Assembly (NCBI GenBank): GCA_029565735.1
Contig: JAKQNO010000138.1
Span: 18,195-82,194, forward strand
Reading direction: 5' to 3'
Length of the DNA: 64,000 nucleotides
DNA from: a bacterium
GTDB taxonomy: Bacteria; Oederibacteriota; PGYV01
The translations under genes were made by a program, and so were the position numbers. The notes under the pieces were generated by a model. That model had not been told where the DNA came from. It made no database searches and saw nothing but the letters and a program-made list of their open reading frames with translations. This document shows positions 1 through 64,000 of the stretch, one piece after another; position 1 is the first letter of the stretch; each line of letters starts with the position of its first letter.

Positions 1-35
1 CTTTAAAAATTGGTTTTACTTTTATAGGGTACATT

Positions 36-2060
36 TTAATCTCCATACAGTTTTTTTATCTGCGAATCACTGTAATAATGCCTTAATATTTCCTTATACT
101 TTTTCCCTTTTTCTGACATTCCTTTTAAACCGCGCTGGCACATGCCCACGGAATGGCCCCAGCCCGCGCCGTAAATATAGATAAATTTTATAAAACCTTC
201 ACTGTCTGACGCGTATTCCCATTTTATCACATTTGACCTTATTTTGCCCATAACCGAGCGTATGGGGTCAAACTTCACCTCGTAGACCCCTTTTTCGCCG
301 GTAATCCTTATGCGCGTCACCGCCCCTCCGCGCGCGCGTTTTAAAGGTTCCACTTTTTTAATCCTTCCTATGTCCTTCCTCTTCGCGACATATCTCTGAA
401 GGTCCTGCGCGTCAAGGTACCTTATCCACCTGAAGCTGGTCTCTGCCGCGCCTTCAGCCTTGCAGTAAACATCAGGCATGCTTCTTACGTATTCTTCCAA
501 GTCAAAGGGCGCAAGCGGGAATTTCCATTTCCAGTTAAAATCGCCGTCATACACCCCTTTTAGACTCTTTGACTCTTTATAACCCCAGACTTCAAAAACA
601 TCCTCGGTATGGCCGCCGCAGCAGTTGGAAAAAAAGGTGCTTAAAAGTTTGCCTTCAGCGTCATACAGCACCTCTCCGCGCGTGGCGTCCACCGCCGCTA
701 TTGTTCTTGCATTTTCGCCGCTAACCCCCTTATACACAGCGCAGTGCTGGGTTGCGCAGACATCATACCCGTCTTTTTTATGGCTGTTTAAATGCTTCAT
801 TGTGTAAGTCCTTGCGGAAACCGCCTGGGCTTTTAAAGCCTCTTCCGGCCAATCCGGCGGAATCTCCGCCGCTATAACGCCGTAAAGGTACTCTTCCATA
901 TTAAGGGAGTTTATGACATTTATCTTTCCCGATTTCTCCACAATCACAAAATCGCCCCTGTACGTCGTGTCCGCGCGCTCCGCCCAGTAAAATCCCTGCC
1001 CGTAAGCGATATTATAAAAAGCGGCCGTGGCGTTTTCATTTGCCGGTTTAATCACGGAATTTTCCCCGATAAGCGTTCTGGAATTGCCTTCTGAATCGGA
1101 TATAAATATGCCCTTTTTTTCCGCCGTCAGTTCATAATCCGTAACAGCCGCGCCTTTAAATAATTCTTCACCTTTATGATTGATTACGGCAAAATCCGAA
1201 CCGTGCTTAAAATGCACCTGACGCGCGCCTGTTATTATTCCCGCTTTAACCTGCTGAAAACCGGCGGATTCCTTTATACGGATTTTTTCCGGCGGGGTAT
1301 AGGCAGCGCGCCCGTCTGTCTTTCTTTTTTTATCATTTTCTATCATCTGTTTTATGGCGGGGACAAATTGAGCGAACTTCTGAGCTTTTTCTCTGGCTTC
1401 CGTGTCCTGCGTATCAACTTCCACAACCTTATTCCAGTATTTATAGGCGCTTATGAATTCCTGCTTTTTTTCGTGCAGCACGGCTATGCGCCTGTTAAGT
1501 TCGGTATAGGTCTTATCCTTATTAATGGCTTCTTTATAATACTCAAGGGCTTTATCAATGTCTCCGGTTTTTTCGTACGCTTCTGCCATTTTTATATATG
1601 AAATATTCCTGTACATATTTTCATCTATTGCCTGCAGAAATCTTATCTTTGCCTCTTCGTACCTTCCTGTTTCCAGAAGCATGCAGCCGTGCCAGTAAAG
1701 AACCTCCCAGTTGGCCATATTTTTAGACTCAAGGACGTTCACCATCTCTTCGCCTTTTGCCGCATCTCCCGTATAATAATACATCTTTGCAAGTTCAAAA
1801 TGAGCCCTGACTTCTTTGGGATTAAGCTTAAGGATTTCCAGATACGCTTCTATGGCTTTCTGATTTTCCCCAAACTCCTTAAATACCGAAGCAAGCGAAT
1901 AATAATTCGCCCTGTTTGAAGGGTTTTCCGCGGTTTTCAGCACATAATAAGCCGCGGTCTTTTCAGGATCCGCCCCATAATAAAAATCCTGCATATCCGC
2001 GGCGTTGGCGCCGGCAACGGCGCACAGCAGCGCGCCAAGAATAAAAAGAACCCGCGTCAT
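36..2060 (-). CDS. TPR-repeat protein fused to C-terminal SpoIID/LytB (amidase-enhancer) domain, with signal peptide
   Basis: N-terminal signal peptide [20 protein letters not shown]. Tandem TPR-like helices follow. The C-terminal half carries the SpoIID/LytB-type motif ([15 protein letters not shown]). An ATGA start/stop overlap with lptB suggests co-translation. Confidence 0.7.
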
Positions 2061-2794
2061 AGCGTGAACTTTTCACCAAGGTATATTTCGCGGGCTTTTT
2101 TGTCATGCGCAAGCTGTTCCGCGGGCCCGTGAAGAAGTATCTTCCCTTCGTACAGGATGTAAGCCCTGTCCGTGATTGAAAGGGTTTCCCTGACGTTATG
2201 GTCGGTAATCAGTATGCCTATATTTTTCTTTTTTAACTCCCTGATAATATTCTGTATGTCAAAAACCGCAATCGGGTCAATGCCCACAAACGGCTCGTCA
2301 AGCAGTATGAAGCTTGGGGACAGGACAAGCGAACGCGCTATTTCCGTCCTTCTTCTTTCCCCGCCCGACAGGGTGTAAGCTTTCTGCTTTGCAAGGTGCG
2401 ATATTTTAAATTCTTCAAGAAGCTGTTCAAGCCTGTGCTTTTTTTCCTCTTTTGTGATATCCATAAATTCCAGCACTGACATGATGTTTTCTTCAACGGT
2501 TAGGCGCCTGAAAATGGACGGCTCCTGCGAAAGGTAGCTTATGCCGTTTAACGCCCTTTTGTACATGGGCATGCCGGTCAAGTTCATCCTGCCGCCGTCT
2601 TTGTCTTCAAGGAATATGCCGCCGGCGTCGGGCTGAATTACGCCAAGCACCATATAAAAAGTTGTGGTCTTGCCCGCGCCGTTGGGCCCCAAAAGCCCCA
2701 CTATCTCGCCCTGCTTAACATCAACGCATACGTCGTTTACCACCCGTTTTTTATTATACGTTTTTACCAGGTGCTCTGTTTTAAGGTGTTTCAT
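2057..2794 (-). CDS. lptB: LPS export ABC transporter ATP-binding protein LptB
   Basis: Walker [13 protein letters not shown] signature LSGGERRR, Walker B ILLDEP. Context downstream of lptC/lptA and kdsCD. Confidence 0.85.
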
Positions 2795-3650
2795 ATTTTT
2801 CCGCCTCCTTGCGCGCTTTTTCAGCGTCTGTATAGTATATTTTTGACCAGATATTATCCTGCAGTTTTATCTTTTTTGTATCAGTGTCAATCACCGCCCT
2901 GTCGGACAAGAACAGGCTTTTTTTCCTTTTAAAAACCGGTTTGCCGGTAAGTTCAAGCTCTTTTTTTTCGTCATTATAAACTACCTTGTCCGCGAATGCC
3001 GTAATATCCTGATATTCCATCCTTACTCGGCTTTTGATTTTTTCAGCCGTTATTTCGTTTTTTACCGTGTCAAAATCCGCTTCATCGCAGTAAATTACAA
3101 TTGTATTTCCGTCAGCCGCCGCTTTTTTGGCTTTAACTTTCTCTGAAACCGTAATTACATTAAGCCCGTTGGAATAAGACATTTTTTTTGATTCAAGGTT
3201 AAGCCCGTACTCTTTGTAAAAAACCCGGACATCGCCATCAGCTTCCGCGCTTTTTTTGTAATCTTTGCTCTTTAACCTGTCGGCGTGTACCAGCGCGCCC
3301 GCGGCTTTTATTATTACATTCCCCGAAAAAACCGCCATTTTATCTTCAACCGCGAACTTCATATTATCGGCGCTTATGTTAAGTTCTTTTATTGTGGGTT
3401 TCTTTTTAGCCGCAACAGGCGAAGGAGAAGGCGACGGCTTAACCGCAGTAACTGCCGGAGTCACTGCCGCAGGTAATGAAACAACAGTTGTCGGCACAGG
3501 CGTTAATCCGTCTTCACCTGTTTTTTTTGCTTCCTGTATCCTTTCGGAAACATTCTTAAAATATTCATTTTCGTATTTCGCGTCATCAATTTTAAAACAT
3601 CCCGCGGTTATAACAAGCAGGGCGATAAACAAAGCGGCTTTTTGCATCAC
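2781..3650 (-). CDS. lptA: LptA-like periplasmic LPS transport protein (OstA-like fold) with Pro/Ser/Ala-rich linker
   Basis: Signal peptide. Shares the DRAVIDTDT motif with the upstream LptC-like paralogue. Sits between lptC and lptB as in the canonical kdsD-kdsC-lptC-lptA-lptB cluster. Confidence 0.55.
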
Positions 3651-4198
3651 TCGCCCACATCCACTGCCTTTAATGTCACCCTTCGCTTTATTTCAAGATT
3701 TTTAAATCCGGCGTCGGTTTCAAGCCCTATGCCTTTTAATACCGTGCCGTCCCTTGTAACCGTCACTTCTTCTTCGGTATACATTTTTTTGCGCCTGTCA
3801 TCCCAAAAAAGCCTGTTGGTCCGCACAACCGCGCCGTCGCCGGAAATCGCCTTTACATTGCCGGTAATTTCCATAAAATTTGTGTCAGTATCTATTACGG
3901 CGCGGTCGCCGTAAAGCACGGTTTTGCTGTTATTAGCGTCCAGGTAATTCATCACAAAACCCTGCGCGTAAGCTTTCTTTTTTAATTCAAAAACCTGCGC
4001 GCCTTTGGCGTTGACTTCCCACTTCACTTCGCCTTTCTGCGCGGATTTAAGGGTAAAATTTTCCATTACAAAATTAGGGACAGATTCCACGCTGTCGCCC
4101 ACGGGAAGGCTTGGTTTTATCTTTTTTTCCCTGCCGCAGCCGGCAAATAACACCGCCGCCGTAAGCGCCAGTAATAAAATTTTTGTTATCCTGTTCAC
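3647..4198 (-). CDS. lptC: LptC-like LPS transport protein (lipoprotein-type N-terminus)
   Basis: Start reassigned to a GTG that overlaps the lpxL TGA stop (GTGA coupling). Product begins MNRITKILLLALTAAVLFAGC (lipobox-like) and has an OstA-like C-terminal region. Position is upstream of lptA. Confidence 0.5.
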   Translation of the reverse strand: MNRITKILLLALTAAVLFAGCGREKKIKPSLPVGDSVESVPNFVMENFTLKSAQKGEVKWEVNAKGAQVFELKKKAYAQGFVMNYLDANNSKTVLYGDRAVIDTDTNFMEITGNVKAISGDGAVVRTNRLFWDDRRKKMYTEEEVTVTRDGTVLKGIGLETDAGFKNLEIKRRVTLKAVDVGE

Positions 4199-5118
4199 AG
4201 TTTTACGCCCTTTTCTTCCATTTCTTTTTCCACCGTCATCCTGAACCTTCTGTGGACCCATATCCATTGTTCCGGATATTTAAGTATGAATTCCGACAAC
4301 TGCCTGTTATATTCCGCCGCAAGCTGCTCTGTTGTTTTATCCGCCGTTTCTATGGGCGCGTTTATCTGTATTCCGTAATAATTATCAGGCCTTCTGAAAA
4401 TGCACACCGTTAAAAGGGTAAGCCCAAGTTTTTTTGCAAGTAAAGCCGGCCCGGAAGGCGTCTTTGCCATTGTTCCCAGAAACGGCGCGTAAACGCTTTC
4501 AACGCTTGTATCCTGGTCCGACAGAATGCCAAAAATCATACCCTGCCTTAAATCCTTTATCATCACCCTTATGTCGTCATCCTTTAAAAATATCTTAACG
4601 CCGGTTTTGGTGCGGGCCGAATTGACGGCTTTATCAATACGCGGGTCAAACATCCGCTTTGCCGCGGCGCCCGCTATGTTGCCGTTTAACGCGGTAAAGT
4701 GCGCCAAAAGCTCCCAGTTAGAAAGGTGAAGCGTGACAGCTATCACCCCTTTTTTTGTCTCTTTGGCGCTGTTAAAGTGTTCAAGGCCGTGCGTTTCCCT
4801 GACCATATTTTTTATTTTTGAAGCGGGCCATACCGTAAATTTTAAGAACTCAAAAAATCCCCTGCCGTAATTGCGTATGTTGCGCTTTGCCAGCTGTTTT
4901 TTTTCTTTTGCGGAAAGCGCGCTGCCGTAAACTATATCAAGATTTCTGTAAAGCGTGCGTTTGTCTTTTTTAAGAAAAAGAAAGACAAACAGCGCGAAAT
5001 ATTCGCAGGCTTTTGCCCCGGCTTTCCACGGGATAAAAAATACAAGGAACCTTGCCCCCTGTATAAACAGGAAAAATATATAATTTCTAAATGCCTTCAG
5101 CTTCTTTTTCATCATCAA
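4195..5118 (-). CDS. Lipid A biosynthesis (Kdo2-lipid IVA) acyltransferase, LpxL/HtrB family
   Basis: N-terminal TM helix. HX4(D/E) acyltransferase motif in the form TLHLSNWELLAHF, typical of the LpxL family. Embedded in the kds/lpt operon. Confidence 0.7.
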   Translation of the reverse strand: MMMKKKLKAFRNYIFFLFIQGARFLVFFIPWKAGAKACEYFALFVFLFLKKDKRTLYRNLDIVYGSALSAKEKKQLAKRNIRNYGRGFFEFLKFTVWPASKIKNMVRETHGLEHFNSAKETKKGVIAVTLHLSNWELLAHFTALNGNIAGAAAKRMFDPRIDKAVNSARTKTGVKIFLKDDDIRVMIKDLRQGMIFGILSDQDTSVESVYAPFLGTMAKTPSGPALLAKKLGLTLLTVCIFRRPDNYYGIQINAPIETADKTTEQLAAEYNRQLSEFILKYPEQWIWVHRRFRMTVEKEMEEKGVKL

Positions 5119-5641
5119 GGTACCTTTTTACCGCCGTATCCCAAAGCCCGCGCGCTTTTAATATCATGTCAATTACTTCCCTTACGCAGCCGCGGCCTCC
5201 GCCGTTTTTGCAGATATAAAGCGCTGCTTTTTTTGCTTCAGACGCCGAATCAGCGGGCGCAGCGCCAAAACCGCAGCGCCTTAAAACCGGAATATCTATT
5301 ATTTCGTCCCCGATGAAGCACACCTCTTCATCCTTAAGGTTAAGTTTGCCTTTCAGTTCGGCGTACGGGCCAAGTTTGTTTAAAGCGCCCTGATACACGT
5401 GCTGAATTTTCAGTTCTTTCGCCCGAAACGCTATCGCCTTTGAAAACCTTCCGCTGATAACGGCAAACTGAAGCCCGGCGTGGCGGCCAAGGGCAATGCC
5501 TGTGCCGTCCTTGACGTTATACTGCTTGAATTCGGTTTTATTATTACCTATTATTATTCCGCCGTCGGTTAAAACGCCGTCAACATCCAGGCATACAAGT
5601 TTTATTTTTGAAAGATTTTTGAATTTTTTTGAAGCGGCCAC
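5087..5641 (-). CDS. kdsC: KDO 8-phosphate phosphatase KdsC (HAD family)
   Basis: HAD motif I VCLDVDGVLTDGGI. Size ~180 aa. Immediately downstream of kdsD. Confidence 0.75.
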   Translation of the reverse strand: MAASKKFKNLSKIKLVCLDVDGVLTDGGIIIGNNKTEFKQYNVKDGTGIALGRHAGLQFAVISGRFSKAIAFRAKELKIQHVYQGALNKLGPYAELKGKLNLKDEEVCFIGDEIIDIPVLRRCGFGAAPADSASEAKKAALYICKNGGGRGCVREVIDMILKARGLWDTAVKRYLDDEKEAEGI

Positions 5642-6604
5642 TTAAACAACCCCGGACTTTAAAATATCGTGAAGGTGAATTATTCCGTTTGGCCTGCCGT
5701 CCTTTGACAATACAAGCAGGACTGTGATTGATTTTTCTTCCATTATGCCAAGGGCTTTTATTACAAGCTCGCCTTCGGAAATTATTTTAGGATTTTTTAC
5801 CATCACTTCCGACATTTTAAGCATGAATGGATTGGCCTGTTTTTCCAGAAGGCGCCTTAAATCGCCGTCAGTAAATATACCGGCAAGTTTCCCGTTTTCG
5901 CCGGTTACGGCGACACAGCCGAACCTGCCTTCGGTCATTGCAAGCAGGCCGTCTTTTAAAACGGCGCCCTTATTTATTTTCGGCACGCTTTCGCCGGTGT
6001 GCATGATGTCTTTAACCTTAAGCACAAGCTTCTTCCCAAGCGAACCGCCCGGATGAAGCATTGCAAAATCTTCTTTTTTGAAATTTTTCATCTTTAAAAG
6101 CACTACAGAAAGCGCGTCGCCAAGCGCAAGCTGCACAGTGGTGGAGCATGTGGGCGCAAGGTTAAGCGGGCATGCTTCTTCTTTTACAGAGGAGCTAAGA
6201 ACGCATACAGCCGATTTTGCAAGGGAAGAATTTTTCTTTCCTGTTATTGCGATTATGGGTATGTTAAGCCTGCCCAAAGCCGGAAGGATATTTATAACCT
6301 CTTCGGTTTCACCGCTCTGCGACAGCATTATGACAACATCGCCTTTCATAAAAATTCCCATGTCGCCGTGCGCGGCTTCCACGGGATGCAGAAACACGGC
6401 AGGCGTGCCCATTGACGACATTGTGGCTGCAATCTTCTGCCCCACAAGGCCGGACTTGCCTATGCCGGATACAACCACTTTCCCTTTACATTCCTTTAAA
6501 ATTTCTATGGCTTTAATAAAATCCCTGCCAAGCCTTTTCTTTGCCGCTGTTATTTCCACAGCTTCCATTGCCAGAACTTTTTGGGCTTCTTTAATAATAT
6601 CCAT
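5642..6604 (-). CDS. kdsD: Arabinose-5-phosphate isomerase KdsD (SIS domain plus tandem CBS domains)
   Basis: SIS motif VVVSGIGKSG followed by two CBS repeats. Canonical partner of kdsC. Confidence 0.85.
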   Translation of the reverse strand: MDIIKEAQKVLAMEAVEITAAKKRLGRDFIKAIEILKECKGKVVVSGIGKSGLVGQKIAATMSSMGTPAVFLHPVEAAHGDMGIFMKGDVVIMLSQSGETEEVINILPALGRLNIPIIAITGKKNSSLAKSAVCVLSSSVKEEACPLNLAPTCSTTVQLALGDALSVVLLKMKNFKKEDFAMLHPGGSLGKKLVLKVKDIMHTGESVPKINKGAVLKDGLLAMTEGRFGCVAVTGENGKLAGIFTDGDLRRLLEKQANPFMLKMSEVMVKNPKIISEGELVIKALGIMEEKSITVLLVLSKDGRPNGIIHLHDILKSGVV

Positions 6605-6633
6605 ACAGGCTCCCTGTCATTTAGTCTTTTGCG

Positions 6634-7359
6634 TTATTCCGGAACGTAAAGAATCCTTGCGCAGTTGGCGCAGTATTCTATGTTCTGCCTTTTTCTAAGT
6701 TTTATAACCATCTGCGCGCGTATTGCCATCCTGCAGCCGTCGCAGCTTCCGTCGCCGCGCGCGTCGCGCGTGACCGACGCAACGGCAACGCCGCCTTTGG
6801 CCTTTCTTATCTTTTCATATTTTTCAAACCACTGTTTATCCACTACAGCGGCTTTTTTTTCACGCTCCGCGGCAAGCGCGGCAATACCCGAATTCTTTTC
6901 CGCTTTCTGCGCTTCCAGCGTTTTTATTTCAGCGCCAAGCCGTTCTTCTTCTTTTTTAAACAAACCTTCCTGTTCCTTAATCCAGATTTTTACCTCTTCT
7001 TCTTCCTCTTCAATTCCAAGAATCTTATCTTCGGTCTTTCTTATTTCATCCTTATCCCTGGCAATTTCATCCTGAAGCGCCTTAAAAGCGTCATTTGTTT
7101 TTATTGACGCCCCCTGCCCTTCTTTTTTCAGAATATCAGCTTCCCTGGACTTTATTTCAAGGTCAAGCGCCGCTTTTTTGCGTTTAAATTCGTCAAGCCT
7201 TGCTTTTTTTTCGTTGAATTCCGCCTTAAATTCCTCTATTCTTTTTTTCTTTTCTTCAATTTCCGCGTCAATCATCCGCCCCTCTTTTTCCACTGCCAGA
7301 ACCGCATTGTCGGCCTTTTGCAGGTCAATAAGCGTGTTTAATATTTCGCCTTCTGTCAT
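6634..7359 (-). CDS. COG1579/DUF164-type coiled-coil protein with C-terminal C4 zinc ribbon
   Basis: Long Lys/Glu-rich coiled coil ending in CDGCRMAIRAQ...CANCARILY. Start moved to ATG (MTEGEILNTL), which has a GGAGG SD. The ORF-track GTG start lacks an SD. Confidence 0.65.
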   Translation of the reverse strand: MTEGEILNTLIDLQKADNAVLAVEKEGRMIDAEIEEKKKRIEEFKAEFNEKKARLDEFKRKKAALDLEIKSREADILKKEGQGASIKTNDAFKALQDEIARDKDEIRKTEDKILGIEEEEEEVKIWIKEQEGLFKKEEERLGAEIKTLEAQKAEKNSGIAALAAEREKKAAVVDKQWFEKYEKIRKAKGGVAVASVTRDARGDGSCDGCRMAIRAQMVIKLRKRQNIEYCANCARILYVPE

Positions 7360-7392
7360 TATTCCACCCTCCGGCTTTTTAATAAAAACATT

Positions 7393-7430
7393 ATATTTTA
7401 ACACTTTTATGGGGTTTATTAAAGGCGAAA
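7393..7430 (-). promoter_or_regulatory. Conserved 38-nt promoter element (copy A) with extended -10 TGTTAAAAT, upstream of the COG1579-LPS operon
   Basis: On the minus strand the sequence reads TTTCGCCTTTAATAAACCCCATAAAAGTGTTAAAATAT. It is 36/38 identical to a second copy at 9381..9418 and ends ~30 nt before the operon start codon. Confidence 0.4.
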
Positions 7431-7473
7431 TTTATGGAAACAACTATTGAAATTTTCCCGTTAAAAACTGCTC

Positions 7474-8877
7474 TTATTTAAGGCTTTTACCATACTTAAC
7501 ATCATCCCACCAGGCGGTTCCCTCGCCTATAAGCGACAAAGATATGCCCACTATCACAGTACCTTTTGGCACCGGAGTTATAATATCTATTCCGGTCCAT
7601 TCCGTATCTGCGGAAAAAGTCTTTGAATTCACCCCTCCCAATATACCGCCTTTGCGGTCAACAAAATTCAAAGACACCCCGGCGCCTTCTTTGACTCCGG
7701 CGGTCTTTATCTTGCATGAAAAATAAGCTTTTCCGCCGCCCGTTGTTTTTATGGCCTGGCCCCACCACTTGTTCTTTCCGGGGCCTTCGGTAGAAGTAAG
7801 TTTAAAACTTGCACGGCCTTCCGCCGCGTTTGCTGTGTCACGTTCCCATTTATTGCCTTCCGGCGCAATCAGGTCGCAGCGCCTCCAGTATTTTGGCATT
7901 TTATCATTGCCGGCAAGCTCCGCGCCTCCGTTCTTCAGCTTTAGCGGCATCATTAACCATCTGCGCAGCGAATTCATTGTGGAATATTTCCAGACAATCT
8001 TTTTATTCCTATTAATTTCAATCAGCCTTGAATGCTGGGCGTCAGCAATAAGAATATTTCCGCCGGGTAGCTGTTCGGCCTGGTACGGCATGGACAGAAT
8101 GCCTTTGCCATATTCAAACAAAGTATTGCCGGCATAATCAACCTCAATTATCCTGTTACCATAAGAATCAGATATTATAGTATTATTGTTTTCAAGCCTG
8201 CGGGCAAAACGGGGCCAGTTTAAACCCCTTGAAAACTGCCATACAATACCGCCTTTTTTGTCAACCTCAATCACCCTGTTATTATCAGAATCAGCAATAA
8301 TGATATTTCCGTTTTCAAGTTCCCGGGGAGCGTGCTGTTTGGAAGCGCCTTTATACGACCGGTATACCTGTCCGTTTCTGTCAGTCTCCACAACCGCGCT
8401 GTTAAATCTGTCAGAGAGCAGAAAATGCCCGTTGCCCATCTCTATAACATGGTTTGGATAATCTATTTTTGACCCGTCTGATAAAAGGCCTGTTCCCCCG
8501 CTCCACTGCGCACTTGTCCATACGGTATTGCCGGCGGGAGAAACTTCAACAAGACGGTCATTATTTGTATCAGGTATTAAAATATTTGAGTTTTTTAGTT
8601 TTATCGCGCTGTGCGCAAAACGCAGGCCCGAATCATATTTCCATAAAACTTTACCGGCTCTGTTTATAATAAAAACTTTGGAATTTTTATCTTCCCAAAG
8701 AAGCCCGCCTCCGTCGGTAACAAGTATATTTCCGTCGTCCAACACCTGAAATCCAAGCGGGCGTTCCAGTTCAAATTTTGAAGGGTAAAAGATAAAAGCA
8801 GCTGCAGCAGCCGTTATAATTAAGAAAATTATAACAAATATTAAAGCGGCGCCGCCCCTTTTAAGAGGCAGTTTCAT
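7474..8877 (-). CDS. Membrane-anchored beta-propeller protein of the arylsulfotransferase(ASST)/NHL-like type with C-terminal beta-sandwich (CBM-like) domain
   Basis: N-terminal signal anchor. About 6 repeats of the pattern NGN-ILI-D-NNR-IEVD-G-IVW. About 130-aa C-terminal domain. The start overlaps the upstream lipoprotein stop (TAATG). Confidence 0.5.
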   Translation of the reverse strand: MKLPLKRGGAALIFVIIFLIITAAAAAFIFYPSKFELERPLGFQVLDDGNILVTDGGGLLWEDKNSKVFIINRAGKVLWKYDSGLRFAHSAIKLKNSNILIPDTNNDRLVEVSPAGNTVWTSAQWSGGTGLLSDGSKIDYPNHVIEMGNGHFLLSDRFNSAVVETDRNGQVYRSYKGASKQHAPRELENGNIIIADSDNNRVIEVDKKGGIVWQFSRGLNWPRFARRLENNNTIISDSYGNRIIEVDYAGNTLFEYGKGILSMPYQAEQLPGGNILIADAQHSRLIEINRNKKIVWKYSTMNSLRRWLMMPLKLKNGGAELAGNDKMPKYWRRCDLIAPEGNKWERDTANAAEGRASFKLTSTEGPGKNKWWGQAIKTTGGGKAYFSCKIKTAGVKEGAGVSLNFVDRKGGILGGVNSKTFSADTEWTGIDIITPVPKGTVIVGISLSLIGEGTAWWDDVKYGKSLK

Positions 8878-9332
8878 TAATATCCCATAAAACGAAAGTC
8901 AAGTGTCACGTTTTCCGCTGCCGCTATTGTGACAGCCGACTTTGTCATGGAATAATACGTCCAGCCCGCATTTGCCTCGCCGGGAACATCAGCCCAATCC
9001 GCAGAAGCCGTCCTTGTCTGCCCATAAAAAGCATCTTCCGGTATCCCGGCAACAACATCATAAGTGCCCGGAACTATGGAGTTTATATGATAAAAACCGG
9101 ATGAATCAGTTGAAGTGTTTTTATAAAGCGTAGAACTTTGGTACATACTTATCTGCGCGGAAGGATAGGCATTCATTGGATTTGTATTATAATCGCAGCA
9201 AATCGTCTTGTATACGTATCCCGACAATGAACCCGTATTGGAACTTGATGTAGGATTGCTGTTATTGCTGCAGGATACAATTACAAAAACAGCTGCAATT
9301 GCACTAACCGCTAAAATTAACCACCTTTTCAT
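8877..9332 (-). CDS. Secreted lipoprotein with carboxypeptidase-regulatory-like (prealbumin/Cna-B-like) domain
   Basis: MKRWLILAVSAIAAVFVIVSC lipobox. The motif GFYHINSIVPGTYDV is typical of CarboxypepD_reg-like folds. Start moved to the second ATG, which has a GGAG SD. Confidence 0.45.
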   Translation of the reverse strand: MKRWLILAVSAIAAVFVIVSCSNNSNPTSSSNTGSLSGYVYKTICCDYNTNPMNAYPSAQISMYQSSTLYKNTSTDSSGFYHINSIVPGTYDVVAGIPEDAFYGQTRTASADWADVPGEANAGWTYYSMTKSAVTIAAAENVTLDFRFMGY

Positions 9333-9380
9333 ATCGCCACGCTCCATATAATATAGTATTTAATTAATACGCTTATAAAA

Positions 9381-9418
9381 ATATTTTAACACTTCTATTG
9401 GGTTTATTAAAGGCGAAA
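9381..9418 (-). promoter_or_regulatory. Conserved 38-nt promoter element (copy B) upstream of the lipoprotein/ASST-like operon
   Basis: Minus-strand sequence TTTCGCCTTTAATAAACCCAATAGAAGTGTTAAAATAT, 36/38 identical to copy A. Lies ~50 nt upstream of the start codon. Confidence 0.4.
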
Positions 9419-9467
9419 AGTTTTGTTTTTTGGGTGAAGTTATTTAAATCAGGACAAGAAATACCTC

Positions 9468-9803
9468 TTATCCGCCACCGACCGCCATACCAAATAGAAA
9501 AGATAAAATTATCGGCGATAAAGCAATTATCAAAACTGCAAAATAAACAAAAAATTGCAATGTATCCCACTTTAATTCTTTTAAATTCACTACAGCTTTT
9601 CTTATCATCAGGATTGGCATTAAAATAAACATTGCAACAATAACATAAATCATCCCCGCTATATCAAAAATATTCTGAAACATAGTAAACTCTAAGTTAT
9701 TAGAAAACCTATACGCAAAAAATAGCATCCATCCAAAGCCATGAATAATCAAAGGAATACAAATGTATTCTAATAACATTTTAACTTTTCTATTCATTGC
9801 CAT
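9468..9803 (-). CDS. Small hydrophobic membrane protein (3 predicted TM helices), unknown function
   Basis: ORF with three hydrophobic stretches. Sits in a conspicuously AT-rich ~280-bp segment just upstream of the GNAT gene. Confidence 0.3.
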   Translation of the reverse strand: MAMNRKVKMLLEYICIPLIIHGFGWMLFFAYRFSNNLEFTMFQNIFDIAGMIYVIVAMFILMPILMIRKAVVNLKELKWDTLQFFVYFAVLIIALSPIILSFLFGMAVGGG

Positions 9804-9847
9804 CTTTCACCACATTTAAGATATTTTTACCTGCTATATTTCCAGTT

Positions 9848-10327
9848 TCATATTTCCAATCTCATTACCCAATCAGCCTTGTTCTGCTTTATCTTTTTAA
9901 AGCCCATCCTTTCATAAAGCCTTACTGACGGGTTTTTCATGTCCGTGCTCAGCGATAAAGCATAATAACCCTTTATATGCGCAAGGGCGGTTAATTCTTT
10001 AAGCAGCAGCGTGCCTATACCCCTGTTTCTGAATTCTTTTCTTACAGCCACGGAAATCTCCGGAATTCCCGCTTCAACAAAACCATACCCTTTATCATTT
10101 TCCGGGAATAGAATATACCACGCCGCGCCTGCAGGTTTATCATTATCAAGTGCTATGACTCCCCCGCCATATGGCATAATGTATCTGACGTACCTGTTTA
10201 TTTCCGGAATCTTTAAAAGTTCGGCCGGCGGGGGTTTTAAAGATGGATCTTCAAAAAACACCATTTCATAAAGCATCTCTTCAAGAAACGCGTAATCGCT
10301 CCCCTGAATCTCCCTGATATTAATCAA
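9848..10327 (-). CDS. GNAT family N-acetyltransferase
   Basis: Acetyl-CoA binding motif RNRGIGTLLL (Q/RxxGxG/A). Size 159 aa. Confidence 0.75.
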   Translation of the reverse strand: MINIREIQGSDYAFLEEMLYEMVFFEDPSLKPPPAELLKIPEINRYVRYIMPYGGGVIALDNDKPAGAAWYILFPENDKGYGFVEAGIPEISVAVRKEFRNRGIGTLLLKELTALAHIKGYYALSLSTDMKNPSVRLYERMGFKKIKQNKADWVMRLEI

Positions 10328-10504
10328 ATCATCACCTGCTATTCTAAAATATGGCGTAACAAAAGCATCTCTGCTAATCAGCTAACCGGTTTGAACACAG
10401 CGCGGCTGCCGGAAATATATAAACAAACCATACGGCGTAAACTGAAAAAATATACCAGGTTCCCGTAAAACGTATGGACGGAACAAAACATAAATACCCG
10501 AAAA

Positions 10505-10540
10505 ATATAAAAGGGGCGGAAATATCCGCCCCTTTTATTT
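10505..10540 (-). terminator. Rho-independent terminator downstream of the RND pump gene
   Basis: Hairpin GGGGCGGATATTTCCGCCCC followed by TTTTATATTTTT on the minus strand. Confidence 0.5.
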
Positions 10541-10553
10541 AGCCCTCAAAAAA

Positions 10554-13500
10554 TCAGCTGTGCTGATTTTCCGCCTCTTCTTTTAACATTTTCTTTTCTT
10601 TCCTCTTTAACATCTTGTTTTCCACCCACTCATAAACAACAGGCACAACAACAAGCGTTAAGAAAGTGGATGTGATAAGCCCGCCGATGACCACTATTGC
10701 CAGCGACTCATTCCCTTTTGCCCCTTCACCCATTGACAGCGCTATGGGAAGCATACCGAATATCATGGCAAACGACGTCATAAGAATAGGCCTTAAACGT
10801 ATAGGCGCGGCGTGCAGCAGCGCTTCCCTGATATCCATTCCTTCTTCGCGCTTTTTATTTGTAAAATCAAGAAGCAGAATCCCGTTTTTGGCTACAAGTC
10901 CCAATACCATAAGAAGCCCGATAAACGCGAACATATCAAGCTGATATCCGGTTATCAGTATCCCGATAAAGGCTCCGATTATGGCAAGCGGAATTGAAGT
11001 CATAAGGATAAGCGGCTGTATAAACGAATTGTACAGGGACGCCAGTATCATATACATAAACAGCACGGCAAGAAGCATCGCGCCGCCCATCTGTACTACA
11101 AGCTCGCCAAACTGCTCGCTTTGCCCGCCGAATGTATATCTGTACCCCGAAGGCAGTTTAAGCTCTTCTTTAAGCCTTTTTTGAATCTTGCCGTTAACTT
11201 CAATGACGGAATAACCCGGCGCAAGAGAAGCCGTTACAATCACGTTTCTCATCTTGTCTTCCCTGCGTATTTCAACAGGGCCCGCGTAGTATTTAAAAGT
11301 ACAGACAGAACTTAACGGTATCTTTTTACCCATCCTGTTTGTCAGAATCATATTTCTGATGTCATCCGTCATCCTTTTGTTGGACTCATTCAGTTCAATA
11401 TTGATATTATATTCTTTTTCATCTTTCCTGAACGTGGAAATATCCGAACCTGATACAAGGGCCCTTAACGTGGAGCCCACTTCGTATACCGACATCCCAA
11501 GTTTTTCAGCTTTTACAGGGTCAACTGAAATTACCATTTCAGGTTTCCCCGGTTTGTAGGATATGTCCGTAGACGCGGTTCCGGGCGTTTCTTCTATCAT
11601 CTTTTTTATCTTCCCGGAATATTCAGCAAGCACTTTTAAGTCATCGCCGAAAATTTTCACAAGAATCGGGGTGCTCATTTCATCGTTGCCGCTCATTTTG
11701 CCGCCCATTCCCTGCGAAACAGTGACATTCATAAACACGTCAATCCTGTTATCCTTTACGTATTTCATTACTTTCTGTATAAACTGTTCGTTTGAAACCT
11801 TTCTTTCGGTCACCGGCAGAAGCGAAATCATTATGGAACCGGTATTGCTTCCGCCCGCGCCGCCAAAACCCGTGCCCGTATCGCCGATGCTGGCAAAATA
11901 AGTCTGTACTTCTTTCTGCTGGACTATAAATTTTTCCACTTCAAGCATGTATCCGTCTATTTTTTGAACAGGCGCGCCGGGATAAGTCTGCATGCTCAGA
12001 TTTACAATATTAATGTTCTGATTCATAAAACCCATCTTCATGAAGGGCAATAACATAAAGCTTCCCACAAAAAGCAGTACCGTCGTTATTAATACCGCTT
12101 TTTTTCTGTTAAGCGCCCAGTGCAGTATTTCGCCATAAACCCTGTTGCCTTCATCATATATCTGATTCCATTTTTTTGTAATTCCGTCCATGAATTTTGA
12201 AAAACCTTTTTTATCCGCGCTTTCCTTCTCTTTCTTATACCAGTACGCGGATAACATGGGCGCCGTTGTAAACGCGTCCAGAAGGGATATTGCAAGGGCA
12301 AAAGCTACCGTAAATCCAAACTGTTTGAAGAACTGCCCTATTACGCCGGTTAAAAACGATATAGGTAAAAAAACAGCCATAATAGAAAGGGTTGTAGATA
12401 TAACCGAAAGTGCCACTTCATTGGTCCCCTTTTCAGCCGCTTCCTTGGGAGGCATGCCCAATTCTATATGCCTGAAAATATTTTCGCGCACAACTATAGA
12501 GTCATCTATAAGAAGCCCGACCGCAAGTGATAATGACAGAAGTGTAATGACGTTAATGGAAAACCCGGACAGTGATATCAGGAAGAAAGCGCCGATAATG
12601 GAATTCGGAAGCGCAATCGCCGTAATAATGGCGGACCTGAAATTGCCCAGAAACAGCCACACTATAAGAAGCGCAAGTACGGCGCCTAAGACAATATTTT
12701 CCTGAACTCCCGAAACACTTTTCTTAATTCTTATGGTTGTATCAATAATGGTCTTTATCTTAATATCGGCCGGAAGCTCTTTTAAAGTTTTAGCTATCTG
12801 TTTAGTGACCTTATCCGCCGTCTCTACCGAATTGACGCCGCTCTGTTTAAATACAGCCATGAGCACCGCGGGCTTTGTATTTACCCTTAATTTGCCGGTT
12901 TCTTTCTGAAGAGTCCATTCAACTTTTGCAATGTCCTTAAGCCTTACGATTTTGCCGGTTGTGGAAGATACAGGCAGAAGCCCTATTTCATCAATTGTTT
13001 TAAATTCACCTATGACCCTTATAGCCATATTTTTTTCAACGCCATCAATATCGCCGACCGGATAGCTTAAATTTCTGGCTTTAATCGCCCCGCTTATCTG
13101 GTTCATATTAAGGCCGTTTGCCTGTAAAAGCGCCTTGTTAACCGTTACTTTGACAACCTTTTCCCTGCCGCCAAAAACATAAACCGCGGCCACGCCCTGC
13201 GTCTGCTCTATGGCAGGCTTCATTACGTCTTCCATTATTTCCTGGAGCATGGTCTGATCGCGGTCCGCTTCAATGGAGTAGAAAGCAATGGGGATGTCGC
13301 TTAACGAGAAACTCTGAATTATGGGATCCTGTATATCTTCGGGAAGGAACGACTTAATTCCGTCCACTTTTTCCCTGACTTTCTGTTCCGCGTATTTCAC
13401 TTCCACGCCAAGTTTAAAAGAAGCGGTTATAACGGCCAGATTTTCCCTTGCCACGGCATTTATGGTGTCAATGCCTTCAAGGGTGGCAAGCTGCTCTTCC

Positions 13501-13700
13501 ATAGGTTTGATTATCAGCGATTCCACATCTTCGGCCGACGCTCCCGGATAGACAACAGAAACGCTTATTGTCGGAAATTCAATGTTAGGCATAAGCTCCA
13601 CCGGCAGGTTTATATAACCAATAAAACCCAGTGTTATTATTGAAAGCACCATCATTACGACCAGTACCGGCCTTTGGATGGCTAATTTTGCTATATTCAT
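10554..13700 (-). CDS. RND family efflux transporter, inner-membrane permease (AcrB/HAE1-like)
   Basis: 1048 aa with 12-TM RND architecture, two large periplasmic loops and N-terminal MNIAKLAIQRPVLVVMMVL. Downstream of the MFP and TolC genes. Confidence 0.9.
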   Translation of the reverse strand: MNIAKLAIQRPVLVVMMVLSIITLGFIGYINLPVELMPNIEFPTISVSVVYPGASAEDVESLIIKPMEEQLATLEGIDTINAVARENLAVITASFKLGVEVKYAEQKVREKVDGIKSFLPEDIQDPIIQSFSLSDIPIAFYSIEADRDQTMLQEIMEDVMKPAIEQTQGVAAVYVFGGREKVVKVTVNKALLQANGLNMNQISGAIKARNLSYPVGDIDGVEKNMAIRVIGEFKTIDEIGLLPVSSTTGKIVRLKDIAKVEWTLQKETGKLRVNTKPAVLMAVFKQSGVNSVETADKVTKQIAKTLKELPADIKIKTIIDTTIRIKKSVSGVQENIVLGAVLALLIVWLFLGNFRSAIITAIALPNSIIGAFFLISLSGFSINVITLLSLSLAVGLLIDDSIVVRENIFRHIELGMPPKEAAEKGTNEVALSVISTTLSIMAVFLPISFLTGVIGQFFKQFGFTVAFALAISLLDAFTTAPMLSAYWYKKEKESADKKGFSKFMDGITKKWNQIYDEGNRVYGEILHWALNRKKAVLITTVLLFVGSFMLLPFMKMGFMNQNINIVNLSMQTYPGAPVQKIDGYMLEVEKFIVQQKEVQTYFASIGDTGTGFGGAGGSNTGSIMISLLPVTERKVSNEQFIQKVMKYVKDNRIDVFMNVTVSQGMGGKMSGNDEMSTPILVKIFGDDLKVLAEYSGKIKKMIEETPGTASTDISYKPGKPEMVISVDPVKAEKLGMSVYEVGSTLRALVSGSDISTFRKDEKEYNINIELNESNKRMTDDIRNMILTNRMGKKIPLSSVCTFKYYAGPVEIRREDKMRNVIVTASLAPGYSVIEVNGKIQKRLKEELKLPSGYRYTFGGQSEQFGELVVQMGGAMLLAVLFMYMILASLYNSFIQPLILMTSIPLAIIGAFIGILITGYQLDMFAFIGLLMVLGLVAKNGILLLDFTNKKREEGMDIREALLHAAPIRLRPILMTSFAMIFGMLPIALSMGEGAKGNESLAIVVIGGLITSTFLTLVVVPVVYEWVENKMLKRKEKKMLKEEAENQHS

Positions 13701-13742
13701 ACAATCGCTCCTTAAATTATTATTAAATTAGAATAATCCGCT

Positions 13743-14744
13743 TTACTTCTTTTCCGGCTGTACCGGAGTTTCTTCTTTTTTAGCGGCGCTTTTTTTATCT
13801 TCTTTCCCGCCCTTTACATCAGCCGCCGGTTTGGCCGGCTCATTCCCGGTGCTTATTAAAACCCCGTCAGACAGTTTAAACGTTCCGTCAGTTATAACTT
13901 CCGTGCCTGCCGCAAGCCCGTCGCCGGAAATTTCTATCATATCTTTGTTCCTGTATCCCGCTTTAACGGTTGTCTGTTTTGCTTTGCCTTCCACGGCCGT
14001 AAATATATAATCGCCGCTTTCCGTCATTATCACGGCTTTTTCCGGAACCATAAAACCCTTTATATCTTCAAGCAGTATTTCCGCGTTGACAGACATTCCA
14101 AGTTTTAATTTATTCCCGGTATTTGGAGCTTTAACCACAATGGTGCCTGACATAATATCGCTGTCAATCACAGGCGGAACAGAATATACTTCCCCCCGGA
14201 CGGAAAGCGACGCGTCTTCCACAAATGATATTATCGCCTTTTGCCCTTTTTTGATTTTAACAAGGTCTTCCTGCCCGGCATTAAAAACAAGTTTTACCTT
14301 TGAAGGGTCCGCTATTTCCGCGACCGGCATTGCCGGGCTTACAGCTTCGCCCCTGTCTATGCAGTAAAGTTTTGTAACCATTCCGCCCACAGGCGCGGTT
14401 ACAGGCGCAAGTTCATACTGGTATCCGACCATGTCCCTGTCAATGTAGACAAGCACATCCCCTTTATTCACATAACTTCCTTCAGCCACGGCATTTCTTG
14501 AAAACTTGCCCGGCACTATAGGAAACACTTTCACCTGCGGGTCCCCTTCAATTACCCCCTGCACTGCAAAATATTTGGCAATCTGCCTTGTTTCAAGTTT
14601 AACGGTCGCTACGTTATAAACAAGCTCCGCCGGTTTTTTTCCGCCTTTCGCTATGCTCTGTCCAATCCTGAAAATTATCAGCACGGCAATGATTATAAGC
14701 GTAATCTTTAAAACATTCTTAAGCAGGTTTCTTGTCTTGTCCAT
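13743..14744 (-). CDS. RND efflux periplasmic adaptor (membrane fusion protein, HlyD/AcrA family)
   Basis: N-terminal TM anchor, lipoyl/beta-barrel-type MFP organisation, Lys-rich tail. Operon position between TolC-like and RND. Confidence 0.8.
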   Translation of the reverse strand: MDKTRNLLKNVLKITLIIIAVLIIFRIGQSIAKGGKKPAELVYNVATVKLETRQIAKYFAVQGVIEGDPQVKVFPIVPGKFSRNAVAEGSYVNKGDVLVYIDRDMVGYQYELAPVTAPVGGMVTKLYCIDRGEAVSPAMPVAEIADPSKVKLVFNAGQEDLVKIKKGQKAIISFVEDASLSVRGEVYSVPPVIDSDIMSGTIVVKAPNTGNKLKLGMSVNAEILLEDIKGFMVPEKAVIMTESGDYIFTAVEGKAKQTTVKAGYRNKDMIEISGDGLAAGTEVITDGTFKLSDGVLISTGNEPAKPAADVKGGKEDKKSAAKKEETPVQPEKK

Positions 14745-14761
14745 TTATTTTCTCCCGTGTT

Positions 14762-16051
14762 TTATTCTATGAAATTTTTAAGTTTCTGCATTGATGTAAG
14801 GTAATTATTTAACGCGTTATAATAGTTTGTCTTTGCCCTCATTAGCCCTATTTCCGCGTTCATAAGGTCAACGCTCTGAATCAGGCCGTTTTTGTAGCTT
14901 TCTGACGCTATCCTGTACCCTTCTTCCGCCTGCTTTATCAGGTCCCCGGCCGCTTCAATCACTTCTGCGCTTTCTTCCATCCCTGTGTAAAGCTGGTCAA
15001 GCTGTATTTCAAGCAGGTTTACCGTGTTTTCCTTTGTAAGATTCTGCTTTGCTTCCTGCGCTGCAGCTTCTTTAAATGCGTAGACGTTTTTGAAACCGTT
15101 GAAAAAAGTCCACTGCAATCCGACCATGACATCCCACATTCCGTACCAGTAACTTTTTTCGCTGTGAAAAGCGGAATCAGCGGAAATGTAACTGTAGTTT
15201 GCCGCCAGGGCTATATTGGGCAGAAACATCGCGCCGGTAAGATATTTTTTGTACTCGGATATCCTTGAGGCGGATTCAATAAGTTCCCTGTCATCGCTTT
15301 TTTCCCTGAATTTATTTTTTATGTCATCCGCTGTCAGTTCAAGTTTTTTATAATCAGGCTCTCCGGTCAGTTCAACTTCCCGGTCAAGGCTGATGCCCGC
15401 CGTGTTTTTAAGCATCTGCATTGAAAGCAGGTATGTGTCTTCCGCTTTTCTTGCGTCAGGTTTTGAATTAGCGTACTGAACCTGTGCCTGAAGCACTTCA
15501 AAGTTGGAAGCCTGCCCGCTTTTGTACTTTGCCTGAGTAATCCTGTAGTATTCTTCATTGCTCTTTAAGCTCTGCTTTCCGGCGTTCATAAGTTCTTTTG
15601 TTATAAGGGCCCCGTAATAAGCCGATATAACATCAAGATCAAGTTTTTCTTTTGCTTTTTTATAGCTGATAGACGCTATTTTGTAAGCCTCTTCCGCCAT
15701 TTTAAAGCCAAAAACCGTTTTCCCGAACGTAAACACAGGCTGCTGAAGCGAAACCTGCGCTGCGTACCACGGCCTCATCGGCATCGTTGAAAAAGTATTG
15801 TAAACAGCCTGATAGCCGCCTGAAAGCGAAACCGACGGCCCAAAAGACGCGGCCGCCTGGCCAAGCTGAGCTTCGGCTATTTCTTTGTCAAGCTGCGCCA
15901 TCTTAAATTCCCTGTTATTGTCAGCGCACATTTTCGCGAAATCTTCAAAAGAAAGTGTTAACACAGTCTCTTCCGCGTAAACAGCCGCTGATAGAAACAC
16001 GGATACTAAAAGAACCATAAAATATCTGATTAAATTCATTGGTCTCATCAC
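14762..16051 (-). CDS. TolC-like outer membrane efflux protein
   Basis: Signal peptide, two-repeat coiled-coil/barrel organisation of ~430 aa, operon context. Confidence 0.75.
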   Translation of the reverse strand: MMRPMNLIRYFMVLLVSVFLSAAVYAEETVLTLSFEDFAKMCADNNREFKMAQLDKEIAEAQLGQAAASFGPSVSLSGGYQAVYNTFSTMPMRPWYAAQVSLQQPVFTFGKTVFGFKMAEEAYKIASISYKKAKEKLDLDVISAYYGALITKELMNAGKQSLKSNEEYYRITQAKYKSGQASNFEVLQAQVQYANSKPDARKAEDTYLLSMQMLKNTAGISLDREVELTGEPDYKKLELTADDIKNKFREKSDDRELIESASRISEYKKYLTGAMFLPNIALAANYSYISADSAFHSEKSYWYGMWDVMVGLQWTFFNGFKNVYAFKEAAAQEAKQNLTKENTVNLLEIQLDQLYTGMEESAEVIEAAGDLIKQAEEGYRIASESYKNGLIQSVDLMNAEIGLMRAKTNYYNALNNYLTSMQKLKNFIE

Positions 16052-16058
16052 GGCCTCC

Positions 16059-16628
16059 TTAATAATATATTTTCCAGGCTGCGCCTGTTTTTACAGTGTG
16101 AATTTCTTTTTCATTAACATCATAAAAAGCCGGCCTTTCAATGCTTAACCTTAGAACAGCAATATCTGCCACGTTTAAGTTAACACCGATACCAAAATTG
16201 TAATAGCCGCCGGTCCAGCTTATGTCCTTATAATACATAGGCGGCATAGCAGCATCGTACATATGCATACTGCCAAGGGTCATTCCGGTTTCAAAAAACA
16301 AATCCGGAAATACCGGCCATTCAGGGAAAATATTGCCGCGGATACCCGCGTAAAGCGGCGCGTATACCGCGCAGGAATTTGAATCCTGCCTGGCTACAAA
16401 CACGTTATATGAACCGCCCAGATATGCTTCACCCCATTTAAATACGGATACTCCCGCTTTCGCGTCAAAGACCGGGGTGTCAAATACACCGTAGCCTTCC
16501 AGCATCCTGCTCTGCGGACCTGTTACAGTTCCGTAATTTAGGCCAAATTCCGTAAACACCCACTTTTCCGCCTTTACAGGAAAAGCGATAAACAGCAGCA
16601 CCACCAATAAAGCAGATAATTTTTTCAT
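16059..16628 (-). CDS. Small outer-membrane beta-barrel protein (OmpW/OmpA-like barrel)
   Basis: Signal peptide, alternating amphipathic beta-strands, C-terminal aromatic residues (WKIYY). Confidence 0.4.
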   Translation of the reverse strand: MKKLSALLVVLLFIAFPVKAEKWVFTEFGLNYGTVTGPQSRMLEGYGVFDTPVFDAKAGVSVFKWGEAYLGGSYNVFVARQDSNSCAVYAPLYAGIRGNIFPEWPVFPDLFFETGMTLGSMHMYDAAMPPMYYKDISWTGGYYNFGIGVNLNVADIAVLRLSIERPAFYDVNEKEIHTVKTGAAWKIYY

Positions 16629-16630
16629 TT

Positions 16631-17071
16631 TTATACCATCCTTTCAAGGTAATCATTCATTTTAACAAGCATTTTAACTGCCTGTTTTTTCTCGGTCCCG
16701 GAAAGCACGTCCAGAAGCTTCCCCATTATTCCGTCCATCTCTTTTAAGTGGCACAGCACTTCCTTTTTTGTCCTGCCCGAAACAGATATCCATACGGTCC
16801 TTCTGTCTTTTTCATCGCTTTCCCTTATAAGCAGCCCGTTCTTTACCAGCTTATTTACCATGCTTGTCATAGTCGGAAGTTTTACACCTTCGCTTCTTGC
16901 AAGGTCGCCCATTTTCATCCTGCCGTTTTCAAAAACACGCCCCAGAATATACATCTGCGCCATGGTCACTTCATGAACGCCCTTTACGCAGTTTTTATGG
17001 GCAAACTTTTTTTTGACAAGCTGCCCGATCCTGCGGATGTATTCTATCAATTCCCTTGATGTCACATCCAT
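16631..17071 (-). CDS. MarR family transcriptional regulator, first gene of the efflux operon
   Basis: Winged HTH (MAQMYILGRVFENGRMKMGDLARSEGVKLPTMTSMVNKLVKNGL). Size 146 aa. Confidence 0.75.
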   Translation of the reverse strand: MDVTSRELIEYIRRIGQLVKKKFAHKNCVKGVHEVTMAQMYILGRVFENGRMKMGDLARSEGVKLPTMTSMVNKLVKNGLLIRESDEKDRRTVWISVSGRTKKEVLCHLKEMDGIMGKLLDVLSGTEKKQAVKMLVKMNDYLERMV

Positions 17072-17117
17072 TTTAGCACCTCTAATTATTTATTTAACTA
17101 ATTGTTAGATGGGCTAA

Positions 17118-17145
17118 GTATATTGATAAAAAACTATTTTGTCAA
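17118..17145 (-). promoter_or_regulatory. Sigma70-type promoter TTGACA-N17-TATACT for the marR-efflux operon, with overlapping imperfect palindrome
   Basis: Minus strand TTGACAaaatagttttttatcaaTATACT. An inverted repeat TTGAYAAAA...TTTTRTCAA overlaps the -35/-10 (a likely MarR operator). Confidence 0.45.
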
Positions 17146-17181
17146 CAAAAAAAAATATTTTTTTTAAACCAGTTTTATATT

Positions 17182-17982
17182 TTAATGGGCCTGTGCTTCT
17201 TTATTTGTCGCGTCCGCCGCCGGATAATATACGGCATTATCGGTTTTAAATTTTACATACAGCTGTTCTTTCCCGTCCGCAATCCACGCGCCTTCCATAT
17301 ATGAAGGAAGCTTGTACCCGTTATAATCTTTAAACTCTCCCGGATATCCCGCCCATTCCCTTGATACAAGCACTTTGCCCTCTTCCCTGTTCCTTTTTAA
17401 CTTTATTGACTTTAACGAACCGTCCGGATTAAACGCAAGGAGCGCGCGCGACGTCATGCCGCTGTCTTTTATTGACGCGTACGCGGAATCAGCCCCGGCT
17501 TTTTCCCAGGTTATTATGTTTTTATCAAACAATACCGTGGGAATAAGCAGGCATTCTGTAAGCATGCGCTCCAGCGAAGCCTGATTCATATAACCTCCGG
17601 CAGCATCCTGCAGCGTAAATAAAGACATAAGCTTAATGTGCATCCTGCCGGAACCGTTAAAATAAGAATCCGTCGCGCCCATCGTCACAAACGGCGCCAT
17701 ATTGATTACTCCCCTCCAGACAAATGAGGGTTTTTTGCCGGTAAGAAAATACTTGCCTTTTATTTTAAACCATTGCCCGTCCTGGGAAGGCTTAAATTCC
17801 CCGGTATGATTAATTTCCGCGGAGTCAATCATCGGCTTGCCTGTAATTTCAAGAAATGCCGCGAATTTTTTCACGGGCGCAGGCAGTGTTTTCACATAAG
17901 CCGCGCTTACAACAGCGCCGTTATGGCCGCCGGAGGCAGCTTTAATAGCTGCCGCTTTTTTAATAAATAACGATTCATCCAC
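17182..17982 (-). CDS. Hypothetical protein, probably secreted (start uncertain)
   Basis: No recognisable domain. A signal-peptide-like hydrophobic segment (KKTAAISVIFILAALFIIAISA) is encoded in frame immediately upstream of the ORF-track GTG start, with no canonical start codon. Confidence 0.4.
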   Translation of the reverse strand: MDESLFIKKAAAIKAASGGHNGAVVSAAYVKTLPAPVKKFAAFLEITGKPMIDSAEINHTGEFKPSQDGQWFKIKGKYFLTGKKPSFVWRGVINMAPFVTMGATDSYFNGSGRMHIKLMSLFTLQDAAGGYMNQASLERMLTECLLIPTVLFDKNIITWEKAGADSAYASIKDSGMTSRALLAFNPDGSLKSIKLKRNREEGKVLVSREWAGYPGEFKDYNGYKLPSYMEGAWIADGKEQLYVKFKTDNAVYYPAADATNKEAQAH

Positions 17983-18071
17983 AGTTGCCGATATTGCGAT
18001 AATAAATAACGCCGCCAGAATAAAAATTACGGATATTGCCGCTGTTTTTTTTATATGAAGCCTCCGGTATT

Positions 18072-18114
18072 TTTAATAAAAAAAGGCGCGGGATGCTTTG
18101 GGCACCCCGCGCCT
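18072..18114 (-). terminator. Rho-independent terminator after the GT2 gene
   Basis: Stem GGCGCGGG...CCCGCGCC (8 bp, extendable) followed by a T9 tract on the minus strand. Confidence 0.55.
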
Positions 18115-18131
18115 TTGAACTTTGCTTTAAA

Positions 18132-19271
18132 TTAACCTTCCAGGTTAATCGCGTTAAACTTCTTCTGGCTGTCAAGGCCGCCCTTAATGAAATTCCATTT
18201 GGACATATACTGTATGGTCATCCATGTAAAAAGTTTTGCCCTTGGTTTAACCTTAAATGACGGTATGAAAAATTTTCCCGTAAAGAATAACGCAAGGCCA
18301 AAAAGCACCGCAAGCGGTGTAAAGTTGGCTATAATCCCGCCCACAAAAGCCGAAACAACCAAAGTAATAAGGAACGCAAGCCCAAGCAAGTGCATTAAAA
18401 GCCAGTCGCCGATATAGATAATGCCCGGTATCGGGAAAGGTATCGGGATGGAAATTCCGCCGAAATAATCAATGTAAATTTCAAGCACTTTCTTGGAATG
18501 TTCCCTGATTAACAGCGGATGTCCGTAGCCGTATCCGTAAAGCTGCTTATAGAACTGCTGCGGTGTCGCCCTGTGCATATGGTCAACTATTGCCGAAGGC
18601 TGGAAGAAAAGCTTGAATCCGGCCTTTGAAACCCTAAGGTTAAAATCAACGTCTTCGCCCGTGGGTTCGTGCCAGAATTCATTTCCTATTGCCATGGCCG
18701 CTTTTTTGGAAACAGAAGCATTGGCCGTAGCAAAGAAAGGCGAAGTCTGTGAACCGTTGACTTCGTGCGGAAGGTCTTTTTTAACCGGCGGATAATAGCC
18801 GCCGTTCTTCATTCCAACACGATTACCTATTGATAAAAAGCCGGTCTGCTCGCAGTAATTTTCCGTGTCATTATTGGCGTCCGTCCTTAAAGTGTAAACT
18901 TCGCCGCCAACCATGCCGATCTGCGGGTCTTTAAGAAAAGGTTCTATCATTTTTTCTATCCAGTCTTTATGCGGCGCGCAGTCCCCGTCAGTAAACAGGA
19001 TGTATTCGCCCTGTGCCACTTTTAAAGCCGCGTTTCTTGCGTGACCCGGCGACTTTGAATCAGGCACCAGTTCAAGTTTGATAAACGGATATTTTTCCTG
19101 CCACTTTTTGATGATTTCCACAGTCTTGTCCGTGGAACCTCCGTCAGCAAAAACAATTTCCATGTTTTCCCTTGGATAATCGACATTTAAAAGGTACTGA
19201 ATCGTGGTGTCGATTGTCCTCTCCGCGTTTCTTACCGGGGAGATAATCGTTACAAACGGTTTCTCTGCCAT
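18132..19271 (-). CDS. Family 2 glycosyltransferase with C-terminal membrane domain
   Basis: GT-A motifs VTIISPVRN, DGGSTD and TDGDC (DxD). C-terminal 4 TM helices. Confidence 0.8.
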   Translation of the reverse strand: MAEKPFVTIISPVRNAERTIDTTIQYLLNVDYPRENMEIVFADGGSTDKTVEIIKKWQEKYPFIKLELVPDSKSPGHARNAALKVAQGEYILFTDGDCAPHKDWIEKMIEPFLKDPQIGMVGGEVYTLRTDANNDTENYCEQTGFLSIGNRVGMKNGGYYPPVKKDLPHEVNGSQTSPFFATANASVSKKAAMAIGNEFWHEPTGEDVDFNLRVSKAGFKLFFQPSAIVDHMHRATPQQFYKQLYGYGYGHPLLIREHSKKVLEIYIDYFGGISIPIPFPIPGIIYIGDWLLMHLLGLAFLITLVVSAFVGGIIANFTPLAVLFGLALFFTGKFFIPSFKVKPRAKLFTWMTIQYMSKWNFIKGGLDSQKKFNAINLEG

Positions 19272-19347
19272 TTACTTTCCTCCTGCAGTCCATATATAAG
19301 AATACAGCGGGCGCCGTATTCCTTCCCGCTTGTTAACACAGCAAGGG

Positions 19348-19375
19348 ATTATATCAGAAATGGCGCAGTTTTCAA
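19348..19375 (-). promoter_or_regulatory. Extended -10 sigma70 promoter (TTGAAA-N16-TGaTATAAT) for the GT2 gene
   Basis: Minus strand TTGAAAactgcgccatttcTGATATAAT, located ~75 nt upstream of the GT2 ATG. The GT2 start has AGGAGG as SD. Confidence 0.4.
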
Positions 19376-19395
19376 GGGGAAAATCTTTAAAGGCG

Positions 19396-19424
19396 GCAGC
19401 TTGGCAGCTTGGCAGCTTGGCAGC
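19396..19424. repeat. Tandem octamer microsatellite (GCAGCTTG)x3.5
   Basis: Sequence ggcagcttggcagcttggcagcttggcagc is read directly. It lies within a GC-rich 350-bp non-coding spacer. Confidence 0.6.
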
Positions 19425-19732
19425 TCGGAAAGACAAAAAGACAAAACACGAGGGACAGAGGTTCGGATACACGGTTGGAGCGAGCCTGCGAAGCGGAAAT
19501 CCCCGGGCTTGCGCGAGTTTACAAGCGCAAGTGTTAGGGGAAGGGACGGAAGTAAAAACAACTTCAATTGCCGCGCCCTGAAGGGTGCGCCTGCCAATAC
19601 ATTTTATTTTTACGTATTGGTAGCCGCGCCTTTTAAGGCGCGTTGTTTAAATCAAATCCTTAACTGCCGCAGGATAATACCCTCGCCTGCCAAGTCTAAA
19701 CCGTACCGCGAACCGCTGAGCCGCGTTATTTC

Positions 19733-20050
19733 TTATTTTTTATGCCAGCACAAATGCATATTCATACTTTGTCCCATTTTAGCAATTGTATTCACTTCCG
19801 CGTTGGGCGCGCCGTTCAGTATCCGTTTAACGACCTGCGGCCTTATTCCGGCTTTTTTCGCCAGTGCGTAAGGCGTAATTTTTTCTTTTACAAGCTCTTT
19901 ATTCAAACCTTCCACAAGGTGAAGCATTATCTCTTCGTCATAGCCTTTACTCGCGTTAGCGCTCTTTTCTATCAGTTTATCAAAGTATTTTTCCGGATTT
20001 GTTCCGTATACTTTTATTTTTCCAGCTTTGCCCACATATGTTTTTTTCAT
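19733..20050 (-). CDS. HTH (XRE-type) DNA-binding protein, HigA-like antitoxin candidate
   Basis: C-terminal HTH LAKKAGIRPQVVKRILNG. Encoded 11 nt downstream of a Gp49/HigB-like gene (toxin-first order). Confidence 0.5.
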   Translation of the reverse strand: MKKTYVGKAGKIKVYGTNPEKYFDKLIEKSANASKGYDEEIMLHLVEGLNKELVKEKITPYALAKKAGIRPQVVKRILNGAPNAEVNTIAKMGQSMNMHLCWHKK

Positions 20051-20061
20051 AATTATTCCTC

Positions 20062-20427
20062 CTATAATCTATTTCCGGATTTAGCCTTGAAATATCTTTT
20101 CATACGTTGTTCCGAAACCAACAAAGCTTCCAAAGGCGTCTTTTGGCTTTTCTTAATAATACCATGCACAAACCATGCCGTATCACCGTCCCAAAAGTAG
20201 AACAGCCTGATTTCTGTTTTTCCAAAACTTGGCCGCAATTCATAGATGCTTCCATTAAGTTTTTTTGCGTAAGGTTCCCTTATCATGGGGCCTCTTGTTT
20301 TTATCAAATCAAGATAATACTTAACCTTCCCCTGCTCTTTTTCGCTTAATTTAATCAAAAAATCCATGGCAAAACATTTATTTCCTTCCGTATAAAAAAC
20401 ATAATTGTATTCACCCACGTAAAACAC
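20062..20427 (-). CDS. Gp49-like (DUF891) RelE/ParE-superfamily protein, HigB-like toxin candidate
   Basis: ~120 aa. Pattern YELRPSFGKTEIRLFYFWDG...FVHGIIKKSQKTP is typical of phage Gp49/HigB-like toxins. Sits upstream of the HTH partner. Confidence 0.5.
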   Translation of the reverse strand: MFYVGEYNYVFYTEGNKCFAMDFLIKLSEKEQGKVKYYLDLIKTRGPMIREPYAKKLNGSIYELRPSFGKTEIRLFYFWDGDTAWFVHGIIKKSQKTPLEALLVSEQRMKRYFKAKSGNRL

Positions 20428-20454
20428 CCCTCTATTGTTTGTTTCTTATAAATA

Positions 20455-20483
20455 AATATAAACTTTAAAGTTCATAATGTCAA
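20455..20483 (-). promoter_or_regulatory. Sigma70-type promoter TTGACA-N17-TATATT for the TA pair
   Basis: Minus strand TTGACAttatgaactttaaagttTATATT. Inverted repeats TTAAGCAA/TTGCTTAA lie upstream and are possible operator elements. Confidence 0.35.
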
Positions 20484-20597
20484 GATTTAATTACAGGAAT
20501 TACGAAGCATTAAACCATAAACAATTAAGCAAAAGTGATACACATACATTTGTTCCGCTATGGCTTAATTGCTTAAACTATTAATACGATGTGTCCA

Positions 20598-23570
20598 TTA
20601 AAACAGAACATCCGCCTTGCTGTACGGGCAGATGTTGAAAAACGCGCAGTAGCGGCAGGTAAATGCCGCGGGTGTGGCTTCAAATTCTTCGTTCATTATA
20701 TGGCCTGCCACTTCGTGTATCTTCTCTTCGTATTCCCTGATTGTTTTTTCCTTAAAAGTCTTTGTCACAAGCATGGAACTTTTAAAGAAATACAGACCCG
20801 CTTCTTCCGGTATTTTTCCGAACATCTTTTCATACGCCAGGCAGTACAATTTAAGCTGCCTTTGAATATCCTGGCTTTTTATCTTTGTTTCGGCCTTTTC
20901 CTCGTCGCGGACATCAGAAGTTTTATAGTCCACGATTATTATCTTGCCGTCAATTTCGTCTATTCTGTCCCATCTTCCCCTTACGCCAAGTTTGTCATTA
21001 AGCTTAAATTCAAAATCTTTTTCAATATATTTCGGAATAATATTGTTTTGGCTTTCCTTGTCGTAAAAACGCTCAATGGCCTCTGCCGCGGCTTCGTAAT
21101 TTTTAATCGCTTCCTGCTGCGTTAAAAAACCCGCCGGCTTCCACATAGCGTCAAATATCTTCTTTAAATCATCCTTTGTGACTTTCCTGCCTTCCCTGCG
21201 CGCAATAAAAAATTCCGCAGACACGGCGTGCATAGCCGACCCAATCATGACATTAGGTTTGCTTCTGATGGGCATTTTAAACACGTGCACAAGTTTATAT
21301 TTAAACGGGCAGGTAAGGTAATCGTCAATCTGATAATTTGAAAGCTTAAGAAAGTCAGGTTTGGACTTCCTGCGCGCCTTTTCAAGGGCGGTTTCTTTCC
21401 TTTCAAAAAACTCAAATTTCTTAATTCTATCCGGCGTCACCGCAAAATCATCCGGAACATCAAACCCGGTTTCCTTTAAAAATACGCTTAATTTCTTTCC
21501 GCCCTTTCCGTCATACTGCCTTGCGGCCGTAAGAAAAAGCGCTTCTTTGGCCCTTGTCATCGCGACATAAAACAGGCGCCTTTCTTCTTCGTGAAAATAA
21601 GTGTCTTCATCAACTATATCATGCATAAGTGTTTCCGGGAAAGGCAGCGCGTAGTCAGCCCTTTTTCTTCCCGGAAATTTTTCCTGTATAAGCGCCGCCA
21701 CAAAAACAACCTTAAACTCAAGGCCTTTTGCCTTGTGTATGGACATCACCTGCACGGCGTCTTCTTTTACTTCAGACACAAATTCTTCCTTTGGATTCTC
21801 TCCGGATTTTATGCTTAAATCTATATAATTAACGAAATTATGAATGGTGTCGTATTTTTCATTTATGGAGAAATGTTTCATAATCTCAAAAAATCCGGAA
21901 ATGTTCGCCACTATCGCGTCCGAATCAGGCGTGTTTTCCTTAAACAGCCTGTCCAGAATTTTCTTCTGTTTTAAAAACTCAAGGACTATCTCGCCGGGCG
22001 GGATTTTTTCCGCCACCCTTGAAAGATAATGGTCAACATCCTTAATAAAACTTTTTATTTTTAACGCTTCTTTTTCCGGAATATTAAGTTCGGGGTATTT
22101 CTCGTTTTCCCTCATCATGTCAATTACCGCGGCGTTGTGCTCTTTGGCAAGGTTTCCAAGCTTGGAAATGACAAAAGGGTCAACATCATAGTGTTCGGAT
22201 ATTATTACATCCAGGACAGGGTTAAATTCATACGGGGCGGCAAGCATTCTGCAGAAGTTTATCAGAAACTGAACCTCTTTTTTATTATAAAGCCCTTCGT
22301 CACCGGAAAAAGCGTATGGTATGCCCTTTTTTTCAAAGGTCTTTAAAAACATCCGCGCGTCATTTTTTGCCCTTACAAGCACGGCAAAGTCGCTGTATTT
22401 GTAATACCCTTTGTCCACATATTGCTTTATTTCCGCCGCGGCAAAATCAGCCTCTTCGGAATAGTTTGAAAACACCTTCGCGTTAAGCCTGCTTATCCTG
22501 TGTTCAGGGGCGTATTTTGAAACCAGTTTTTTGTCCAGGTTATACTTTATTTCAAGCCTGTCTGTATTGTTCTGAATTACTTTGTGCGCCGCGTCCAGAA
22601 TCTCCTGACATGTCCTGTAGTTGTTCTTTAAAACAACCATCTCCCCGCTTCTGTAATGGTCCTTAAACCCCATAATATTGGAAATTGCCGCGCCGCGGAA
22701 ACGGTATATCATCTGGTCGTCATCGCCCACCGCGTTTATATTGCCCTGTTCTCCGGCAAGCAGTTTTATAAATTCAAACTGGGCGTAATTGGTGTCCTGA
22801 AACTCATCAATCAGTATGTATTTATATTTGTCCCTGTACTTTTTAAGGACGGATTTTTTTTCCTTAAGAAGCAGATACGGCACAAGGATAAGGTCCCCGA
22901 AGTCCATGCGGTTTTTTTCGGTCTTCAGTTTTTCGTATTCCCTGTAAAAACCCGCAAGCTCCCTGTGTTTCGCCGCAATTTCCCTGTCTTCGTCAGTTTC
23001 CGCTTTATCGGAAAAAGAGGCCGCAAAAATTTCATAGTCCTGCCACGTTATAAGGTTGTCTTTAAGTTTGGATATAAAACCCACAAGCTGGGCCAGATAC
23101 TGCCCCGGATTGTTAAGCGGCTTGTACAGATCAAGGTCAAAACAATCTATATTTTCCATGATAAGGATTACAGCGTCAGTTTCCTTTAATATTTCCCAGT
23201 CAGGGGCTATCTTTAACTCCGCGAAGTTCTCGCTTATTATCGCCTTGCCAAAGGAGTGAAAGGTTGATATCTGCGTTTCCGTCATTCCAAAAGGCACAAG
23301 TTTATCAACGCGCTCTTCCATCTCTCTTGCCGCTTTTTCAGAGAACGTAAGCGCCACAATCTGAGATGACAGCGCCTTATTTTCGCTTATCAGCCATGCT
23401 ATCCTTTCGGTTATTACCTTTGTTTTGCCGGTTCCCGCGCCCGCGACAATTAAAAGCGGGCCTTCGCCGTAGCGTATGGCTTTATCCTGCTGTTCGTCCG
23501 AAACAACACCTGATACCGCCGTAATTTCAGGCTCTGTTTTAACCTTATTTGTCTCTTTCTTAGCTGTCAA
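20598..23570 (-). CDS. Single-chain UvrD/PcrA-type SF1 helicase fused to a C-terminal Cas4/AddB-like PD-(D/E)XK nuclease with a 4-Cys (Fe-S) cluster
   Basis: Helicase motifs AGAGTGKT (Walker A), LIDEFQDTN, VGDDDQMIYRFRGA, YRTCQEIL and KAKGLEFKVVFV. C-terminal nuclease CPFKY...D...IVDYKTSD...CRYCAFFNIC. Starts with TTG and has a GGGAGAAGG SD. Confidence 0.8.
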   Translation of the reverse strand: MTAKKETNKVKTEPEITAVSGVVSDEQQDKAIRYGEGPLLIVAGAGTGKTKVITERIAWLISENKALSSQIVALTFSEKAAREMEERVDKLVPFGMTETQISTFHSFGKAIISENFAELKIAPDWEILKETDAVILIMENIDCFDLDLYKPLNNPGQYLAQLVGFISKLKDNLITWQDYEIFAASFSDKAETDEDREIAAKHRELAGFYREYEKLKTEKNRMDFGDLILVPYLLLKEKKSVLKKYRDKYKYILIDEFQDTNYAQFEFIKLLAGEQGNINAVGDDDQMIYRFRGAAISNIMGFKDHYRSGEMVVLKNNYRTCQEILDAAHKVIQNNTDRLEIKYNLDKKLVSKYAPEHRISRLNAKVFSNYSEEADFAAAEIKQYVDKGYYKYSDFAVLVRAKNDARMFLKTFEKKGIPYAFSGDEGLYNKKEVQFLINFCRMLAAPYEFNPVLDVIISEHYDVDPFVISKLGNLAKEHNAAVIDMMRENEKYPELNIPEKEALKIKSFIKDVDHYLSRVAEKIPPGEIVLEFLKQKKILDRLFKENTPDSDAIVANISGFFEIMKHFSINEKYDTIHNFVNYIDLSIKSGENPKEEFVSEVKEDAVQVMSIHKAKGLEFKVVFVAALIQEKFPGRKRADYALPFPETLMHDIVDEDTYFHEEERRLFYVAMTRAKEALFLTAARQYDGKGGKKLSVFLKETGFDVPDDFAVTPDRIKKFEFFERKETALEKARRKSKPDFLKLSNYQIDDYLTCPFKYKLVHVFKMPIRSKPNVMIGSAMHAVSAEFFIARREGRKVTKDDLKKIFDAMWKPAGFLTQQEAIKNYEAAAEAIERFYDKESQNNIIPKYIEKDFEFKLNDKLGVRGRWDRIDEIDGKIIIVDYKTSDVRDEEKAETKIKSQDIQRQLKLYCLAYEKMFGKIPEEAGLYFFKSSMLVTKTFKEKTIREYEEKIHEVAGHIMNEEFEATPAAFTCRYCAFFNICPYSKADVLF

Positions 23571-23726
23571 TTTAGCCTTCTCCCGTTATTTTTGTTTCAA
23601 ACGCCCTTGCGGATAAACCAGTATATAATACAATCCGTTTTATATAAAGCAATTGTTATGCCGTTATTTTTGATTTTAAACAAAGGTTTAAACAGGTTAT
23701 AGCCGTAAAACTGTCAGTTTGTGACA

Positions 23727-24770
23727 TCACTGCCTGTCAAATGCAAAATCATCCTTTTCAAACAATTCCACGCACGCGTCAACCGCCGGCGCGTAATACA
23801 GCTTCCCTTTGTTCACCTTAATCTCGTTTAAGGCAACCTCCGTGCCAAGCGCGGCTCTGTAGGGCCTTATTGAAGCCATAGCTTCCATAACATCCGCAAC
23901 ACTTATAATCTTTGCCTCTGTCATTATTTCATCTTCCGTTAATCCCAGCGGATATCCGCTTCCGTCCATCCTTTCGTGGTGCTGAAAGACTATCTTATCA
24001 ACAGGGAAAGGAAATTTAATGGTTTTTAAAATGTCATACCCCACCTGCGGATGCGTTTTTATTATGCTGAATTCTATCGTTGAAAGTTTGCCCGGCTTGG
24101 AAAGAATTTCTGCCGGCACATATATTTTGCCTATATCGTGAATTATGCCGCCGATATAAATGGCATTAATTGTCTCGTCAGGAAGCCCAAGTTTTACGGC
24201 AATCGCCTTGGCAAGCTGAGCCACCCTTCTTTGATGGCCCGCCGTATACGGGTCGCGCGTTTCCACAATTTTTTCCATGGCGAATATTATTCCGTCAGAT
24301 ATTGTTTTTAACTTTTCATAGCTCTCTTCAAGTTCAAGGCGCCCTTTCCTGCGGTCTATTATAAACCTGTTCCTTTCTATCGCGTAAAAAATAGACCTTA
24401 CAAGCACGCCTGCTTCTGTTTCGCCTTTTATAAGGTAATCCTGAGCGCCTTCTTTAACGGCCCTTAAGGAAAATTCTTTATCTTCCATTCCGGTAAGTAT
24501 CACAACGGCAATGTCCGGAAATCTTTCCCTGAATTTGATCAGCGTATCCATGCCATTGCTGTCAGGCAGGTTAAGGTCTAAAAGCACCACGTCAAAATTT
24601 TCCTGTCCGGCAAAAGCCATGGCTTCGCTTAAATAACTTGCGTTTTTAACGTTAAAAATATTCCCAGCTTCATCCTGCAGCGATATCTGCAGATATTTGG
24701 CAAGGCTCTTTTCATCCTCTACCAGAAGCAGTTTTATGTTTGATTCGCTGTGAAAAGAAAATTTTGCCAT
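23727..24770 (-). CDS. Response regulator with HD-GYP phosphohydrolase output domain (c-di-GMP phosphodiesterase type)
   Basis: REC domain (LLVEDE...DVVLLDLNLPD). HD-GYP motifs HQRRV, HDIGK and GYP (DGSGYPLG). Confidence 0.8.
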   Translation of the reverse strand: MAKFSFHSESNIKLLLVEDEKSLAKYLQISLQDEAGNIFNVKNASYLSEAMAFAGQENFDVVLLDLNLPDSNGMDTLIKFRERFPDIAVVILTGMEDKEFSLRAVKEGAQDYLIKGETEAGVLVRSIFYAIERNRFIIDRRKGRLELEESYEKLKTISDGIIFAMEKIVETRDPYTAGHQRRVAQLAKAIAVKLGLPDETINAIYIGGIIHDIGKIYVPAEILSKPGKLSTIEFSIIKTHPQVGYDILKTIKFPFPVDKIVFQHHERMDGSGYPLGLTEDEIMTEAKIISVADVMEAMASIRPYRAALGTEVALNEIKVNKGKLYYAPAVDACVELFEKDDFAFDRQ

Positions 24771-24881
24771 TTACATCTCCCTTTTGTACCCGCACTTATT
24801 ATAAACTTATATCCCTTTTTTGTCAAAAAAAAAAGCCCGTAACGCTGTATGCGTCCGGGCTTTATCGAACTGTTAAAGGCG

Positions 24882-25235
24882 CTACTTGCCTTCGTTAATG
24901 TATTCAAAAAGCTCTGCGGTTATAAGCTTTTTGTATATCTTGCCGTATTCAGCTTTATTTTCCCAGATAACTTCGTCTATTATGTGCCTGGTATGGCTGT
25001 CTTCCTGGTCAAGAATTTCCACTTCGGCATCGTATCCGGTACGGTGTATCTTTATTACCTTTAATTCCTCAAGTTTCGCGCAGGACTCTTTAACTTTGTT
25101 TATCGGAACTTTGGTCATTTCCGATATCCTTGCGCAGCTTACAAGCCCCTGATGCCGGTGTTTATTGTAGCAGATAATCGCAAGCGCCTCGTTAGTCGAC
25201 AGTACCTGTTTTAGATCCTCGTAACTTTCCCCCAT
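24882..25235 (-). CDS. Small putative winged-helix protein, unknown function
   Basis: 117 aa with an HTH-like segment (LVSCARISEMTKVPINKVKESCAKL). Has its own strong promoter. Confidence 0.3.
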   Translation of the reverse strand: MGESYEDLKQVLSTNEALAIICYNKHRHQGLVSCARISEMTKVPINKVKESCAKLEELKVIKIHRTGYDAEVEILDQEDSHTRHIIDEVIWENKAEYGKIYKKLITAELFEYINEGK

Positions 25236-25270
25236 AACACCACCGCCTCTCTTTTTTTCTTCTTGTCTGA

Positions 25271-25299
25271 AGTATAGCAGTGGATTTTAGTTTTGTCAA
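25271..25299 (-). promoter_or_regulatory. Sigma70-type promoter TTGACA-N17-TATACT
   Basis: Minus strand TTGACAaaactaaaatccactgcTATACT, ~35 nt upstream of the wHTH gene. Confidence 0.4.
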
Positions 25300-25356
25300 G
25301 TATAATGATAAATATTTAATACCTTACAAAAAACCTTACGTGTTTTAAATTTTCTT

Positions 25357-25977
25357 TTATTTATCTGAGTTTTCCATGGAAATATCTCTTAATTTCTTTT
25401 CCTGCAGTTCGTTCCACAGCGCAACAGAGTTGGCGTGTATTACATGCCCCGCGGCAATCAGATATGTCAGTTTTTCTTTTGCCACTTCCAGAGCAAGCTC
25501 ATTTAATGTTATGCTTTTGTCTTTTAAGAACCTCTCCCTTAATTTTTTGGACCCTATATATCTCCGCCCTGTTTCAATAAAATCAGATATATACACTATC
25601 TTTTCAATGTTGGTCATTCCCTTCCTGCCGACCGTATGATGCGAAATCGCGGACAGTATATCCTTATCAGTTATCCCAAAACGGTCACGCGCCATGTGGG
25701 CGCCCGTCCTGCTGTGAAATAAGGCGGACAGTCTGGGATATTTTAAGTCCCTTTTTATGCCGTGATGTTTCATATAAGCGCGCTGTTCCTCGTGATCCAT
25801 GTCTTTGGCGCAGTCATGAAGAAGGCAGGCAATTGCGGCTTTTTGCGGATCTTCCCCGAAACGGATAGCAAGCTTAACGCCTATTTTTTCGGCACCAAGC
25901 GCGTGCCGGTATGTGGTTTTATTAAGAAAATTTTTAATTTCCGCCCTTAACGCAAGCGGGACATAACCGTTGGCCAT
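25357..25977 (-). CDS. HD-domain phosphohydrolase of the YqeK type (putative Ap4A hydrolase)
   Basis: HD motif LLHDCAKD. Further His/Asp ligands. ~200 aa. Confidence 0.65.
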   Translation of the reverse strand: MANGYVPLALRAEIKNFLNKTTYRHALGAEKIGVKLAIRFGEDPQKAAIACLLHDCAKDMDHEEQRAYMKHHGIKRDLKYPRLSALFHSRTGAHMARDRFGITDKDILSAISHHTVGRKGMTNIEKIVYISDFIETGRRYIGSKKLRERFLKDKSITLNELALEVAKEKLTYLIAAGHVIHANSVALWNELQEKKLRDISMENSDK

Positions 25978-25978
25978 T

Positions 25979-26149
25979 TTATCTTACGCTGAAATAAATA
26001 ATAAGCGCGATTAAAACAACCGGTATCGCGATAATTATCAACCTGACCGCGGCTTTTACCGCCCTGTCAGAAAGCCCTATTGTTTTAATCCTCTGTTCGT
26101 GAAGCGCCATATCCAGATTTCTTTTTTTTGCCGCTTTATTTTTTTTCAT
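25979..26149 (-). CDS. Unannotated 56-aa single-TM peptide (MKKNKAAKKRNLDMALHEQRIKTIGLSDRAVKAAVRLIIIAIPVVLIALIIYFSVR)
   Basis: Not in the ORF track (<60 aa). ATG preceded by AAGGAGG at 10 nt. Basic N-terminus and hydrophobic C-terminus. The stop lies 2 nt before the yqeK-like ATG. Confidence 0.4.
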   Translation of the reverse strand: MKKNKAAKKRNLDMALHEQRIKTIGLSDRAVKAAVRLIIIAIPVVLIALIIYFSVR

Positions 26150-26343
26150 GGATACAAGTCCTCCTTATTTATTATTACTGTTTATCTTTAAACGTTGATA
26201 AATTATATCACGAAAGGCGCTATAACGTACGCATAAAATATATTCCTGCCTTATTAGATTACCCTTCATCATAATAAATAAGCCCTGCCGGCTTGTTTTA
26301 AGCAGTCCGGCAGGGCTGTATAAACAATACAATTTAAGATATA

Positions 26344-27573
26344 TTACTGTGTCCTGGCAAGGCGGAACCCGCATCCCCAATATTCCGTATAAGGTGCGGA
26401 AGCGTTACGAAGCCCGGTTGCCATTAAATCGACTTGGACATATCCGCTGCGGCATATGCGTGAAACCGAGTATGCGGGGCCCCTGTAGTCCGTAGAATCC
26501 CCCGGATAATCAGCCCAATTGTCCCAAACCCATTCATAAACATTGCCCGACATATCATATATATTAAGGGCATTTGGCAGTTTTCCGCCTACATCATGCG
26601 TGGTAGAGTTCATGTTAGCTGAATACCAGCAATAATCCCCGATTGTTGTTGAAGTGTCATACGGCGCGGAGTCCCCGGAAGCGTAATTTGCAGGGGTCCA
26701 GTTTGTCCCGTCAATATATCGCGCCGCAAATTCCCATTCCCCTTCTGTTGCAAGGCGGTAACCGTCGCAGTTCCAGTTAACGTAAGGATTATCCACGCTC
26801 CCTGCGGCTGCATTAACAGTGTTGCCAAACGAGCCGTCAGCTGAATTCTTTATTGGCGTTGTAAGAAGCGCGTCAGAATAATACACGGGAGTTTTTTCAT
26901 ACTTCTGGCTGTAAGCGTTGCACCAGACAATTGCGTCGCGCCAGTTAATGGTTGTAACAGGCTGAAATTGATTCGCTGACGGCGCCGATCCGAAGAATGT
27001 GGCATCCTCTCCTTCTCTGCCCGCGTTTGCAAATGTATACCCATTGCTTAAAGCCCACTGCCTTACTGTATACCAAAGTTCATAAGTTACCTGATATTTT
27101 CCAATATAAAAAGATGATATTGTATGGTCAAAACTTTGAGGCTTTTTGGAATCTGTCTGTGTAAAAGTTCCTCCGTCCACATATACAAAAACACGCGATT
27201 CTTCAGCTGTCTGTGTTACGTTTGGCGTATTTGCAGCTGTGCTGGTTAAAGTTACAGTCGGAGTACATGTAGCCGTTATTGTTATTGTGCTTGTTGCCGT
27301 AGCCGATACAATTTCCGTGGCTGTCTCTGTCTCGGTTATCGTCATCGTAGGTGTAACAGTAGATGTAGACGTAGCCGACATAATTTCCGTAACCGTGCTG
27401 GTCATGGCATTTACAGTCGTTTGCGTCGTTGTCGGTGATTGCTGTTCATTTGACACATCCGGCGATGTCGGCGAGGATTTTTTGTTACAGGATACCAACA
27501 GGACTGATACCAATACTGCTGCTGCTAAAAAAATTAAAACTCTCTTCATATAAGCCCCCTTATCAATTTGCAC
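26344..27573 (-). CDS. Lipoprotein with Thr/Ser/Ala-rich repetitive linker and C-terminal formylglycine-generating-enzyme (FGE/SUMF1) family domain
   Basis: Lipobox LVSC. ~80 aa of (T/S/A)-rich imperfect repeats. FGE-domain signatures YEWVWDNW...RICRSG...GFRLARTQ. Confidence 0.7.
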   Translation of the reverse strand: MQIDKGAYMKRVLIFLAAAVLVSVLLVSCNKKSSPTSPDVSNEQQSPTTTQTTVNAMTSTVTEIMSATSTSTVTPTMTITETETATEIVSATATSTITITATCTPTVTLTSTAANTPNVTQTAEESRVFVYVDGGTFTQTDSKKPQSFDHTISSFYIGKYQVTYELWYTVRQWALSNGYTFANAGREGEDATFFGSAPSANQFQPVTTINWRDAIVWCNAYSQKYEKTPVYYSDALLTTPIKNSADGSFGNTVNAAAGSVDNPYVNWNCDGYRLATEGEWEFAARYIDGTNWTPANYASGDSAPYDTSTTIGDYCWYSANMNSTTHDVGGKLPNALNIYDMSGNVYEWVWDNWADYPGDSTDYRGPAYSVSRICRSGYVQVDLMATGLRNASAPYTEYWGCGFRLARTQ

Positions 27574-27648
27574 GCCTGACTGATTACAGTTATTTTAATA
27601 AATATTCCCGTTAAAAACAATCCAATACAAAGTAATAATAATCAGTTT

Positions 27649-28581
27649 TTATTCCTGCAGCGAAGTGAACACAACGCCTTTCATTATATGGCGCTGGAAG
27701 AAACCGAATATTATTATGGTCGGAATCATTGACAGCGTTACCGCGGCCATTACAATGTTCCACGGCTGCCCTTCTTCTATCAGTTTGTATATTCCAAGCA
27801 TAAGGGTGTAAATACCCGGCTCATTTGTCACGATAAGCGGCCAGAAAAAGGAATTCCAGATATTTACAAAATTCATTATCCCGACCACCACAATTATGGG
27901 CTTTGAAACAGGCATTATAATTTTGAAGAAAATACCTGTTTCTGAATATCCGTCTACGCGCGCCGCCTCTATAAAGTCATCCGGCAGTTTGTCAAAGAAA
28001 CTTTTAAAAATAAAAATATTCACGGCATTGGCAAGGCCGGGCAGTATTAAAGCCCAGTATGAATTTATAAGGTTAATCTTCAAAAGGCCGGCGATTGAGA
28101 AATCCCTCATATAAAGGTAAAGCGGAATGGCAATTGTTTCAAACGGTATCATTAACGTGGAAAGGAATAAAACCACAAGCGCCGAATATAAAGGCGGCTT
28201 TAATTTTGAAAGCGAATACGCTGCCATAGCGCTTATTATTACCTGCCCAAGCACAACGCACGCGGCAACAATTACGCTGTTTATAAAATATAAAGTAAAC
28301 GGGGCTATTTCCCATGCTTTTTTAAAGTTATCAAAACCCAGCTCCGGGGTATTTATGATTTCAGGCAGAGGGTCATAAATCCTTCCAAGCGGCAGCATGG
28401 AAGAAATAATCATCCATAAAAAAGGAATTGTGACAAGAAGCGCGCCCAAAAAGACAAAAAATCCCCAGATTGAACTTACAAGCCTTGTCCCCGGATTCTT
28501 CATTTCATATTTCGGGAACAGGTAATTGGGTTCTTCCATTACATATTGTGTGATAACTTTTGACCTCTTCTTTTGCGCCAT
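27649..28581 (-). CDS. Carbohydrate ABC transporter permease (MalG/UgpE-like)
   Basis: 6-TM permease carrying the EAA-like motif (EAARVDGYSETGIFFKIIMP). Confidence 0.8.
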   Translation of the reverse strand: MAQKKRSKVITQYVMEEPNYLFPKYEMKNPGTRLVSSIWGFFVFLGALLVTIPFLWMIISSMLPLGRIYDPLPEIINTPELGFDNFKKAWEIAPFTLYFINSVIVAACVVLGQVIISAMAAYSLSKLKPPLYSALVVLFLSTLMIPFETIAIPLYLYMRDFSIAGLLKINLINSYWALILPGLANAVNIFIFKSFFDKLPDDFIEAARVDGYSETGIFFKIIMPVSKPIIVVVGIMNFVNIWNSFFWPLIVTNEPGIYTLMLGIYKLIEEGQPWNIVMAAVTLSMIPTIIIFGFFQRHIMKGVVFTSLQE

Positions 28582-29844
28582 TTATTTCCTCTTTCTGCCA
28601 AGGGTGTTCATCCTTAGCAGGGTTATAGATATTAAAAGTATCAGGAAAAATACCGCGACACCGGAAGCATACCCTATATCCATATACAGGAATGCTTTTT
28701 TATAGATATAGGTCGCTATAACTTCGGAAGCGCCTTCAGGGCTTCCGTTTGTCATTATATAAACCTCCGCAAAGACCTGCATGCCGCTTATCATCTGTAT
28801 AAAAATAACGGTGATAATTACCGGGACCATTGAAGGAAGTATGATGCTTTTGACCTTTGTCCATATTCCCGCTCCAAGCAGCGACGCGTCTTCAAAAAGA
28901 ACTTTCGGGACATTCTGCAGGCCGGCAAGGTAAATAAGCATCGCCCAGCCCGTATTTTTCCAGACAAACACTATGGCAATTGACAACAAAACCAGATTCG
29001 GGTCAGTAAGCCATCCGATATGGACAGGCGCCCCAAACATTGACAGAAAAGAATTAATAAGGCCGTATCCCTGATTGTAAATCCATTTCCATAGTATCGC
29101 GGCAGGGACAGCCGGTGTTAAAAAAGGTATAAAATACAGAACTTTTACAATTCCGCTTCCCTTCTTCATTTCATAAACATAAATGGCAATAAGAAGCGGG
29201 AGCCAGGTTCCAAGCACGATAATTAAAAGCGTAAGTATGGCGGAATTTTTAAACGCCTGCCAGAACGCGGCGTCATTCATAATTTTAATAAAATTTGCCA
29301 TCCCCGCAAAAGCCGGGGAATTTATGGTTTCAAACGTGTTTAAACTTATTATAAATGTTTTTATTATCGGCATCCAGCTGAACAAAAGGAACAAAAGCAG
29401 CGCCGGCAGCAGCAGTTCAAATCCGAAAAATTTTCTTTTTATTCCAAGCAGTTTAAGCTTCCCTTTTTCTTCTTCTTTTATTTCCGGAAGCGGAAGCTGC
29501 GGGCGTTTGAATTTTCCGGGGGTTACAGCTTCCCCAAAACGCCTGTAACGGAAAGCTTTCTTTAATTTTTGAGACAGGGATAAGGAATCCGGTATCTTAA
29601 TTACGTTTTCGCCCGTGCCTTTTATCAAATCTCCCGCCGAAGACACTTTAAAAATATTTTTCGGTTCTTCCGCGGGTTTGGGTTTTCTTATTTTTACAAC
29701 TTCTTCCTGGACAGGAAGCTTGAACTTTATAATAGGCAGGACGGCTTCGTCGCTTTTATGGCTGGTTATTTCGTCGTGTATTATGCCTTTAATGGCCTCT
29801 TCTGACAGGTCGTTTCCGACCCTTCTGAAGATTTCGTCACTCAT
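28582..29844 (-). CDS. Carbohydrate ABC transporter permease (MalF/UgpA-like) with ~130-aa N-terminal cytoplasmic extension
   Basis: EAA motif FEDASLLGAGIWTKVKSIILP. Charged Lys/Glu/Pro-rich N-terminal region precedes the first TM helix. Confidence 0.75.
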   Translation of the reverse strand: MSDEIFRRVGNDLSEEAIKGIIHDEITSHKSDEAVLPIIKFKLPVQEEVVKIRKPKPAEEPKNIFKVSSAGDLIKGTGENVIKIPDSLSLSQKLKKAFRYRRFGEAVTPGKFKRPQLPLPEIKEEEKGKLKLLGIKRKFFGFELLLPALLLFLLFSWMPIIKTFIISLNTFETINSPAFAGMANFIKIMNDAAFWQAFKNSAILTLLIIVLGTWLPLLIAIYVYEMKKGSGIVKVLYFIPFLTPAVPAAILWKWIYNQGYGLINSFLSMFGAPVHIGWLTDPNLVLLSIAIVFVWKNTGWAMLIYLAGLQNVPKVLFEDASLLGAGIWTKVKSIILPSMVPVIITVIFIQMISGMQVFAEVYIMTNGSPEGASEVIATYIYKKAFLYMDIGYASGVAVFFLILLISITLLRMNTLGRKRK

Positions 29845-31081
29845 TGTATTCCGCCTTCATCTTTTTTTCAAAGTCGTATAAAATACCTTCAAAATCAACT
29901 TCCTTGTTTGTGAATATTTTTTCCAGCACAAACTTATTAAAATCTTCCTTTATCATCGGCCAGCGGTAAAGCGGCGGTTCAATGTGCGCGTATTCAAAAA
30001 GCCCTTTGATATTTGCGAACTCCGGCATATTTAAAAGGTTTGTAGCGCAGGAAAAATCCCCCGGAAATATTGGGATATTAAGATTTTTCATTTTTATGTA
30101 TTTCCCAAGCTGCGCCGAAGGCGACAGCACATACTGAATATATTTCCAGGCCATTTCTTTTTTTTCAGGGGCGATGGAATCATTCACTATAAAAGCTTCC
30201 CCGCCGGCATGCCACGCCTTAATGCCTTCCGGCCCCGCGGGAAGCGGCACTATTTCAACCTGTTTCATATCCAGCCCGTAACGCCTTGCCATTACCGGAA
30301 GCCTTTTGGCAACCGCCGGCATCATTGCGATTTTCCCGGTTGAAAAAAGCTGCTCCACATCCGATTCATACAATATATCCACAGGAGGGGTCGCCTTATA
30401 TTTCCATTTAAGAGCGTGCCAGAATTTAAGCGCGTTTACTGTTGCCGGCTCGTTCAAAACCATTTTTCCGCCGGTAAAAACAGTGCCTCCCGCCTGCCAG
30501 ATAAAATCTATAAAGTGGAACATGTCGGGCTGCAGCCCTATTCCGTAAACATCGCCCATTTTTGAATGTATAATGGCGCTGAATTCAACAATATCTTTCC
30601 AGTTTTCCGGAGCCCTGTTTATTCCGCATTTTTCAAATATGTCTTTCCTGTAAAACATAACAGTAAAAAAAGAATCGTAAGGGACTCCGTATATTTTCCC
30701 GTTTATGTCCACCGAATCCCACATTATTTCCGGCATGTAATCCTTTTGTATCCAGTTGGAAGTGAATGCGCTTAAATCCGCAAGAAAACCGTGTTTTGCC
30801 ATTACAGGGACAGCTGTTATGGGTATTCTTACGACATCAGGCCCTTTTCCGCTTGCCATAACGCTTACAAATTCCTGCGGTTTGTATTCCCTGCTGATGC
30901 CGCGCACTTCAACGCCCGGATTTGCGGTTTCAAACGCTTTTGTCTCTTCATCCCAGACTTTTTTCTGAAGGGTGTCCGCCTCTGTCGGCATATTCCATAC
31001 AACTATTTCTTCCGCGTATACGCAGGCAGAAACAGCCGTTATAGCCGCCATGAATATAATTAACTTTAAAAAGTTTTTCAT
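29837..31081 (-). CDS. ABC transporter extracellular solute-binding protein (sugar family 1)
   Basis: Signal peptide. ~410-aa SBP fold. Operon context with the two permeases. Confidence 0.8.
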   Translation of the reverse strand: MKNFLKLIIFMAAITAVSACVYAEEIVVWNMPTEADTLQKKVWDEETKAFETANPGVEVRGISREYKPQEFVSVMASGKGPDVVRIPITAVPVMAKHGFLADLSAFTSNWIQKDYMPEIMWDSVDINGKIYGVPYDSFFTVMFYRKDIFEKCGINRAPENWKDIVEFSAIIHSKMGDVYGIGLQPDMFHFIDFIWQAGGTVFTGGKMVLNEPATVNALKFWHALKWKYKATPPVDILYESDVEQLFSTGKIAMMPAVAKRLPVMARRYGLDMKQVEIVPLPAGPEGIKAWHAGGEAFIVNDSIAPEKKEMAWKYIQYVLSPSAQLGKYIKMKNLNIPIFPGDFSCATNLLNMPEFANIKGLFEYAHIEPPLYRWPMIKEDFNKFVLEKIFTNKEVDFEGILYDFEKKMKAEYNE

Positions 31082-31539
31082 TAAGCTCCTTCAAGTTTTA
31101 AAAATACTTTTTCAACCGCTTCTTCGGGCCCCGCGCATTTCATAATTCCCGGTATATCATATGTGTCTATGCCGGCAACCGGTTTTCCCGCCTTAAGGGC
31201 GAAAGCCAGTTCTGACAGCGTGCCTTCTTTTCCGTCTATTGCCACAAAAGCGTCCGCGGTGTTTACAATCACCACGTTGCGCGCCTCTCCCATACCGGTT
31301 GCAACCGGTATATCCACGTATTTATTCGCTGTTTTTCCGTTTTTTGAAGGCAGTATTCCTATTGTAATACCGCCGCCTTTTTTTGCGCCCCTGCACGAAG
31401 CTTCCATTACTCCCGAAAGCCCGCCGCAGACAAGAACCGCGCCGCGCCGCGCTATTTCATTTCCCGCCTTATACGCCGCTTCAATGTGTTTTTTTGCGGC
31501 GTTATTGCCGCCGATGACGGCAATTATCTTTCTTTTCAA
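31081..31539 (-). CDS. TIGR00725/SLOG-family Rossmann-fold protein (LOG/DprA-like)
   Basis: IAVIGGNNA...VLVCGGLSGVMEASCRGAKKGGGITIGILP pattern of the TIGR00725 family. Confidence 0.55.
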   Translation of the reverse strand: MKRKIIAVIGGNNAAKKHIEAAYKAGNEIARRGAVLVCGGLSGVMEASCRGAKKGGGITIGILPSKNGKTANKYVDIPVATGMGEARNVVIVNTADAFVAIDGKEGTLSELAFALKAGKPVAGIDTYDIPGIMKCAGPEEAVEKVFLKLEGA

Positions 31540-32258
31540 AGTTTAATTTCTTTCATTTTTTCAGAGGCAACAGAAGCCCAAAAAGTGCCTTTCATTTCTT
31601 CGGTTATTTTTTTATAAATATCAATAGCTTTCTGTTTGTCATTAAGTTTTACGTAACAGTCGGCAAGTTTTAATTTCACATCATTGGCATTTGGGCCCGA
31701 TTCAAAAATCTTTGTATCCTGCCAGACGTTTACAGCTTCCTGATAATTGCCTGACTGATAAAGCGCGTAGCCCTTGCCGCTTAAAGCTTCCGGATAAAGC
31801 GGGCTTGACTTGTACTTGTCAATAAATGTCCCGTAGTATTCCAGCGCTTCCTTATACATCCCGTTATTATAGTACGCGTTTGCCGCGCCAAGATAAGCGG
31901 CAGGAGCCTGGTTTGTGCCCCTGTATTTGCTTATGACTTCCAGATAAGTCTGAATTGCTTTTTCATACTTTTCGTTTTTTGACCTGAAGAACCCGTACAT
32001 TGTCATGTTGGAATCTTCCACAACCGGCCTGTTAATGTAAAAATTCGCCTCGGAGATAAGCCTTTCAGCCTTAACTTCGTTTGTCTTTCTGAAATTTATT
32101 ATAACCGGAATTGCCACCACAATAATAACGGCAATTACCGCTGTAATAATGACATTTTCCGTGTTCTTGGAAGCAAACTTCCCTATTGACGAAACCAGTT
32201 CCGCGAATTCATTCCTTTTAATGATTTTTTTTGCGTCTTTGTGCTTAATCTTGTCCAT
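31536..32258 (-). CDS. Membrane-anchored TPR-repeat protein
   Basis: Single N-terminal TM helix followed by 4-5 TPR-like helical repeats. Confidence 0.55.
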   Translation of the reverse strand: MDKIKHKDAKKIIKRNEFAELVSSIGKFASKNTENVIITAVIAVIIVVAIPVIINFRKTNEVKAERLISEANFYINRPVVEDSNMTMYGFFRSKNEKYEKAIQTYLEVISKYRGTNQAPAAYLGAANAYYNNGMYKEALEYYGTFIDKYKSSPLYPEALSGKGYALYQSGNYQEAVNVWQDTKIFESGPNANDVKLKLADCYVKLNDKQKAIDIYKKITEEMKGTFWASVASEKMKEIKL

Positions 32259-32291
32259 CCATTTCCTCCGTAATCATTTGTGTGTTTTGAT

Positions 32292-32879
32292 TTATTTTAA
32301 AAATATAGTTACGCCCAGGTCTATTGTCAGGAAAGTATTAAGGTCGCCCGTTCCGCCCGCAAGCGATACGTGATTATAAAGGGCTTCCAGATTGGCCGCG
32401 AACATCTTTGTTATTGGATAATTCGCGCCAACCCCAAAAATAAGGCCAAAAGATGTCTCTGATGTCATTTCCACCGTGGTCATATCTTTCTGTTTGGCGT
32501 ATTTCATTATGTACATGCCAACGCCGGCTTTAAGATACGGCCATACGAAAAAATCAGGCAGATAAGGAGCCCATGCCAGTTCCGCGTCCACCACTGAAGC
32601 GGAAAAATTATCAGGCGCTGTCTCCGCTTTGTAAGGGACTGAAATAAAACTGAAACCGCCTCCCGCGGAAAATTCCATGTCAAAACCTTTTCTGGCGGAA
32701 ATGCCAAAATTATACCCGGGAGTCACATGGTTCGCGAACTCGCCTATCGGATAAGAAACGCCGCCTTTTACGTTTGCAATCCAGTAATCAACATTATAAA
32801 CTTTCGGCGGCCTTGTTAAAGCCGCTGCCGCAAATACCGCGGGCAGCATAAATAAAATAACAAACAGCAACCTTTTCAT
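32292..32879 (-). CDS. Outer-membrane beta-barrel protein (OmpA/OmpW-like barrel)
   Basis: Signal peptide and alternating beta-strand pattern. Confidence 0.4.
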   Translation of the reverse strand: MKRLLFVILFMLPAVFAAAALTRPPKVYNVDYWIANVKGGVSYPIGEFANHVTPGYNFGISARKGFDMEFSAGGGFSFISVPYKAETAPDNFSASVVDAELAWAPYLPDFFVWPYLKAGVGMYIMKYAKQKDMTTVEMTSETSFGLIFGVGANYPITKMFAANLEALYNHVSLAGGTGDLNTFLTIDLGVTIFLK

Positions 32880-32904
32880 TCAAACCCTCCATAAAACACC
32901 CGTT

Positions 32905-33564
32905 TTAAATTTTAAAGCCTTTGCTTATTAACAGCGTTTCTGAATTGCGTATCACCTGCAGAATCTGGCCTTTATTTAATCCGGCTTCCGCCAGCACGCT
33001 TTCCCTTTTTTTCGCGTCCGCCAAATCAGACGGCGCGTGGCCGTCCGTATCAAAAACAAGTTTCGCCCCTGCTTTTAAAGCCGCCTGAGCCACGTGTTTA
33101 TTTGTAATATTATGCCCGTTTCTGGCTGTTATTTCAAGGTAAACATTATTCTTTGCCGCAAGAGCAGCGTCTTCATCCGTAATATTGCCGGGATGCGCAA
33201 GAATGTCCACTTTTGCATCTATGGCTGCCCTGTTTGAACCGGGTTCAACCGGCTCGGTTACAGTTTCGCCGTGAAATACAACTATCTTTGCGCCAAGAGA
33301 CCTTGCCTTTTTTACAAGGCCTGAAACTAAAACAGGCGGAATATGTGTCAGCTCCACTCCGGGAAGGCATATTATGTCTTTATATGCTTTGCCCATATCG
33401 CGGCAAACCTTTGTCAGGTTTTTAACAACAAATTCAATATTGGAAATATCGGCGTGATCTGCAATGCCTATGGCGCGGTACCCCATTTTTCTGGCGCGCT
33501 GAATAAGTTCTGACGGCAGCAAGACTCCGTCAGAAAAAAATGTGTGCGTGTGAAGGTCTATCAT
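32905..33564 (-). CDS. PHP-family metal-dependent phosphoesterase
   Basis: MIDLHTHTFFSDG motif and further conserved His/Asp ligands. Confidence 0.7.
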   Translation of the reverse strand: MIDLHTHTFFSDGVLLPSELIQRARKMGYRAIGIADHADISNIEFVVKNLTKVCRDMGKAYKDIICLPGVELTHIPPVLVSGLVKKARSLGAKIVVFHGETVTEPVEPGSNRAAIDAKVDILAHPGNITDEDAALAAKNNVYLEITARNGHNITNKHVAQAALKAGAKLVFDTDGHAPSDLADAKKRESVLAEAGLNKGQILQVIRNSETLLISKGFKI

Positions 33565-33594
33565 ATGTACACCCCTTATTGATTGATTTAATCA

Positions 33595-33638
33595 GAAACC
33601 TGCATTATATTTTTTAATGGTGGGCCCGAGACGAATCG
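33595..33638. repeat. 44-bp perfect direct repeat, copy 1 (duplicate of the tRNA-Arg 3' end plus 3' flank)
   Basis: gaaacctgcattatattttttaatggtgggcccgagacgaatcg is identical to 33767..33810. It contains the last 21 nt of the tRNA including CCA. Confidence 0.7.
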
Positions 33639-33766
33639 GTCACATAGCAAAACGCTTCCTGCGTTTTGCACCGCGACCTACCCTCCGGGCACTATAGCCC
33701 GCGCTCGCTTCCGCTAATTCGCTTTTCCTCGCTATTCGCTCGGCGCTCGCTTGTTTCGATTCGTCC

Positions 33767-33810
33767 GAAACCTGCATTATATTTTTTAATGGTGGGCCCG
33801 AGACGAATCG
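33767..33810. repeat. 44-bp perfect direct repeat, copy 2 (genuine tRNA-Arg 3' end plus flank)
   Basis: Identical to 33595..33638 and overlaps the tRNA-Arg gene 3' end. Confidence 0.7.
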
Positions 33811-33865
33811 AACGTCCGGCCAAAAGTTTAGGAAACTTCTGCTCTATCCACTGAGCTACGGGCCC
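33790..33865 (-). tRNA. tRNA-Arg (anticodon CCU), CCA encoded
   Basis: GGGCCCGUAGCUCAGUGGAUAGAGCAGAAGUUUCCUAAACUUUUGGCCGGACGUUCGAUUCGUCUCGGGCCCACCA folds as a canonical cloverleaf: 7-bp acceptor stem, anticodon loop UUCCUAA and T-loop UUCGAUU. Confidence 0.85.
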
Positions 33866-33936
33866 ACAATAAATCAAAAAATACCTGTATATTATATAGA
33901 AAAATGGTTTTAATGCAAGAAATTTGTTGCCGTTTT

Positions 33937-34869
33937 TTATTCCATCATTGTATTTTTCATAATTTTAGACCTTAAAACAGAAGCCAGAATAGCTATAGTA
34001 AGCACTGATACAATTACAAGAAGCGAAACTCCCGTTGGTATCTTAAAATAATGCGCGATAAGCATTTTCACGCCCACAAATGCCAGAATTACAGATAATG
34101 CGTATTTCAAATAGTGGAACAGCTTCATTACCCCTGCAATTGCAAAATACAAAGCCCTTAATCCCATAATGGCAAAAATATTGGATGTATACACAATAAA
34201 AGGGTCGGTGGTAATGGCAAATATGGCAGGTATGGAATCAACGGCAAAAACAAGGTCGACAAAACTTATGGTCACAAGCACAACAAAAAGCTGTGTCAGG
34301 TGGCGCTTGCCGTTTTCTTTTTCAATAAAGTTGTGATTCTTATATTCCATCTTCATGGGCATTATTTTTGAAAAGAGTTTTACCACCAGATTCTTTGAAG
34401 GGTCATATTCTTCGTTTTTCTCGGCCACCATTTTTATCGCTATATATATAAGGAAAGCGCCGAAAATATACATAATCCATTCAAATTCCGTGACAAGCTT
34501 AATTCCGGCAAGTATAAACGCGGCCCTTAAAATCATAGCCACAAGAATGCCGTAAAAAAGCACCCTGTGCTGATAAACAGCAGGAACACGGAAATAGCTG
34601 AATATGACAATAAAAACAAAAAGGTTGTCCACGCTTAATGATTTTTCTATAAGGTAACCCGTAAGGTAATCCAGCGCCTGCTGCCTTCCGTCGGTTAACA
34701 GAATAAAAACGTTAAAAAGCAGCGCCAGCGTTATCCATACCGCGGTCCAGATAAGGGACTCTTTTATTGATACTTCATGGTCACGTTTATGAAATACAAG
34801 CATATCAACCATGATAAGGACAATAACCAGTGCGTTAAAACCTATCCACCAAAGCGCGTTGTGTTCCAT
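33937..34869 (-). CDS. TerC-family integral membrane protein
   Basis: Multi-TM protein with TerC signature region YLTGYLIEKSLSVDNLFVF. Start moved to MEHNAL, which has an AGGAG SD at 8 nt. Confidence 0.8.
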   Translation of the reverse strand: MEHNALWWIGFNALVIVLIMVDMLVFHKRDHEVSIKESLIWTAVWITLALLFNVFILLTDGRQQALDYLTGYLIEKSLSVDNLFVFIVIFSYFRVPAVYQHRVLFYGILVAMILRAAFILAGIKLVTEFEWIMYIFGAFLIYIAIKMVAEKNEEYDPSKNLVVKLFSKIMPMKMEYKNHNFIEKENGKRHLTQLFVVLVTISFVDLVFAVDSIPAIFAITTDPFIVYTSNIFAIMGLRALYFAIAGVMKLFHYLKYALSVILAFVGVKMLIAHYFKIPTGVSLLVIVSVLTIAILASVLRSKIMKNTMME

Positions 34870-35011
34870 GCATTTGCTCCTTAACAAGTTTAATATAATT
34901 TACCTATTATATACTATCAGTATTTTTATGGCAACAAGATACACAGATACACCATTAAGCGGTAAAAAAAAGCGTTAGAACCGGTTATACAAACCTGTTT
35001 TCATTCAGTTA

Positions 35012-35467
35012 TCACTTATCTTTGTATTCTTTTATTATACTTTCGGTTAATTTCACGGCAAGTTTCACCAGGTCAAAACAGCGGGTGCGGTAAACCCCTT
35101 TTTCCCTGAGATATGCATCTTCTTCAGGTATACTTAAATCCCTTCCCAGCAGTTCCCTGCAGATAACAGTTTTTTCCGCGGCTTTGAATTCTTTAACAAA
35201 CTTATCAGCCAGCATTATTCCATGCGCTTTCATGGCGGCATCAGATTCAAACTTATTTCCTATAAGAAAAGCCCCTAAGGCCATAATAGCCCCGGAAACA
35301 GCGCCACATGTTTCCGCGTTTCTGCCTATACCGGCGCCAAAACCCGAAGCAAGAGCAATTTTCATTTCCCTGTTTATTTTTTCATCCGGAACACAGGCGG
35401 TAAATACCGACTGCGAGCAGTTATATCCGTTTTTAAACATATCCACGGCTTTTTCTTCATTTGTCAT
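35012..35467 (-). CDS. C_GCAxxG_C_C family putative redox-active protein
   Basis: Spacing of GYNCSQ...CGAVSGA...C...C matches the C-GCAxxG-C-C family. Confidence 0.6.
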   Translation of the reverse strand: MTNEEKAVDMFKNGYNCSQSVFTACVPDEKINREMKIALASGFGAGIGRNAETCGAVSGAIMALGAFLIGNKFESDAAMKAHGIMLADKFVKEFKAAEKTVICRELLGRDLSIPEEDAYLREKGVYRTRCFDLVKLAVKLTESIIKEYKDK

Positions 35468-35551
35468 TTTACGCCTTCCTGTTATTTATTAAACACATAC
35501 GATAAACTATATTACACGCCTGTTTTTTTGTCAAACCGTTATTGTTTTTTC

Positions 35552-35592
35552 TTGACATTACGGATAATAGTTAGTATACTAACTAAAACATT
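35552..35592 (+). promoter_or_regulatory. Promoter TTGACA-N17-TATACT with perfect 12-nt palindrome TTAGTATACTAA over the -10 (MarR operator candidate)
   Basis: cTTGACAttacggataatagttagTATACTaactaa, ending 25 nt upstream of the marR ATG, which has a GGAG SD. Confidence 0.45.
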
Positions 35593-35606
35593 CAAGGAGC
35601 GCGTTT

Positions 35607-36014
35607 ATGAAAGATACGATAACGCTTTTAAAAAAGGCATCAAAAGCCGTAAAATGCGGATTGGATGCAAAACTCAGGCAATCCGGCCTTACAAGGGCGC
35701 AATGGGATGTAATAAGGCAGATATCACTTGGCGCGGAAAAAGCCAAAGACATCTCGTCAGCCCTTAATTCTGACAAGCCGACAATTTCCGGCATTATAAA
35801 ACGCCTGAAATCCGGCGGATGGATAACATTTGAGGAGAGCCCAAAAGACAGAAGGATTAAACGCCTTTCCCTTTCCCCCAAAGCCCGTTTAATAATAAAA
35901 GCAGGGACAAAATGCGGAAACACGGTTAAAACCAGAGCGTTAAAAGGCATTGGCAGGCGCGAACAAAACCTTTTGAATAAATACCTGGAATTAATGATTA
36001 AAAACCTTAAATAA
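35607..36014 (+). CDS. MarR family transcriptional regulator
   Basis: wHTH LTRAQWDVIRQISLGAEKAKDISSALNSDKPTISGIIKRLKSGGWI. Confidence 0.75.
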   Translation: MKDTITLLKKASKAVKCGLDAKLRQSGLTRAQWDVIRQISLGAEKAKDISSALNSDKPTISGIIKRLKSGGWITFEESPKDRRIKRLSLSPKARLIIKAGTKCGNTVKTRALKGIGRREQNLLNKYLELMIKNLK

Positions 36015-36066
36015 TTGTTTTTATTATTAATTGTTTAAGATATAATTTAATGGCCAAGGAGGAACA

Positions 36067-36801
36067 ATGGAACACACAGCGGAAATTACATTAATTACAG
36101 CTTTTGTTGCGGGGATTATTTCATTTTTATCGCCGTGCGTCCTTCCTTTAATACCCGGTTATATTTCTTTTATTTCCGGCTCTTCTTTAAAGGAAATGAT
36201 GGAACGTGAAAACCTTAAAAAAATAAAACACGACGTAATATGGAACTCTTTTGCTTTTGTCGCGGGGTTTTCCGCCATTTTCATATCACTGGGGGCTTCC
36301 GCGACTTTTATCGGCAGGTTTCTGCTTCAGCACCTGAATACCTTTTCCATGGTTGCCGGAATAGTTGTCATTATACTGGGGCTTCATATGACCGGAATTT
36401 TCAGGATAAAAGCGCTTTATCACGAAAAAAGAATTCATCATTCCAAAGAACCCATGAATCTTTTTGAATCATTCCTTCTTGGGCTTGCTTTCGCCTTTGG
36501 GTGGACGCCATGCATAGGCCCTATTTTAGCCGGAATACTTGCAATAGCAGCCACCGGAGATTCAGTGGGTTACGGGATACTGCTTCTTGCATCCTATTCT
36601 CTTGGCCTTGGCATACCTTTTATGCTTACGGCTTACAGCCTTACGTTTTTCTTTAAATGGTTTACAAAAATGAAAAAACACATGAACAAAATAGAAATTA
36701 TCGCGGGCATACTTCTTATAATAATAGGCGTACTTATGATGACCGGCGGGCTTACAAAAATAGCGGGAATGCTGAGCATGTTTGACGGCTTCTCTAAATA
36801 A
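36067..36801 (+). CDS. ccdA: Cytochrome c-type biogenesis / thiol-disulfide transporter CcdA (DsbD-beta domain)
   Basis: Two conserved Cys in TM helices (LSPCVLPLIPGY, GWTPCIGPILAGIL). Confidence 0.8.
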   Translation: MEHTAEITLITAFVAGIISFLSPCVLPLIPGYISFISGSSLKEMMERENLKKIKHDVIWNSFAFVAGFSAIFISLGASATFIGRFLLQHLNTFSMVAGIVVIILGLHMTGIFRIKALYHEKRIHHSKEPMNLFESFLLGLAFAFGWTPCIGPILAGILAIAATGDSVGYGILLLASYSLGLGIPFMLTAYSLTFFFKWFTKMKKHMNKIEIIAGILLIIIGVLMMTGGLTKIAGMLSMFDGFSK

Positions 36802-36813
36802 CAGGAGGGTTTA

Positions 36814-37332
36814 ATGAAAAAGTTATTGTTTTTATCTTTAGCTTTATTGCTGGTTTTTTCACTTGTAAGCTGCGGTTCTTCCAAGGCTCCAAAAGTCAGC
36901 AAAGAAAACGGAAATTCAGTGGCAAAGGCCTACCCTGCACCGGATTTTACGCTTACGGGAATTGACGGGCAGAACATTCAGCTTTCTTCTTTTAAAGGCA
37001 AAGTTGTAATCCTTGACTTCTGGGCAACGTGGTGCCCTCCGTGCAAGGCGGAAATCCCTTTCTTTATTGAACTGCAGTCACAGTACGGCAAAGACGGCCT
37101 TGCCATAATAGGCGCGGCGCTTGATGACACGGAAAAAGTAAAAACATTCGCCAAAGATTACGGCATTAATTATCCCGTGGCGCTTGCAAACAGGGATACA
37201 GCCACAACATACGGCGGAATACGCGGCATTCCCACAACCTTTGTTATTGATAAAAAAGGAAATGTGGTAAGGCAGTACGTGGGTTACAGGCCGAAAGAAG
37301 TCTTTGAAGCAGATTTTAAAGCGCTTAAATAA
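36814..37332 (+). CDS. TlpA/ResA-like thiol:disulfide oxidoreductase (thioredoxin fold), lipoprotein
   Basis: Lipobox SLVSC. Active site WATWCPPCKAE. Confidence 0.75.
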   Translation: MKKLLFLSLALLLVFSLVSCGSSKAPKVSKENGNSVAKAYPAPDFTLTGIDGQNIQLSSFKGKVVILDFWATWCPPCKAEIPFFIELQSQYGKDGLAIIGAALDDTEKVKTFAKDYGINYPVALANRDTATTYGGIRGIPTTFVIDKKGNVVRQYVGYRPKEVFEADFKALK

Positions 37333-37822
37333 AATGAAAGTATTGCCGATTATACTCTGTTTTGCGGTATCCGCGGCTGTTTCAACCGGCTGCGGCACCG
37401 CGGGCAAAGTAAGGCCTGATTCTTTTTCCGACAGGGTAAATGTAAAAACCCTTGAAGGGCCATTAAAGAAAATGTCGGATTTCAAAGGCAAAGTCGTATT
37501 TTTTACTGTATGGACCACCTGGTGCGGCCACTGCACAGCCGAACTGGAAAAACTTATGGAAACTTATAACAAGTATAAAGACAGAGACTTTATAATTGTT
37601 GCCGCCTCTGATGATGACCCGGAAAAAGTTAAAGAATTTATTAAAAGCAAAAATTATCCTTACTATTTCTGCCTTGCCGACAGGGATTCGCTTGGAAAAT
37701 CCGGTTATCAGGTTATTGCCTACCCCACGCTGTACATAATTGACAAAGAAGGCCGCGCCGCCGCGTGCATGGTAGGCGCTTTACCCGACGACACTTTTAC
37801 GGACTACCTTCTGGATCGCTGA
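37304..37822 (+). CDS. Second TlpA-like thioredoxin-fold protein
   Basis: Signal peptide. Active site WTTWCGHCTAE. Confidence 0.7.
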   Translation: MKQILKRLNKMKVLPIILCFAVSAAVSTGCGTAGKVRPDSFSDRVNVKTLEGPLKKMSDFKGKVVFFTVWTTWCGHCTAELEKLMETYNKYKDRDFIIVAASDDDPEKVKEFIKSKNYPYYFCLADRDSLGKSGYQVIAYPTLYIIDKEGRAAACMVGALPDDTFTDYLLDR

Positions 37823-37871
37823 TACTTGCCTTTGCCTCCCCCTTCTGCTATATAATGAAGGGGGTAACAAA

Positions 37872-38690
37872 ATGAATAAATCAAAGATACGCGTCTGCAC
37901 GGCAAGTTTCACTGACCCCACCTGGAACGGGGTTATTTACCCTGACGGTTTAAAACCCCGGCAGGAGCTTTCCTACTATCAAAAAGAACTTGGTTTTAAT
38001 TGCGTTGAAATTGACGTTACCTTTTACGCCCTTATTTCCCCCAAATCCGCCGCAGGAATGGAAAGAAAAACATCCGATGATTTTGAATTTATCGTAAAGG
38101 CTTTTAAGGGCATAACACATGACCCGTTTATCCAAAAAAACGCCGGCAGTAAAACCGCTTTAAACGAGGCAGAAAAATATATCGAAGAGTTCCTTTACAT
38201 CATAAAACCCTTTAAAGATAAGGATAAACTGGGATGCGTATTGCTTCAGTTCCCCGGTTTTTTTCTGCCTTCAGATGAAAATTACAGATATTTAGAGTTA
38301 TGCAGGTCCGCGTTCAGGGATACACCCATGTCCGTGGAATTCAGAAATGAAAAATGGGCCACGGAAGAAACTTATGATTTTCTGAAAAAACACAGCCTTG
38401 GCTGCTGCAACGTTGACGAGCCGCACGTTAATCACATGATGCCTTTTTTAAACCGTCTTACATCCAATATTGCTTTTTTCAGATTTCACGGCAGAAACAA
38501 AAACTGGCAGTATTTACCAAAAGAAGAAAAAGTGGAGTATGACTATACTAACGAAGAACTTGAATTCTTTGCCAAAGAAATCCTAAAATCCGCCGCTTTA
38601 GCTGATAAGGTTTACGTTGTCTTCAACAACAACTACGCCGGCTTATCCGTAAAAAACGCGGTAAAATTAAAACAGATACTAAATTTATAA
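37872..38690 (+). CDS. DUF72 family protein (UPF0759)
   Basis: N-terminal IRVCTASFTDPTWNGVIYP and overall ~270-aa DUF72 pattern. Confidence 0.65.
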   Translation: MNKSKIRVCTASFTDPTWNGVIYPDGLKPRQELSYYQKELGFNCVEIDVTFYALISPKSAAGMERKTSDDFEFIVKAFKGITHDPFIQKNAGSKTALNEAEKYIEEFLYIIKPFKDKDKLGCVLLQFPGFFLPSDENYRYLELCRSAFRDTPMSVEFRNEKWATEETYDFLKKHSLGCCNVDEPHVNHMMPFLNRLTSNIAFFRFHGRNKNWQYLPKEEKVEYDYTNEELEFFAKEILKSAALADKVYVVFNNNYAGLSVKNAVKLKQILNL

Positions 38691-40637
38691 TTAAACCCGT
38701 ACCCCGTCCACCCTCTTTAACTCCCCTTCGCATCCTCCGGCCGCGTTATCCGCGGATTTTACAAACTCAAAAACATTATGCATAAGGATTGTGTCGCTTT
38801 CCATGCCTGTTATTTCAGCAATATGCGTTACCTTTCTTTTTCCGTCTTTAAACCTTGCCTGCTGGACCACTATATTAATCGCGCTTTTTATCTGTTCCCT
38901 TATCGCCCTTACAGGAAGGTCCATCCCCGCCATTAACACCATAACCTCCACTCTTGACAGCGCATCGCGCGGCGAATTGGCGTGAACCGTTGTCATTGAA
39001 CCGTCATGGCCGGTGTTCATTGCCTGAAGCATATCAAGCGCTTCCCCGCCGCGGCACTCGCCAACCACTATCCTGTCCGGCCTCATCCTTAATGAATTTT
39101 TTACCAGTTCCCTTATTGTAATTTCGCCCTTTCCTTCAATATTTGACGGCCTTGATTCAAGCCTTACAACGTGTTCCTGCGGAAGCCTAAGCTCCGCGGA
39201 ATCTTCAATTGTCACTATTCTTTCATCAGCCGGTATAAAAGATGATATGACATTTAAAAGCGTTGTCTTGCCCGAACCGGTGCCTCCGGATATAAGTATA
39301 TTTTTTCTGCGCCTGACACATTCTTCAAGATAATCCGCAGCCTGCCGGGTAAGGCTTTTGTAATCAACAAGGTCGCTTACGGTAAGTTTATTTTTGGAAA
39401 ATTTCCTTATTGTAATTACAGGCCCGTCCAGAGCAAGCGGAGGTATAACCGCGTTTACCCTTGACCCATCGGCAAGCCTTGCGTCAACATATGGCCTGCT
39501 TTCATCAATACGCCTGCCTATAGGCGTGACAATCCTTTCTATCGCCCTTATCACCGCCTGACCGTCGGTGAATTCCCTGCCTGAATCCTTTATTTTTCCG
39601 CCTTTTTCAATGAATATTTTATCGTGCCCGTTTACCATTATTTCGCTGATATCATCATCCCTTAGAAGTTCCTGTATAGCGCCCAATCCGGTTACTTCAT
39701 CAAATATTTCACCGGCAATTTTATCCCTGTCGTTTAAAATGTGTATCATACCTGTTTCGTCTATGACGGATTTTATTTTTTGCCTTATATCAGTGTTAAA
39801 TTTTTCTTTGGCAGCCGGATCAATCATCATCTGGCTTTCAATCTTTCTCATATCAAACGCTTCATATAATTTTCTGCTTATTTCTTTTTTCAGTTCCGCC
39901 CTGCCATTTTTAAAATTATCCGGCGTTTCTTTTTTTGTATCAATATTATCATCCGCCCAGGTAATAAAGGATTTTTTTTCGCTGTTTGACGCTGTTTTTT
40001 TGACAATATCGCCCATAATGCTTTTAAATTCATGAAAAAACAGCCCTTTTGCCTTTCCGCTTATAAGTAGCCTGCCGTTTTTCTGAAAATCTGAAACTTC
40101 TTTATCATAAGGGAGAATGCCCGAGACATTAAAAGGTCCAAAAATTTCTTTCAAATCCTCTTTTTTCAGAAACCCGCCGTCTATCTTATTTACCAGAATA
40201 TCAATTCGCTGTACCGGGAAACCGTCCTGCCGCAGTTTTTCCGCAGTGTAAATAGCGTGTTTTAAATCCGGTTGGGATAAAACAGCCGGTATTATTATCC
40301 TGTCAGAAACTTCTATAACAGATTTTTCCGGCAGGCTGTCCGAATCAATTATGACAGCGTCAAAACTCCCTGCTTTAAAAATGTCCTTAAGGCCTGCAGT
40401 GTCTCCGCATTCAAGATAAACATTCGCTGATTTATGTTTAAAAATAAGAGGTTTATCAGTTTTTTCAAACACTCCGGATGTGCCGTATACCGCCTCCCCG
40501 TCATTAACATGCTTCCGGCACTCAAAAATTAAGACCTTAGCCGCTTTATCCGCCGCAAAATATTCTGCCAGATTAAAAGCAAACGTGGTTTTTCCGGAGC
40601 CGCTTCTGGAGTTAGCGAATGTAATTATCTTATTCAT
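38691..40637 (-). CDS. Tad/Flp pilus secretion ATPase TadA/CpaF fused to an N-terminal TadZ/CpaE-like (MinD/ParA-type) domain
   Basis: N-terminal ~230 aa with deviant Walker A SRSGSGKTT and AVIIDSD. C-terminal VirB11/CpaF module with Walker A ISGGTGSGKTTLLN, Asp/His boxes and VVGECRGGEA. Confidence 0.75.
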   Translation of the reverse strand: MNKIITFANSRSGSGKTTFAFNLAEYFAADKAAKVLIFECRKHVNDGEAVYGTSGVFEKTDKPLIFKHKSANVYLECGDTAGLKDIFKAGSFDAVIIDSDSLPEKSVIEVSDRIIIPAVLSQPDLKHAIYTAEKLRQDGFPVQRIDILVNKIDGGFLKKEDLKEIFGPFNVSGILPYDKEVSDFQKNGRLLISGKAKGLFFHEFKSIMGDIVKKTASNSEKKSFITWADDNIDTKKETPDNFKNGRAELKKEISRKLYEAFDMRKIESQMMIDPAAKEKFNTDIRQKIKSVIDETGMIHILNDRDKIAGEIFDEVTGLGAIQELLRDDDISEIMVNGHDKIFIEKGGKIKDSGREFTDGQAVIRAIERIVTPIGRRIDESRPYVDARLADGSRVNAVIPPLALDGPVITIRKFSKNKLTVSDLVDYKSLTRQAADYLEECVRRRKNILISGGTGSGKTTLLNVISSFIPADERIVTIEDSAELRLPQEHVVRLESRPSNIEGKGEITIRELVKNSLRMRPDRIVVGECRGGEALDMLQAMNTGHDGSMTTVHANSPRDALSRVEVMVLMAGMDLPVRAIREQIKSAINIVVQQARFKDGKRKVTHIAEITGMESDTILMHNVFEFVKSADNAAGGCEGELKRVDGVRV

Positions 40638-41719
40638 TATACTTCACCGGTGTCTATAACTTTTGTGGTCACAAATATTACAAGTTCCGTCCTGCGGGTT
40701 TCTTTATGCGTGTTTTTAAAAAGTTCGCCAAGCACAGGTATGCCTGAAAGCACGGGAACGCCGCCTGATACCATTACATCTTCATTCTGTATTAATCCCG
40801 CAATCACTATTGTATCTTCCGGCGTTACCGAAATGGTTGTTCCCGCCCATCTTGTTTTTAGCGCCGGCATTACTCCGGAACCCAGGCTTATCGCATTGGC
40901 GTAATCAAGATTGCTTACTTCAGCCTTAAGTTCCGCCTTAATATGCCCGTTTTTCTTTAATTCCGGCTGTATTTCAAGCGATATTCCGTATTCTTTCCAC
41001 TCTATATTTGCGTTGCCGTCTTTATCAACAAGCGCGACCGGCATTTCTCCTCCGGATAAAAACTTGGCTTTATTTCCGCTTGAAGTAAGAATTTTGGGCT
41101 TTGCCAATATTTTGCCGTAATTATTTTTCACCATAAAATCAAGCAGTAAATTAATATTGCCCCTTGAAAACTTTCCAAAGGCCAAAAGCGGCGCGCCGCT
41201 TTCCGCCACATTCAGCGGCCCTAACAGGCCCGCGCCGGCGCCTTCTTTATCTTCTGCGGCTCCGCCAATCAGCGTGGGCCAATCCAGCCCTATATCAGAA
41301 GTGTCGTTCCCGCTTATTTCCATAACCTGAACGGATACTTCTATCATCTGTTCCGATGATGCCGGCTTTTTTACGTTTACAAGAATTGTTTCCAGGCCGT
41401 TTTTTCCCTGTATATTTACCGCGCTTACGCCTTCTTTTTTCCCTTCTATAATAATCTCTTTTTTGGAAATTATAATGGCTGAAGCTATCTCTTCCCTTAT
41501 AACCTCCACTTTTTCCGCTTCATCAGTTTTAATAACTTTTGAACCGCCAACTTTTACGGTTATTGACCTTCCATCCGCGAAAATGGTTACTGCTTGAAAA
41601 ATTAAAAATATGCAAAAACAAAGCAACACCTTTAAAACTTTACATTCTTGGTTTAATTTCATTCTCAGATACTTCCTTTCTGCCGGGAGACCCCATAATA
41701 TATTCTTTTTTAAGTTCAT
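40637..41719 (-). CDS. Tad pilus secretin CpaC/RcpA family (short form)
   Basis: Secretin C-terminal domain GGVPVLSGIPVLGELFKNTHKETRRTELVIFVTTKVI. Preceded by a BON-like N domain. Confidence 0.75.
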   Translation of the reverse strand: MNLKKNILWGLPAERKYLRMKLNQECKVLKVLLCFCIFLIFQAVTIFADGRSITVKVGGSKVIKTDEAEKVEVIREEIASAIIISKKEIIIEGKKEGVSAVNIQGKNGLETILVNVKKPASSEQMIEVSVQVMEISGNDTSDIGLDWPTLIGGAAEDKEGAGAGLLGPLNVAESGAPLLAFGKFSRGNINLLLDFMVKNNYGKILAKPKILTSSGNKAKFLSGGEMPVALVDKDGNANIEWKEYGISLEIQPELKKNGHIKAELKAEVSNLDYANAISLGSGVMPALKTRWAGTTISVTPEDTIVIAGLIQNEDVMVSGGVPVLSGIPVLGELFKNTHKETRRTELVIFVTTKVIDTGEV

Positions 41720-42458
41720 CTTCGCTTTTCTCGTTGGATTTTATCTGTTTCATAAGGTCATTAAACGACGCAAGCCTGACACTCTCCTTAATCCTGTCGC
41801 CAAGAGGCCTTAACGCAAGGTTAATTCTGCCTTTATCTTTCGCGAATGTCAGAATTTCAGCCTCTTCCGGGGTCAACGCCAGTGTTATGGAATTGTAATC
41901 ACCCTGTGTTTCATTGCCTTTAAAATTCGCCCCCACTCCTATCACCTTTACAGACTGCAGTATAGTGGCGGTTGCCGTATATAACCTTTGATTCTCGGCG
42001 GTTTCAAATGTCAGCAGTATGTCAACGTTATCGCCGGGTTTAATCATGAATCCCACGCCGGATTCTTCATCAACAGAAACAGTCATTGCCCTCAGCCCGG
42101 TGGGAATTGACATGTTAAGTTCGGTTCCTCTGTCGCTTATTTTATTCATTAAAATGGGCTCGCCTTTGATAAACGGCACTATTGTAAGTTTTGATTCAGC
42201 CTGCTTAATGTCAGTTATATGGGCTTTGGTCACAAATTTGGCCGGCATTTCAATGAATTCAACGCTGTTCTTATCTATTTCGGAATTCGCCGAAATATAA
42301 CCTGCCGCGGCAAGGACTTTAACAGGGTTCATCCCTGCCATTAAATTATTCTCTTTCCAGGTCAGAAATCCGTATCCGCTTCCGGCGGCAATAAGCCCGC
42401 AGGCAAGCGACAGTATCAAAAGCCTGTTTTCTTTACTTATTTTTTCTGTAAATTTCAA
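41640..42458 (-). CDS. Flp pilus assembly protein CpaB/RcpC
   Basis: N-terminal TM anchor. SAF-like/CpaB organisation. Position upstream of the secretin. Confidence 0.55.
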   Translation of the reverse strand: MKFTEKISKENRLLILSLACGLIAAGSGYGFLTWKENNLMAGMNPVKVLAAAGYISANSEIDKNSVEFIEMPAKFVTKAHITDIKQAESKLTIVPFIKGEPILMNKISDRGTELNMSIPTGLRAMTVSVDEESGVGFMIKPGDNVDILLTFETAENQRLYTATATILQSVKVIGVGANFKGNETQGDYNSITLALTPEEAEILTFAKDKGRINLALRPLGDRIKESVRLASFNDLMKQIKSNEKSEDELKKEYIMGSPGRKEVSENEIKPRM

Positions 42459-42476
42459 TTTTCCCTCCTGTTATTT

Positions 42477-43223
42477 TCATCCGATTACACAGACGGTATA
42501 ATTTCCGCCTTCGCCGTTATAATTTACCGTTATAGAAACAGACCGGTTTTTCTTCTGTGCCAGAAAGTATCCGTTATCAGCACCCAAATAGGCCGCGCCG
42601 ATAACCCATTTATCTTTTTCAAGACGCGCCCTGTAATCGCTTAATACGGTTCCCGCGCTGTCCGCTGCCAAAGTATATGTGTTTGCAAAATGAATTGTTT
42701 GATTGCCCGACAAAAGTTCAACGCTTTCCGTAATCTTAACACCTTTGGGATGGCTGATTTCATCGTCAAAAAAAACAGCTTTATCCGTTCTGTATGCCTG
42801 CGGCATAGTGACAATCACTATCAGGCTTCCTTTTTGCGCCTGTGCGATTCCGGCCGCCGTAAGGCATCCATTTTTTTCGGTTACATATATATCCATATCT
42901 TCCGCGGCTGTATCCGGAAGTAACGCCTTAAAAACAGCCGCATAACCGCCCGCATTGCCTTTCATCAAAACAGGGACGCTGTTTTTTTCGGCAAATACTT
43001 TTGCCGCCGCTTCAGGAGCAAGCGCCGAGGCAAACCTTTCAATTTTTACAAAACTGCCGTTAATTCTTGCACTGATTTCGCCGCTGCATTTAAAATCCGC
43101 CATTCTGACGCCGGGTTCTTCCAATTCTTCGGACTTATCATAAATAAATGAAAAAAGGCCTGCCGGAATCAGGATAACTATCAGGCTAATGTACAGGCGC
43201 TTCATCGGATACCTCCATTCCAT
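42477..43223 (-). CDS. Hypothetical secreted protein embedded in the tad locus
   Basis: N-terminal hydrophobic anchor. No recognisable domain. Confidence 0.35.
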   Translation of the reverse strand: MEWRYPMKRLYISLIVILIPAGLFSFIYDKSEELEEPGVRMADFKCSGEISARINGSFVKIERFASALAPEAAAKVFAEKNSVPVLMKGNAGGYAAVFKALLPDTAAEDMDIYVTEKNGCLTAAGIAQAQKGSLIVIVTMPQAYRTDKAVFFDDEISHPKGVKITESVELLSGNQTIHFANTYTLAADSAGTVLSDYRARLEKDKWVIGAAYLGADNGYFLAQKKNRSVSITVNYNGEGGNYTVCVIG

Positions 43224-43698
43224 ATTCCCTTACTTTTTCCGCCTGTTTTTCTGTCAGCACAAATTTTAAAGGCCCGCCTTTCGCCGAATAGATGCTTGTC
43301 TTTAATTTTATGCCCTCTTTTCCCGTAATTTTTTCAAAGACGGGCGAAGTTTTGCATATGTATTCCAGATTAATTGTGACGCCGGTAAAATTTTCCATCA
43401 AATCGCCCAGAATCCCTTTTTGTTCCGGTTTTTCGCCTTCACCCGTTGAAACCGCAAGCAAATCCGGATTTAACCCTTCAGCGGCAGCATACTCTTTGGC
43501 AAAACTTTCAAGCATTTCCGGCTTCTCTGATTCTGATGTTATAAATCTCATCAGCTCGCGTTCAACCATCGCCAGCTTAACGCGGTCAAGGGATATGGAT
43601 GCAAATTGAATTATTCCAAACAGCATCAGAATCAGTAAAGGCAGGACTATAATAAACTCCGCCATTGCCTGGCCTTTGTATCGGTTTATGGCAGTCAA
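43186..43698 (-). CDS. TadE-like pseudopilin
   Basis: N-terminal TadE-like domain AEFIIVLPLLILMLFGIIQF. Confidence 0.55.
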   Translation of the reverse strand: MTAINRYKGQAMAEFIIVLPLLILMLFGIIQFASISLDRVKLAMVERELMRFITSESEKPEMLESFAKEYAAAEGLNPDLLAVSTGEGEKPEQKGILGDLMENFTGVTINLEYICKTSPVFEKITGKEGIKLKTSIYSAKGGPLKFVLTEKQAEKVREYGMEVSDEAPVH

Positions 43699-44711
43699 TT
43701 TATTCCCGCCCTTTCTTTTAAAATTTTTCCGACAGAATCAAGTTCCCCGCCTGATCCGGGAATCTGTTTTTGTATATCTTCAGCGGCATCCATTAAACCG
43801 GACAGGCCGAAATCCGGTATTTTAACGGGCACAAGAGACGCCTGATATGAAGCGCCGTTTATGTCCAGAATATCCATGGTTCCTCCGGCTGCGCCGGCCA
43901 TTGACAGCGCGACAAAATACTTTTTTTTGCCGCCATTTTTAAAGAACCTGTTATTTAATAACAAACCGGACTTTTCCCTGCAGGCGATGACCAGAACAGT
44001 GTGTTCGGCGGATTTTTCTTTTACATCAAGCGGAATAAGGCCCTTTTCTTCTTTCAATATCCTTGAAGGGCCGCCGTATCCTTTTTTGGTTATATGCCCT
44101 CCCTTTCCATGGGAAAGGTTTTCATCCCATCTGACGTCATCCTTATCCACATATATCTTCTTGCCGTCGCTCTTTCTTTTATATGAATACTTTCCGGGAA
44201 CATCCTTATCCGGAACAAGAAGTTCTGACGCATATCTGCGTTCAAGGTTAAACGAAGGCAGATAATTATTATCTTCGTTATTAACATTAAAAACAGGTAT
44301 GCACGCAGAGCCGTTATTGATGCCGTTTCTGATAACCGCGGCAGACAGCAAAAGCGGCGCCGGTTTAATGGGCAATTTATCAAAATCACCGGTTCCGGCA
44401 AAAGCATCCTGCACCTTCTGAACCGCTTCAACCGTCTTCAAAGCGCCTTTTAAACCCGCTATTTCACATATTGTTGCCGCCAATGCCGAGACCGCAAGTA
44501 TCTTATTGCTTATAGAGACAATATTAAGGCTTCTTGCGTACCAAAGCCCGGCTTCAACAGCGGCAGAATCAGCGGCATTCTGCGCTTTAATTTTTTCAAA
44601 GACCACATTGCCCGTTTCAACCGTTAGAATAACGGCCATAAATAAAGCCACCACAGCCAGTATGGCCGGAACAAGAATCTGGCCTTTATTTCCTGTTATA
44701 TTTCTTTTCAT
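43695..44711 (-). CDS. TadG-like pilus assembly protein
   Basis: N-terminal GQILVPAILAVVALFMAVILTVETG...AQNAADSAAVEAGLW pattern typical of TadG. Confidence 0.5.
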   Translation of the reverse strand: MKRNITGNKGQILVPAILAVVALFMAVILTVETGNVVFEKIKAQNAADSAAVEAGLWYARSLNIVSISNKILAVSALAATICEIAGLKGALKTVEAVQKVQDAFAGTGDFDKLPIKPAPLLLSAAVIRNGINNGSACIPVFNVNNEDNNYLPSFNLERRYASELLVPDKDVPGKYSYKRKSDGKKIYVDKDDVRWDENLSHGKGGHITKKGYGGPSRILKEEKGLIPLDVKEKSAEHTVLVIACREKSGLLLNNRFFKNGGKKKYFVALSMAGAAGGTMDILDINGASYQASLVPVKIPDFGLSGLMDAAEDIQKQIPGSGGELDSVGKILKERAGIN

Positions 44712-45244
44712 TCCAGCCTCATCACTGCGGAGGCTTTTATTGTATAAAAAGGATAACCAAGATAAGCGGCGGAGTAATTTACGGGTTTTTTCTGAAACAT
44801 CCCGAATATATTTTTTACAACCGGCACTTTTAACGGCATGTTGTATGAAACTATAACACTTAAAAAAGCGCTGTTAACTGAATTTTGAAATTGCGTTTCT
44901 GTTATAACGGCCTGTTGGTTAAACCCGGCAAATTTTATAATTTTAACCGCAGCCATGCTTTTAAAGTTTGAAGCAATCATATCGGCAGAATCACCGGAAT
45001 AGTTATTTGCCGCGTCAAACATATAACCCGCAAAGGCATTTGTTTTTTCGGCGTATAACGGCCTTTCATCCGCCTGCCTTACAACCATGGAACGTACGGT
45101 TATATAAGCCGCGTATTTTACCATCGCGTAATTAATAAATATAAGCGTAAGCTGCGCCATACCCAGAGTTAACAGTAAAAAAAACGGCAATATGGCGCAA
45201 AATTCAACAACGCTTTGCCCTTTGTTTTCCGTAAAATTTTTCAT
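44708..45244 (-). CDS. TadE-like pseudopilin
   Basis: GQSVVEFCAILPFFLLLTLGMAQL TadE-like N-terminus. Confidence 0.55.
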   Translation of the reverse strand: MKNFTENKGQSVVEFCAILPFFLLLTLGMAQLTLIFINYAMVKYAAYITVRSMVVRQADERPLYAEKTNAFAGYMFDAANNYSGDSADMIASNFKSMAAVKIIKFAGFNQQAVITETQFQNSVNSAFLSVIVSYNMPLKVPVVKNIFGMFQKKPVNYSAAYLGYPFYTIKASAVMRLE

Positions 45245-45251
45245 TAGTTAT

Positions 45252-45285
45252 AAAAAAATAAGGGTGTTTTTTCAAAAACACCCTT
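45252..45285 (-). terminator. Intrinsic terminator/attenuator immediately after the flp pilin gene
   Basis: Stem AAGGGTGTTTTT/AAAAACACCCTT followed by ATTTTTTTAT on the minus strand. Confidence 0.5.
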
Positions 45286-45298
45286 ATGTCTTTCCTCC

Positions 45299-45511
45299 TT
45301 AAATTCCGCCTTTTGAATTGTTCCCTTTGTTTATACCTGAATCCACTGATTTTTCAATTGTTTCAGCGGAATCATTAAAACCTTTTTTTACTTTCTGGCC
45401 AAAAAACTTTACACCGCCTATCACAAACAGCGCTATCAGGGCGATAATAAGTATGTATTCTGTCATCCCCTGCCCTTTTTTTGACTTAATAAGATTTTTC
45501 AATTTGTTCAC
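45299..45511 (-). CDS. flp: Flp/Fap family type IVb pilin (prepilin)
   Basis: Leader MNKLKNLIKSKKGQG with G/XXXXEY processing motif (G|QGMTEY), followed by a hydrophobic helix. GTG start with GGGAGG upstream. Confidence 0.7.
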   Translation of the reverse strand: MNKLKNLIKSKKGQGMTEYILIIALIALFVIGGVKFFGQKVKKGFNDSAETIEKSVDSGINKGNNSKGGI

Positions 45512-45521
45512 CCCCTCCCGA

Positions 45522-45686
45522 TTATGGAATTATTGGAATTAAAAAGATATTGATTACATGTTCAAGAAAACCGTTAATTAATTGCTGTAAAAAACCGCTT
45601 AAGCCGGCGCATGCCAATATTACTACGCCCGCGGCAAGCAGATATTCGGTCAATGCCTGGCCTTTATTATTTGAAATTAAGCGCAA
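45522..45686 (-). CDS. Second Flp-family pilin. Start reassigned to TTG (short form of the ORF 45522..45866)
   Basis: Contains G|QALTEYLLAAGVVILACAGL (G/XXXXEY plus hydrophobic helix). GGAG sits 9 nt upstream of the TTG. The N-terminal 60 codons of the long ORF lie directly downstream of a transcription terminator. Confidence 0.45.
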   Translation of the reverse strand: MRLISNNKGQALTEYLLAAGVVILACAGLSGFLQQLINGFLEHVINIFLIPIIP

Positions 45687-45762
45687 AATATCACGCTCCG
45701 ACCAGAAATAAAGAGATATGTGAAAAGATATAAAATGGTGTAGGATAAAATAATTTGTAATT

Positions 45763-45802
45763 CCGGTTTTACCGCGTGTTTTGCATTGCACGGTAAAACC
45801 GG
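45763..45802. promoter_or_regulatory. 12-bp perfect inverted repeat CCGGTTTTACCG-N16-CGGTAAAACCGG with a nested TGCATTGCA palindrome, in the flp upstream region
   Basis: Read directly from the sequence. Candidate operator or RNA stem-loop between the upstream terminator and the flp genes. Confidence 0.4.
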
Positions 45803-45877
45803 AACGCTGTAAAAAAATAAGCTCATAAAACCCCTCTATGTCTTCTGAGACTCTTTTGCATTTCATTTTAAAAAAAA

Positions 45878-45910
45878 CCGCAGGCGGTGTTACCCGCCTG
45901 CCGTATTTTC
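45878..45910 (-). terminator. Rho-independent terminator separating the gluconokinase-like gene from the tad locus
   Basis: Stem GCAGGCGG/CCGCCTGC (8 bp) followed by T9 on the minus strand. Confidence 0.5.
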
Positions 45911-46125
45911 CGGCACCTCGTTAATGCCGAAAAACCCCTCTACTGCCCCTGACTATAAAAACAAATTAAAACTTAAAATAACAAAGGGATTTAAACAGAA
46001 AGTTAACATTGACGTTTTAGAATATCCCGTTAGCTCGTTTGTCCCCTATGTTAAAAACAAAATTATGATATAAAAATATGCGGTTATTGTCAAGACTTTA
46101 TTTTTATGGATAAGGCTGCTTGGGA

Positions 46126-46596
46126 TTAAACAAGAATCAGTTCCGCGATTTCATCCGGAATTTTATCTTTAACATCTATTATTATGCAGTTATCCGGCTC
46201 TTCAAGGTTGTCAAACTGATACTGCAGAAGTTTAATATGGTTTTTTTTATGCCGTAACCTTTCCCTTGCTGTTTCAATATCGGTTTTGAAGTAAATAAGT
46301 TTTATCTGCGGCCTGTTTGCTATGACCGCGGCCCTTTGCTTTTCCTTTAACAGGGTGGCGGTTATAACAGCATTTTTCTGCATCGCGATTTCCATATCCA
46401 CAACAGCCCTTAAAGCAAAAACCCAATCCTTCCACTCATGCTCCGAAAGGTTTATCCCCTCATTTAACAGTTCAAGCGACTCTTCAGAATGATAATCATC
46501 GCCTTCATGATACGGGCAGTTTAACCTGTTGGCAAGTTTTTTCCCCACTGTTGTCTTGCCTGATCCTGAAACCCCTGTAATCAAATATACCATCAT
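46126..46596 (-). CDS. Gluconokinase-like P-loop kinase (GntK/IdnK family)
   Basis: P-loop GVSGSGKTTVGKKLA. ~155 aa. Overall similarity in pattern to thermoresistant gluconokinase. Confidence 0.5.
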   Translation of the reverse strand: MMVYLITGVSGSGKTTVGKKLANRLNCPYHEGDDYHSEESLELLNEGINLSEHEWKDWVFALRAVVDMEIAMQKNAVITATLLKEKQRAAVIANRPQIKLIYFKTDIETARERLRHKKNHIKLLQYQFDNLEEPDNCIIIDVKDKIPDEIAELILV

Positions 46597-46645
46597 TCCC
46601 CCAAAATGTTTTGTTACAGAATTCTATCAGTTAAAACCTCAATAA

Positions 46646-47641
46646 TCAAGAACTGTAATCAAGGGTGTCGTTTTTAAGCCTGTTTTTTATTATCAGCATG
46701 TTTTCAGATGCCTGTTTGTGCGAATTAACCGCATAGCAGTATTCACAGCCGTGGCCGCAGGTATTATAAGCGCCAATATCCTTACTTTGCGCGCAAAGGC
46801 ATTCTTTCCTTTGATTCGGGTCTTTTAAATGCGAATAATCCATTTCATCCGGAAACAACACGCCATTGGCCCCGATATATGACATCAGTTCCGTATCGCC
46901 GCAGAACGTTTTAGCAATCATCGCCGGATCAATGCAGGAGCCGGGTTTGATTCCGCGGGATTCAAGGTCAAAATCAACAGCGCACGGCGAAAGCTGCAGT
47001 TTATATTTAACCGCTATTTTTTGCATTGACTTCAGGATCCTGTGCTTTTCCTGTTCCGAAAGCTCCCTAATTCCCTTTTTGGCGCCTTCTGTATTTCTTT
47101 TTACTTTCCTGTACTTATCAATATCAACAAAACTGAATATTAGTTTTTCGGTGTAAGGTGATATCTTTTCCGCAATACTCTCTATTTTACGTGCAAGCTT
47201 TTCCACGGTCATACCCGGCGCCATTAAAAGAGGGTCAAAACGCCAGCACACCCTGTTTTTACCGGTTCTTTTTGACAATCTGATAAATGTCTTAATCCTT
47301 TTTTGCAGTTCCGGCAGGCCGGTTTCCAGACCTTCTGCCTCGTAATCGTTTAAAGTAAAAAGAAAATAATAATTAATCCCTGTTTTATCAAGTTCATCCA
47401 GATGAATCATAAACGGTTCCGGATTCTTGGTCCAAAAGACAAAAAGCCGCGTATTATTAAATGATATATATTCCTTTTTCCCGTTAAACGGGTTAATTTT
47501 GCCGTAATAGCCCGCTTTTACCCGCTCCATAAACCAATCCCCAAAAAAGGCGGGAATATCAGTGGCCCTTGACGCCGATACAATTACCGGCGCCGCAGCT
47601 TCATGGAGTGTCCTTTTTATCTTTACAAATGTCTTTTCCAT
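46646..47641 (-). CDS. DUF1848-like protein with C-terminal Cys cluster
   Basis: N-terminal VIVSASRATDIPAFFGDWFMERVKAGY pattern. C-terminal CxxxC...CGHGCEYCYA. Confidence 0.4.
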   Translation of the reverse strand: MEKTFVKIKRTLHEAAAPVIVSASRATDIPAFFGDWFMERVKAGYYGKINPFNGKKEYISFNNTRLFVFWTKNPEPFMIHLDELDKTGINYYFLFTLNDYEAEGLETGLPELQKRIKTFIRLSKRTGKNRVCWRFDPLLMAPGMTVEKLARKIESIAEKISPYTEKLIFSFVDIDKYRKVKRNTEGAKKGIRELSEQEKHRILKSMQKIAVKYKLQLSPCAVDFDLESRGIKPGSCIDPAMIAKTFCGDTELMSYIGANGVLFPDEMDYSHLKDPNQRKECLCAQSKDIGAYNTCGHGCEYCYAVNSHKQASENMLIIKNRLKNDTLDYSS

Positions 47642-47671
47642 TTTTTCCCGTTATTCAGTTTTATTTATATA

Positions 47672-47705
47672 ACAAAAAAGGCGGGATGTTTTCACATCCC
47701 GCCTT
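47672..47705 (-). terminator. Rho-independent terminator after fba, ending the ribosomal superoperon
   Basis: Stem GGCGGGATGT/ACATCCCGCC (10 bp) followed by TTTTTTGTTAT on the minus strand. Confidence 0.55.
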
Positions 47706-47724
47706 TGTATTTAGCTGTAATTAA

Positions 47725-48657
47725 TTATGCTTTACCCGAACATCCAAGAACATTTTTAAGTTTGTTCTTTACAACCGCTTTAATGGCATCCCTTGCAGGG
47801 CCAAGATACTTTCTTGGGTCAAATTCTTCCGGAGTCTTTGCAAAAACTTCGCGGATTGACGCTGTCATTGCAAGCCTTAAGTCAGAATCAATATTTATCT
47901 TTGCAACGCCCATGCCGGCCGCTTTTCTTAAGAAATCTTCCGGAACGCCTTTGGCTCCCGGCATTTTTCCGCCGTACTGGTTGCATTTTTCAACAAGTTC
48001 CTGAGGGACAGATGATGCGCCGTGAAGGACAAGCGGATATCCGGCAGGAATAAGTTTCATTATCTGTTCAAGCCTTGCAAAATCAAGCTTTGCTTCGCCT
48101 TTAAACTTATAAGCGCCGTGGCTTGTGCCTATTGCGATTGCAAGAGAGTCAACGCCTGTCCTTTTGATAAATTCGGCGGCCTGTTCCGGATTTGTAAACT
48201 TCGCGTCCGCTTCAGATACGTTAACCGCGTCTTCAATGCCGGCAAGTTTGCCAAGTTCGGCTTCAACCACAACGCCTTTTGAATGCGCGTATTCAACAAC
48301 CTGCTTTGTAAGTTTGATGTTTTCTTCAAAGTCATATTTGGAACCGTCTATCATAACCGATGTAAATCCGCCGTCAACGCATGATTTGCATATTTCAAAA
48401 TCATCGCCGTGGTCAAGATGAAGCGCAATAGGAAGGCCTGAATCTTCTTCAGCCGCTTTTACAAGGTGGACAAGGTATCCCGGCCTTGCGTATTTTCTTG
48501 CGCCTGATGAAACCTGAAGAATTAAAGGCGCTTTTTCTTCTTTTGCCGCGTCCACAATACCCTGCACTATTTCCATGTCATTTACGTTAAACGCGCCAAC
48601 CGCATAACCTTCTTTATTGGCCCTTGCAAACATCTCTTTCGTTCCAACTATCGGCAT
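47725..48657 (-). CDS. fba: Fructose-bisphosphate aldolase class II
   Basis: MPIVGTKEMFARANKEGYAVGAFNVNDME. Zn ligands in context (LHLDHG, H...SHGAYK). Confidence 0.85.
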   Translation of the reverse strand: MPIVGTKEMFARANKEGYAVGAFNVNDMEIVQGIVDAAKEEKAPLILQVSSGARKYARPGYLVHLVKAAEEDSGLPIALHLDHGDDFEICKSCVDGGFTSVMIDGSKYDFEENIKLTKQVVEYAHSKGVVVEAELGKLAGIEDAVNVSEADAKFTNPEQAAEFIKRTGVDSLAIAIGTSHGAYKFKGEAKLDFARLEQIMKLIPAGYPLVLHGASSVPQELVEKCNQYGGKMPGAKGVPEDFLRKAAGMGVAKINIDSDLRLAMTASIREVFAKTPEEFDPRKYLGPARDAIKAVVKNKLKNVLGCSGKA

Positions 48658-48680
48658 AATAACCTCCGTTTAATGTATTG

Positions 48681-49193
48681 TTATTTCTTTGTTTCCGCTT
48701 TTTTGACTTCTTTCTTTTTCTCTTTCTTTTCCGGCTTTGCAGCTTCCGGTTTTTCTTTAACAGGTTTTTCTTTTTTTACCTTTGCCGGTTTCTTGCCTTT
48801 TTCCTCTGCAGGTTTTTCTTCTTTCTTGTAAAGTTTTTCCCTGTCAACCATTTCAATTATTGCAATTTCCGCGTTATCGCCTTTTCTGTTATAAAACTTA
48901 AGTATCCTTGTGTAACCGCCGTTGCGTTCCTTATAAAAAGGCCCGACTTCCGCAAAAAGTTTTTTAACCGCGGCTTCATCGGTAAGGAATGACGCCACCT
49001 GCCTTCTGTCGTGAATTGTGCCGCTTTTCGCCCTTGTAATCATCGGTTCAATATATATCTTTAACTGTTTCGCCCTCTGCGTTGTCGTTTCTATTCTTCC
49101 GTTCAGAATAAGCGCGCGGCAAAGGTTATTAAACATAGCCCTTCTGTGCGACGACGTCATATTGAACTGTTTTGCTTTCTTTCTGTGCCTCAT
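48681..49193 (-). CDS. rplQ: 50S ribosomal protein L17 with ~55-aa Lys/Glu/Pro-rich C-terminal extension
   Basis: RHRKKAKQFNMTSSHRRAMFNNL... L17 core. Tail KKEEKPAEEKGKKPAKVKKEKPVKEKPEAAKPEKKEKKKEVKKAETKK. Confidence 0.85.
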   Translation of the reverse strand: MRHRKKAKQFNMTSSHRRAMFNNLCRALILNGRIETTTQRAKQLKIYIEPMITRAKSGTIHDRRQVASFLTDEAAVKKLFAEVGPFYKERNGGYTRILKFYNRKGDNAEIAIIEMVDREKLYKKEEKPAEEKGKKPAKVKKEKPVKEKPEAAKPEKKEKKKEVKKAETKK

Positions 49194-49221
49194 ATTAATA
49201 CTCCTTTAGCGGTGTTTGTTT

Positions 49222-50211
49222 TTACTTCTTGCCTTTTTTAATTTCTTTTATCACTTCTTTGTCTATCTTCATGCCAAGCCCAAGGCCCATTTCGGTCAGG
49301 ACTTCTTTGATTTCGTTTAACGACTTTCTTCCGAAATTCCTGTACTTTAACATGTCAACTTCTGACTTTGTTACAAGGTCAATTATTGTCTTGATATTTG
49401 CGTTTTTAAGGCAGTTGGAAGAACGGACAGAAAGTTCAAGTTCATCAACAGTCTTGCCCATAAGGGACTTCTGTTTTTCTTTTTCTTCGTCCATTTTATC
49501 TTCTTTAATCTCTATTTCGCCTTCCTGCGTGATAAAGATATTCAGGTATTCCCTTAATATAAGGGCTGCCTGTGTAAGCGCGGTTTCCGGTGACACCCTT
49601 CCGTCCGTGCCTATTTCAAGGATAAGCTTGTCATAGTCGGTTATCTGGCCGACCCTTGTATTTTCAACTTCAAGTTTTACGTTTGTGACAGGGGTAAAAA
49701 TTGAATCTATCGGGATTGTTCCAAGAGCCATATCATCCCTTTTATTCTTTTCCGCGGTGACATAACCCCTTCCGCTGTCAACTTCCATCTCTATTGCAAG
49801 TTTTGCTTCCCTGCTTGTAAGGGTGGCAATGTGAAGCTGCGGATTAAGGATTTTAATGTCGCTGTCAGCCTTGATATCAGCGCCGGTTACTTCCCTTTCG
49901 CCTGAAGCTTCAAGATATATTTTCTTCGGCCCGTCCCCTTCAAGCACAAGTTTAAGCTGCTTTATGTTAAGGATTATTTCCGATACATCTTCCATTACTC
50001 CCTTTATGGTGGCAAATTCATGCTGAACGCCTTCAATTTTAACAGCGGTCACAGCGGCGCCGGGAATAGAAGACAGAAGTATCCTTCTTATCGCGTTTCC
50101 TATGGCAACAGCATAACCTCTTTCAAAAGGTTCCGAAACAAACCTTCCAAAATTATCCCTTAATTCTTCTTTTTCAAGCTTTTTTGGTTTCTGCAGATTT
50201 TTCCATTTCAT
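49222..50211 (-). CDS. rpoA: DNA-directed RNA polymerase alpha subunit
   Basis: NTD/CTD organisation. Conserved GYAVAIGNAIRRILLSSIPGAAVT. Confidence 0.9.
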   Translation of the reverse strand: MKWKNLQKPKKLEKEELRDNFGRFVSEPFERGYAVAIGNAIRRILLSSIPGAAVTAVKIEGVQHEFATIKGVMEDVSEIILNIKQLKLVLEGDGPKKIYLEASGEREVTGADIKADSDIKILNPQLHIATLTSREAKLAIEMEVDSGRGYVTAEKNKRDDMALGTIPIDSIFTPVTNVKLEVENTRVGQITDYDKLILEIGTDGRVSPETALTQAALILREYLNIFITQEGEIEIKEDKMDEEKEKQKSLMGKTVDELELSVRSSNCLKNANIKTIIDLVTKSEVDMLKYRNFGRKSLNEIKEVLTEMGLGLGMKIDKEVIKEIKKGKK

Positions 50212-50242
50212 CCGTTGTTAACCCCTTTCAATTATATTTTTA

Positions 50243-50875
50243 TTATTTGGAGTACAACTCGACTATAAGCTGTTCCTGAACCGGCAGAGTAATATCGGTC
50301 CTTGCAGGGTCATTTTTGATGACCGCTGTTTTTGATTCATGATTTGTTTCTATCCATGTCGGAACATTTCTTTTCTTAAGCGCGATGGCAAGCGAATTCT
50401 TTACCGCGTTAAGGTTGGATGCTTTTTCATCAAGGGTCAGTTTATCTCCGGCTTTAACCTGATAAGACGCAATGTCAACCCTTTTTCCGTTAACAAGCAC
50501 ATGGCCGTGATTTACAAGCTGCCTTGCTTCCCTTCTTGACTGGGTAAAACCCGCTTTATGCAGTGTGTTATCAAGCCTTTTTTCAAGAAGTTTCAAAAGA
50601 TTTTCACCGGTTTCTCCCTGGCGCCTGTTTGCTTCTTCAAAATATTTCCTGAACTGGCGTTCCAGAACTCCGTAAATCCTTTTTACCTTCTGTTTTTCCC
50701 TTAACTGCTTTCCGTATTCGGAAAGTTTCCTTCTCTGAGTATCATGATGCTGTCCGGGAATCTGAGGCCTTCTTGAAAAAGCGCACTTTTCAGTGAAACA
50801 TCTGTCGCCTTTAAGAAAAAGCTTCAGCCCTTCCCTTCTGCATTGCCTGCATAATGACTTTGTATACCTGGCCAA
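50243..50875 (-). CDS. rpsD: 30S ribosomal protein S4
   Basis: [16 protein letters not shown] Zn-type N-terminus. S4 domain. Confidence 0.9.
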
Positions 50876-50901
50876 TTGACTGTCCTCCTTTTATTTAAGG
50901 G

Positions 50902-51276
50902 TTATACCCTTCTCTTTTTAGGCGGCCTGCACCCGTTGTGCGGGATAGGCGTAATGTCTTTAATTAATATTATTTCAAGCCCGACTGCCTGAAGCGACCT
51001 GATTGCAGGTTCCCTGCCTTCTCCCGGCCCTTTTACAAGCACTTCAACTTTTTTTACACCCGCGTCAAAAGCTTTTTTACCGGCTTTTTCGGCAGCAAGC
51101 TGCGCCGCAAAAGGCGTGCTCTTTCTTGAGCCCTTCATTCCGACGCTTCCGCCGCTTGCCCAGGAAATTGTATCCCCTTCTTTGGTGGATATGTTAATGA
51201 TTGTGTTGTTGAATGTAGAGTTGACATTTGCTATTGCCAGCTCCGGAATCGCACTTATCTTTTTTGATTTAGCCAA
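50902..51276 (-). CDS. rpsK: 30S ribosomal protein S11
   Basis: Conserved S11 pattern ([15 protein letters not shown]...). Confidence 0.9.
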
Positions 51277-51309
51277 AAATACTACCTCCTTTTAATTGAT
51301 TCTATATTA

Positions 51310-51687
51310 TTATTCGACTTTAACTTTCGCGCCGACTGTTTTTCTTGGTCCTTTTCTTGTCCTTGCGTTGCTTCTGGTCCTCTGGCCCCTTACAGGAAGG
51401 CCCTTGCGGTGCCTCATACCCCTGTAGCAGCCGATATCCATAAGCCTTTTGATATCCTGCGAAACTTCTTTTTTTAAGTCGCCTTCGGACTTTATGCCTT
51501 TTTTAAGCATAACTTCCTGAATCTTGTAGGCTTCATCCTCTGTAAGATTGAAAACCCTGGTATCGGGTTTCACATTGGCGTCTTCCAGTATCTGCTTTGA
51601 AAGGACATCGCCTATACCGTAAATGTATGTAAGCGCCACATCTATTCTTTTGTTTTTCGGTAAGTCTATTCCGGATATACGTGCCAA
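51310..51687 (-). CDS. rpsM: 30S ribosomal protein S13
   Basis: [26 protein letters not shown]. Confidence 0.9.
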
Positions 51688-51699
51688 ATTAGTGCCTCC

Positions 51700-52049
<350 letters not shown>

Positions 52050-52063
52050 ATATACTCCTTATT

Positions 52064-52816
52064 TTATGAATGCCGGGTTAAAATTACCGGCCCGTTTTCT
52101 GTTACAGCCACCGTGTGTTCAAAATGAGCCGACACAGCGCCGTCCATCGTTACAACCGTCCATTCATCGTCCAGTGTCGCCACTTCATAACTTCCGGCAT
52201 TCACCATCGGTTCTATAGCCAGAACCATTCCGGGCTGAATTAAAGGCCCCTGTCCGGGCTTTCCAAAATTCGGAATCATTGGTTCTTCATGAACTTTTCT
52301 GCCAACGCCGTGCCCGCAAAGGTCCCTGACAACGGAAAAACCGTTGGCTTCAACGTATCTCTGAACTGCCGCGGAAATGTCAGATATACGGTTGCCCGGC
52401 TTTGCCATATCAATGCCTTTTAAAAGCGCTTCCTGCGTGACTTTTATAAGCTTCTGCGCCCTTCCGGAGATCTTTCCGACCGGAACAGTCAATGCCGCAT
52501 CCGAAAAAAAGCCTTCACGTTCAACCCCGAAATCCAGGCTGACAATATCGCCTTCTTTTAATTTTATCTTTGAAGAAGGTATTCCATGAACAACCTCTTC
52601 GTTTACGGAAACGCATACAGCCGCCGGATAACCCCTGTAGCCTAAAAACGCGGCTTTTACACCGCGGTCTTTGACCATTTTTCTTGCCAGACCGTCAATT
52701 TCTTCGGTGGTTATTCCCGGCTTTATCATCTCTTTCATCTTTATAAGAACTTCGCTTAATATTTCAGCGCTTTTTGCTATCAGCTCTATTTCTTTTTCGG
52801 ACTTTAAATCTATCAT
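52064..52816 (-). CDS. map: Methionine aminopeptidase type I
   Basis: Start moved to MIDLKSEKEIEL (the usual Map N-terminus). Metal ligands present (D, D, H, E, E pattern). Confidence 0.85.
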   Translation of the reverse strand: MIDLKSEKEIELIAKSAEILSEVLIKMKEMIKPGITTEEIDGLARKMVKDRGVKAAFLGYRGYPAAVCVSVNEEVVHGIPSSKIKLKEGDIVSLDFGVEREGFFSDAALTVPVGKISGRAQKLIKVTQEALLKGIDMAKPGNRISDISAAVQRYVEANGFSVVRDLCGHGVGRKVHEEPMIPNFGKPGQGPLIQPGMVLAIEPMVNAGSYEVATLDDEWTVVTMDGAVSAHFEHTVAVTENGPVILTRHS

Positions 52817-52817
52817 T

Positions 52818-53468
52818 TTACTTGCTTTCCAGCGCCGCCTTAATCTTTGCAACTATTTCATCAACGCTTCCGTTTGACGCGTTGACATCTTTCAGCACTT
52901 TTCTTGATTTATAGTAATCAATAAGAGGCGCAGTCTGTTTGTCATAAACAACCAGCCTGTTCTCTATTGTTTCGGGCTTATCATCGTTTCTCTGGAACAG
53001 TTCTCCGCCGCAGGCATCGCATACGCCGTCTTTCTTGGGCGGCATTGTGTTCACGTTAAAACCGGCTCCGCAGGCCTTGCACATTCTGCGGCCTGTAAGC
53101 CTTTTAAACAGTACATCCTTATCAACTATTATGTTTATTACGCCTTTAAGATTCAGCTTGTTTTTCACAAACAATTCCCCAAGAGCGTCAGCCTGGGCCA
53201 CAGTCCTTGGAAAACCGTCAAGCAAAAATCCGTTTTTGCAGTCGTTCTCTTTTATTCTTTCTTCAACTATACCTATTATTACTTCATCAGGCACAAGCGC
53301 GCCTTTATCCATATATTCTTTTGCCTTAATCCCAATAGGCGTTCCGGCCTTAACTGACGCCCTTAAAATATCGCCGGTTGAAATCTGGGGTATTTTATAA
53401 ATGTCAATTAACTTCTGTGAATAAGTTCCTTTTCCAGCTCCGGGTGGTCCTAAAAGAATGAATATCAT
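52818..53468 (-). CDS. adk: Adenylate kinase with Zn-binding LID (CxxC...CxxC)
   Basis: P-loop GPPGAGKGT. LID CKACGAGF...CDACGGEL. Confidence 0.9.
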   Translation of the reverse strand: MIFILLGPPGAGKGTYSQKLIDIYKIPQISTGDILRASVKAGTPIGIKAKEYMDKGALVPDEVIIGIVEERIKENDCKNGFLLDGFPRTVAQADALGELFVKNKLNLKGVINIIVDKDVLFKRLTGRRMCKACGAGFNVNTMPPKKDGVCDACGGELFQRNDDKPETIENRLVVYDKQTAPLIDYYKSRKVLKDVNASNGSVDEIVAKIKAALESK

Positions 53469-53484
53469 TTTTTCCTCCGGTTAT

Positions 53485-54816
53485 TTAGCCTCTGCGGCCT
53501 CTTATTTTTCCAGTCTTCATAAACCCGTCATAGTGCCTCATTAAAAGGTGCGATTCTATCTGAGAAACCGTGTCAAGGGCGACACCTACAATAATAAGTA
53601 TTGTGGTTCCGCCGAAATAAAAACCGATATCAAACACCCTTCCGAACATATCCGGTATCACGGCTATAAGGACAATCATCAATGCCCCGCCCAGCGTGAT
53701 ATGAGTCAGGATATCATTTATATAATCAGCTGTGGGTTTGCCGGGCCTTATACCCGGTACAAATCCGCCGTTCTTTTTCATATTTTCCGCAAGGTCATTC
53801 GGATTAAAAGATATTGCCGTATAAAAATAGCAGAAAAATATTATTAACGCTATGTAGAACAGCAGATAAACCGGAGCGCCCGGAGCAAGCCATGCCTGTA
53901 TTCCGTTTAAAATTGCCGCCGTTACGCCTGTCTGTCCCGGCCTTTCAAAAAACTTTGCTATCATTGCCGGAAGAATCATAACCGACGAGGCAAAGATAAC
54001 GGCTATAACGCCCGAATAATCAACCTTAAGCGGAAGATTTGTGCTCTGCCCCCTGTATATCTTTCTGCCGACAATCCTCTGCGCGTATTGAACAGGTATT
54101 TTCCTGAACGACTGCTGCGACACAACCGCAAGCGCCGTAAGCGCCAGCATTATTACAACGAAGGACAATATCTGGAAAAGATTAATGGAACCCGCTTTCC
54201 AAAGGCTGGCCATGGATAAAAACTGCCCCGGTATGCTTGCAAGGATACCCGCAAGGATAAGGATTGACATACCGTTTCCTATTCCGTGTTCCGTCATCTG
54301 TTCGCCAAGCCACATAAGAAAAATCGTTCCCGTTGTAAGCGTAAGGACCGTCGTTATCTGAAAGAATAATGAAAAATGAGGTACAAGCTGCATTCCGCCG
54401 ATTGCCACGGATTTCAGCCAAAAAGTTATACCGAATGACTGAACCGCGCAGATTGCCACGGTTAAGTACCTTGTATACTGCGTTATCTTTTTTCTGCCCG
54501 CGTCGCCTTCTTTTGAAAGCGCTTCAAGGGCGGGTATTACCGCGGTTAAAAGCTGAAGAATGATGGATGCCGAAATATAAGGCATAATCCCAAGGGCAAA
54601 AATGGTAAAGTTTCTTAATGCGCCGCCCGAAAACATATCAAGAAATCCAAGAAGCCCGCCTGACTGCGAACTGATAAGGCTGTTCATAACATGCGTATCA
54701 ATGCCCGGCGTGGGAATGTGAGTCCCAAGCCTGAAAACAAAAAGCATCCCAAGCACAAATAAAAGCCTTTTCTTAAGCTCCGGTATCCTGAATATATTTA
54801 CGAGTGAATTATTCAT
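53485..54816 (-). CDS. secY: Preprotein translocase subunit SecY
   Basis: 10-TM SecY with conserved segments. Position between rplO and adk. Confidence 0.9.
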   Translation of the reverse strand: MNNSLVNIFRIPELKKRLLFVLGMLFVFRLGTHIPTPGIDTHVMNSLISSQSGGLLGFLDMFSGGALRNFTIFALGIMPYISASIILQLLTAVIPALEALSKEGDAGRKKITQYTRYLTVAICAVQSFGITFWLKSVAIGGMQLVPHFSLFFQITTVLTLTTGTIFLMWLGEQMTEHGIGNGMSILILAGILASIPGQFLSMASLWKAGSINLFQILSFVVIMLALTALAVVSQQSFRKIPVQYAQRIVGRKIYRGQSTNLPLKVDYSGVIAVIFASSVMILPAMIAKFFERPGQTGVTAAILNGIQAWLAPGAPVYLLFYIALIIFFCYFYTAISFNPNDLAENMKKNGGFVPGIRPGKPTADYINDILTHITLGGALMIVLIAVIPDMFGRVFDIGFYFGGTTILIIVGVALDTVSQIESHLLMRHYDGFMKTGKIRGRRG

Positions 54817-55256
54817 TATGCAATTACCTCTCCGCCGGCTTTTTTAATCTTTTCTTCAGCCGTTTTTGAAAGTTTGTTCACTTTCACGTTAAGAGCTTTT
54901 GTTATCTCGCCGTCTCCAAGGACTTTAACAAGTGAATCTTTGCTGTTAATGCACCTTTTGGCGTAAAGCGAAGCCGCGTCAACTGTCGCGCCCGCTTCAA
55001 ATTTTTTGTCAAGGGTTGATACGTTTACTATTTCATACTCTGTCGGGAAAGGATTGTTAAATCCGGACTTTGGTATTCTCTGCGTAAGCCTCTGCTGTCC
55101 GCCTTCAAACCACGGAGCTTTTGCGCCGCCGCTTCTTGCCCTCTGTCCCTTTGCGCCGTACGCGGCTGTTTTGCCCATTCCGCTTCCGGTTCCGCGCCCT
55201 ATCCTTGTCTTCTTTTTCCTTTTGCTTTTGGTTATCTTTAAATCGCTGAATTTCAT
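54816..55256 (-). CDS. rplO: 50S ribosomal protein L15
   Basis: Gly/Arg-rich N-terminus RIGRGTGSGMGKTAAYGAKGQRARSG. Confidence 0.9.
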   Translation of the reverse strand: MKFSDLKITKSKRKKKTRIGRGTGSGMGKTAAYGAKGQRARSGGAKAPWFEGGQQRLTQRIPKSGFNNPFPTEYEIVNVSTLDKKFEAGATVDAASLYAKRCINSKDSLVKVLGDGEITKALNVKVNKLSKTAEEKIKKAGGEVIA

Positions 55257-55269
55257 GTTTTATCCTCCG

Positions 55270-55449
55270 TTATTTCTCTTCAACGCTTAAGAGGTATGCA
55301 ACTTTTTTAATCATACCTTCAATCGCCGGTGTCTTTTCATATTCCTTGGTGTCGCCAACTTTTCTTAAGCCCATAACCCTTACTATTTCCCTGTTCTTAT
55401 TGTTCTTTCCGGCAAGGCCTTTTTTAAGAGTAACTTTTATCTTTGCCAT
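55270..55449 (-). CDS. rpmD: 50S ribosomal protein L30 (not in ORF track)
   Basis: Manual translation gives MAKIKVTLKKGLAGKNNKNREIVRVMGLRKVGDTKEYEKTPAIEGMIKKVAYLLSVEEK. Confidence 0.85.
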   Translation of the reverse strand: MAKIKVTLKKGLAGKNNKNREIVRVMGLRKVGDTKEYEKTPAIEGMIKKVAYLLSVEEK

Positions 55450-55450
55450 G

Positions 55451-55939
55451 TTATTTGCCCTTCCTTAACGCAATGATTTTTTCAGGATCACAAAGCATAT
55501 CAATCGCTTTAAATGTGGCGTATACCACGTTGAAAGGATTGGTGGTCCTGCCGACGCACTTTGAAATAATGTCGTGAACTCCGGCGGATTCCACAATGGC
55601 GCGCACCGCGGAGCCCGCGATAACGCCTGTACCGGCGCATGCCGGCTTTAAAAGCACTTTTGCCGCGTCTGATTCGGCTGTAACTTCAAAAGGTATTGTT
55701 GTGCCTTTCAAAGGAAGCAGTACAAGGTTCTTTTTTGCCCTGTTAACCGCTTTTTTGATGGCTTCCGGCACTTCTCTTGCTTTTCCAAGGCCGTAACCCA
55801 CATATCCGTGGCCGTCGCCGACTACCACCAGGCAGCTGAATTTAAACCTTTTGCCGCCTTTTACAACTTTAGCAACTCTGTTTATGGCAATTATTCTTTC
55901 CTTTAAATCCAACTTTGTCGAATCAATCCTTACTCTCAA
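55451..55939 (-). CDS. rpsE: 30S ribosomal protein S5
   Basis: S5 dsRBD plus C-domain pattern. Confidence 0.9.
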
Positions 55940-55960
55940 AACGGCCTCCCGTAATCTAAA

Positions 55961-56329
55961 TTAGAATTTAACTCCGCCTTCGCGAACCGCGTCAGCAAAA
56001 GCCTTTACAACTCCATGAAACTGAAAACCGCCTCTGTCAAATACCACAGTTTCCACCTTGCTTGCCTTGCACTTTTCGGCAATAGCTTTTCCAAGTTTAA
56101 CAGCGGACTCTTTGTTCTTGCCTTTGATTTCCGCGTTTTTGGTGTTTGTCGCCATGCCAAAAAGGCTTTTCTGCGCCTCGTCATCAATAACCTGCGCGTA
56201 AAGGGAGTTTGCTCCCCTGTAAAAAGCAAGCCTTGGCCTTTCCTGTGTGCCTGTTACTTTTTTTCTTCCGCGTTCGTGCCTTAAAATTCTTTTGGCTGTT
56301 GGTGCAGCTGTTCTTTTTGTTATCTTCAT
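55961..56329 (-). CDS. rplR: 50S ribosomal protein L18
   Basis: Conserved L18 pattern. Position between rplF and rpsE. Confidence 0.9.
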   Translation of the reverse strand: MKITKRTAAPTAKRILRHERGRKKVTGTQERPRLAFYRGANSLYAQVIDDEAQKSLFGMATNTKNAEIKGKNKESAVKLGKAIAEKCKASKVETVVFDRGGFQFHGVVKAFADAVREGGVKF

Positions 56330-56368
56330 ATTAGCCTTTATCCTCCGGCATTTCTTTTATTTTTACCG

Positions 56369-56932
56369 TTATTTGCCTTTTGCTCCTGCCGCGCTCTTTC
56401 CGGCTTTTCTTCTTACACGTTCATCCTCATACATTATTCCCTTGCCCTGATAAGGTTCAGGCGGCTTTACTTTTCTTAATTTTGCCGCTGTCTCGCCTAC
56501 CAGCTGCTTGTCTATGCCTGTTACGGTTATTTTTGTCTGGTTTTCCGTTACTTCCGCTTTAACACCGGCAGGTATGTCAAAAACCACCGGATGCGAAAAA
56601 CCCATAGCCATTGTAATTTTTGTACCCTGCATCTGAGCCCTGTATCCGACGCCTTTTAAAAGAAGCACTTTTACATAACCATCGGCAACGCCCTTTACCT
56701 TATTCGCGATTACAGCCCTTTCAGTTCCAAACTGTGCTTTTGACGCTTTGTCTTTTTCTACGTTAGTCCTGGGAACAACAACCACTTCGTTGTTTTCAAC
56801 TTTATACTCGAACTTGTTATTTATAACATGTTCGGCTTTTCCCTTGGGCCCCTCAATCTTTAAAAGACTGCCGCTGTTTGTAACTTTAACGCCTGAAGGT
56901 ATTGCAACAGGCTGCTTTCCAATTCTTGACAT
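56369..56932 (-). CDS. rplF: 50S ribosomal protein L6
   Basis: MSRIGKQPVAIPSGVKV. Confidence 0.9.
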   Translation of the reverse strand: MSRIGKQPVAIPSGVKVTNSGSLLKIEGPKGKAEHVINNKFEYKVENNEVVVVPRTNVEKDKASKAQFGTERAVIANKVKGVADGYVKVLLLKGVGYRAQMQGTKITMAMGFSHPVVFDIPAGVKAEVTENQTKITVTGIDKQLVGETAAKLRKVKPPEPYQGKGIMYEDERVRRKAGKSAAGAKGK

Positions 56933-56946
56933 AGTTTATTTCTCCT

Positions 56947-57336
56947 TTACCATATTTCGCAGATTATTTCGCCGCCAATGTTAAGCTCTCTTGCTTTCTG
57001 GCTTGTCATTATTCCCTTGGAAGTTGATACCACAAGCACTCCAAGTCCGCTTTTAATTTTAGGCATTTTGTCCTTGCCCATATAAACACGCCTTGAAGGT
57101 TTGCTTACCCTTTTAAGCGAGTTAATAAGCTTTTCTTTGTTGACACCGTACTTCATGTATACCCTTACGATGCCCTGCTTATTGTCTTCTATATACCTGT
57201 AGCCTTTTATAAAGCCCTCGTCCTTTAAAAGCTTTACAATATTCTGTTTCAGTTTCGAAGAAGGAACATCAACATAATCTTTCATTTTCATGTTGGCATT
57301 CCTAATTCTTGTAAGCATATCGCCGATAGAATCCAT
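56947..57336 (-). CDS. rpsH: 30S ribosomal protein S8
   Basis: DSIGDMLTRIRNA. Confidence 0.9.
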   Translation of the reverse strand: MDSIGDMLTRIRNANMKMKDYVDVPSSKLKQNIVKLLKDEGFIKGYRYIEDNKQGIVRVYMKYGVNKEKLINSLKRVSKPSRRVYMGKDKMPKIKSGLGVLVVSTSKGIMTSQKARELNIGGEIICEIW

Positions 57337-57346
57337 TGTTCCTCCT

Positions 57347-57532
57347 TTACCAGCTTGACTTTTTTATTCCGGGTATCTCGCCTTTATAGGAGAGTTCCCT
57401 GAAGCATAACCTGCATATTCCGAACTTTCTCATATATGCCCTGGGCCTTCCGCATATCTGACAGCGGTTGTAAGCCCTTGATTTAAACTTTGGTTTCTTG
57501 TTTGATTTATTTACAATTGCCTTGGTAGCCAC
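57347..57532 (-). CDS. rpsZ: 30S ribosomal protein S14 type Z (zinc-binding)
   Basis: 61 aa carrying [20 protein letters not shown]. Confidence 0.9.
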
Positions 57533-57546
57533 CTAATAAGTCCTCC

Positions 57547-58092
57547 TTATTTTTTTCTGAAAGGCATTCCCAGATTTTCAAGCAATGCCAGCGCGTCTTC
57601 ATTTTTCTTTGCGGTTGTTACAAAGGTTACGTCCATTCCCATTATATTGGCAACCTTGTCAAATTTAATTTCCGGGAATATTATCTGTTCTTTCAGGCCA
57701 AGGGTGTAGTTGCCCCTGCCGTCAAAACTTGTGCGCGGCACTCCGTTAAAATCCCTTACCCTTGGAAGCGCAAGAGAAATAAGCCTGTCGGCGAATTCAT
57801 ACATCTTTTCCCCTCTTAAGGTTACCTTGCATCCTATCGCCATTCCCTGCCTTAATTTGAAATTTGATATGGCAACCTTGGCCTTTGTAACAAGGGGTTT
57901 CTGCCCTGTGATCTGCGTCAGCTGGTCAACAGCTTCATCAAGCACTTTTGCGTCCTGGGTTGCTTTGCCAACGCCCATATTCACGACAATCTTAACAAGT
58001 TTCGGGACTTCATTGGGATTTTTAAATCCCTCGCCCTGCATCATCTTTGGTATTACTTCTTTTTTGTATTTTTCCTTAAGCCTGGCCGCCAT
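57547..58092 (-). CDS. rplE: 50S ribosomal protein L5
   Basis: Conserved L5 pattern. Confidence 0.9.
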
Positions 58093-58113
58093 TATTAAGC
58101 TCCTCCTGGATTT

Positions 58114-58437
58114 TTACTTTTCATCAAGCATTTCATTGCATTTTTTGCAGATTCTTACTTTCTTATTGTCCGCAATCATTCCAACTTTTACCCTGGTAGG
58201 CTTTCCGCATTTGTTGCAGATAAGCATAACATTGTCTATTCTTATTGCGGCTTCTTTTTCAATAATTCCGCCCTGCTGAACTTTCTGTGAAGGTTTTGTG
58301 TGCCTTTTTACAAAATTTATCTTCTCCACAACAATTCTTCTGTCATCAGCAAACATTTTAAGCACTTTGCCGCTTTTGCCTTTGTCTTTTCCTTTGATAA
58401 CGGTAACTATGTCGTTCTTTTTAATTTTAACTTTCAT
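58114..58437 (-). CDS. rplX: 50S ribosomal protein L24, variant with C-terminal CxxC...CxxC zinc-ribbon
   Basis: KOW motif KGKDKGKSGKV. The C-terminus reads CNKCGKPTRVKVGMIADNKKVRICKKC in place of the usual Cys-free tail. Confidence 0.85.
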   Translation of the reverse strand: MKVKIKKNDIVTVIKGKDKGKSGKVLKMFADDRRIVVEKINFVKRHTKPSQKVQQGGIIEKEAAIRIDNVMLICNKCGKPTRVKVGMIADNKKVRICKKCNEMLDEK

Positions 58438-58446
58438 GTTGTCCTC

Positions 58447-58815
58447 CTAAACGACTTCAGGCGCCAGGGAAATTATCTTAAGGAAGTTCTTCTCCCTTAA
58501 TTCCCTTGCAACCGGCCCGAATATGCGTGTTCCTCTCGGGTTATTCTGGTCATTTATAATAACAGCCGAATTATTGTCAAACCTGATATAAGTACCGTCT
58601 TTTCTTCTGATCTTTTTTACAACCCTTACTATTACGGCTTTCACAACTTCTTTTTTCTTAACCTGCGCTCCCGGTATGGCATCCTTTACAGAAGCCACTA
58701 TGACGTCTCCAAGCGACGCGTACCTTGCCCTTGATCCGCCAAGCACCTTGATGCACATTATTTCTTTCGCGCCGGAATTATCGGCCACTTCAAGCCTGGA
58801 CTGTTCCTGAATCAT
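58447..58815 (-). CDS. rplN: 50S ribosomal protein L14
   Basis: [17 protein letters not shown]. Confidence 0.9.
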
Positions 58816-59111
58816 TAGTTTTCACTCCCGTCTTTGATTTCGGCGGCGGTTTCATGCATTCCCTGTTTAACCACGCTTACAACCATCCACCTTTTCCTTT
58901 TGCTTATCGGAGCAACTTCCTTAATTACAACCGTATCTCCCTGCTTGCACCGGTTGGTTTCATCGTGCGCAAGAAGTTTTGTTGACCTTTTGATAATTTT
59001 CTTAAAAAGCGGGTGCTGAACCTGCCTTGTAACCGTAACTGTAACGGTCTTATCGGCTTTATCCGAAGTGACAACTCCTTCAAGGGTCTTTCTGCTATTT
59101 TTTTCCGACAT
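58815..59111 (-). CDS. rpsQ: 30S ribosomal protein S17
   Basis: OB-fold S17 pattern. Confidence 0.9.
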
Positions 59112-59313
59112 TTACAGCCTCCTTGCCGTTCTTCTTCTGTTTAAGCACTGTAAGAGCCCTTGCGATATCCTGCTTTATAGTCTTAATCTGAGAAGTTTTT
59201 TCTATCTGTTTTGTTGAAAGTTTAAGTTTAAGCTTAAAAAGCTGTTCTTTAAGTTCCGTCATCTTTCTTTCAATTTCATCGGACGTCATATCCCTGAATT
59301 CCTGCGCCTTCAT
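59095..59313 (-). CDS. rpmC: 50S ribosomal protein L29
   Basis: Helical L29 pattern [13 protein letters not shown]. Confidence 0.85.
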
Positions 59314-59329
59314 TTATTCCTCCGTTTTA

Positions 59330-59749
59330 TTACAGCTCGTGCCTTGCTGTGAATTTTGTAAAGATGGGAAGCTTTGCTCCCGCTTTTTTAAAAGCAAACC
59401 GTGCCACTTCTTCCGTTACGCCGTCAAGTTCAAAAAGAACTCTTCCGGGTTTTACAACAACAACCCACTGATCCGGCGCGCCTTTACCTTTACCCATCCT
59501 TGTTTCAGCAGGCTTTTTTGTTATCGGTTTGTCCGGGAATATCCTTACCCAGAGCTTTCCGCCTTTTTTAAGCTGCCTGTTTATTGCAACGCGCGCGGCT
59601 TCAATCTGCCTTGCGGTTACCCATGCAGGTTCCAGCGCCTTCAGTCCGAACTCTCCAAAACTTACTTTATTGCCGCTTGTGGCAACGCCCGACATTCTTC
59701 CTCTCATCTGTTTCCTGTATTTAACCCTTGATGGCATCAGCATGTACAA
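59330..59749 (-). CDS. rplP: 50S ribosomal protein L16
   Basis: [14 protein letters not shown]. Confidence 0.9.
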
Positions 59750-59764
59750 AATCCTCCGTATTAA

Positions 59765-60412
59765 TTATTCTTTATTTTCGCCGGGAAGTATTTCGCCCTT
59801 GAATATCCAAACCTTTACACCTATTGTTCCATAGGTGGTTTTTGCTATAGCGTATCCGTAATCAATATCCGCCCTTAATGTCTGAAGCGGAACACGGCCT
59901 TCTGTATACCATTCGGTCCTTGCTATTTCAGCGCCTCCAAGCCTTCCGGATGTGCATATCTTGATTCCCTGCGCGCCGGCGTCGGATGCCATTGTTGTCT
60001 GCATGGCTTTCTTCATAGCCCTTCTGAACGCGACTCGTTTTTCAAGCTGCTGGGCGACATTTTCCGCGACAAGCTGTGCGTCCAGTTCCGGCCTTTTAAC
60101 TTCAACGGGATCTATCAGCATCTGCTTGCCTGTAAGTTTTTCAAGCTGTTTCTTTAAAACTTCAACTTCAGTTCCTTTTCTGCCGATAATCATTCCCGGC
60201 TTCGCGGTATGAATCTTCACTATGGCTTTCTGCCCGGCCCTTTCAATTTCTATCTTCGATATGCCGGCGCTGTAAAGTTTTTCTTTGATGTATTTTCTTA
60301 TCTTATTATCTTCAAGGAGAAGTTCCTTAAAATTCTTTTTGGACAGCCATTTAGACTTCCAAGTCCTTATTATTCCAATTCTTATTCCTTCCGGATTAAT
60401 CTTATGGCCCAT
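59765..60412 (-). CDS. rpsC: 30S ribosomal protein S3
   Basis: KH plus S3-C domains. [14 protein letters not shown]. Confidence 0.9.
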
Positions 60413-60418
60413 ATGGAA

Positions 60419-60778
60419 TTATCTCTCCTTCTTTATTTTTTTATCTGTTACGACTATCGTAAGGTGAGCCGCTTTTTTGTGAATACCCGCAGCCCTTCCC
60501 ATTGCTCTGGCGTGGAATCTTTTTGCCCATTTGATGATAGGCCCGTCGTTTACCACAGATTCAAGAACATAAAGTTTTTCCGCGTCCGCGCCATGGTTTT
60601 TTGCGGCGTTTGCCACGGCTGATTTTAAAACCTTAAGCACGTGAGGCGCGCCGGCTTTGTTCATAAACTGCAAAGTTGAAATGGCTTCGCTGACGCTTTT
60701 TTTCTTTATCTGTTTTGCCACAAGCCTTAACTTGATGGGCGATATTCTTAAATACCTTCCTATTGCTTTAGCTTCCAT
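60419..60778 (-). CDS. rplV: 50S ribosomal protein L22
   Basis: Conserved L22 pattern. Confidence 0.9.
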   Translation of the reverse strand: MEAKAIGRYLRISPIKLRLVAKQIKKKSVSEAISTLQFMNKAGAPHVLKVLKSAVANAAKNHGADAEKLYVLESVVNDGPIIKWAKRFHARAMGRAAGIHKKAAHLTIVVTDKKIKKER

Positions 60779-60800
60779 TTTATATTGGCTCCTTTACCTG

Positions 60801-61085
60801 TTATTTCTTGGCTGCTGATTCTTTTTTCATATCGCCGTGGCCTTTAAATGTCCTTGTCGGCGAAAACTCTCCAAGCCTGTGCCCTACCATGTTTTCAGTT
60901 ACATACACAGGGACAAACTTCTTGCCGTTATGAACCGCAAACGTAACCCCGACCATTTCCGGTGAAATTACGCTTCTTCTTGCCCATGTCTTAATTACCT
61001 TTTTATCGCCTGCTTCATTTGATTTCAAAACCTTATCAAGCAGTTTTTCGTCTATGTAAGGGCCTTTCTTGAGGGACCTGCTCAT
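60801..61085 (-). CDS. rpsS: 30S ribosomal protein S19
   Basis: [12 protein letters not shown]. Confidence 0.9.
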
Positions 61086-61931
61086 TTATATTGTTCCTCC
61101 TGTTTTTGCTTTACGCCTTCTGATAATATATTTATTGGAATATTTCTTTTTATCCCTTGTTTTGAAACCCTTTGCCTTTACGCCGGTAGGCGAGCATGGG
61201 TGCGCGCCGGATTTGGATTTTCCTTCTCCGCCGCCCATAGGATGGTCAACAGGGTTCATAGCCATAGCCCTGTTTCTTGGCTTAATGCCTCTCCATCTGT
61301 TTCTTCCTGCTTTGCCGATTATAATATTTTCATGGTCTGTGTTTCCAACCTGGCCTACTGTCGCCCTGCACCTTTTCATAACCATACGAAGTTCGCCTGA
61401 AGGCATCTTTAATACAACATGCTCGCCTTCCTTGCCCATAATCTGCGCGAAAGAACCCGCGCCGCGCGCAATCTGTCCGCCTTTTCCCGGCGTAATTTCA
61501 ATGTTATGCACGATGGTACCGACAGGCATGAAATTCAAGGACAAGCTGTTTCCGGTCTTAATTTCAGCCGTATCAGAACTTACCACTGTATCGCCTACAT
61601 TTAAACCGACAGGTGCTACAATATAACGTTTGTCGCCGTCTTTATACGAAAGAAGCGCTATTCTGCATGTTCTGTAAGGGTCATATTCAATGGCGGTAAC
61701 AACCGCGGGCACTTCGAATTTATCCCTTTTAAAATCAATTATCCTGTAAAGCTTCCTGTGGCCGCCGCCCCTGAAACGGGAAGTAATCCTTCCAAGACTG
61801 TTTCTTCCTGTCTTGTTGTTCAGGTTTATAGTCAGCGACTTTTCCGGTGAATCTTTTGTAACATCCTCTTTTGTGTCGACCGTCATCATCCTTCTTGAGG
61901 GCGTAATCGGCCTGAAGCTCTTTATTCCCAT
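61086..61931 (-). CDS. rplB: 50S ribosomal protein L2
   Basis: MGIKSFRPITPSRR...GGGEGKSKSGAHP. Confidence 0.9.
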   Translation of the reverse strand: MGIKSFRPITPSRRMMTVDTKEDVTKDSPEKSLTINLNNKTGRNSLGRITSRFRGGGHRKLYRIIDFKRDKFEVPAVVTAIEYDPYRTCRIALLSYKDGDKRYIVAPVGLNVGDTVVSSDTAEIKTGNSLSLNFMPVGTIVHNIEITPGKGGQIARGAGSFAQIMGKEGEHVVLKMPSGELRMVMKRCRATVGQVGNTDHENIIIGKAGRNRWRGIKPRNRAMAMNPVDHPMGGGEGKSKSGAHPCSPTGVKAKGFKTRDKKKYSNKYIIRRRKAKTGGTI

Positions 61932-61934
61932 GGC

Positions 61935-62222
61935 TTATACTCCTTCTACTATTTCTATTTTATCTTCCTTCTTTAACTGTACAATTGCTTTCTTAAATTT
62001 CCTTGCCGCGGATATCTGGCGTCCAAAACGTTTGGCTTTGCCCGGAAGGTTCGCGGTGTTGATTTTTAAAACCTTAACCTTGAATATTTTTTCCACGGCT
62101 TCCTTTATCTGTTTCTTTGAAGCCTTGCTGTCAACTTCAAAAGTATAGAAGTTGCCTTTTTCCCTTGCGATGGAGCTTTTCTCTGTAAGAGAAGGTTTTT
62201 TTATTATCTGGTAAATATCCAT
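61935..62222 (-). CDS. rplW: 50S ribosomal protein L23
   Basis: Conserved L23 pattern. Confidence 0.9.
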   Translation of the reverse strand: MDIYQIIKKPSLTEKSSIAREKGNFYTFEVDSKASKKQIKEAVEKIFKVKVLKINTANLPGKAKRFGRQISAARKFKKAIVQLKKEDKIEIVEGV

Positions 62223-62845
62223 TACCCTATTCTCCTTATTATTTCTTCCATGGATTTTTTTGTGACAAGTATGTTTGAATTAACCATAAGGTCATATACG
62301 TTAAGATTCTTGGAAGTAATAATGTCCGCGTTCCTTATGTTGCGGACTGATTTCACAACCGCATTGTCCGCTTTTTCCAAAACAAACAGGACTTTTTTTC
62401 CGTTAAGCTTCATCTTCTTAAGCATTTCAGAAACATCTTTTGTCTTTGGCTGAGCAAAATCCATAGTGTTTATTATTTTAATTTCGCCGTCTTTTAGCTT
62501 GCCGGCTACAACCATCTGCATGGCTGCTTTTTTCTGTTTTTTAGGAACTTCCATCCTTGCCTTAAGCGGCCTTGGGCCAAATGTGACGCCGCCGCCTTTC
62601 CAGATAGGCGACCTGTTGGAACCGTGCCTGGCGCGGCCTGTCCCTTTCTGTTTCCATGGTTTTCTTCCGCCCCCGCGTACTTCAGCCCTTGTAAGCGTGT
62701 TGGATGAACCGTTATGCTGATTCTGCTGATAAGCCAGAATCACATCATGAACCGCGTTATCCTTTGCTTCAACTGTAAGAACGCTGTCGGCTATCTCAAA
62801 TTCTTCCAGCTTCTTGTTTTCTTTATCAACTACGTCAAGTTTCAT
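62222..62845 (-). CDS. rplD: 50S ribosomal protein L4
   Basis: Conserved L4 pattern. Confidence 0.9.
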   Translation of the reverse strand: MKLDVVDKENKKLEEFEIADSVLTVEAKDNAVHDVILAYQQNQHNGSSNTLTRAEVRGGGRKPWKQKGTGRARHGSNRSPIWKGGGVTFGPRPLKARMEVPKKQKKAAMQMVVAGKLKDGEIKIINTMDFAQPKTKDVSEMLKKMKLNGKKVLFVLEKADNAVVKSVRNIRNADIITSKNLNVYDLMVNSNILVTKKSMEEIIRRIG

Positions 62846-62865
62846 TAGTGAAATCTCCTTTTCGT

Positions 62866-63519
62866 TTACTTCTTTTTAACGCTTTTTCTTATTTCAACAA
62901 CGCCGTTGTTGGAACCCGGAACAGCGCCCTGAACAAGCATAAACTTATTTTCAAGGTCTACTTTTTCAACAGCAAGATTAAGAACCGTTACCCTGTCAAC
63001 ACCCATGTGTCCGGCCATCCTCATATTCTTAAAAACCCTTGCAGGATATGTGCTGGAACCAATAGAGCCCGGAGCGCGTTTGTGATTGCTTCCGTGACTG
63101 GCTGCGCCGCCTGCAAAGTTATGCCTTTTTACAACACCCTGAAACCCTTTACCCTTTGAAATCCCGCAAACATCAACAAACTTGAGGTCTTTCATGGCTT
63201 CAATTGTAAGCGTATCGCCTATATTGAATTTTTCAGCAGTCGCTGCATCTACCCTTACTTCCTTTAATACTTTCTTTAAAGGAAGGTCTTTCTTTGTTTT
63301 TTCGTTTTTGAAAACGCCCTTTAATGCTTTGGGCATCCTTTTGGGCTTTTCGCAGTCAAAGAAACCGAACTTTACGGCTGTGTATCCGTCCCTTTCGGAC
63401 GTCTTTTTGTCCACCACAATACCGTCCGCTATTTCCAGTATTGTTACGGGAACAGCCTCTCCTTTGCCGTTAAAAACCTGTGTCATTCCTATCTTTTTGC
63501 CAAGTATCGTTGATATCAT
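62866..63519 (-). CDS. rplC: 50S ribosomal protein L3
   Basis: GKKIGMTQVF. Confidence 0.9.
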   Translation of the reverse strand: MISTILGKKIGMTQVFNGKGEAVPVTILEIADGIVVDKKTSERDGYTAVKFGFFDCEKPKRMPKALKGVFKNEKTKKDLPLKKVLKEVRVDAATAEKFNIGDTLTIEAMKDLKFVDVCGISKGKGFQGVVKRHNFAGGAASHGSNHKRAPGSIGSSTYPARVFKNMRMAGHMGVDRVTVLNLAVEKVDLENKFMLVQGAVPGSNNGVVEIRKSVKKK

Positions 63520-63535
63520 TTTTTACACTCTCCGC

Positions 63536-63850
63536 TCACAGCTTGATTTCTACGTCAATGCCCGCGGGCAGGTCAAGGGTCTTTAACTTTTCAACCGTGT
63601 CATTATTTGGTTCGAGAATATCTATGAGCCTCTTGTGGATTCTCATCTCGAACTGTTCCCTTGACGTCTTGTTGACGTGCGGCGACCTTACAATTGTGTA
63701 CTTATGAAGCTTTGTCGGAAGCGGTATTGGGCCGCAAACACGCGCTCCGGTTTCCTTGACCTTCTTGATTATGTCAGAAACTGACTTATCAAGTAATTTG
63801 TGGTCATAGGCTTTAAGCCTGATTCTTATCTTCTGTGTATCTAACTGCAT
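63536..63850 (-). CDS. rpsJ: 30S ribosomal protein S10
   Basis: [14 protein letters not shown]. Confidence 0.9.
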
Positions 63851-63889
63851 TTAAGGTCCTCCATTCTTCTGCTTTCTTAATCTCTTTTG

Positions 63890-64000
63890 TTATTCCAGAA
63901 TCTTTGTAATAACTCCCGAACCTACTGTCCTTCCGCCTTCGCGGATGGCGAACCTTAATTCCTGTTCCATTGCTATCGGCATTATCAGTTCCACTTCTAT
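63890..64000 (-). CDS. tuf: Elongation factor Tu, 3' end only (gene continues beyond the window)
   Basis: Manual translation of the window edge gives ...[36 protein letters not shown]. Confidence 0.8.

Follow-up and report, generated by a model that had tools for sequence, protein, structure and literature searches.

We found that a 38-nt sequence, which occurs twice in the window (the whole stretch of DNA that was analysed, 64,000 nucleotides), is best read as the core of an extended -10, sigma-70-type promoter of an operon for LPS biosynthesis and transport in an uncultured Goldbacteria species; this core appears to have been copied to drive a two-gene cassette inserted upstream. We put the probability of this reading at roughly 0.7. 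The element and its copy are a matter of ordinary promoter reuse, and nothing about them points to a regulatory system of a new kind.

The duplicated element

The two copies lie on the minus strand, 1988 bp apart from start to start, and are identical at 36 of their 38 positions, with no difference within the 19-nt block at the 5' end:

7393-7430, minus strand: copy 1 of the 38-nt element, TTTCGCCTTTAATAAACCCCATAAAAGTGTTAAAATAT
9381-9418, minus strand: copy 2 of the 38-nt element, TTTCGCCTTTAATAAACCCAATAGAAGTGTTAAAATAT

An earlier note on this DNA had described the repeat and had placed each copy 30-50 nt upstream of a first gene. Both statements were confirmed: 33 nt separate the end of copy 1 from the ATG (7359) of a gene for a CT398-like Zn-ribbon protein, 48 nt separate the end of copy 2 from the ATG (9332) of a lipoprotein gene, and the window holds no further copies. 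A search for the 19-mer with at most three mismatches, for which 0.13 matches were expected, recovered only the two known copies from the window. In a scan with the 37-nt consensus no other site had fewer than 11 mismatches, which equals the level of shuffled sequence, and a third copy of the element was not found in ~74 kb, comprising the 64-kb window and 10 kb beyond its start. The similarity between the copies is confined to the 38-mer. The alignments of the flanks resemble those of shuffled sequences (downstream p=0.44, upstream p=0.90), and the genes on either side are non-homologous, being a propeller gene and ORF111 upstream of the two copies and the CT398-like and lipoprotein genes downstream. 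A duplication that reached through the 5'UTR and the ribosome-binding site, given the resemblance between GGAGGGTGG and GGAGCGTGG, was considered and dropped (shuffle test, p=0.44).

The LPS operon and its predicted native promoter

Copy 1 precedes an operon with the following composition:

6634-7359, minus strand: first gene, CT398/COG1579-like coiled-coil Zn-ribbon protein of 241 aa, start ATG 7359
36-6604, minus strand: rest of the LPS operon according to the gene annotation, as listed below
5642-6604, minus strand: kdsD
5087-5641, minus strand: kdsC
4195-5118, minus strand: lpxL
3647-4267, minus strand: lptC
2781-3650, minus strand: lptA
2057-2794, minus strand: lptB
36-2060, minus strand: TPR-SpoIID

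The gene annotation given in the earlier note was correct, and the same gene order is found in the loci L104-L107. With respect to the start of the first gene, a 256-aa frame from the GTG at 7404, inside the element, was rejected on account of an in-frame stop codon in L103, and the ATG at 7371 was rejected in favour of the ATG at 7359. One public gene call begins the first operon gene at the GTG inside the promoter.

To follow the element through related genomes we used two genus-level relatives (L102 and L103) and a more distant one (L108), the first gene of which is 51% identical. A search based on KdsD returned only relatives of at most 53% identity, from many phyla, and was unsuited to footprinting. 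Directly upstream of the CT398-like and kdsD genes, as in the window, L103 carries CTTTCGCCTTTTATTAACCCCCTAAAAGTGTTAAAATAT (721-758, 35/38 identical to copy 1) and L102 carries TTTCGCCTTTTATTAACCCCTTAAAAGTGTTAAAATAG (1369-1406, 34/38 identical to copy 1). In the gene next to it, identity to L102 and L103 at four-fold degenerate sites is 44-52%, and neutral sites are near saturation. Since 34-35 of the 38 positions were kept in the element against 44-52% at the four-fold sites, the element is under purifying selection. Copy 1 is the predicted native core promoter of the LPS operon. The comparison with related genomes, which the earlier note had proposed, thus bears out selection on positions outside the hexamers in L102 and L103, but locates the ancestral element at the LPS operon alone.

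Predicted promoter anatomy and sigma factor

The following parts can be discerned within the two copies:

7395-7403, minus strand: extended -10 of copy 1, TGT-TAAAAT, the same in copy 2, L102 and L103, and TGC-TAAAAT in L108
9383-9391, minus strand: extended -10 of copy 2, TGT-TAAAAT (promoter scan)
7417-7422, minus strand: weak -35 of copy 1, TTAATA, with a 16-nt spacer, aligned to TTGACT of L108 and TTTATT of L102 and L103
9405-9410, minus strand: weak -35 of copy 2, TTAATA (promoter scan)
7421-7430, minus strand: invariant upstream block TTTCGCCTTT, at about -42 to -33, a possible factor contact

The promoter scan returned TTAATA-16-TAAAAT with a TG for both copies, in agreement with the extended -10 and weak -35 described in the earlier note. 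The TAAAAT, which matches TATAAT at five of six positions, is unchanged in all five aligned sequences, whereas the match of the -35 to its consensus is 4/6 in the window (TTAATA), 3/6 in L102 and L103 (TTTATT) and 5/6 in L108 (TTGACT, at the aligned position). The distance from the -10 to the ATG is 35 nt for copy 1 and 50 nt for copy 2; the orientation agrees, and each ATG is preceded by a ribosome-binding site of the GGAG type. Because the distant relative L108 shows a textbook TTGACT-N16-TGC-TAAAAT in an ungapped alignment, the element most likely spans about -42 to -5 and forms the core of a promoter of the extended -10 type for a housekeeping, sigma-70-type sigma factor, with a -35 that is most likely a decayed form of the canonical one. 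In promoters of the extended -10 class (TGn) the -35 becomes dispensable. We infer the promoter activity of both copies, and the sigma factor that they use, from these features, and transcription is predicted to start near 7389 and 9376.

The earlier note had considered an alternative sigma factor, and a promoter dedicated to envelope genes through an ECF/sigma-E-like factor, sigma-32, sigma-54 or sigma-28 would indeed account for the weak -35 and the conserved upstream block. The promoter inside lptC that serves lptA-lptB in E. coli is reportedly sigma-E-dependent. The consensuses used in the comparison were GGAAC/TCNAA for sigma-E, TGGCAC-N5-TTGC for sigma-54 and TAAA-N15-GCCGATAA for sigma-28, and none of the three was found in the five aligned sequences. 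The existence of a separate lptA-lptB promoter in E. coli (PMC8727689) could be taken in favour of such a factor, as could CCCCATAA in copy 1, which resembles the sigma-32 -10 motif CCCCATNT. However, the CCCCAT is restricted to copy 1, the other three sequences having CCCAAT, CCCCCT and CCCCTT, and no TTGAAA is present 13-15 nt upstream of it. Given also the invariant TGn-TAAAAT, and the -35 of L108, which at the aligned position agrees with the sigma-70 consensus and points to the housekeeping sigma factor, an alternative sigma factor is very unlikely.

Constraint outside the hexamers

Among copy 1, copy 2, L102 and L103 the variable positions are 11, 14, 20, 21, 24 and 38. These fall within the -35 hexamer, the middle of the spacer and the last base, and the flanking blocks are constant in all four sequences. 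The upstream block and the C-tract of the spacer are thus invariant, although a plain sigma-70 promoter requires neither, and some other constraint, by a factor or by RNA pairing, may act on them.

It is possible, and we propose this tentatively, that a transcription factor binds TTTCGCCTTT (-42 to -33) together with the AACCC in the spacer, be it a repressor or a class II-type activator standing in for the weak -35. Such a site would add to promoter reuse rather than replace it, and the cassette would have come under control of the factor once promoter and operator were copied. The constancy of the flanking blocks in four sequences that vary in the -35, the mid-spacer and the last base, at a divergence where neutral sites are near saturation, is in line with a factor site. 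So is the reliance of the ordinary promoters of the window on a consensus TTGACA instead; as the earlier note had observed, these lack the block, and they are of the textbook type TTGACA-N17-TATAAT. On the other hand, the element shows neither dyad nor direct-repeat symmetry, there is no third copy in the ~74 kb, and the TTTCGCCTTT and AACCC blocks are not conserved in L104-L108. Neither is there a candidate regulator gene adjacent to it, as the MarR gene (16631-17071) goes with efflux genes. More specifically, the invariant blocks might be the operator for a regulator of envelope biogenesis in this Goldbacteria clade, or else contact a sigma factor in an unusual way, but this is rather doubtful. 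If true, a horizontally acquired cassette, a foreign surface module, would have joined the LPS regulon by the copying of promoter and operator, and the genome should contain further members of that regulon.

A role at the level of RNA, which would also explain the conservation of the block, appears improbable. Read-through RNA arriving from upstream would contain AUUUCGCCUUU, which could base-pair with GAAGGCGAAAU at codons 3-6 in the first gene. The Shine-Dalgarno sequence and the AUG would then lie inside a closed loop, and translation would be dampened; transcripts from the start site of the element itself would not contain the 5' arm.

7343-7353, minus strand: GAAGGCGAAAT, reverse-complementary to the upstream block and located in codons 3-6 of the CT398-like gene (pairing predicted, in read-through transcripts only)

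The window, L102 and L103 all contain the 11-bp complement (10 Watson-Crick pairs and one G-U), which forms the minimum-free-energy stem in each (z -2.0, -2.95 and -2.8, respectively), and the synonymous sites of GAA GGC GAA are unchanged among them. Yet the observation was made post hoc, both arms are invariant, so that there is no covariation, and the 3' arm is coding sequence. Moreover, copy 2 has only a 7-bp match that includes G-U (z 0.1), and nothing significant was found in L108.

The cassette and its surroundings

The segment between the copies and its upstream neighbour hold the following features:

8877-9332, minus strand: cassette gene 1, a lipoprotein whose fold is CarboxypepD_reg-like, propeller partner in L098, L100 and L101
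7474-8877, minus strand: cassette gene 2, a beta-propeller of ASST/NHL-like type with a hydrophobic anchor at the N-terminus
9468-9803, minus strand: ORF111, a 111-aa membrane ORF, AT-rich (29.5% GC), in the interval between the GNAT gene and copy 2, absent in L103
7450-7468, minus strand: second short repeat GTTTTTAACGGGAAAATTT, in the interval between the stop codon of the cassette and copy 1, recurring at 27600-27618

In L098, L100, L101 and a JGI contig the pair of lipoprotein and propeller genes was also found, each time with unrelated neighbours, and in L098 it follows a tRNA-Pro gene. Its presence in such unrelated contexts shows the cassette to be portable. The upstream regions of the distant cassette homologues (L098-L101) belong to high-GC organisms and their promoters are unrelated to the element. 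At the orthologous locus of L103 the order is GNAT, promoter and CT398-like gene, without the cassette, the GNAT being 66% identical to that of the window. The gene upstream in L102 was examined as a possible propeller and rejected, as it encodes a DUF11/CHU_C surface protein. ORF111 is probably a separate acquisition. The intergenic DNA that follows the orthologous GNAT gene in L103 gave no significant alignment to the window, and for that reason neither an ancestral upstream flank on copy 2 nor a target-site duplication around ORF111 was retained. Within the species, contigs from several metagenomes are identical in arrangement and in both copies, and no strain without the cassette was encountered (10/10 contigs carry it). 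The locus lies on contig Ga0116242_10000373 of JGI 3300010355, and NCBI proteins from MAGs of Candidatus Goldiibacteriota bear the tags PKZ78_04895 and PLB12_00955.

Considering that the direct repeats bracket exactly the two-gene cassette (a 1950-bp segment), and that elsewhere in the same genome the 3' end of a tRNA-Arg is clearly duplicated in an att-like manner, one may ask whether the repeats are an att-like recombination scar, or else members of a REP/MITE-type family, without a role as promoter. A scar or repeat does not agree with the single conserved copy at the orthologous promoter position of L102 and L103, where no cassette is adjacent, and no integrase or transposase was found in or beside the 2-kb segment, its neighbours being ORF111 and the GNAT gene. 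A REP/MITE family, which the earlier note had itself kept in mind, is made improbable by the same single copy and by the lack of a hairpin or terminal inverted repeats (folding of the 38-mer -0.4 kcal/mol, z 0.2-0.3). Two copies were counted in the window plus 10 kb and none elsewhere in public collections. The exact 38-mer pattern (two N) had 0 matches in 185,579 GTDB species genomes, the source genome not being among them, and the 38-mer had no match in Rfam or among plasmids; the 10 matches of the 19-mer in JGI metagenome contigs were all due to chance, with no extension and unrelated downstream sequence. A scar or repeat family is therefore extremely unlikely.

Probable promoter reuse

The observations fit a scenario in which the native role of the element would be to drive the CT398-like gene, kdsD, kdsC, lpxL, lptC, lptA, lptB and TPR/SpoIID; purifying selection has kept it almost unchanged within a genus-level clade of Candidatus Goldiibacteriota. 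In the lineage of the window, a portable cassette of a lipoprotein and an ASST-like beta-propeller is located immediately upstream of the LPS operon, and a second copy of the core promoter alone precedes the cassette, so that a duplicate of the LPS promoter would direct its transcription. Copies 1 and 2 both have A11 and A14, where L102 and L103 both have T; as these window-specific bases are common to the two copies, copy 2 is probably a lineage-specific duplicate. No terminator-like site was found between the cassette and copy 1 (7431-7473). Transcripts from copy 2 probably run on into the LPS operon, which would thus have tandem promoters. The direction and mechanism of the 38-nt duplication, like the read-through, are inferred.

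Co-expression of the cassette and LPS units would be a likely outcome of the duplication and is not evidence for a regulon. The earlier note's promoter-like element with an extended -10, placed before two consecutive transcription units, stands, and its positions outside the hexamers are under selection; the note's inference of a dedicated regulator or alternative sigma factor with a coordinated regulon is not supported, as the copies are paralogues and the ancestral promoter in L102 and L103 served the LPS operon alone. Similarly, the proposed coordination of LPS export with secreted proteins is at odds with the absence of the cassette from the L103 locus and its unrelated contexts elsewhere.

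The locus thus presents a clean natural case of promoter reuse, with an ancestral single copy in relatives, a portable recipient and a 38-nt core that was apparently copied. It shows a route by which a newly placed cassette may gain expression, probably together with LPS biogenesis. The setting is a candidate phylum without genetics, and the element would represent a first Goldbacteria promoter sequence that is usable in experiments. No new class of regulation is involved, and the value is mainly evolutionary, besides being practical for annotation.

Comparison with known systems

In common with extended -10 (TGn) sigma-70 promoters, the element has a TG one base before a near-consensus TAAAAT and a poor -35; the positions before the -35 and the C-tract of the spacer are conserved as much as the -10, which the class by itself would not lead one to expect. 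In E. coli, lptA-lptB have a promoter of their own located inside lptC (PMC8727689). The kdsD(yrbG)-kdsC-lptC-lptA-lptB locus of E. coli and the operon described here thus share a core gene set under more than one promoter, but the latter begins with a CT398-like gene, contains lpxL and ends with TPR-SpoIID. Moreover, its second promoter is not internal but would be a copy that arose 2 kb upstream via duplication, and there is no likeness to the sigma-E consensus.

A close parallel is formed by the putative mobile promoters of Matus-Garcia, Nijveen & van Passel 2012 (PMC3488235), who described promoter propagation and read it as the renewed use of an existing promoter, by which genes in a new position are activated. 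As in their cases, a nearly identical upstream sequence precedes non-homologous genes, and the flanking coding sequences are unrelated. Their survey required alignments of >50 nt with >=80% identity, located between -150 and -50 relative to the start codon, and would miss the present element, which measures 38 nt, is 95% identical between the copies and lies at -34 to -86. Beyond the cases reported there, the relatives in the present case reveal the probable donor promoter, its single-copy ancestral state and the inserted recipient cassette.

A duplicated promoter-like element before two envelope operons

The 38-nt element described in the earlier note is present as claimed, on the minus strand and 1988 bp apart from start to start, with 36 of 38 positions identical and a 19-nt 5' block identical throughout. 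Annotation also agreed with the genes assigned behind the copies, namely a CT398/COG1579-like Zn-ribbon protein, KdsD, KdsC, LpxL, LptC, LptA, LptB and a TPR-SpoIID protein behind copy 1 (the LPS operon), and a CarboxypepD_reg-like lipoprotein followed by an ASST/NHL-like beta-propeller behind copy 2 (the cassette).

7393-7430, minus: copy 1 of the element
6634-7359, minus: CT398-like gene, first of the LPS operon (ATG 7359, 241 aa)
9381-9418, minus: copy 2 of the element
7474-9332, minus: cassette, lipoprotein and propeller genes

For the CT398-like gene, a start at 7371 was rejected in favour of ATG 7359, as was GTG 7404, which lies inside the element and is the start given in a public JGI annotation (256 aa; L091 11474-12244), because the frame of the latter holds a stop codon in L103, a contig with a related LPS operon. 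With the starts corrected to ATG 7359 and, for the lipoprotein gene, ATG 9332, the distance from element end to ATG is 33 nt for copy 1 and 48 nt for copy 2.

The 19-mer, allowing up to 3 mismatches, matched only the two element copies in the window, versus 0.13 matches expected. A scan of both window strands with a 37-nt degenerate consensus yielded no third copy (the next best site had at least 11 mismatches, the level of shuffled sequence), and no extra copy was found in the ten kb past the window start (L109). Within collections that lack the host genome, the 38-mer pattern had 0 matches in species genomes and the 19-mer had 10 in metagenomes, every one a chance match with an unrelated continuation; these searches argue that the element is not a widespread repeat, the alternative that the earlier note had named. 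The locus itself was recovered on at least 10 contigs from several metagenomes (including JGI 3300010355 contig Ga0116242_10000373 and ENA ERZ27257431), with both copies base-for-base identical, and the cassette is present on every conspecific contig. Identical proteins in NCBI are labelled Candidatus Goldiibacteriota bacterium (MAG).

Promoter anatomy and conservation

Along the minus strand (5' to 3'), its successive parts are TTTCGCCTTT, AATAAACCC(C/A)ATA(A/G)AAG, TGT TAAAAT and AT. A consensus scan assigned TTAATA-16 nt-TAAAAT with an upstream TG to both copies, thus an extended -10 plus a weak (4/6) -35, so that the 38 nt cover about -42 to -5. Elsewhere in the window the intergenic promoters are textbook TTGACA-N17-TATAAT and carry neither the 5' block nor anything similar, as had been noted before. 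No secondary structure was predicted within the 38-mer (-0.4 kcal/mol, z +0.2 to +0.3), no Rfam match was found across 7200-9600, and the element showed no plasmid similarity.

Two contigs, L102 and L103, were selected via homologues of the first operon gene (P0122 and P0123, 77-78% identity). The element is present in each of them at the orthologous site, immediately upstream of the CT398-like gene and kdsD, reading TTTCGCCTTTTATTAACCCCCTAAAAGTGTTAAAATAT in L103 (35/38 versus copy 1) and TTTCGCCTTTTATTAACCCCTTAAAAGTGTTAAAATAG in L102 (34/38). When the adjacent gene of the window is compared with its counterparts on these contigs, identity at four-fold degenerate sites is just 44-52%, and no similarity was detectable in the intergenic DNA behind GNAT, whose orthologue is 66% identical at the amino-acid level; the entire 38-mer, including spacer and upstream block, is therefore under purifying selection. 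Further upstream than about -43, no sequence is common to the window, L102 and L103, and the neighbouring gene differs (propeller, DUF11/CHU_C surface protein and GNAT, respectively). Position and strong orthologous conservation thus support the promoter reading put forward earlier.

In more distant relatives (first gene 45-51% identity) the operon is kept. The element was not seen in L104-L107, where the promoters are unrelated and mostly canonical. L108 (first gene 51%) aligns to it without gaps and reads CCTTGACTAATCCCCCAAAAATGCTAAAATAT, or TTGACT-N16-TGC-TAAAAT. As the window's TTAATA occupies exactly the position of this near-consensus -35, the alignment gives the best reason to regard the element as a probable housekeeping-sigma promoter with a decayed -35 and a retained TGn extension. 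Alternative-sigma consensus sequences do not fit the element; a sigma-32-like CCCCAT occurs in copy 1 only and is not kept in the other three sequences.

The CT398/HP0958-family coiled-coil Zn-ribbon gene is the conserved operon head before kdsD...lptB across the clade (L104-L108). Members of this family have a link to RpoN in Chlamydia and Helicobacter, and the gene that comes after lptB in Proteobacteria is rpoN. Its sharing an operon with lptB may not be due to chance.

Origin of the two copies

The lipoprotein and propeller genes form a conserved two-gene module with unrelated neighbours in other organisms (propeller 53-58% identical). The homologous pairs are:

L098, 5567-7398: lipoprotein and propeller pair
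L100, 5550-7425: lipoprotein and propeller pair
L101, 191-2105: lipoprotein and propeller pair

The two genes are adjacent or overlapping, source names span Spirochaetes, Firmicutes, Planctomycetes and others, and all four contexts examined differ. Judged by gene context, the pair is a portable two-gene module. No promoter similar to the element was found at the cassette homologues in other organisms. In one of these contexts, L098 (GCA_964482955.1), the stretch before the cassette (5170-5566) has a tRNA-Pro(GGG) gene, behind which the 3' part of the tRNA is partially repeated, a typical integration-site feature; the cassette lies just downstream.

The gene order is GNAT, element, CT398-like in L103 and GNAT, ORF111, copy 2, cassette, copy 1, CT398-like in the window. 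A GT2 glycosyltransferase gene directly adjoins the LPS operon in L105 (2475-4000) and L107 (8724-10000), whereas in the window, compared over 7360-19271, the gene lies at 18132-19271, 10.8 kb away, the interval holding DUF6544, MarR with a 189-aa protein and an OEP-MFP-AcrB (RND) efflux system, GNAT, ORF111 and the cassette. The site upstream of the LPS promoter is a hot spot at which insertions accumulated. ORF111 (9468-9803, minus; 111 aa, hydrophobic) has 29.5% GC versus 42-47% in every neighbour, lacks a Pfam match and has no counterpart in L103 in the interval from GNAT to the promoter; it was probably inserted recently from a foreign source.

A11 and A14 are common to both copies and both positions are T in L102 and L103; it is therefore only in the window's lineage that the duplication, or a later homogenisation, took place. 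Where the copies differ from each other, at two positions, the change is mid-spacer: position 20 neighbours position 21, which varies among orthologues, and position 24 is invariant there. Semi-global alignment of the flanks beyond the element edges was at shuffle level (downstream p=0.44, upstream p=0.90); a longer duplicated unit and a retained ancestral flank were both rejected after shuffle tests.

Other repeats in the window

A second short repeat, GTTTTTAACGGGAAWATTT, occurs near-exactly at two intergenic sites, 7450-7468 (minus), right behind the cassette stop codon and 20 nt upstream of copy 1, and 27600-27618 (minus), flanked by genes for an ABC permease and an FGE-sulfatase-like protein. 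With 3 mismatches it recurs at 18270-18288 (minus) and 19368-19386 (plus), giving 4 sites in the window versus 0.22 expected by chance; neither L102 nor L103 has it.

33790-33865, minus: tRNA-Arg(CCT)
33579-33638 and 33751-33810: repeat pair, last ~21 nt of the tRNA-Arg plus ~39 nt downstream

The pair, 172 nt apart and 88% identical over 60 nt with a G/C-rich 112-nt insert between, resembles the attL/attR-type trace that an integration event would leave at the 3' end of the tRNA.

Proposed mechanism and comparison with known systems

We propose that the same extended -10 promoter would drive both the LPS operon and the cassette, with predicted start sites near 7389 and 9376. No terminator-like site was found from the propeller stop codon (7474) to copy 1, or from ORF111 to copy 2, the closest strong one lying at 10507-10538 behind the AcrB-like gene; read-through of copy-2 transcripts into the LPS operon is likely. 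Promoter copying would bring the cassette into co-expression with LPS synthesis and export with no need for a dedicated regulon; the dedicated regulator or alternative sigma factor proposed in the earlier note, and a regulon under it, are not supported by our data.

Nevertheless, the invariance of TTTCGCCTTT and AACCC goes beyond what a plain promoter explains. Variation is confined to positions 11, 14, 20, 21, 24 and 38 (-35 hexamer, mid-spacer and last base) and the blocks never vary. A bound factor that holds them constant is one possibility, although the element lacks symmetry and no other site has come to light. A compatible possibility is an effect at the RNA level, as codons 3-6 of the first gene are perfectly complementary to TTTCGCCTTT. 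The resulting 11-bp stem, possible in read-through transcripts only, is the predicted minimum-free-energy structure (z -2.0 in the window, -2.95 in L102 and -2.8 in L103), but copy 2 and L108 give only weak versions of it, and the idea is post hoc, with no covariation to test it against.

In architecture the element belongs to the extended -10 class. Among known concepts, promoter propagation (putative mobile promoters) comes nearest. It was defined with a length above 50 nt and at least 80% identity (PMC3488235), for which the 38-nt element is too short, yet the phenomenon is the same. The E. coli kdsD-lptB locus likewise has several promoters, one for lptAB within lptC (PMC8727689), but these are distinct promoters whereas those of the window are copies. 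The duplication is a fresh example of an already known type of event.

Follow-up and report, generated by a model that had tools for sequence, protein, structure and literature searches.

Our understanding of how bacteria resect DNA breaks comes from three multi-subunit machines, RecBCD, AddAB and AdnAB. The window analyzed here, meaning the whole 64-kb stretch of DNA, holds one gene that joins a UvrD-type helicase to an iron-sulfur-type nuclease in a single chain, which raises the question of what such a protein does and whether it acts alone. We find nothing out of the ordinary in this conserved gene, which belongs to a known, biochemically unstudied family, and that it probably encodes a solitary, vertically conserved chromosomal enzyme of the UvrD-Cas4-like type: an autonomous, ATP-driven 3'-5' motor-nuclease for DNA ends or gaps.

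Domain architecture and conservation

The gene (20598..23570, minus strand) is complete, running from a TTG start at 23570 to a stop codon at 20598-20600 and encoding 990 aa, and it has full-length orthologs of 989-990 aa at 99%, 87% and 70% identity. From the N to the C terminus, Pfam domains follow in the order PF00580, PF13361, PF12705 and PF01930. The first part (aa 25-700; 21471..23498, minus strand) is an SF1A UvrD/PcrA-type helicase core with domains 1A, 1B, 2A and 2B, recognized by Pfam (UvrD-helicase, 25-306, 1e-76; UvrD_C, 312-684, 4e-45), by NCBIfam and by PDB sequence and fold matches. An earlier note on this DNA had described an intact SF1A motor in this reading frame, and every motif that it quoted was located, the helicase motifs being conserved in the alignment. 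These include, all on the minus strand, the Walker A or motif I AGAGTGKT (aa 43-50; 23421..23444), family-invariant except for T47, which is at least 90% conserved; motif II DEFQD (aa 255-259; 22794..22808), invariant in a 33-sequence alignment; motif III VGDDDQMIYRFRGA (aa 281-294; 22689..22730); and the motif V region KAKGLEFKVVFV (aa 613-624; 21699..21734), present in the alignment. Motif III retains an aromatic residue, as in AdnB; this residue, F291, would be the equivalent of the ratchet pawl Trp325 of AdnB, which lies in the same motif.

The motor is followed by a linker of ~42 aa (aa 701-742; 21345..21470, minus strand) with low model confidence, which is fast-evolving (pN 0.21 vs 0.05-0.08 in the helicase and nuclease domains). 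Beyond it lies a PD-(D/E)XK nuclease of the PDDEXK_1 or Cas4-like type (aa 743-982; 20625..21344, minus strand), identified by Pfam (PDDEXK_1, 743-982, 1e-32; Cas_Cas4, 864-981, 1e-5), a PDB profile match, the structural model and a fold match. Its motifs CPFKY, IVDYK and CRYCAFFNIC occupy aa 754-758, 879-883 and 972-981, and conservation places the catalytic core from GRWD (D868) through D881-Y-K883 (20922..20969, minus strand). The iron-staple definition for AddB calls for a single Cys on the N-terminal side of the nuclease core and three on its C-terminal side (PMC3378879). Cys754 (21309..21311, minus strand), N-terminal to the core, and the CX2CX5C array of C972, C975 and C981 (20628..20657, minus strand) fit this published arrangement; conservation, together with that definition for Cys754, marks them as the predicted first and three C-terminal Fe-S ligands, so the protein is predicted to bind an Fe-S cluster. 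The predicted structure of the nuclease domain (pLDDT 84, pTM 0.81) matched the Fe-S nuclease of AdnA best (TM 0.65-0.67), with further matches to ACE1 (0.6), Dna2 (0.6), AddB (~0.55) and Cas4. A sequence-profile search with the same domain returned the AdnB nuclease core as its top PDB match (6e-9).

Across 33 aligned homologs of 38-87% identity, the helicase motifs (apart from T47), the nuclease residues H781, D868, D881, K883, Q905 and Y909, and the cysteines C754, C972, C975 and C981 are all invariant. This bears out the earlier assignment to the Cas4/AddB class with a 1+3 Cys pattern, and the nuclease catalytic residues are intact rather than degenerate, the latter being an outcome that the earlier note had set beforehand against its own reading. 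More distant fused relatives likewise keep the catalytic and Cys residues, which were traced through Goldbacteria, Omnitrophota, Eisenbacteria, Nitrospirota, CPR, Acidobacteriota, Chloroflexia and an archaeal plasmid copy. Both domains are under purifying selection: against the 87%-identical ortholog, dN/dS is 0.051 in the helicase part and 0.055 in the nuclease part.

Membership in the UvrD-Cas4-like family

The combination of a helicase with an Fe-S-type nuclease is not new, having been described in 2017. Hudaiberdiev et al. reported UvrD-Cas4-like fusions, with an N-terminal UvrD-like SF1 helicase and a C-terminal Cas4-like PD-(D/E)XK nuclease bearing four Cys, as the largest pfam12705 branch, of single origin and with monophyletic helicase domains (PMC5704561). 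The same study placed these fusions in type III restriction-modification (R-M) contexts, in Dcm-Vsr contexts or, often, stand-alone in non-conserved contexts; in those parts of the paper drawn on here, the Cas4-UvrD leaves of its Cas4 tree are mostly Firmicutes, Fusobacteria and Brachyspira (PMC5704561). In our neighbor-joining tree of helicase domains, 30 fused proteins formed one clade apart from 56 helicase-only proteins (bootstrap 97/100), and the clade stayed at 96/100 once R-M-linked plasmid and archaeal members were added; these are simple distance trees in which long-branch effects are possible, and the fused clade is consistent with the single origin that PMC5704561 describes. By architecture, helicase clade and stand-alone context, the protein in the window is a member of this family, and the searchable literature yielded no biochemical characterization of any UvrD-Cas4-like fusion.

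The family is large: counted by its nuclease domain alone (E <= 1e-10), it has 1,212 representatives of 50%-identity clusters. Its members come from many phyla that have been little studied, small CPR genomes among them. One full-length match was present among the best 80 viral loci, and 21 of 72,556 plasmid records held a match. Distant plasmid-borne members (23-26% identity) are encoded in operons that also carry genes for a DNA methyltransferase and for a large helicase or nuclease (DEAD/DEAH helicase or TnsA-N protein), and such R-M-type operons imply that the family can serve defense. Whereas R-M operons are the best-described context of UvrD-Cas4-like fusions, the clade of the gene studied here is solitary and lies among housekeeping genes; it includes Goldbacteria, Omnitrophota, KSB1, Eisenbacteria, CPR and others.

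Genomic neighborhood

No second nuclease or helicase-like ORF was found in the 64-kb window, nor was a RecC- or RecD-like gene, a cas gene or a CRISPR array seen near the gene. We extended the partner search by scanning six-frame ORFs at ~30 loci of many phyla with family HMMs; over 8-10 kb on either side, or as far as the contig reached, no further nuclease ORF came up, and a single helicase-only paralog was met, 1.4 kb from the fused gene at locus L016. Unbiased clustering of the flanking ORFs (+-6 kb, ~31 lineages) gave no neighbor family in more than five lineages and no recurrent large neighbor, and a two-gene operon of the AdnAB type was absent, the gene being single here and in all relatives examined. 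The claim that there is one gene without a nearby partner subunit thus holds for the window and for ~30 loci, among which a cognate second subunit in an operon-like arrangement, named in advance as evidence to the contrary, did not appear.

The surroundings are of a housekeeping kind. By Pfam annotation, the recurrent neighbors of the fused gene are thiolase, peptidase M16, PheS and DnaJ, and the neighborhoods of relatives are core-genome in character, for example BamA/Lpx, GroEL or RecJ-S15-PNPase-FtsK. The gene itself is part of a syntenic backbone that the 87%- and 70%-identical relatives share. A toxin-antitoxin (TA) pair adjoins it in the window, between the helicase-nuclease and a GT2 gene, with a separate promoter-like site that a palindrome overlaps; in the two syntenic relatives the slot is filled by an AAA_14/DUF4143 gene or by a 54-aa ORF instead. 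This difference in slot content rules out the adjacency as a functional link, and the TA pair is uninformative on the function of the helicase-nuclease because the slot is variable in close relatives. A reading of the gene as an Nhi-like defense effector, which the earlier note had drawn from the adjacent TA module, is weakly founded: the module lies in a variable slot and has its own promoter-like site, and the helicase-nuclease belongs to the conserved backbone.

Comparison with known helicase-nuclease systems

With AddA and RecB, the protein shares an SF1A 3'-5' motor and a tethered C-terminal PD-(D/E)XK nuclease in one chain. The Fe-S cluster of AddAB, however, is described in the nuclease domain of AddB and not of AddA, and the Cys pattern here is AddB-like; moreover, AddAB and RecBCD work with their AddB or RecC/RecD partners and recognize Chi. 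The NCBIfam scores of the present protein stayed far below the cut-offs for AddA (208 vs 708), RecB (174 vs 696) and PRK10876 (62 vs 1697). AdnAB is similar in that each subunit, close in length to the present protein (1045 and 1095 aa), combines a UvrD-like motor, or motor-like domain, with a C-terminal RecB-type nuclease. A two-gene operon encodes AdnAB, however, and the enzyme is an obligate heterodimer with the active motor in AdnB and the Fe-S nuclease in AdnA, whereas the present protein has an active-type motor and an Fe-S-type nuclease in one chain and lacks a partner gene. The earlier note had contrasted the gene with AddAB and RecBCD on the ground that these divide the activities over two or three subunits, which is imprecise, as AddA, RecB, AdnA and AdnB are already fusions of a helicase or helicase-like domain with a nuclease; what sets the present protein apart from all four is an active-type motor of the PcrA/UvrD clade that carries an Fe-S-type nuclease without a partner.

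The nuclease belongs to the same iron-sulfur PD-(D/E)XK class as Cas4, ACE1, the phage 'Cas4 exonucleases', Dna2 and Bad. In Cas4, ACE1 and the phage proteins the nuclease stands alone, and the Cas4 equivalog TIGR00372 scored 42 against a cut-off of 65. In Dna2 the nuclease comes first and the helicase second, and the motor is of the SF1B (5'-3') type. An Fe-S nuclease and an SF1 helicase joined in one chain are common to Dna2 and bacterial Bad (PMC7430649).

Proposed activity and alternative explanations

In the solitary motor-nuclease that we favor, the N-terminal SF1A motor would hydrolyze ATP, travel 3' to 5' along one strand and unwind duplex from an end, nick or gap. The flexible linker would tether the RecB-family nuclease, whose fold is presumably pinned by the four-cysteine iron-sulfur cluster, and the nuclease would cut the single strand or strands made by the motor. 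The strand cut could be the tracking strand, as in RecB, AddA and AdnB, or the displaced 5' strand, as in AdnA and AddB, which are the structurally closest Fe-S nucleases. The enzyme would act without a dedicated partner subunit, and its cellular job would be housekeeping processing of ends and gaps in repair and recombination, incidentally including the degradation of linear DNA. We infer all of these activities from homologs, ATPase, helicase polarity, strand preference and oligomeric state alike, and we read the role in housekeeping repair from context and conservation only. The label of a minimalist end-resection enzyme, which the earlier note had offered, is plausible.

A further step, which we regard as doubtful, would make the solitary clade a self-sufficient and possibly homodimeric machine for double-strand break resection, a present-day counterpart of the ancestor that AdnAB and AddAB had before duplication. 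One protomer would then serve as the active 3'-5' motor and the other as the Fe-S nuclease for the 5' strand. If so, many uncultivated phyla, reduced CPR genomes among them, would rely on such an enzyme as their main end-resection system. Should the family resect ends alone, it would represent a fourth, simpler solution and offer a tractable model for the evolution of the heterodimeric machines.

It is unlikely that the gene encodes an anti-phage or anti-plasmid effector, whether as a stand-alone degrader resembling Nhi or Hna or in trans with an R-M system elsewhere in the genome. The same monophyletic family does have plasmid copies in methyltransferase operons, and type III R-M and Dcm-Vsr contexts are on record (PMC5704561), but no methyltransferase or restriction gene was found near the fused gene in the window or at the Goldbacteria, Eisenbacteria, Omnitrophota, CPR and Acidobacteriota loci. 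R-M genes in the flanks of the Nitrospirota locus L006 are unrelated, in an arrangement unlike the plasmid-copy operons. The adjoining TA module could be taken as a hint of defense, yet its slot is variable, and the helicase-nuclease persists in the syntenic backbone at 70-87% identity; a core function fits both its retention by small CPR genomes and the dN/dS of 0.05. Staphylococcal Nhi resembles the protein in having nuclease and helicase activities in a single protein, with a different domain order and helicase class. Nhi resides on mobile SCC-type defense cassettes and is triggered by phage SSB; the locus studied here is syntenic backbone rather than such a cassette. The nuclease domain does resemble the Cas4 and Druantia DruK models of PADLOC, but the PADLOC matches listed are generic only (GajB/RTasHel for the full protein, Cas4/DruK for the nuclease domain), and no Nhi model occurred among the matches listed for the full protein (25 of 60) or the 18 nuclease-domain matches. 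A defense role is not supported here. Gabija was also considered and rejected, as the GajB HMM matches are those of a generic UvrD and no GajA-like gene is adjacent.

We consider it equally improbable that the protein is the lineage's PcrA/UvrD ortholog with an extra nuclease, acting in nucleotide excision repair (NER), mismatch repair, RecA-filament removal or the resolution of replication-transcription conflicts. The motor has all SF1A motifs and is nearest to PcrA, UvrD and Rep by sequence and fold (1pjr, 5e-85; Foldseek 2e-42, ~30% identity), with a sequence score of 289 bits for PcrA vs 135 bits for AdnB, and source annotations name relatives 'PcrA'. The NCBIfam equivalog cut-offs are nonetheless widely missed (PcrA 429 vs 911, Rep 391 vs 951, UvrD 332 vs 1144). 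The PcrA model was matched at positions 7-630 of 725, leaving its last ~95 unmatched, as are the last ~80 of the UvrD model; in place of this C-terminal region, the protein carries the linker and the Fe-S-type nuclease. The fused clade is separate from the helicase-only PcrA/UvrD proteins in the tree described above, and the same phyla (KSB1, Nitrospirota, Saccharibacteria) also have helicase-only paralogs, in one case beside the fused gene at L016.

That the protein is one subunit of an AddAB- or AdnAB-type heterodimer with its partner encoded elsewhere in the genome is very improbable: the full-length model aligns along AddA, AdnB, AdnA and AddB, and the nuclease core is nearest AdnB by sequence, but AdnAB is a two-gene operon and the ~30 loci showed neither a second nuclease ORF nor a recurrent large neighbor, the AddA and RecB scores fall short of their equivalog cut-offs, and one chain unites the motor and Fe-S-type nuclease that AddAB and AdnAB divide between subunits.

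Expression signals

A Shine-Dalgarno sequence (GGGAGAAGG; 23576..23584, minus strand) lies 5 nt 5' of the TTG start and is kept in the 87%-identical relative. A promoter-like site (TTTATA-17-TATACT; 23620..23648, minus strand), recognized by consensus match only, falls in the 156-bp gap behind the upstream response-regulator gene; its sequence is conserved at locus L167, which shares both elements. A search of the upstream region for an SOS box or other operator gave no recognizable palindrome. Directly past the stop codon lies an imperfect 28-nt inverted repeat (20518..20575, no strand assigned), which possibly marks the end of the transcript.

A single chain combining a UvrD-type motor with a predicted Fe-S nuclease

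The helicase-nuclease is encoded at 20598-23570 on the minus strand as a 990-aa protein, exactly where the earlier note had placed it, and every motif quoted there was recovered (aa 43-50, 255-259, 281-294, 613-624, 754-758, 879-883, and 972-981). The gene starts with a TTG codon preceded 5 nt upstream by the Shine-Dalgarno GGGAGAAGG, and a promoter-like site lies within the 156-bp gap that follows the upstream gene; both signals are kept in the 87%-identical relative. Pfam resolved the chain into UvrD-helicase (aa 25-306, 1e-76), UvrD_C (aa 312-684, 4e-45), and PDDEXK_1 (aa 743-982, 1e-32), the last outscoring a Cas_Cas4 match.

In both sequence (1pjr, 5e-85) and fold, the motor is nearest to PcrA, UvrD, and Rep, with weaker sequence matches to AdnB (2e-38), AddA (1e-23), and RecB (6e-9). 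Among solved structures, the nuclease-domain profile best matched the AdnB nuclease core (6e-9), with AddB, ACE1, and Cas4 as marginal matches, and the predicted nuclease model (pLDDT 84, pTM 0.81) was structurally closest to the AdnA nuclease domain (TM 0.65-0.67), followed in order by ACE1, AddB, Dna2, and Cas4. In AdnAB, the 3' strand is cut by the AdnB nuclease, and the Fe-S cluster sits in AdnA, at the fork threading the 5' strand (PMC13000450). The iron staple of AddB, which is needed to bind DNA ends, is defined by three cysteines that follow the nuclease core and one that precedes it (PMC3378879). Taken together, the motor likeness, the AdnA-like fold, and this staple definition indicate that a single chain joins a PcrA/UvrD-clade motor, predicted to be active, with the Fe-S class of nuclease.

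In a database search, homologs at E ≤ 1e-10 numbered at least 7,959, the majority being UvrD-family helicases in general. Of the 120 top-ranked ones, nearly all share the helicase-nuclease architecture, and most are ~970-1000 aa long. Across an alignment of 33 sequences (38-87% identity), the SF1A motifs showed no variation, and the nuclease residues H781, D868 (GRWD), D881-x-K883, and Q905/Y909 were invariant, as were the four cysteines C754, C972, C975, and C981; the degenerate catalytic site that could have undermined the initial reading was thus not found. Plasmid-borne and archaeal copies retain the same residues, as do remoter fused relatives from CPR, Acidobacteriota, Chloroflexia, and other groups. 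Comparison with the 87%-identical ortholog gave dN/dS values of 0.051 (helicase) and 0.055 (nuclease); the 42-aa linker evolves several times faster than either domain.

Family placement and distribution

Hudaiberdiev et al. 2017 described a monophyletic UvrD-Cas4-like fusion, the largest pfam12705 branch; its genes stand alone or belong to type III R-M or Dcm-Vsr operons, and RecB is usually present as well (PMC5704561). In our NJ trees, every fused protein fell by its helicase domain into a single clade (97/100), separate from 56 helicase-only PcrA/UvrD proteins; the clade persisted (96/100) once plasmid copies from Athalassotoga pATS1, Nitrosomonas p2, and Methanomethylovorans were added. 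This clade makes the window gene a member of the fusion family, and we hold its identity and family assignment to be very probable; it represents the family's solitary chromosomal mode. The family is already known but experimentally uncharacterised (we found no biochemical study of it in the searchable literature), and the window gene is a further member.

Two of the plasmid copies, both distant relatives, lie in apparent operons. On Athalassotoga pATS1 (L168, 5962-14730), the operon runs from the helicase-nuclease through a DNA methyltransferase to a DEAD/DEAH helicase; on Nitrosomonas eutropha p2 (L170, 5968-13554), it runs to a methyltransferase and a ~900-aa TnsA-N-domain protein, an arrangement that differs from the classic type III Mod-Res pair. 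Full-length relatives are scarce on plasmids (21 of 72,556 records) and in viral contigs (1 among the best 80 kept). A role of the helicase-nuclease in defence, for which the support comes entirely from distant relatives, is improbable. The protein is also unlikely to be a plain PcrA/UvrD ortholog: it reached no NCBIfam equivalog cut-off (429 vs 911 for PcrA), the fused proteins occupy their separate clade, and helicase-only paralogs co-occur with them. The final ~95 positions of the PcrA model went unmatched, so linker and nuclease take the place of the C-terminal region.

The nuclease domain alone matched 3,946 cluster representatives at E ≤ 1e-3, 1,212 at 1e-10, and 109 at 1e-30, and with few exceptions it formed the very C-terminal end of the best matches. 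Its stand-alone relatives include mycobacteriophage 'Cas4 exonucleases'. Three viral contigs each carry a stand-alone Cas4-like nuclease ORF (L095, 2628-3383; L102, 1134-2021; L104, 918-1883) and, 1-2 kb downstream of it, a helicase-only UvrD gene, which amounts to the UvrD and Cas4-like nuclease pairing without fusion. All three ORFs keep the catalytic residues; L095 has the full set of four cysteines, and the other two have at least the first three.

Partner search and proposed mechanism

The 64-kb window holds no partner-like gene, and family HMMs run over ~30 fused loci detected no further nuclease ORF in the 8-10 kb on either side, or to the contig end, which bears out the earlier note's view that no partner subunit is nearby and leaves its reading without a cognate second subunit to contradict it. 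That the protein is half of an AddAB/AdnAB-type heterodimer is accordingly very improbable. The same HMMs picked up a single separate helicase-only UvrD paralog, at the MAG locus L016, where the fused gene (9992-12883) and a canonical 646-aa UvrD/PcrA paralog (14339-16276) lie on opposite strands with 1.4 kb between them; fused and helicase-only genes can thus co-exist in one genome. Unbiased clustering of flanking ORFs placed each family in at most 5 of ~31 lineages, the recurrent ones being thiolase, peptidase M16, PheS, and DnaJ.

For the single-chain enzyme, we propose that the SF1A motor would translocate 3'-5', that the tethered, Fe-S-stapled RecB-family nuclease would cut the strands the motor produces, and that the enzyme would work autonomously in DNA end or gap processing. 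RecB, AddA, and AdnB, with a similar tether-and-motor arrangement, cut the 3' strand; AdnA and AddB, with a similar nuclease fold, cut the 5' strand. A homodimer splitting the two roles would be an attractive possibility. We give a housekeeping end-processing role about an even chance, and regard family identity and this role jointly as a reasonably probable overall explanation.

Genomic neighbourhood and the variable slot

Neighbouring genes in the window encode a response regulator with an HD-GYP domain, an HD protein, an ABC transporter, a GT2 glycosyltransferase, DUF6544, MarR, and an RND efflux system, and the backbone on both sides is common to the 87%- and 70%-identical relatives (L167 and L001). 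In remoter lineages, the gene adjoins BamA/Lpx genes, GroEL, RecJ-S15-PNPase-FtsK, or assorted metabolic genes. In an Omnitrophota relative (L005, 5460-7169), it directly follows recJ, whose product is a 5'-3' ssDNA exonuclease, and precedes rpsO-pnp-ftsK, a single case that may be coincidence.

Comparison with L167 and L001 showed that the stretch separating the helicase-nuclease gene from the GT2 gene (19272-20597) is a variable insertion slot. In the window it is filled by a Gp49 (HigB-like)/HTH toxin-antitoxin pair, in L167 by an AAA_14/DUF4143 ATPase with two small ORFs, and in L001 by nothing more than a 54-aa ORF. A near-consensus promoter-like site belonging to the pair itself (20483-20455) overlaps a palindrome (20457-20476) that may be an operator. 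With slot content differing in each syntenic relative, the toxin-antitoxin pair is a local insertion that says nothing on helicase-nuclease function; of the earlier interpretation, the intact motor-nuclease without a partner stands, and the functional link drawn from this adjacency falls. The non-coding part of the slot also contains the octamer GGCAGCTT four times in tandem (19395-19426), adjoined by several overlapping, spurious-looking ORFs.

Between the HD and response regulator (HD-GYP) genes, a 117-aa ORF without a Pfam match (24882-25235) has positional counterparts of 117 aa in L167 and 122 aa in L001, and is probably a conserved gene whose function is unknown. Between the HD and ABC permease genes (26344-27573), the window encodes an FGE-sulfatase-domain protein whose long N-terminal region is rich in Thr and Ser; its gene is missing at the corresponding position in L167 and L001 and is thus a second local insertion.

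What the first reader, a model, noticed from the sequence alone, without database searches (positions are those of the whole stretch)
33595..33865. tRNA-Arg(CCU) 3' end duplicated as a perfect 44-bp direct repeat bracketing a 128-bp GC-rich insert bounded by inverted repeats
The final 21 nt of the tRNA (including CCA) plus 23 nt of 3' flank recur exactly 172 bp downstream. The intervening 128 bp are GC-rich in an AT-rich genome. They begin and end with inverted copies of the T-arm segment (GACGAATCG ... CGATTCGTC). They also contain a CAAAACGC/GCGTTTTG hairpin and CGCTCGCTT repeats. This is the architecture of attL-element-attR after tRNA-targeted site-specific integration. Here the cargo is reduced to a miniature element or excision/deletion scar, or possibly a small structured RNA. 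No integrase is nearby.
Basis: seen in the sequence. Interest (0 to 1): 0.55.

Follow-up and report, generated by a model that had tools for sequence, protein, structure and literature searches.

The report
Conserved non-coding insert behind tRNA-Arg
In an uncultured Goldbacteria genome, the last 44 bases of the tRNA-Arg(CCU) gene region are duplicated around a 128-base GC-rich non-coding insert that looks like an integration footprint, yet sister species show it is conserved, lost or decaying, so it is probably a functional structured element rather than a dead scar.

Summary
A perfect 44-bp direct repeat (33595-33638 = 33767-33810; the last 21 nt of tRNA-Arg(CCU) plus 23 nt of trailer) brackets a 128-bp insert with 58% GC against 43% for the window. 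At least 13 independent assemblies reproduce it.

The host is a Candidatus Goldiibacteriota chromosome. None of 48 window ORFs is a recombinase.

Sister species show every state of the locus:
- an exact empty site (Y)
- a filled site with a different native flank (X)
- a half-deleted copy decaying from GC to AT (Z)

The insert differs by 5.5% between W and X, whereas neutral sites differ by 47%. X shows no change of its own in 60 nt since splitting from Z, which shows 14. This indicates purifying selection.

The insert starts with a 12-mer complementary to the tRNA's T-loop and 3' T-stem strand. More distant Goldbacteria carry this motif retuned to their own T-stem, but without any duplicated tRNA end.

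Best reading: the architecture arose by Campbell-type recombination in the tRNA 3' end, and the insert is now a maintained, probably tRNA-co-transcribed, structured module of unknown role. No integrase, free form or second copy was found. This is a new variant of a known kind, of moderate interest.

The parts
33790..33865 (-). tRNA-Arg(CCU) gene, CCA encoded. T-arm is GGACG-TTCGATT-CGTCT.
   Evidence: ARAGORN; Rfam RF00005 at 66.2 bits. The sequence is identical in species X, Y and Z.
33767..33810 (-). Direct repeat copy 1: the last 21 nt of the tRNA (33790-33810) plus the 23-nt trailer 'A' (33767-33789, TTAAAAAATATAATGCAGGTTTC on the tRNA strand).
   Evidence: Exact 44/44 match to 33595-33638. 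Trailer A is kept in species X with 3 differences in 23, although X's native flank is different.
33755..33766 (-). Module B: the anti-T-arm 12-mer GGACGAATCGAA. It is complementary to the T-loop plus 3' T-stem strand of the tRNA and of its duplicated fragment.
   Evidence: 11/12 complementarity, reached by 4 of 2000 trailer shuffles. Homologous motifs GCATGAATCGAA (L110), GCATGAATAGAA (L108/L109) and GCATGAAGCGAA (L116) match the different T-stem of those tRNAs.
33701..33754 (-). Module C: GCGA-rich segment. AGCGA occurs five times on the tRNA strand, and GCGCTCGCTT twice on the + strand at 33701-33710 and 33743-33752. It contains a small hairpin UAGC-GGAA-GCGA.
   Evidence: Repeats found. B plus C is 67/69 identical between W and X. 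It aligns to the L108/L110 trailer with score 51-55, against 28 +/- 5 for shuffles.
33679..33700 (-). Module D: hairpin GGGC-UAUAGU-GCCC (33687-33700) plus linker. The 19 nt at 33679-33697 are deleted in strain L004 and in species X.
   Evidence: Fold; deletion seen. Z keeps GGGTAGGTCG, so the long form is older.
33639..33678 (-). Module E: long hairpin. It has a 9-bp perfect upper stem GCAAAACGC/GCGUUUUGC, loop AGGAA, a 5x5 internal loop and a lower stem GGUCG/UGACC.
   Evidence: Inverted repeat I1; folds. The upper stem and loop are invariant in W, L004 and X, and Z keeps the stem with one G-C to A-U change and one G-U (not significant with 4 sequences).
33618..33638 (-). Module F: displaced copy of the last 21 nt of the tRNA (CGATTCGTCTCGGGCCCACCA). 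It starts at the third base of the T-loop, and its first 10 nt pair with module B.
   Evidence: 21/21 match in W and X; 14/21 in Z (1 of 1000 shuffles); absent in Y, L013, L108 and L116. The B:F helix is predicted in every fold.
33595..33617 (-). A': second copy of the 23-nt trailer, completing direct repeat copy 2. It is orthologous to the native trailer of the empty-site species.
   Evidence: alignment to the Y trailer. W2 strains differ here at 33600/33601, and their roughly 7% divergence from W starts at 33601.
33565..33594 (-). Native leader with the Shine-Dalgarno sequence (AAGGGG) of the PHP gene. No promoter-like or terminator-like site is predicted on this strand between the tRNA and the gene.
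32905..33564 (-). Context: a PHP-domain phosphoesterase gene (NCBIfam PRK06361). It lies immediately downstream of tRNA-Arg(CCU) in every Goldbacteria lineage sampled where the tRNA is in view (L107 excepted).

Best explanation
The locus is a tRNA-Arg(CCU) gene followed by a 109-128-nt GC-rich non-coding module, made of sub-modules B, C, D and E. A displaced copy of the tRNA's last 21 nt (F) closes the module.

Origin (inferred). A single Campbell-type recombination took place inside the T-loop-to-3'-end segment of the tRNA gene. It joined in a small DNA that carried its own tRNA 3' end, the 23-nt trailer and the module. This is the geometry produced by tyrosine-integrase integration. No integrase is left, and recombination by homology on the 21-44 bp is not excluded.

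Present state. The evidence for constraint is shown; the mechanism is inferred. The module is not a decaying scar but is kept by selection in at least two species. It is most likely transcribed from the tRNA promoter as part of the tRNA-to-PHP transcript. It would then fold into a domain whose closing helix is the anti-T-arm motif (B) paired with the duplicated T-arm strand (F), enclosing hairpins C, D and E. That would leave the real tRNA free to fold.

In relatives without F, the same motif can only pair with the tRNA's own T-arm. The role of the module is unknown; candidates include a small RNA, a processing or stability element, and a leader of the PHP operon. It is dispensable: one clade lacks it cleanly, and another has a half-deleted, decaying copy.
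For: Architecture:
- Exact 44-bp repeat starting in the T-loop, with a 128-bp insert.
- Exact empty site in Y, with an identical tRNA and the PHP start codon 42 nt later.
- In X the trailer next to the intact tRNA is W-like, while the flank after F is Y-like native sequence.

Reality: at least 13 independent assemblies.

Constraint:
- Four-fold site divergence is 0.47 for W-X and 0.17 for X-Z.
- The module differs at only 6 of 109 positions between W and X: B-C 2/69, E 4/40 (all four in the internal loop), F 0/21.
- X and Z share all four non-W states, so their copies descend from one ancestor.
- Since that split X has 0 changes of its own in 60 nt, where about 5 are expected under neutrality. 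Z has 14, of which 11 are GC to AT, and its GC content has fallen from 62% to 45%.

Anti-T-arm motif:
- Significant in W, X, L108/L110 and L116 (at most 4 of 2000 shuffles each).
- Its T-stem part changes from GGACG to GCATG together with the local tRNA.
- B-C of W aligns to the L108/L110 trailer at about 5 sd above shuffles.

Transcription context: no promoter-like or terminator-like site on the minus strand between the tRNA and PHP.

Structure: the fold z-score is about -4 with B:F, and -3.1 for C-D-E alone.

No coding signal: the 45-codon ORF has no Shine-Dalgarno sequence, and its frame is not kept in L004, X or L109.
Against: - No transcript data are available, so expression and processing are inferred only.
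- No compensatory covariation appears among W, L004 and X. The two double changes in hairpin E come from the decaying Z copy and are not significant (59 of 500 shuffles).
- Both strands fold equally well, so a DNA-level role, such as protein-binding sites or recombination arms, fits the same conservation.
- The element is absent from Y and decaying in Z without visible compensation.
- Hairpin D has been deleted twice.
- Strain L004 carries 5 substitutions in the module on a genome background that is 0.1-0.4% diverged. This needs import of a diverged allele.
- If the insertion is old, the perfect identity of the 23-nt trailer copies in W needs a recent gene conversion.
- Only five to six lineages could be sampled.
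- There is no Rfam match.
Confidence: 0.45

Rival explanations
1. Active miniature integrative element. The 150-170-bp unit (tRNA 3' end + trailer + module) would be essentially an attP site without cargo. An integrase encoded elsewhere would excise and re-integrate it at the T-loop of tRNA-Arg(CCU). In this reading B is an inverted core-type half-site and the AGCGA repeats of C are arm-type sites. Its conservation would reflect selection for mobility and turnover by horizontal transfer.
For: - Integration geometry and an empty site.
- The unit is close in size to the roughly 250-bp attP described for tDNA islands (PMC4383910).
- The repeated AGCGA / GCGCTCGCTT motifs lie 58-110 nt from the putative crossover.
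- The L004 allele is more than 10 times more diverged than its genome background.
- A recombination breakpoint lies inside repeat copy 2 between W and W2.
- The motif B-C occurs next to the same tRNA in distant lineages.
Against: - No integrase in 64 kb.
- No second copy in the window or in any fetched locus.
- No hit in viral contigs, phages or plasmids for the insert, its ends, the B-C consensus or the 21-nt tRNA end.
- The X and Z copies share derived states at the same locus, which indicates vertical descent rather than turnover.
- 58% GC is unusual for attP arms, which are typically AT-rich (own knowledge).
- A DNA circle of 150-170 bp is very stiff (own knowledge).
Confidence: 0.2
2. Inert fossil. 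This would be the attL-remnant-attR scar of an ordinary island or prophage whose cargo and integrase were deleted, now drifting neutrally.
For: - It has the tDNA plus displaced 3' fragment signature with no integrase.
- It is dispensable in Y and is visibly decaying in Z.
- Integration scars at tRNA genes are common (PMC9897764).
Against: - W and X keep the same boundaries and 94.5% identity while four-fold sites are 47% diverged.
- X has had no change in 60 nt since the X-Z split, against 14 in Z.
- GC content stays at 58-62% in a 43% GC genome whose unconstrained copy fell to 45%.
- The anti-T-arm motif is conserved and retuned in distant lineages.
Confidence: 0.12
3. No mobile DNA at all. 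The module B-E would be the ancestral native trailer of tRNA-Arg(CCU) in Goldbacteria, or the leader of the PHP operon. The 44-bp tRNA-end copy would then have been added downstream by local duplication or gene conversion (template switching or break repair). The 'empty' site in Y would be a secondary deletion between the two tRNA-end copies.
For: - B (and C) sit directly behind the tRNA in L108/L110 and L116, which have no duplicated tRNA end.
- Synteny of the tRNA with PHP is conserved.
- Deletion between 21-44-bp repeats would recreate exactly the Y sequence.
Against: - L013, the closest outgroup, lacks B, C and F.
- A dispersed 44-bp duplication placed exactly 128 bp away, with one end in the T-loop, has no simple replication-slippage mechanism.
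- The repeat does not extend beyond 44 bp.
- In X the trailer copy next to the tRNA is W-like rather than X-native, which is easier to explain if the unit came in as a block.
Confidence: 0.18
4. Small protein gene: the 45-codon ORF on the tRNA strand (33777 to 33640) that spans the insert would be translated.
For: An uninterrupted ATG-to-TGA frame covers the whole insert in W. ORFs also exist in X and L004 (read from the sequences), and a 35-aa ORF was called over the L109 trailer.
Against: - There is no Shine-Dalgarno sequence.
- The 19-nt indel shifts the frame in L004 and X.
- The W-X and W-L004 substitutions are almost all non-synonymous.
- The L109 ORF reads module B in another frame.
- GC-rich DNA is naturally poor in stop codons.
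Confidence: 0.02
5. Assembly artefact at a repeat boundary.
For: One Logan contig (L007) breaks inside the 44-bp repeat. This is expected for k=31 unitigs.
Against: Identical structure in at least 13 contigs from different projects and assemblers, plus variant alleles in L004 and X with the same boundaries.
Confidence: 0.01

Closest known systems
Genomic islands and prophages integrated in tRNA genes by tyrosine integrases (the 'Islander' signature). An example is the defective prophage KplE1/CPS-53 in E. coli argW.
   Same: - An intact tRNA gene regenerated by incoming DNA, with a displaced 3' end fragment downstream in the same orientation.
- Identity begins in the T-loop region, a recognised crossover subsite.
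- An empty site exists in relatives.
- The argW gene is also used as an attB by KplE1, which is bordered by a 16-nt duplicated core (PMC2951348; that argW encodes tRNA-Arg(CCU) is own knowledge). The signature is described in PMC4383910.
   Different: - Only 128 bp lie between the repeats, whereas Islander's length filter is 2-200 kb and KplE1 is 10.2 kb.
- There is no integrase or any gene, and no free form was found.
- The content is GC-rich, structured and under purifying selection rather than decaying.
tRNA gene fragments left by integration events (attR-type remnants that are often mis-annotated as tRNAs)
   Same: A partial, non-functional 3' tRNA fragment sits next to its parent gene. 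This is attributed to partial duplication during integration (PMC9897764).
   Different: The reported cases flank roughly 9-23 kb of foreign DNA. Here the fragment is kept perfectly (21/21) in two species whose neutral sites differ by 47%. It also pairs with a dedicated complementary motif.
Small RNAs made from tRNA transcripts, such as the 3' external transcribed spacer of the glyW-cysT-leuZ operon (3'ETS-leuZ) in E. coli (own knowledge)
   Same: Non-coding sequence directly downstream of a tRNA, with no terminator in between. It could be released by tRNA-processing nucleases.
   Different: - Expression is not shown here.
- This module is much longer.
- It carries a duplicated tRNA 3' end and an anti-T-arm motif, neither of which is a feature of known 3'ETS RNAs.
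- There is no sequence or Rfam similarity.
Miniature non-autonomous mobile elements (MITEs, Correia or REP-type repeats)
   Same: Small, non-coding, hairpin-rich and present or absent between relatives.
   Different: - Single copy in 64 kb.
- 'Target duplication' of 44 bp rather than 2-10 bp.
- The apparent terminal inverted repeat is half tRNA.
- No transposase is present.

Membership tests
tDNA-integrated island / prophage (tyrosine-integrase integration signature) | An intact tRNA gene plus a cognate terminal 3' fragment, downstream and in the same orientation | tested here: met
   tRNA at 33790-33865. The fragment at 33618-33638 matches the last 21 nt including CCA, on the same strand and downstream.
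tDNA-integrated island / prophage (tyrosine-integrase integration signature) | The identity block starts at a recognised crossover subsite (anticodon loop, T-loop or T/acceptor junction) | tested here: met
   Identity starts at the third base of the T-loop (TT|CGATT) in W, L004 and X. The subsites are described in PMC4383910.
tDNA-integrated island / prophage (tyrosine-integrase integration signature) | An integrase gene between the tRNA and its fragment (or adjacent) | tested here: not met
   There are 128 bp with no gene between the repeats. No recombinase was found among 48 ORFs of the 64-kb window.
tDNA-integrated island / prophage (tyrosine-integrase integration signature) | Multigene cargo (2-200 kb in Islander) | tested here: not met
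   The insert is 128 bp (109 bp in L004 and X).
tDNA-integrated island / prophage (tyrosine-integrase integration signature) | An unoccupied attB in related genomes | tested here: met
   L011, L012, L102 and L103 have the identical tRNA followed directly by the native flank.
tDNA-integrated island / prophage (tyrosine-integrase integration signature) | A free or other integrated form carrying the matching attP | tested here: inconclusive
   There were 0 hits in viral contigs, phages and plasmids. The metagenome scan found only the orthologous locus of species X.
MITE-type miniature transposable element | Terminal inverted repeats belonging to the element, a short target duplication, and many copies | tested here: not met
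   One inverted arm lies in the duplicated tRNA end. The duplication is 44 bp. The element is single-copy in the window and in all loci.
Any described RNA family (Rfam 15) | A covariance-model match | tested here: not met
   Only the tRNA itself matches. Nothing in the insert or in the trailers of X, Z, L013, L110 or L116 reaches E <= 1.
tRNA-linked small RNA (3' external transcribed spacer type) | Co-transcription with the tRNA and release of a stable RNA | not testable with these tools
   The only indirect evidence is the absence of promoter-like or terminator-like sites between the tRNA and PHP on the minus strand.
tRNA-linked small RNA (3' external transcribed spacer type) | Sequence or structure conservation beyond the neutral rate | tested here: met
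   6 of 109 positions differ between W and X, against 47% at four-fold sites. X has 0 changes of its own in 60 nt, against 14 in Z. Covariation itself is not demonstrated.

The most novel reading that the evidence does not exclude
Goldbacteria may carry a previously undescribed tRNA-Arg(CCU)-linked RNA element. Its defining feature would be a trailer motif that base-pairs with the T-loop and 3' T-stem strand of the tRNA and co-evolves with it. In the W/X lineage a duplicated tRNA 3' end has been recruited as a dedicated partner or decoy for this motif. That creates a closed, selectively maintained structured RNA. It may also act as a switch between a mis-folded and a correctly folded rare-codon tRNA precursor, or a control on the downstream PHP operon.
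Probability: 0.2. Interest if true: 0.7.

Novelty: new variant of a known kind. Interest (0 to 1): 0.48.

Why it matters
Partial tRNA duplications are routinely read as dead footprints of islands. Here the footprint encloses only about 110-130 nt. That sequence is conserved far beyond the neutral rate in an uncultured phylum and carries a motif that tracks the tRNA's own T-stem.

If the module is an RNA, it would be a new class of tRNA-linked non-coding element, and an example of a displaced tRNA fragment being put to use.

If it is a cargo-less attP cassette, it would be a minimal integrase-dependent hitch-hiker.

Either way, 'tDNA + fragment' signatures below island-finder size cut-offs can hide functional sequence. 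The locus also offers a natural series for experiments: filled, empty and decaying.

Tried and rejected
1. **Longer repeat.** I tested whether the repeat extends beyond 44 bp as a decayed second copy of module B. The 30 nt after each copy align no better than shuffles (p about 0.9), although repeat finder had reported a 60-nt, 88% family.
2. **Native trailer homologous to B.** The Y-type native trailer is not significantly similar to module B (p about 0.2).
3. **Anti-acceptor extension.** I tested whether B extends through an anti-acceptor stretch (GGUUUC and similar) into a tRNA-like helix ending in ACCA, which would resemble an RNase P guide-sequence substrate. The energy gain is no better than with random 10-mers, so this was dropped.
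4. **'X is closer to W than to its sister Z, so horizontal transfer.'** Rejected. Z shares all four X-specific states, and its extra differences are GC-to-AT decay.
5. **Shared 19-nt deletion as a transferred allele.** The same deletion occurs in L004 and X, but the surrounding states are W-type in L004 and X-type in X. Recurrent loss of hairpin D is therefore more likely.
7. **Viral, phage and plasmid searches.** All were empty.
8. **Rfam.** It matched nothing but the tRNA.
9. **Small-ORF reading.** Rejected on frame shifts.
10. **Strand test by folding.** Both strands give z of about -3.1, so the test is uninformative.
11. **Other mechanisms considered on anatomy alone.** CRISPR-like off-target repeat duplication, retron, group I intron and invertible-promoter readings were all dropped. 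There are no cas or reverse-transcriptase genes, no Rfam match, and every assembly shows a single orientation.
Full report
**What is in the window**

- tRNA-Arg(CCT) lies on the minus strand at 33790-33865 (ARAGORN; Rfam 66 bits).
- Read on the tRNA strand, the locus runs in this order: TerC gene (34887-33937), tRNA, a 23-nt trailer 'A' (33789-33767), a 128-nt insert (33766-33639), a copy of the last 21 nt of the tRNA 'F' (33638-33618), a second copy of the trailer (33617-33595), 30 nt with the ribosome-binding site, and then a PHP-domain gene (33564-32905).
- The two 44-bp copies are identical.
- The insert has 57.8% GC, against 42.9% for the window.
- I divided the insert into four modules:
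  - B (33766-33755): GGACGAATCGAA, complementary to the T-loop plus the 3' T-stem strand.
  - C (33754-33701): rich in AGCGA, with two GCGCTCGCTT repeats.
  - D (33700-33679): a small hairpin.
  - E (33678-33639): a long hairpin with a 9-bp perfect stem and an AGGAA loop.
The left 'inverted repeat' arm lies in the duplicated tRNA end, not in the insert.

**It is real, and the host is a chromosome of an uncultured phylum**

- The flanking PHP protein is found with identical sequence on 21 contigs. Every contig long enough to show the region has the same structure (L001-L006, L008-L010), as do L106 and L112-L115.
- Source names identify Candidatus Goldiibacteriota from anaerobic digesters.
- The window is core chromosome: ribosomal proteins, SecY, RpoA, LPS transport, Tad pilus and AcrB.
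- None of 48 ORFs scanned is an integrase, transposase, resolvase or reverse transcriptase.

**Relatives show every state of the site**

A neighbour-joining tree of TerC+PHP nucleotides gives ((X,Z),(Y2,(Y,Y))),W with L013 as outgroup.

- **Y and Y2** (L011, L012, L102, L103) have the identical tRNA followed by TAAAAAATACAGGCC..., with the PHP start 42 nt later. This is an exact empty site.
- **X** (L101) is filled. It reads tRNA, a W-like trailer (ATAAAAATATAATGCCGGTTTC), a 109-nt module lacking 19 nt of D, a perfect F, and then the Y-like native flank. The trailer next to the intact tRNA therefore belongs to the inserted block. This is what Campbell-type insertion at the tRNA 3' end predicts.
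- **Z** (L104, L105), the sister of X, has lost A-B-C. It keeps a degraded E, and F matches at 14/21.
- **Strain L004 of W** carries another allele, with the same 19-nt deletion plus five substitutions.

**The insert is constrained, not drifting**

- Four-fold degenerate sites in TerC+PHP differ by 47% between W and X and by 17% between X and Z.
- The module differs at 6 of 109 positions between W and X. That is 2 of 69 in B-C, 4 of 40 in E (all four in the internal loop) and 0 of 21 in F.
- Z shares all four non-W states with X, so the X and Z copies descend from one ancestral copy at this locus.
- Since that split X has accumulated no change in the 60 comparable nt, where about 5 are expected under neutrality.
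- Z has accumulated 14 changes over the same stretch. Eleven of them are GC to AT, and its GC content has dropped from 62% to 45%, which is the genome level.
- Even if the unit had been transferred between lineages just before the X-Z split, at least 12 changes would be expected in B-C, and 2 are seen.
- An inert scar is therefore unlikely.
- My earlier impression of phylogenetic incongruence (X nearer to W than to Z) is explained by the decay of Z. I withdrew it.

**An older, co-varying motif**

- More distant Goldbacteria keep the tRNA-Arg(CCT)-to-PHP arrangement but have a different tRNA sequence, with T-stem GCATG/CATGC.
- Their trailers have no duplicated tRNA end.
- They do contain GCATGAATCGAA (L110), GCATGAATAGAA (L108/L109) or GCATGAAGCGAA (L116), located 12-57 nt after the CCA.
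- This is module B with its five T-stem positions changed to match the local tRNA. Each match is reached by at most 3 of 2000 shuffles.
- In L108/L110 the following sequence, AAC-GAGCGGGCGCCGGGC, is homologous to the start of C. The local alignment scores 51-55, against 28 +/- 5 for shuffles.
- L013, the closest outgroup, lacks B, C and F.
- Pairing between this motif and the T-arm strand therefore seems to matter, whether the partner is the tRNA itself or, in W and X, the duplicated fragment F.
- B-C is both the oldest and the best conserved part of the insert.

**Recombination at the locus**

- W2 strains differ from W by 5.5% in the PHP protein. They are nevertheless identical to W over 1.24 kb, from TerC through the insert down to position 33602. 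They then diverge by about 7% from 33601 onward. This places a breakpoint inside repeat copy 2.
- L004 differs from W at 1 position in the 1.1 kb upstream and at 0 positions in the 1.68 kb downstream. Within the insert it has five substitutions plus the indel. This indicates a short imported patch.

**What it is not**

- No Rfam family matches the insert or the trailers of relatives.
- blastn against phages and plasmids gave no match.
- Exact scans of viral contigs for the hairpin, the repeat, the insert end, the B-C consensus and the tRNA ends found nothing.
- There is no other copy in the window or in the fetched loci.
- The metagenome scan returned only species X.
- The genome-collection scan returned chance hairpins.
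- A 45-codon ORF (33777-33640) spans the insert. It has no ribosome-binding site, and the indel and the relatives break its frame.
- No promoter-like or terminator-like site is predicted on the minus strand between the tRNA and PHP. The module is therefore probably transcribed with the tRNA.
- Predicted folds close the module with a 10-bp B:F helix around hairpins C, D and E (z about -4). Both strands of C-D-E fold equally well, and covariation is not demonstrated.

**Interpretation**

- The architecture fits the signature of integration into a tRNA gene as used by island finders (PMC4383910; fragments reviewed in PMC9897764; argW is also used by KplE1, PMC2951348).
- It fails the membership tests for an island, having no integrase and no cargo.
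- I therefore separate origin from present state.
- **Origin (about 0.65):** one recombination in the T-loop-to-3'-end segment inserted a small block carrying its own tRNA end and trailer. This was either integrase-mediated or homology-driven.
- **Present state (about 0.45 as stated):** a selectively maintained, structured, probably co-transcribed non-coding module. It is closed by the anti-T-arm motif and the displaced tRNA strand. It is dispensable in some lineages and its role is unknown.
- **Rivals:**
  - an active cargo-less attP-like mini-element mobilised in trans (0.2)
  - a native trailer with a locally duplicated tRNA end and secondary deletion in Y (0.18)
  - an inert scar (0.12)
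  - a small protein (0.02)
  - an artefact (0.01)

**Limits**

- There are no expression data.
- With so few sequences, the DNA-level and RNA-level readings of the conservation cannot be separated.

Noticed in passing
L013 3910-3980: In a relative whose PHP protein is 76% identical, a 49-nt GC-rich piece (3921-3969) is bracketed by perfect 11-bp direct repeats AAGACAAAGAC, just upstream of the PHP gene. Its start (GCGCGGGCTAAAGCGCC) resembles module D of the window, but the overall alignment is not significant.
   Followed up: partly
L107 1-80 (GCA_964453675.1, contig CAYVPG010000036.1): A truncated 5' part of a tRNA-Arg gene (GCCCCCTTAGCTCAGTGGATA) lies in inverted orientation about 220 nt upstream of the PHP gene. 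It is fused to a GC-rich GAAGCGTCAGCGAAGGCGG stretch, and the contig ends there. ARAGORN finds no intact tRNA. This could be a rearrangement or an assembly break at the same hot spot.
   Followed up: partly
window 33601/33602 (compared with L112-L115 and L006): There is a sharp mosaic boundary between W and W2 strains: 0 mismatches over 1.24 kb upstream, then about 7% divergence downstream. The boundary falls inside the second copy of the 44-bp repeat. L006 has the W-type PHP protein but the W2-type flank.
   Followed up: partly
window 32905-33564 (-): The PHP-domain protein belongs to NCBIfam PRK06361 (E = 5e-83). It has weak, sub-threshold similarity to RNase P protein component 3 (Rpp30) and RNase RNM, and several homologues carry a precomputed PF01876 hit. 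The gene follows tRNA-Arg(CCT) directly in every Goldbacteria lineage sampled where the tRNA is in view (L107 excepted), which hints at an RNA-related role.
   Followed up: partly
window 33640-33777 (-): A 45-codon ORF (MQVSDESKQASAERIARKSELAEASAGYSARRVGRGAKRRKRFAM) spans the whole insert. It has no Shine-Dalgarno sequence, and its frame is broken by the 19-nt indel in L004 and X. It is judged non-coding.
   Followed up: yes
window 33679-33697; L004; L101: The same 19-nt deletion removing hairpin D occurs in a W strain (L004) and in species X, on otherwise different alleles. This suggests recurrent, structure-prone deletion rather than a shared allele.
   Followed up: partly
window 33866-33936 (-): The region upstream of the tRNA (TTGCAT-16 nt-TATAAT) is about 95% conserved between W, X and Y and is the likely promoter. 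The consensus scan missed it because its -35 hexamer matches only 3 of 6 positions.
   Followed up: no
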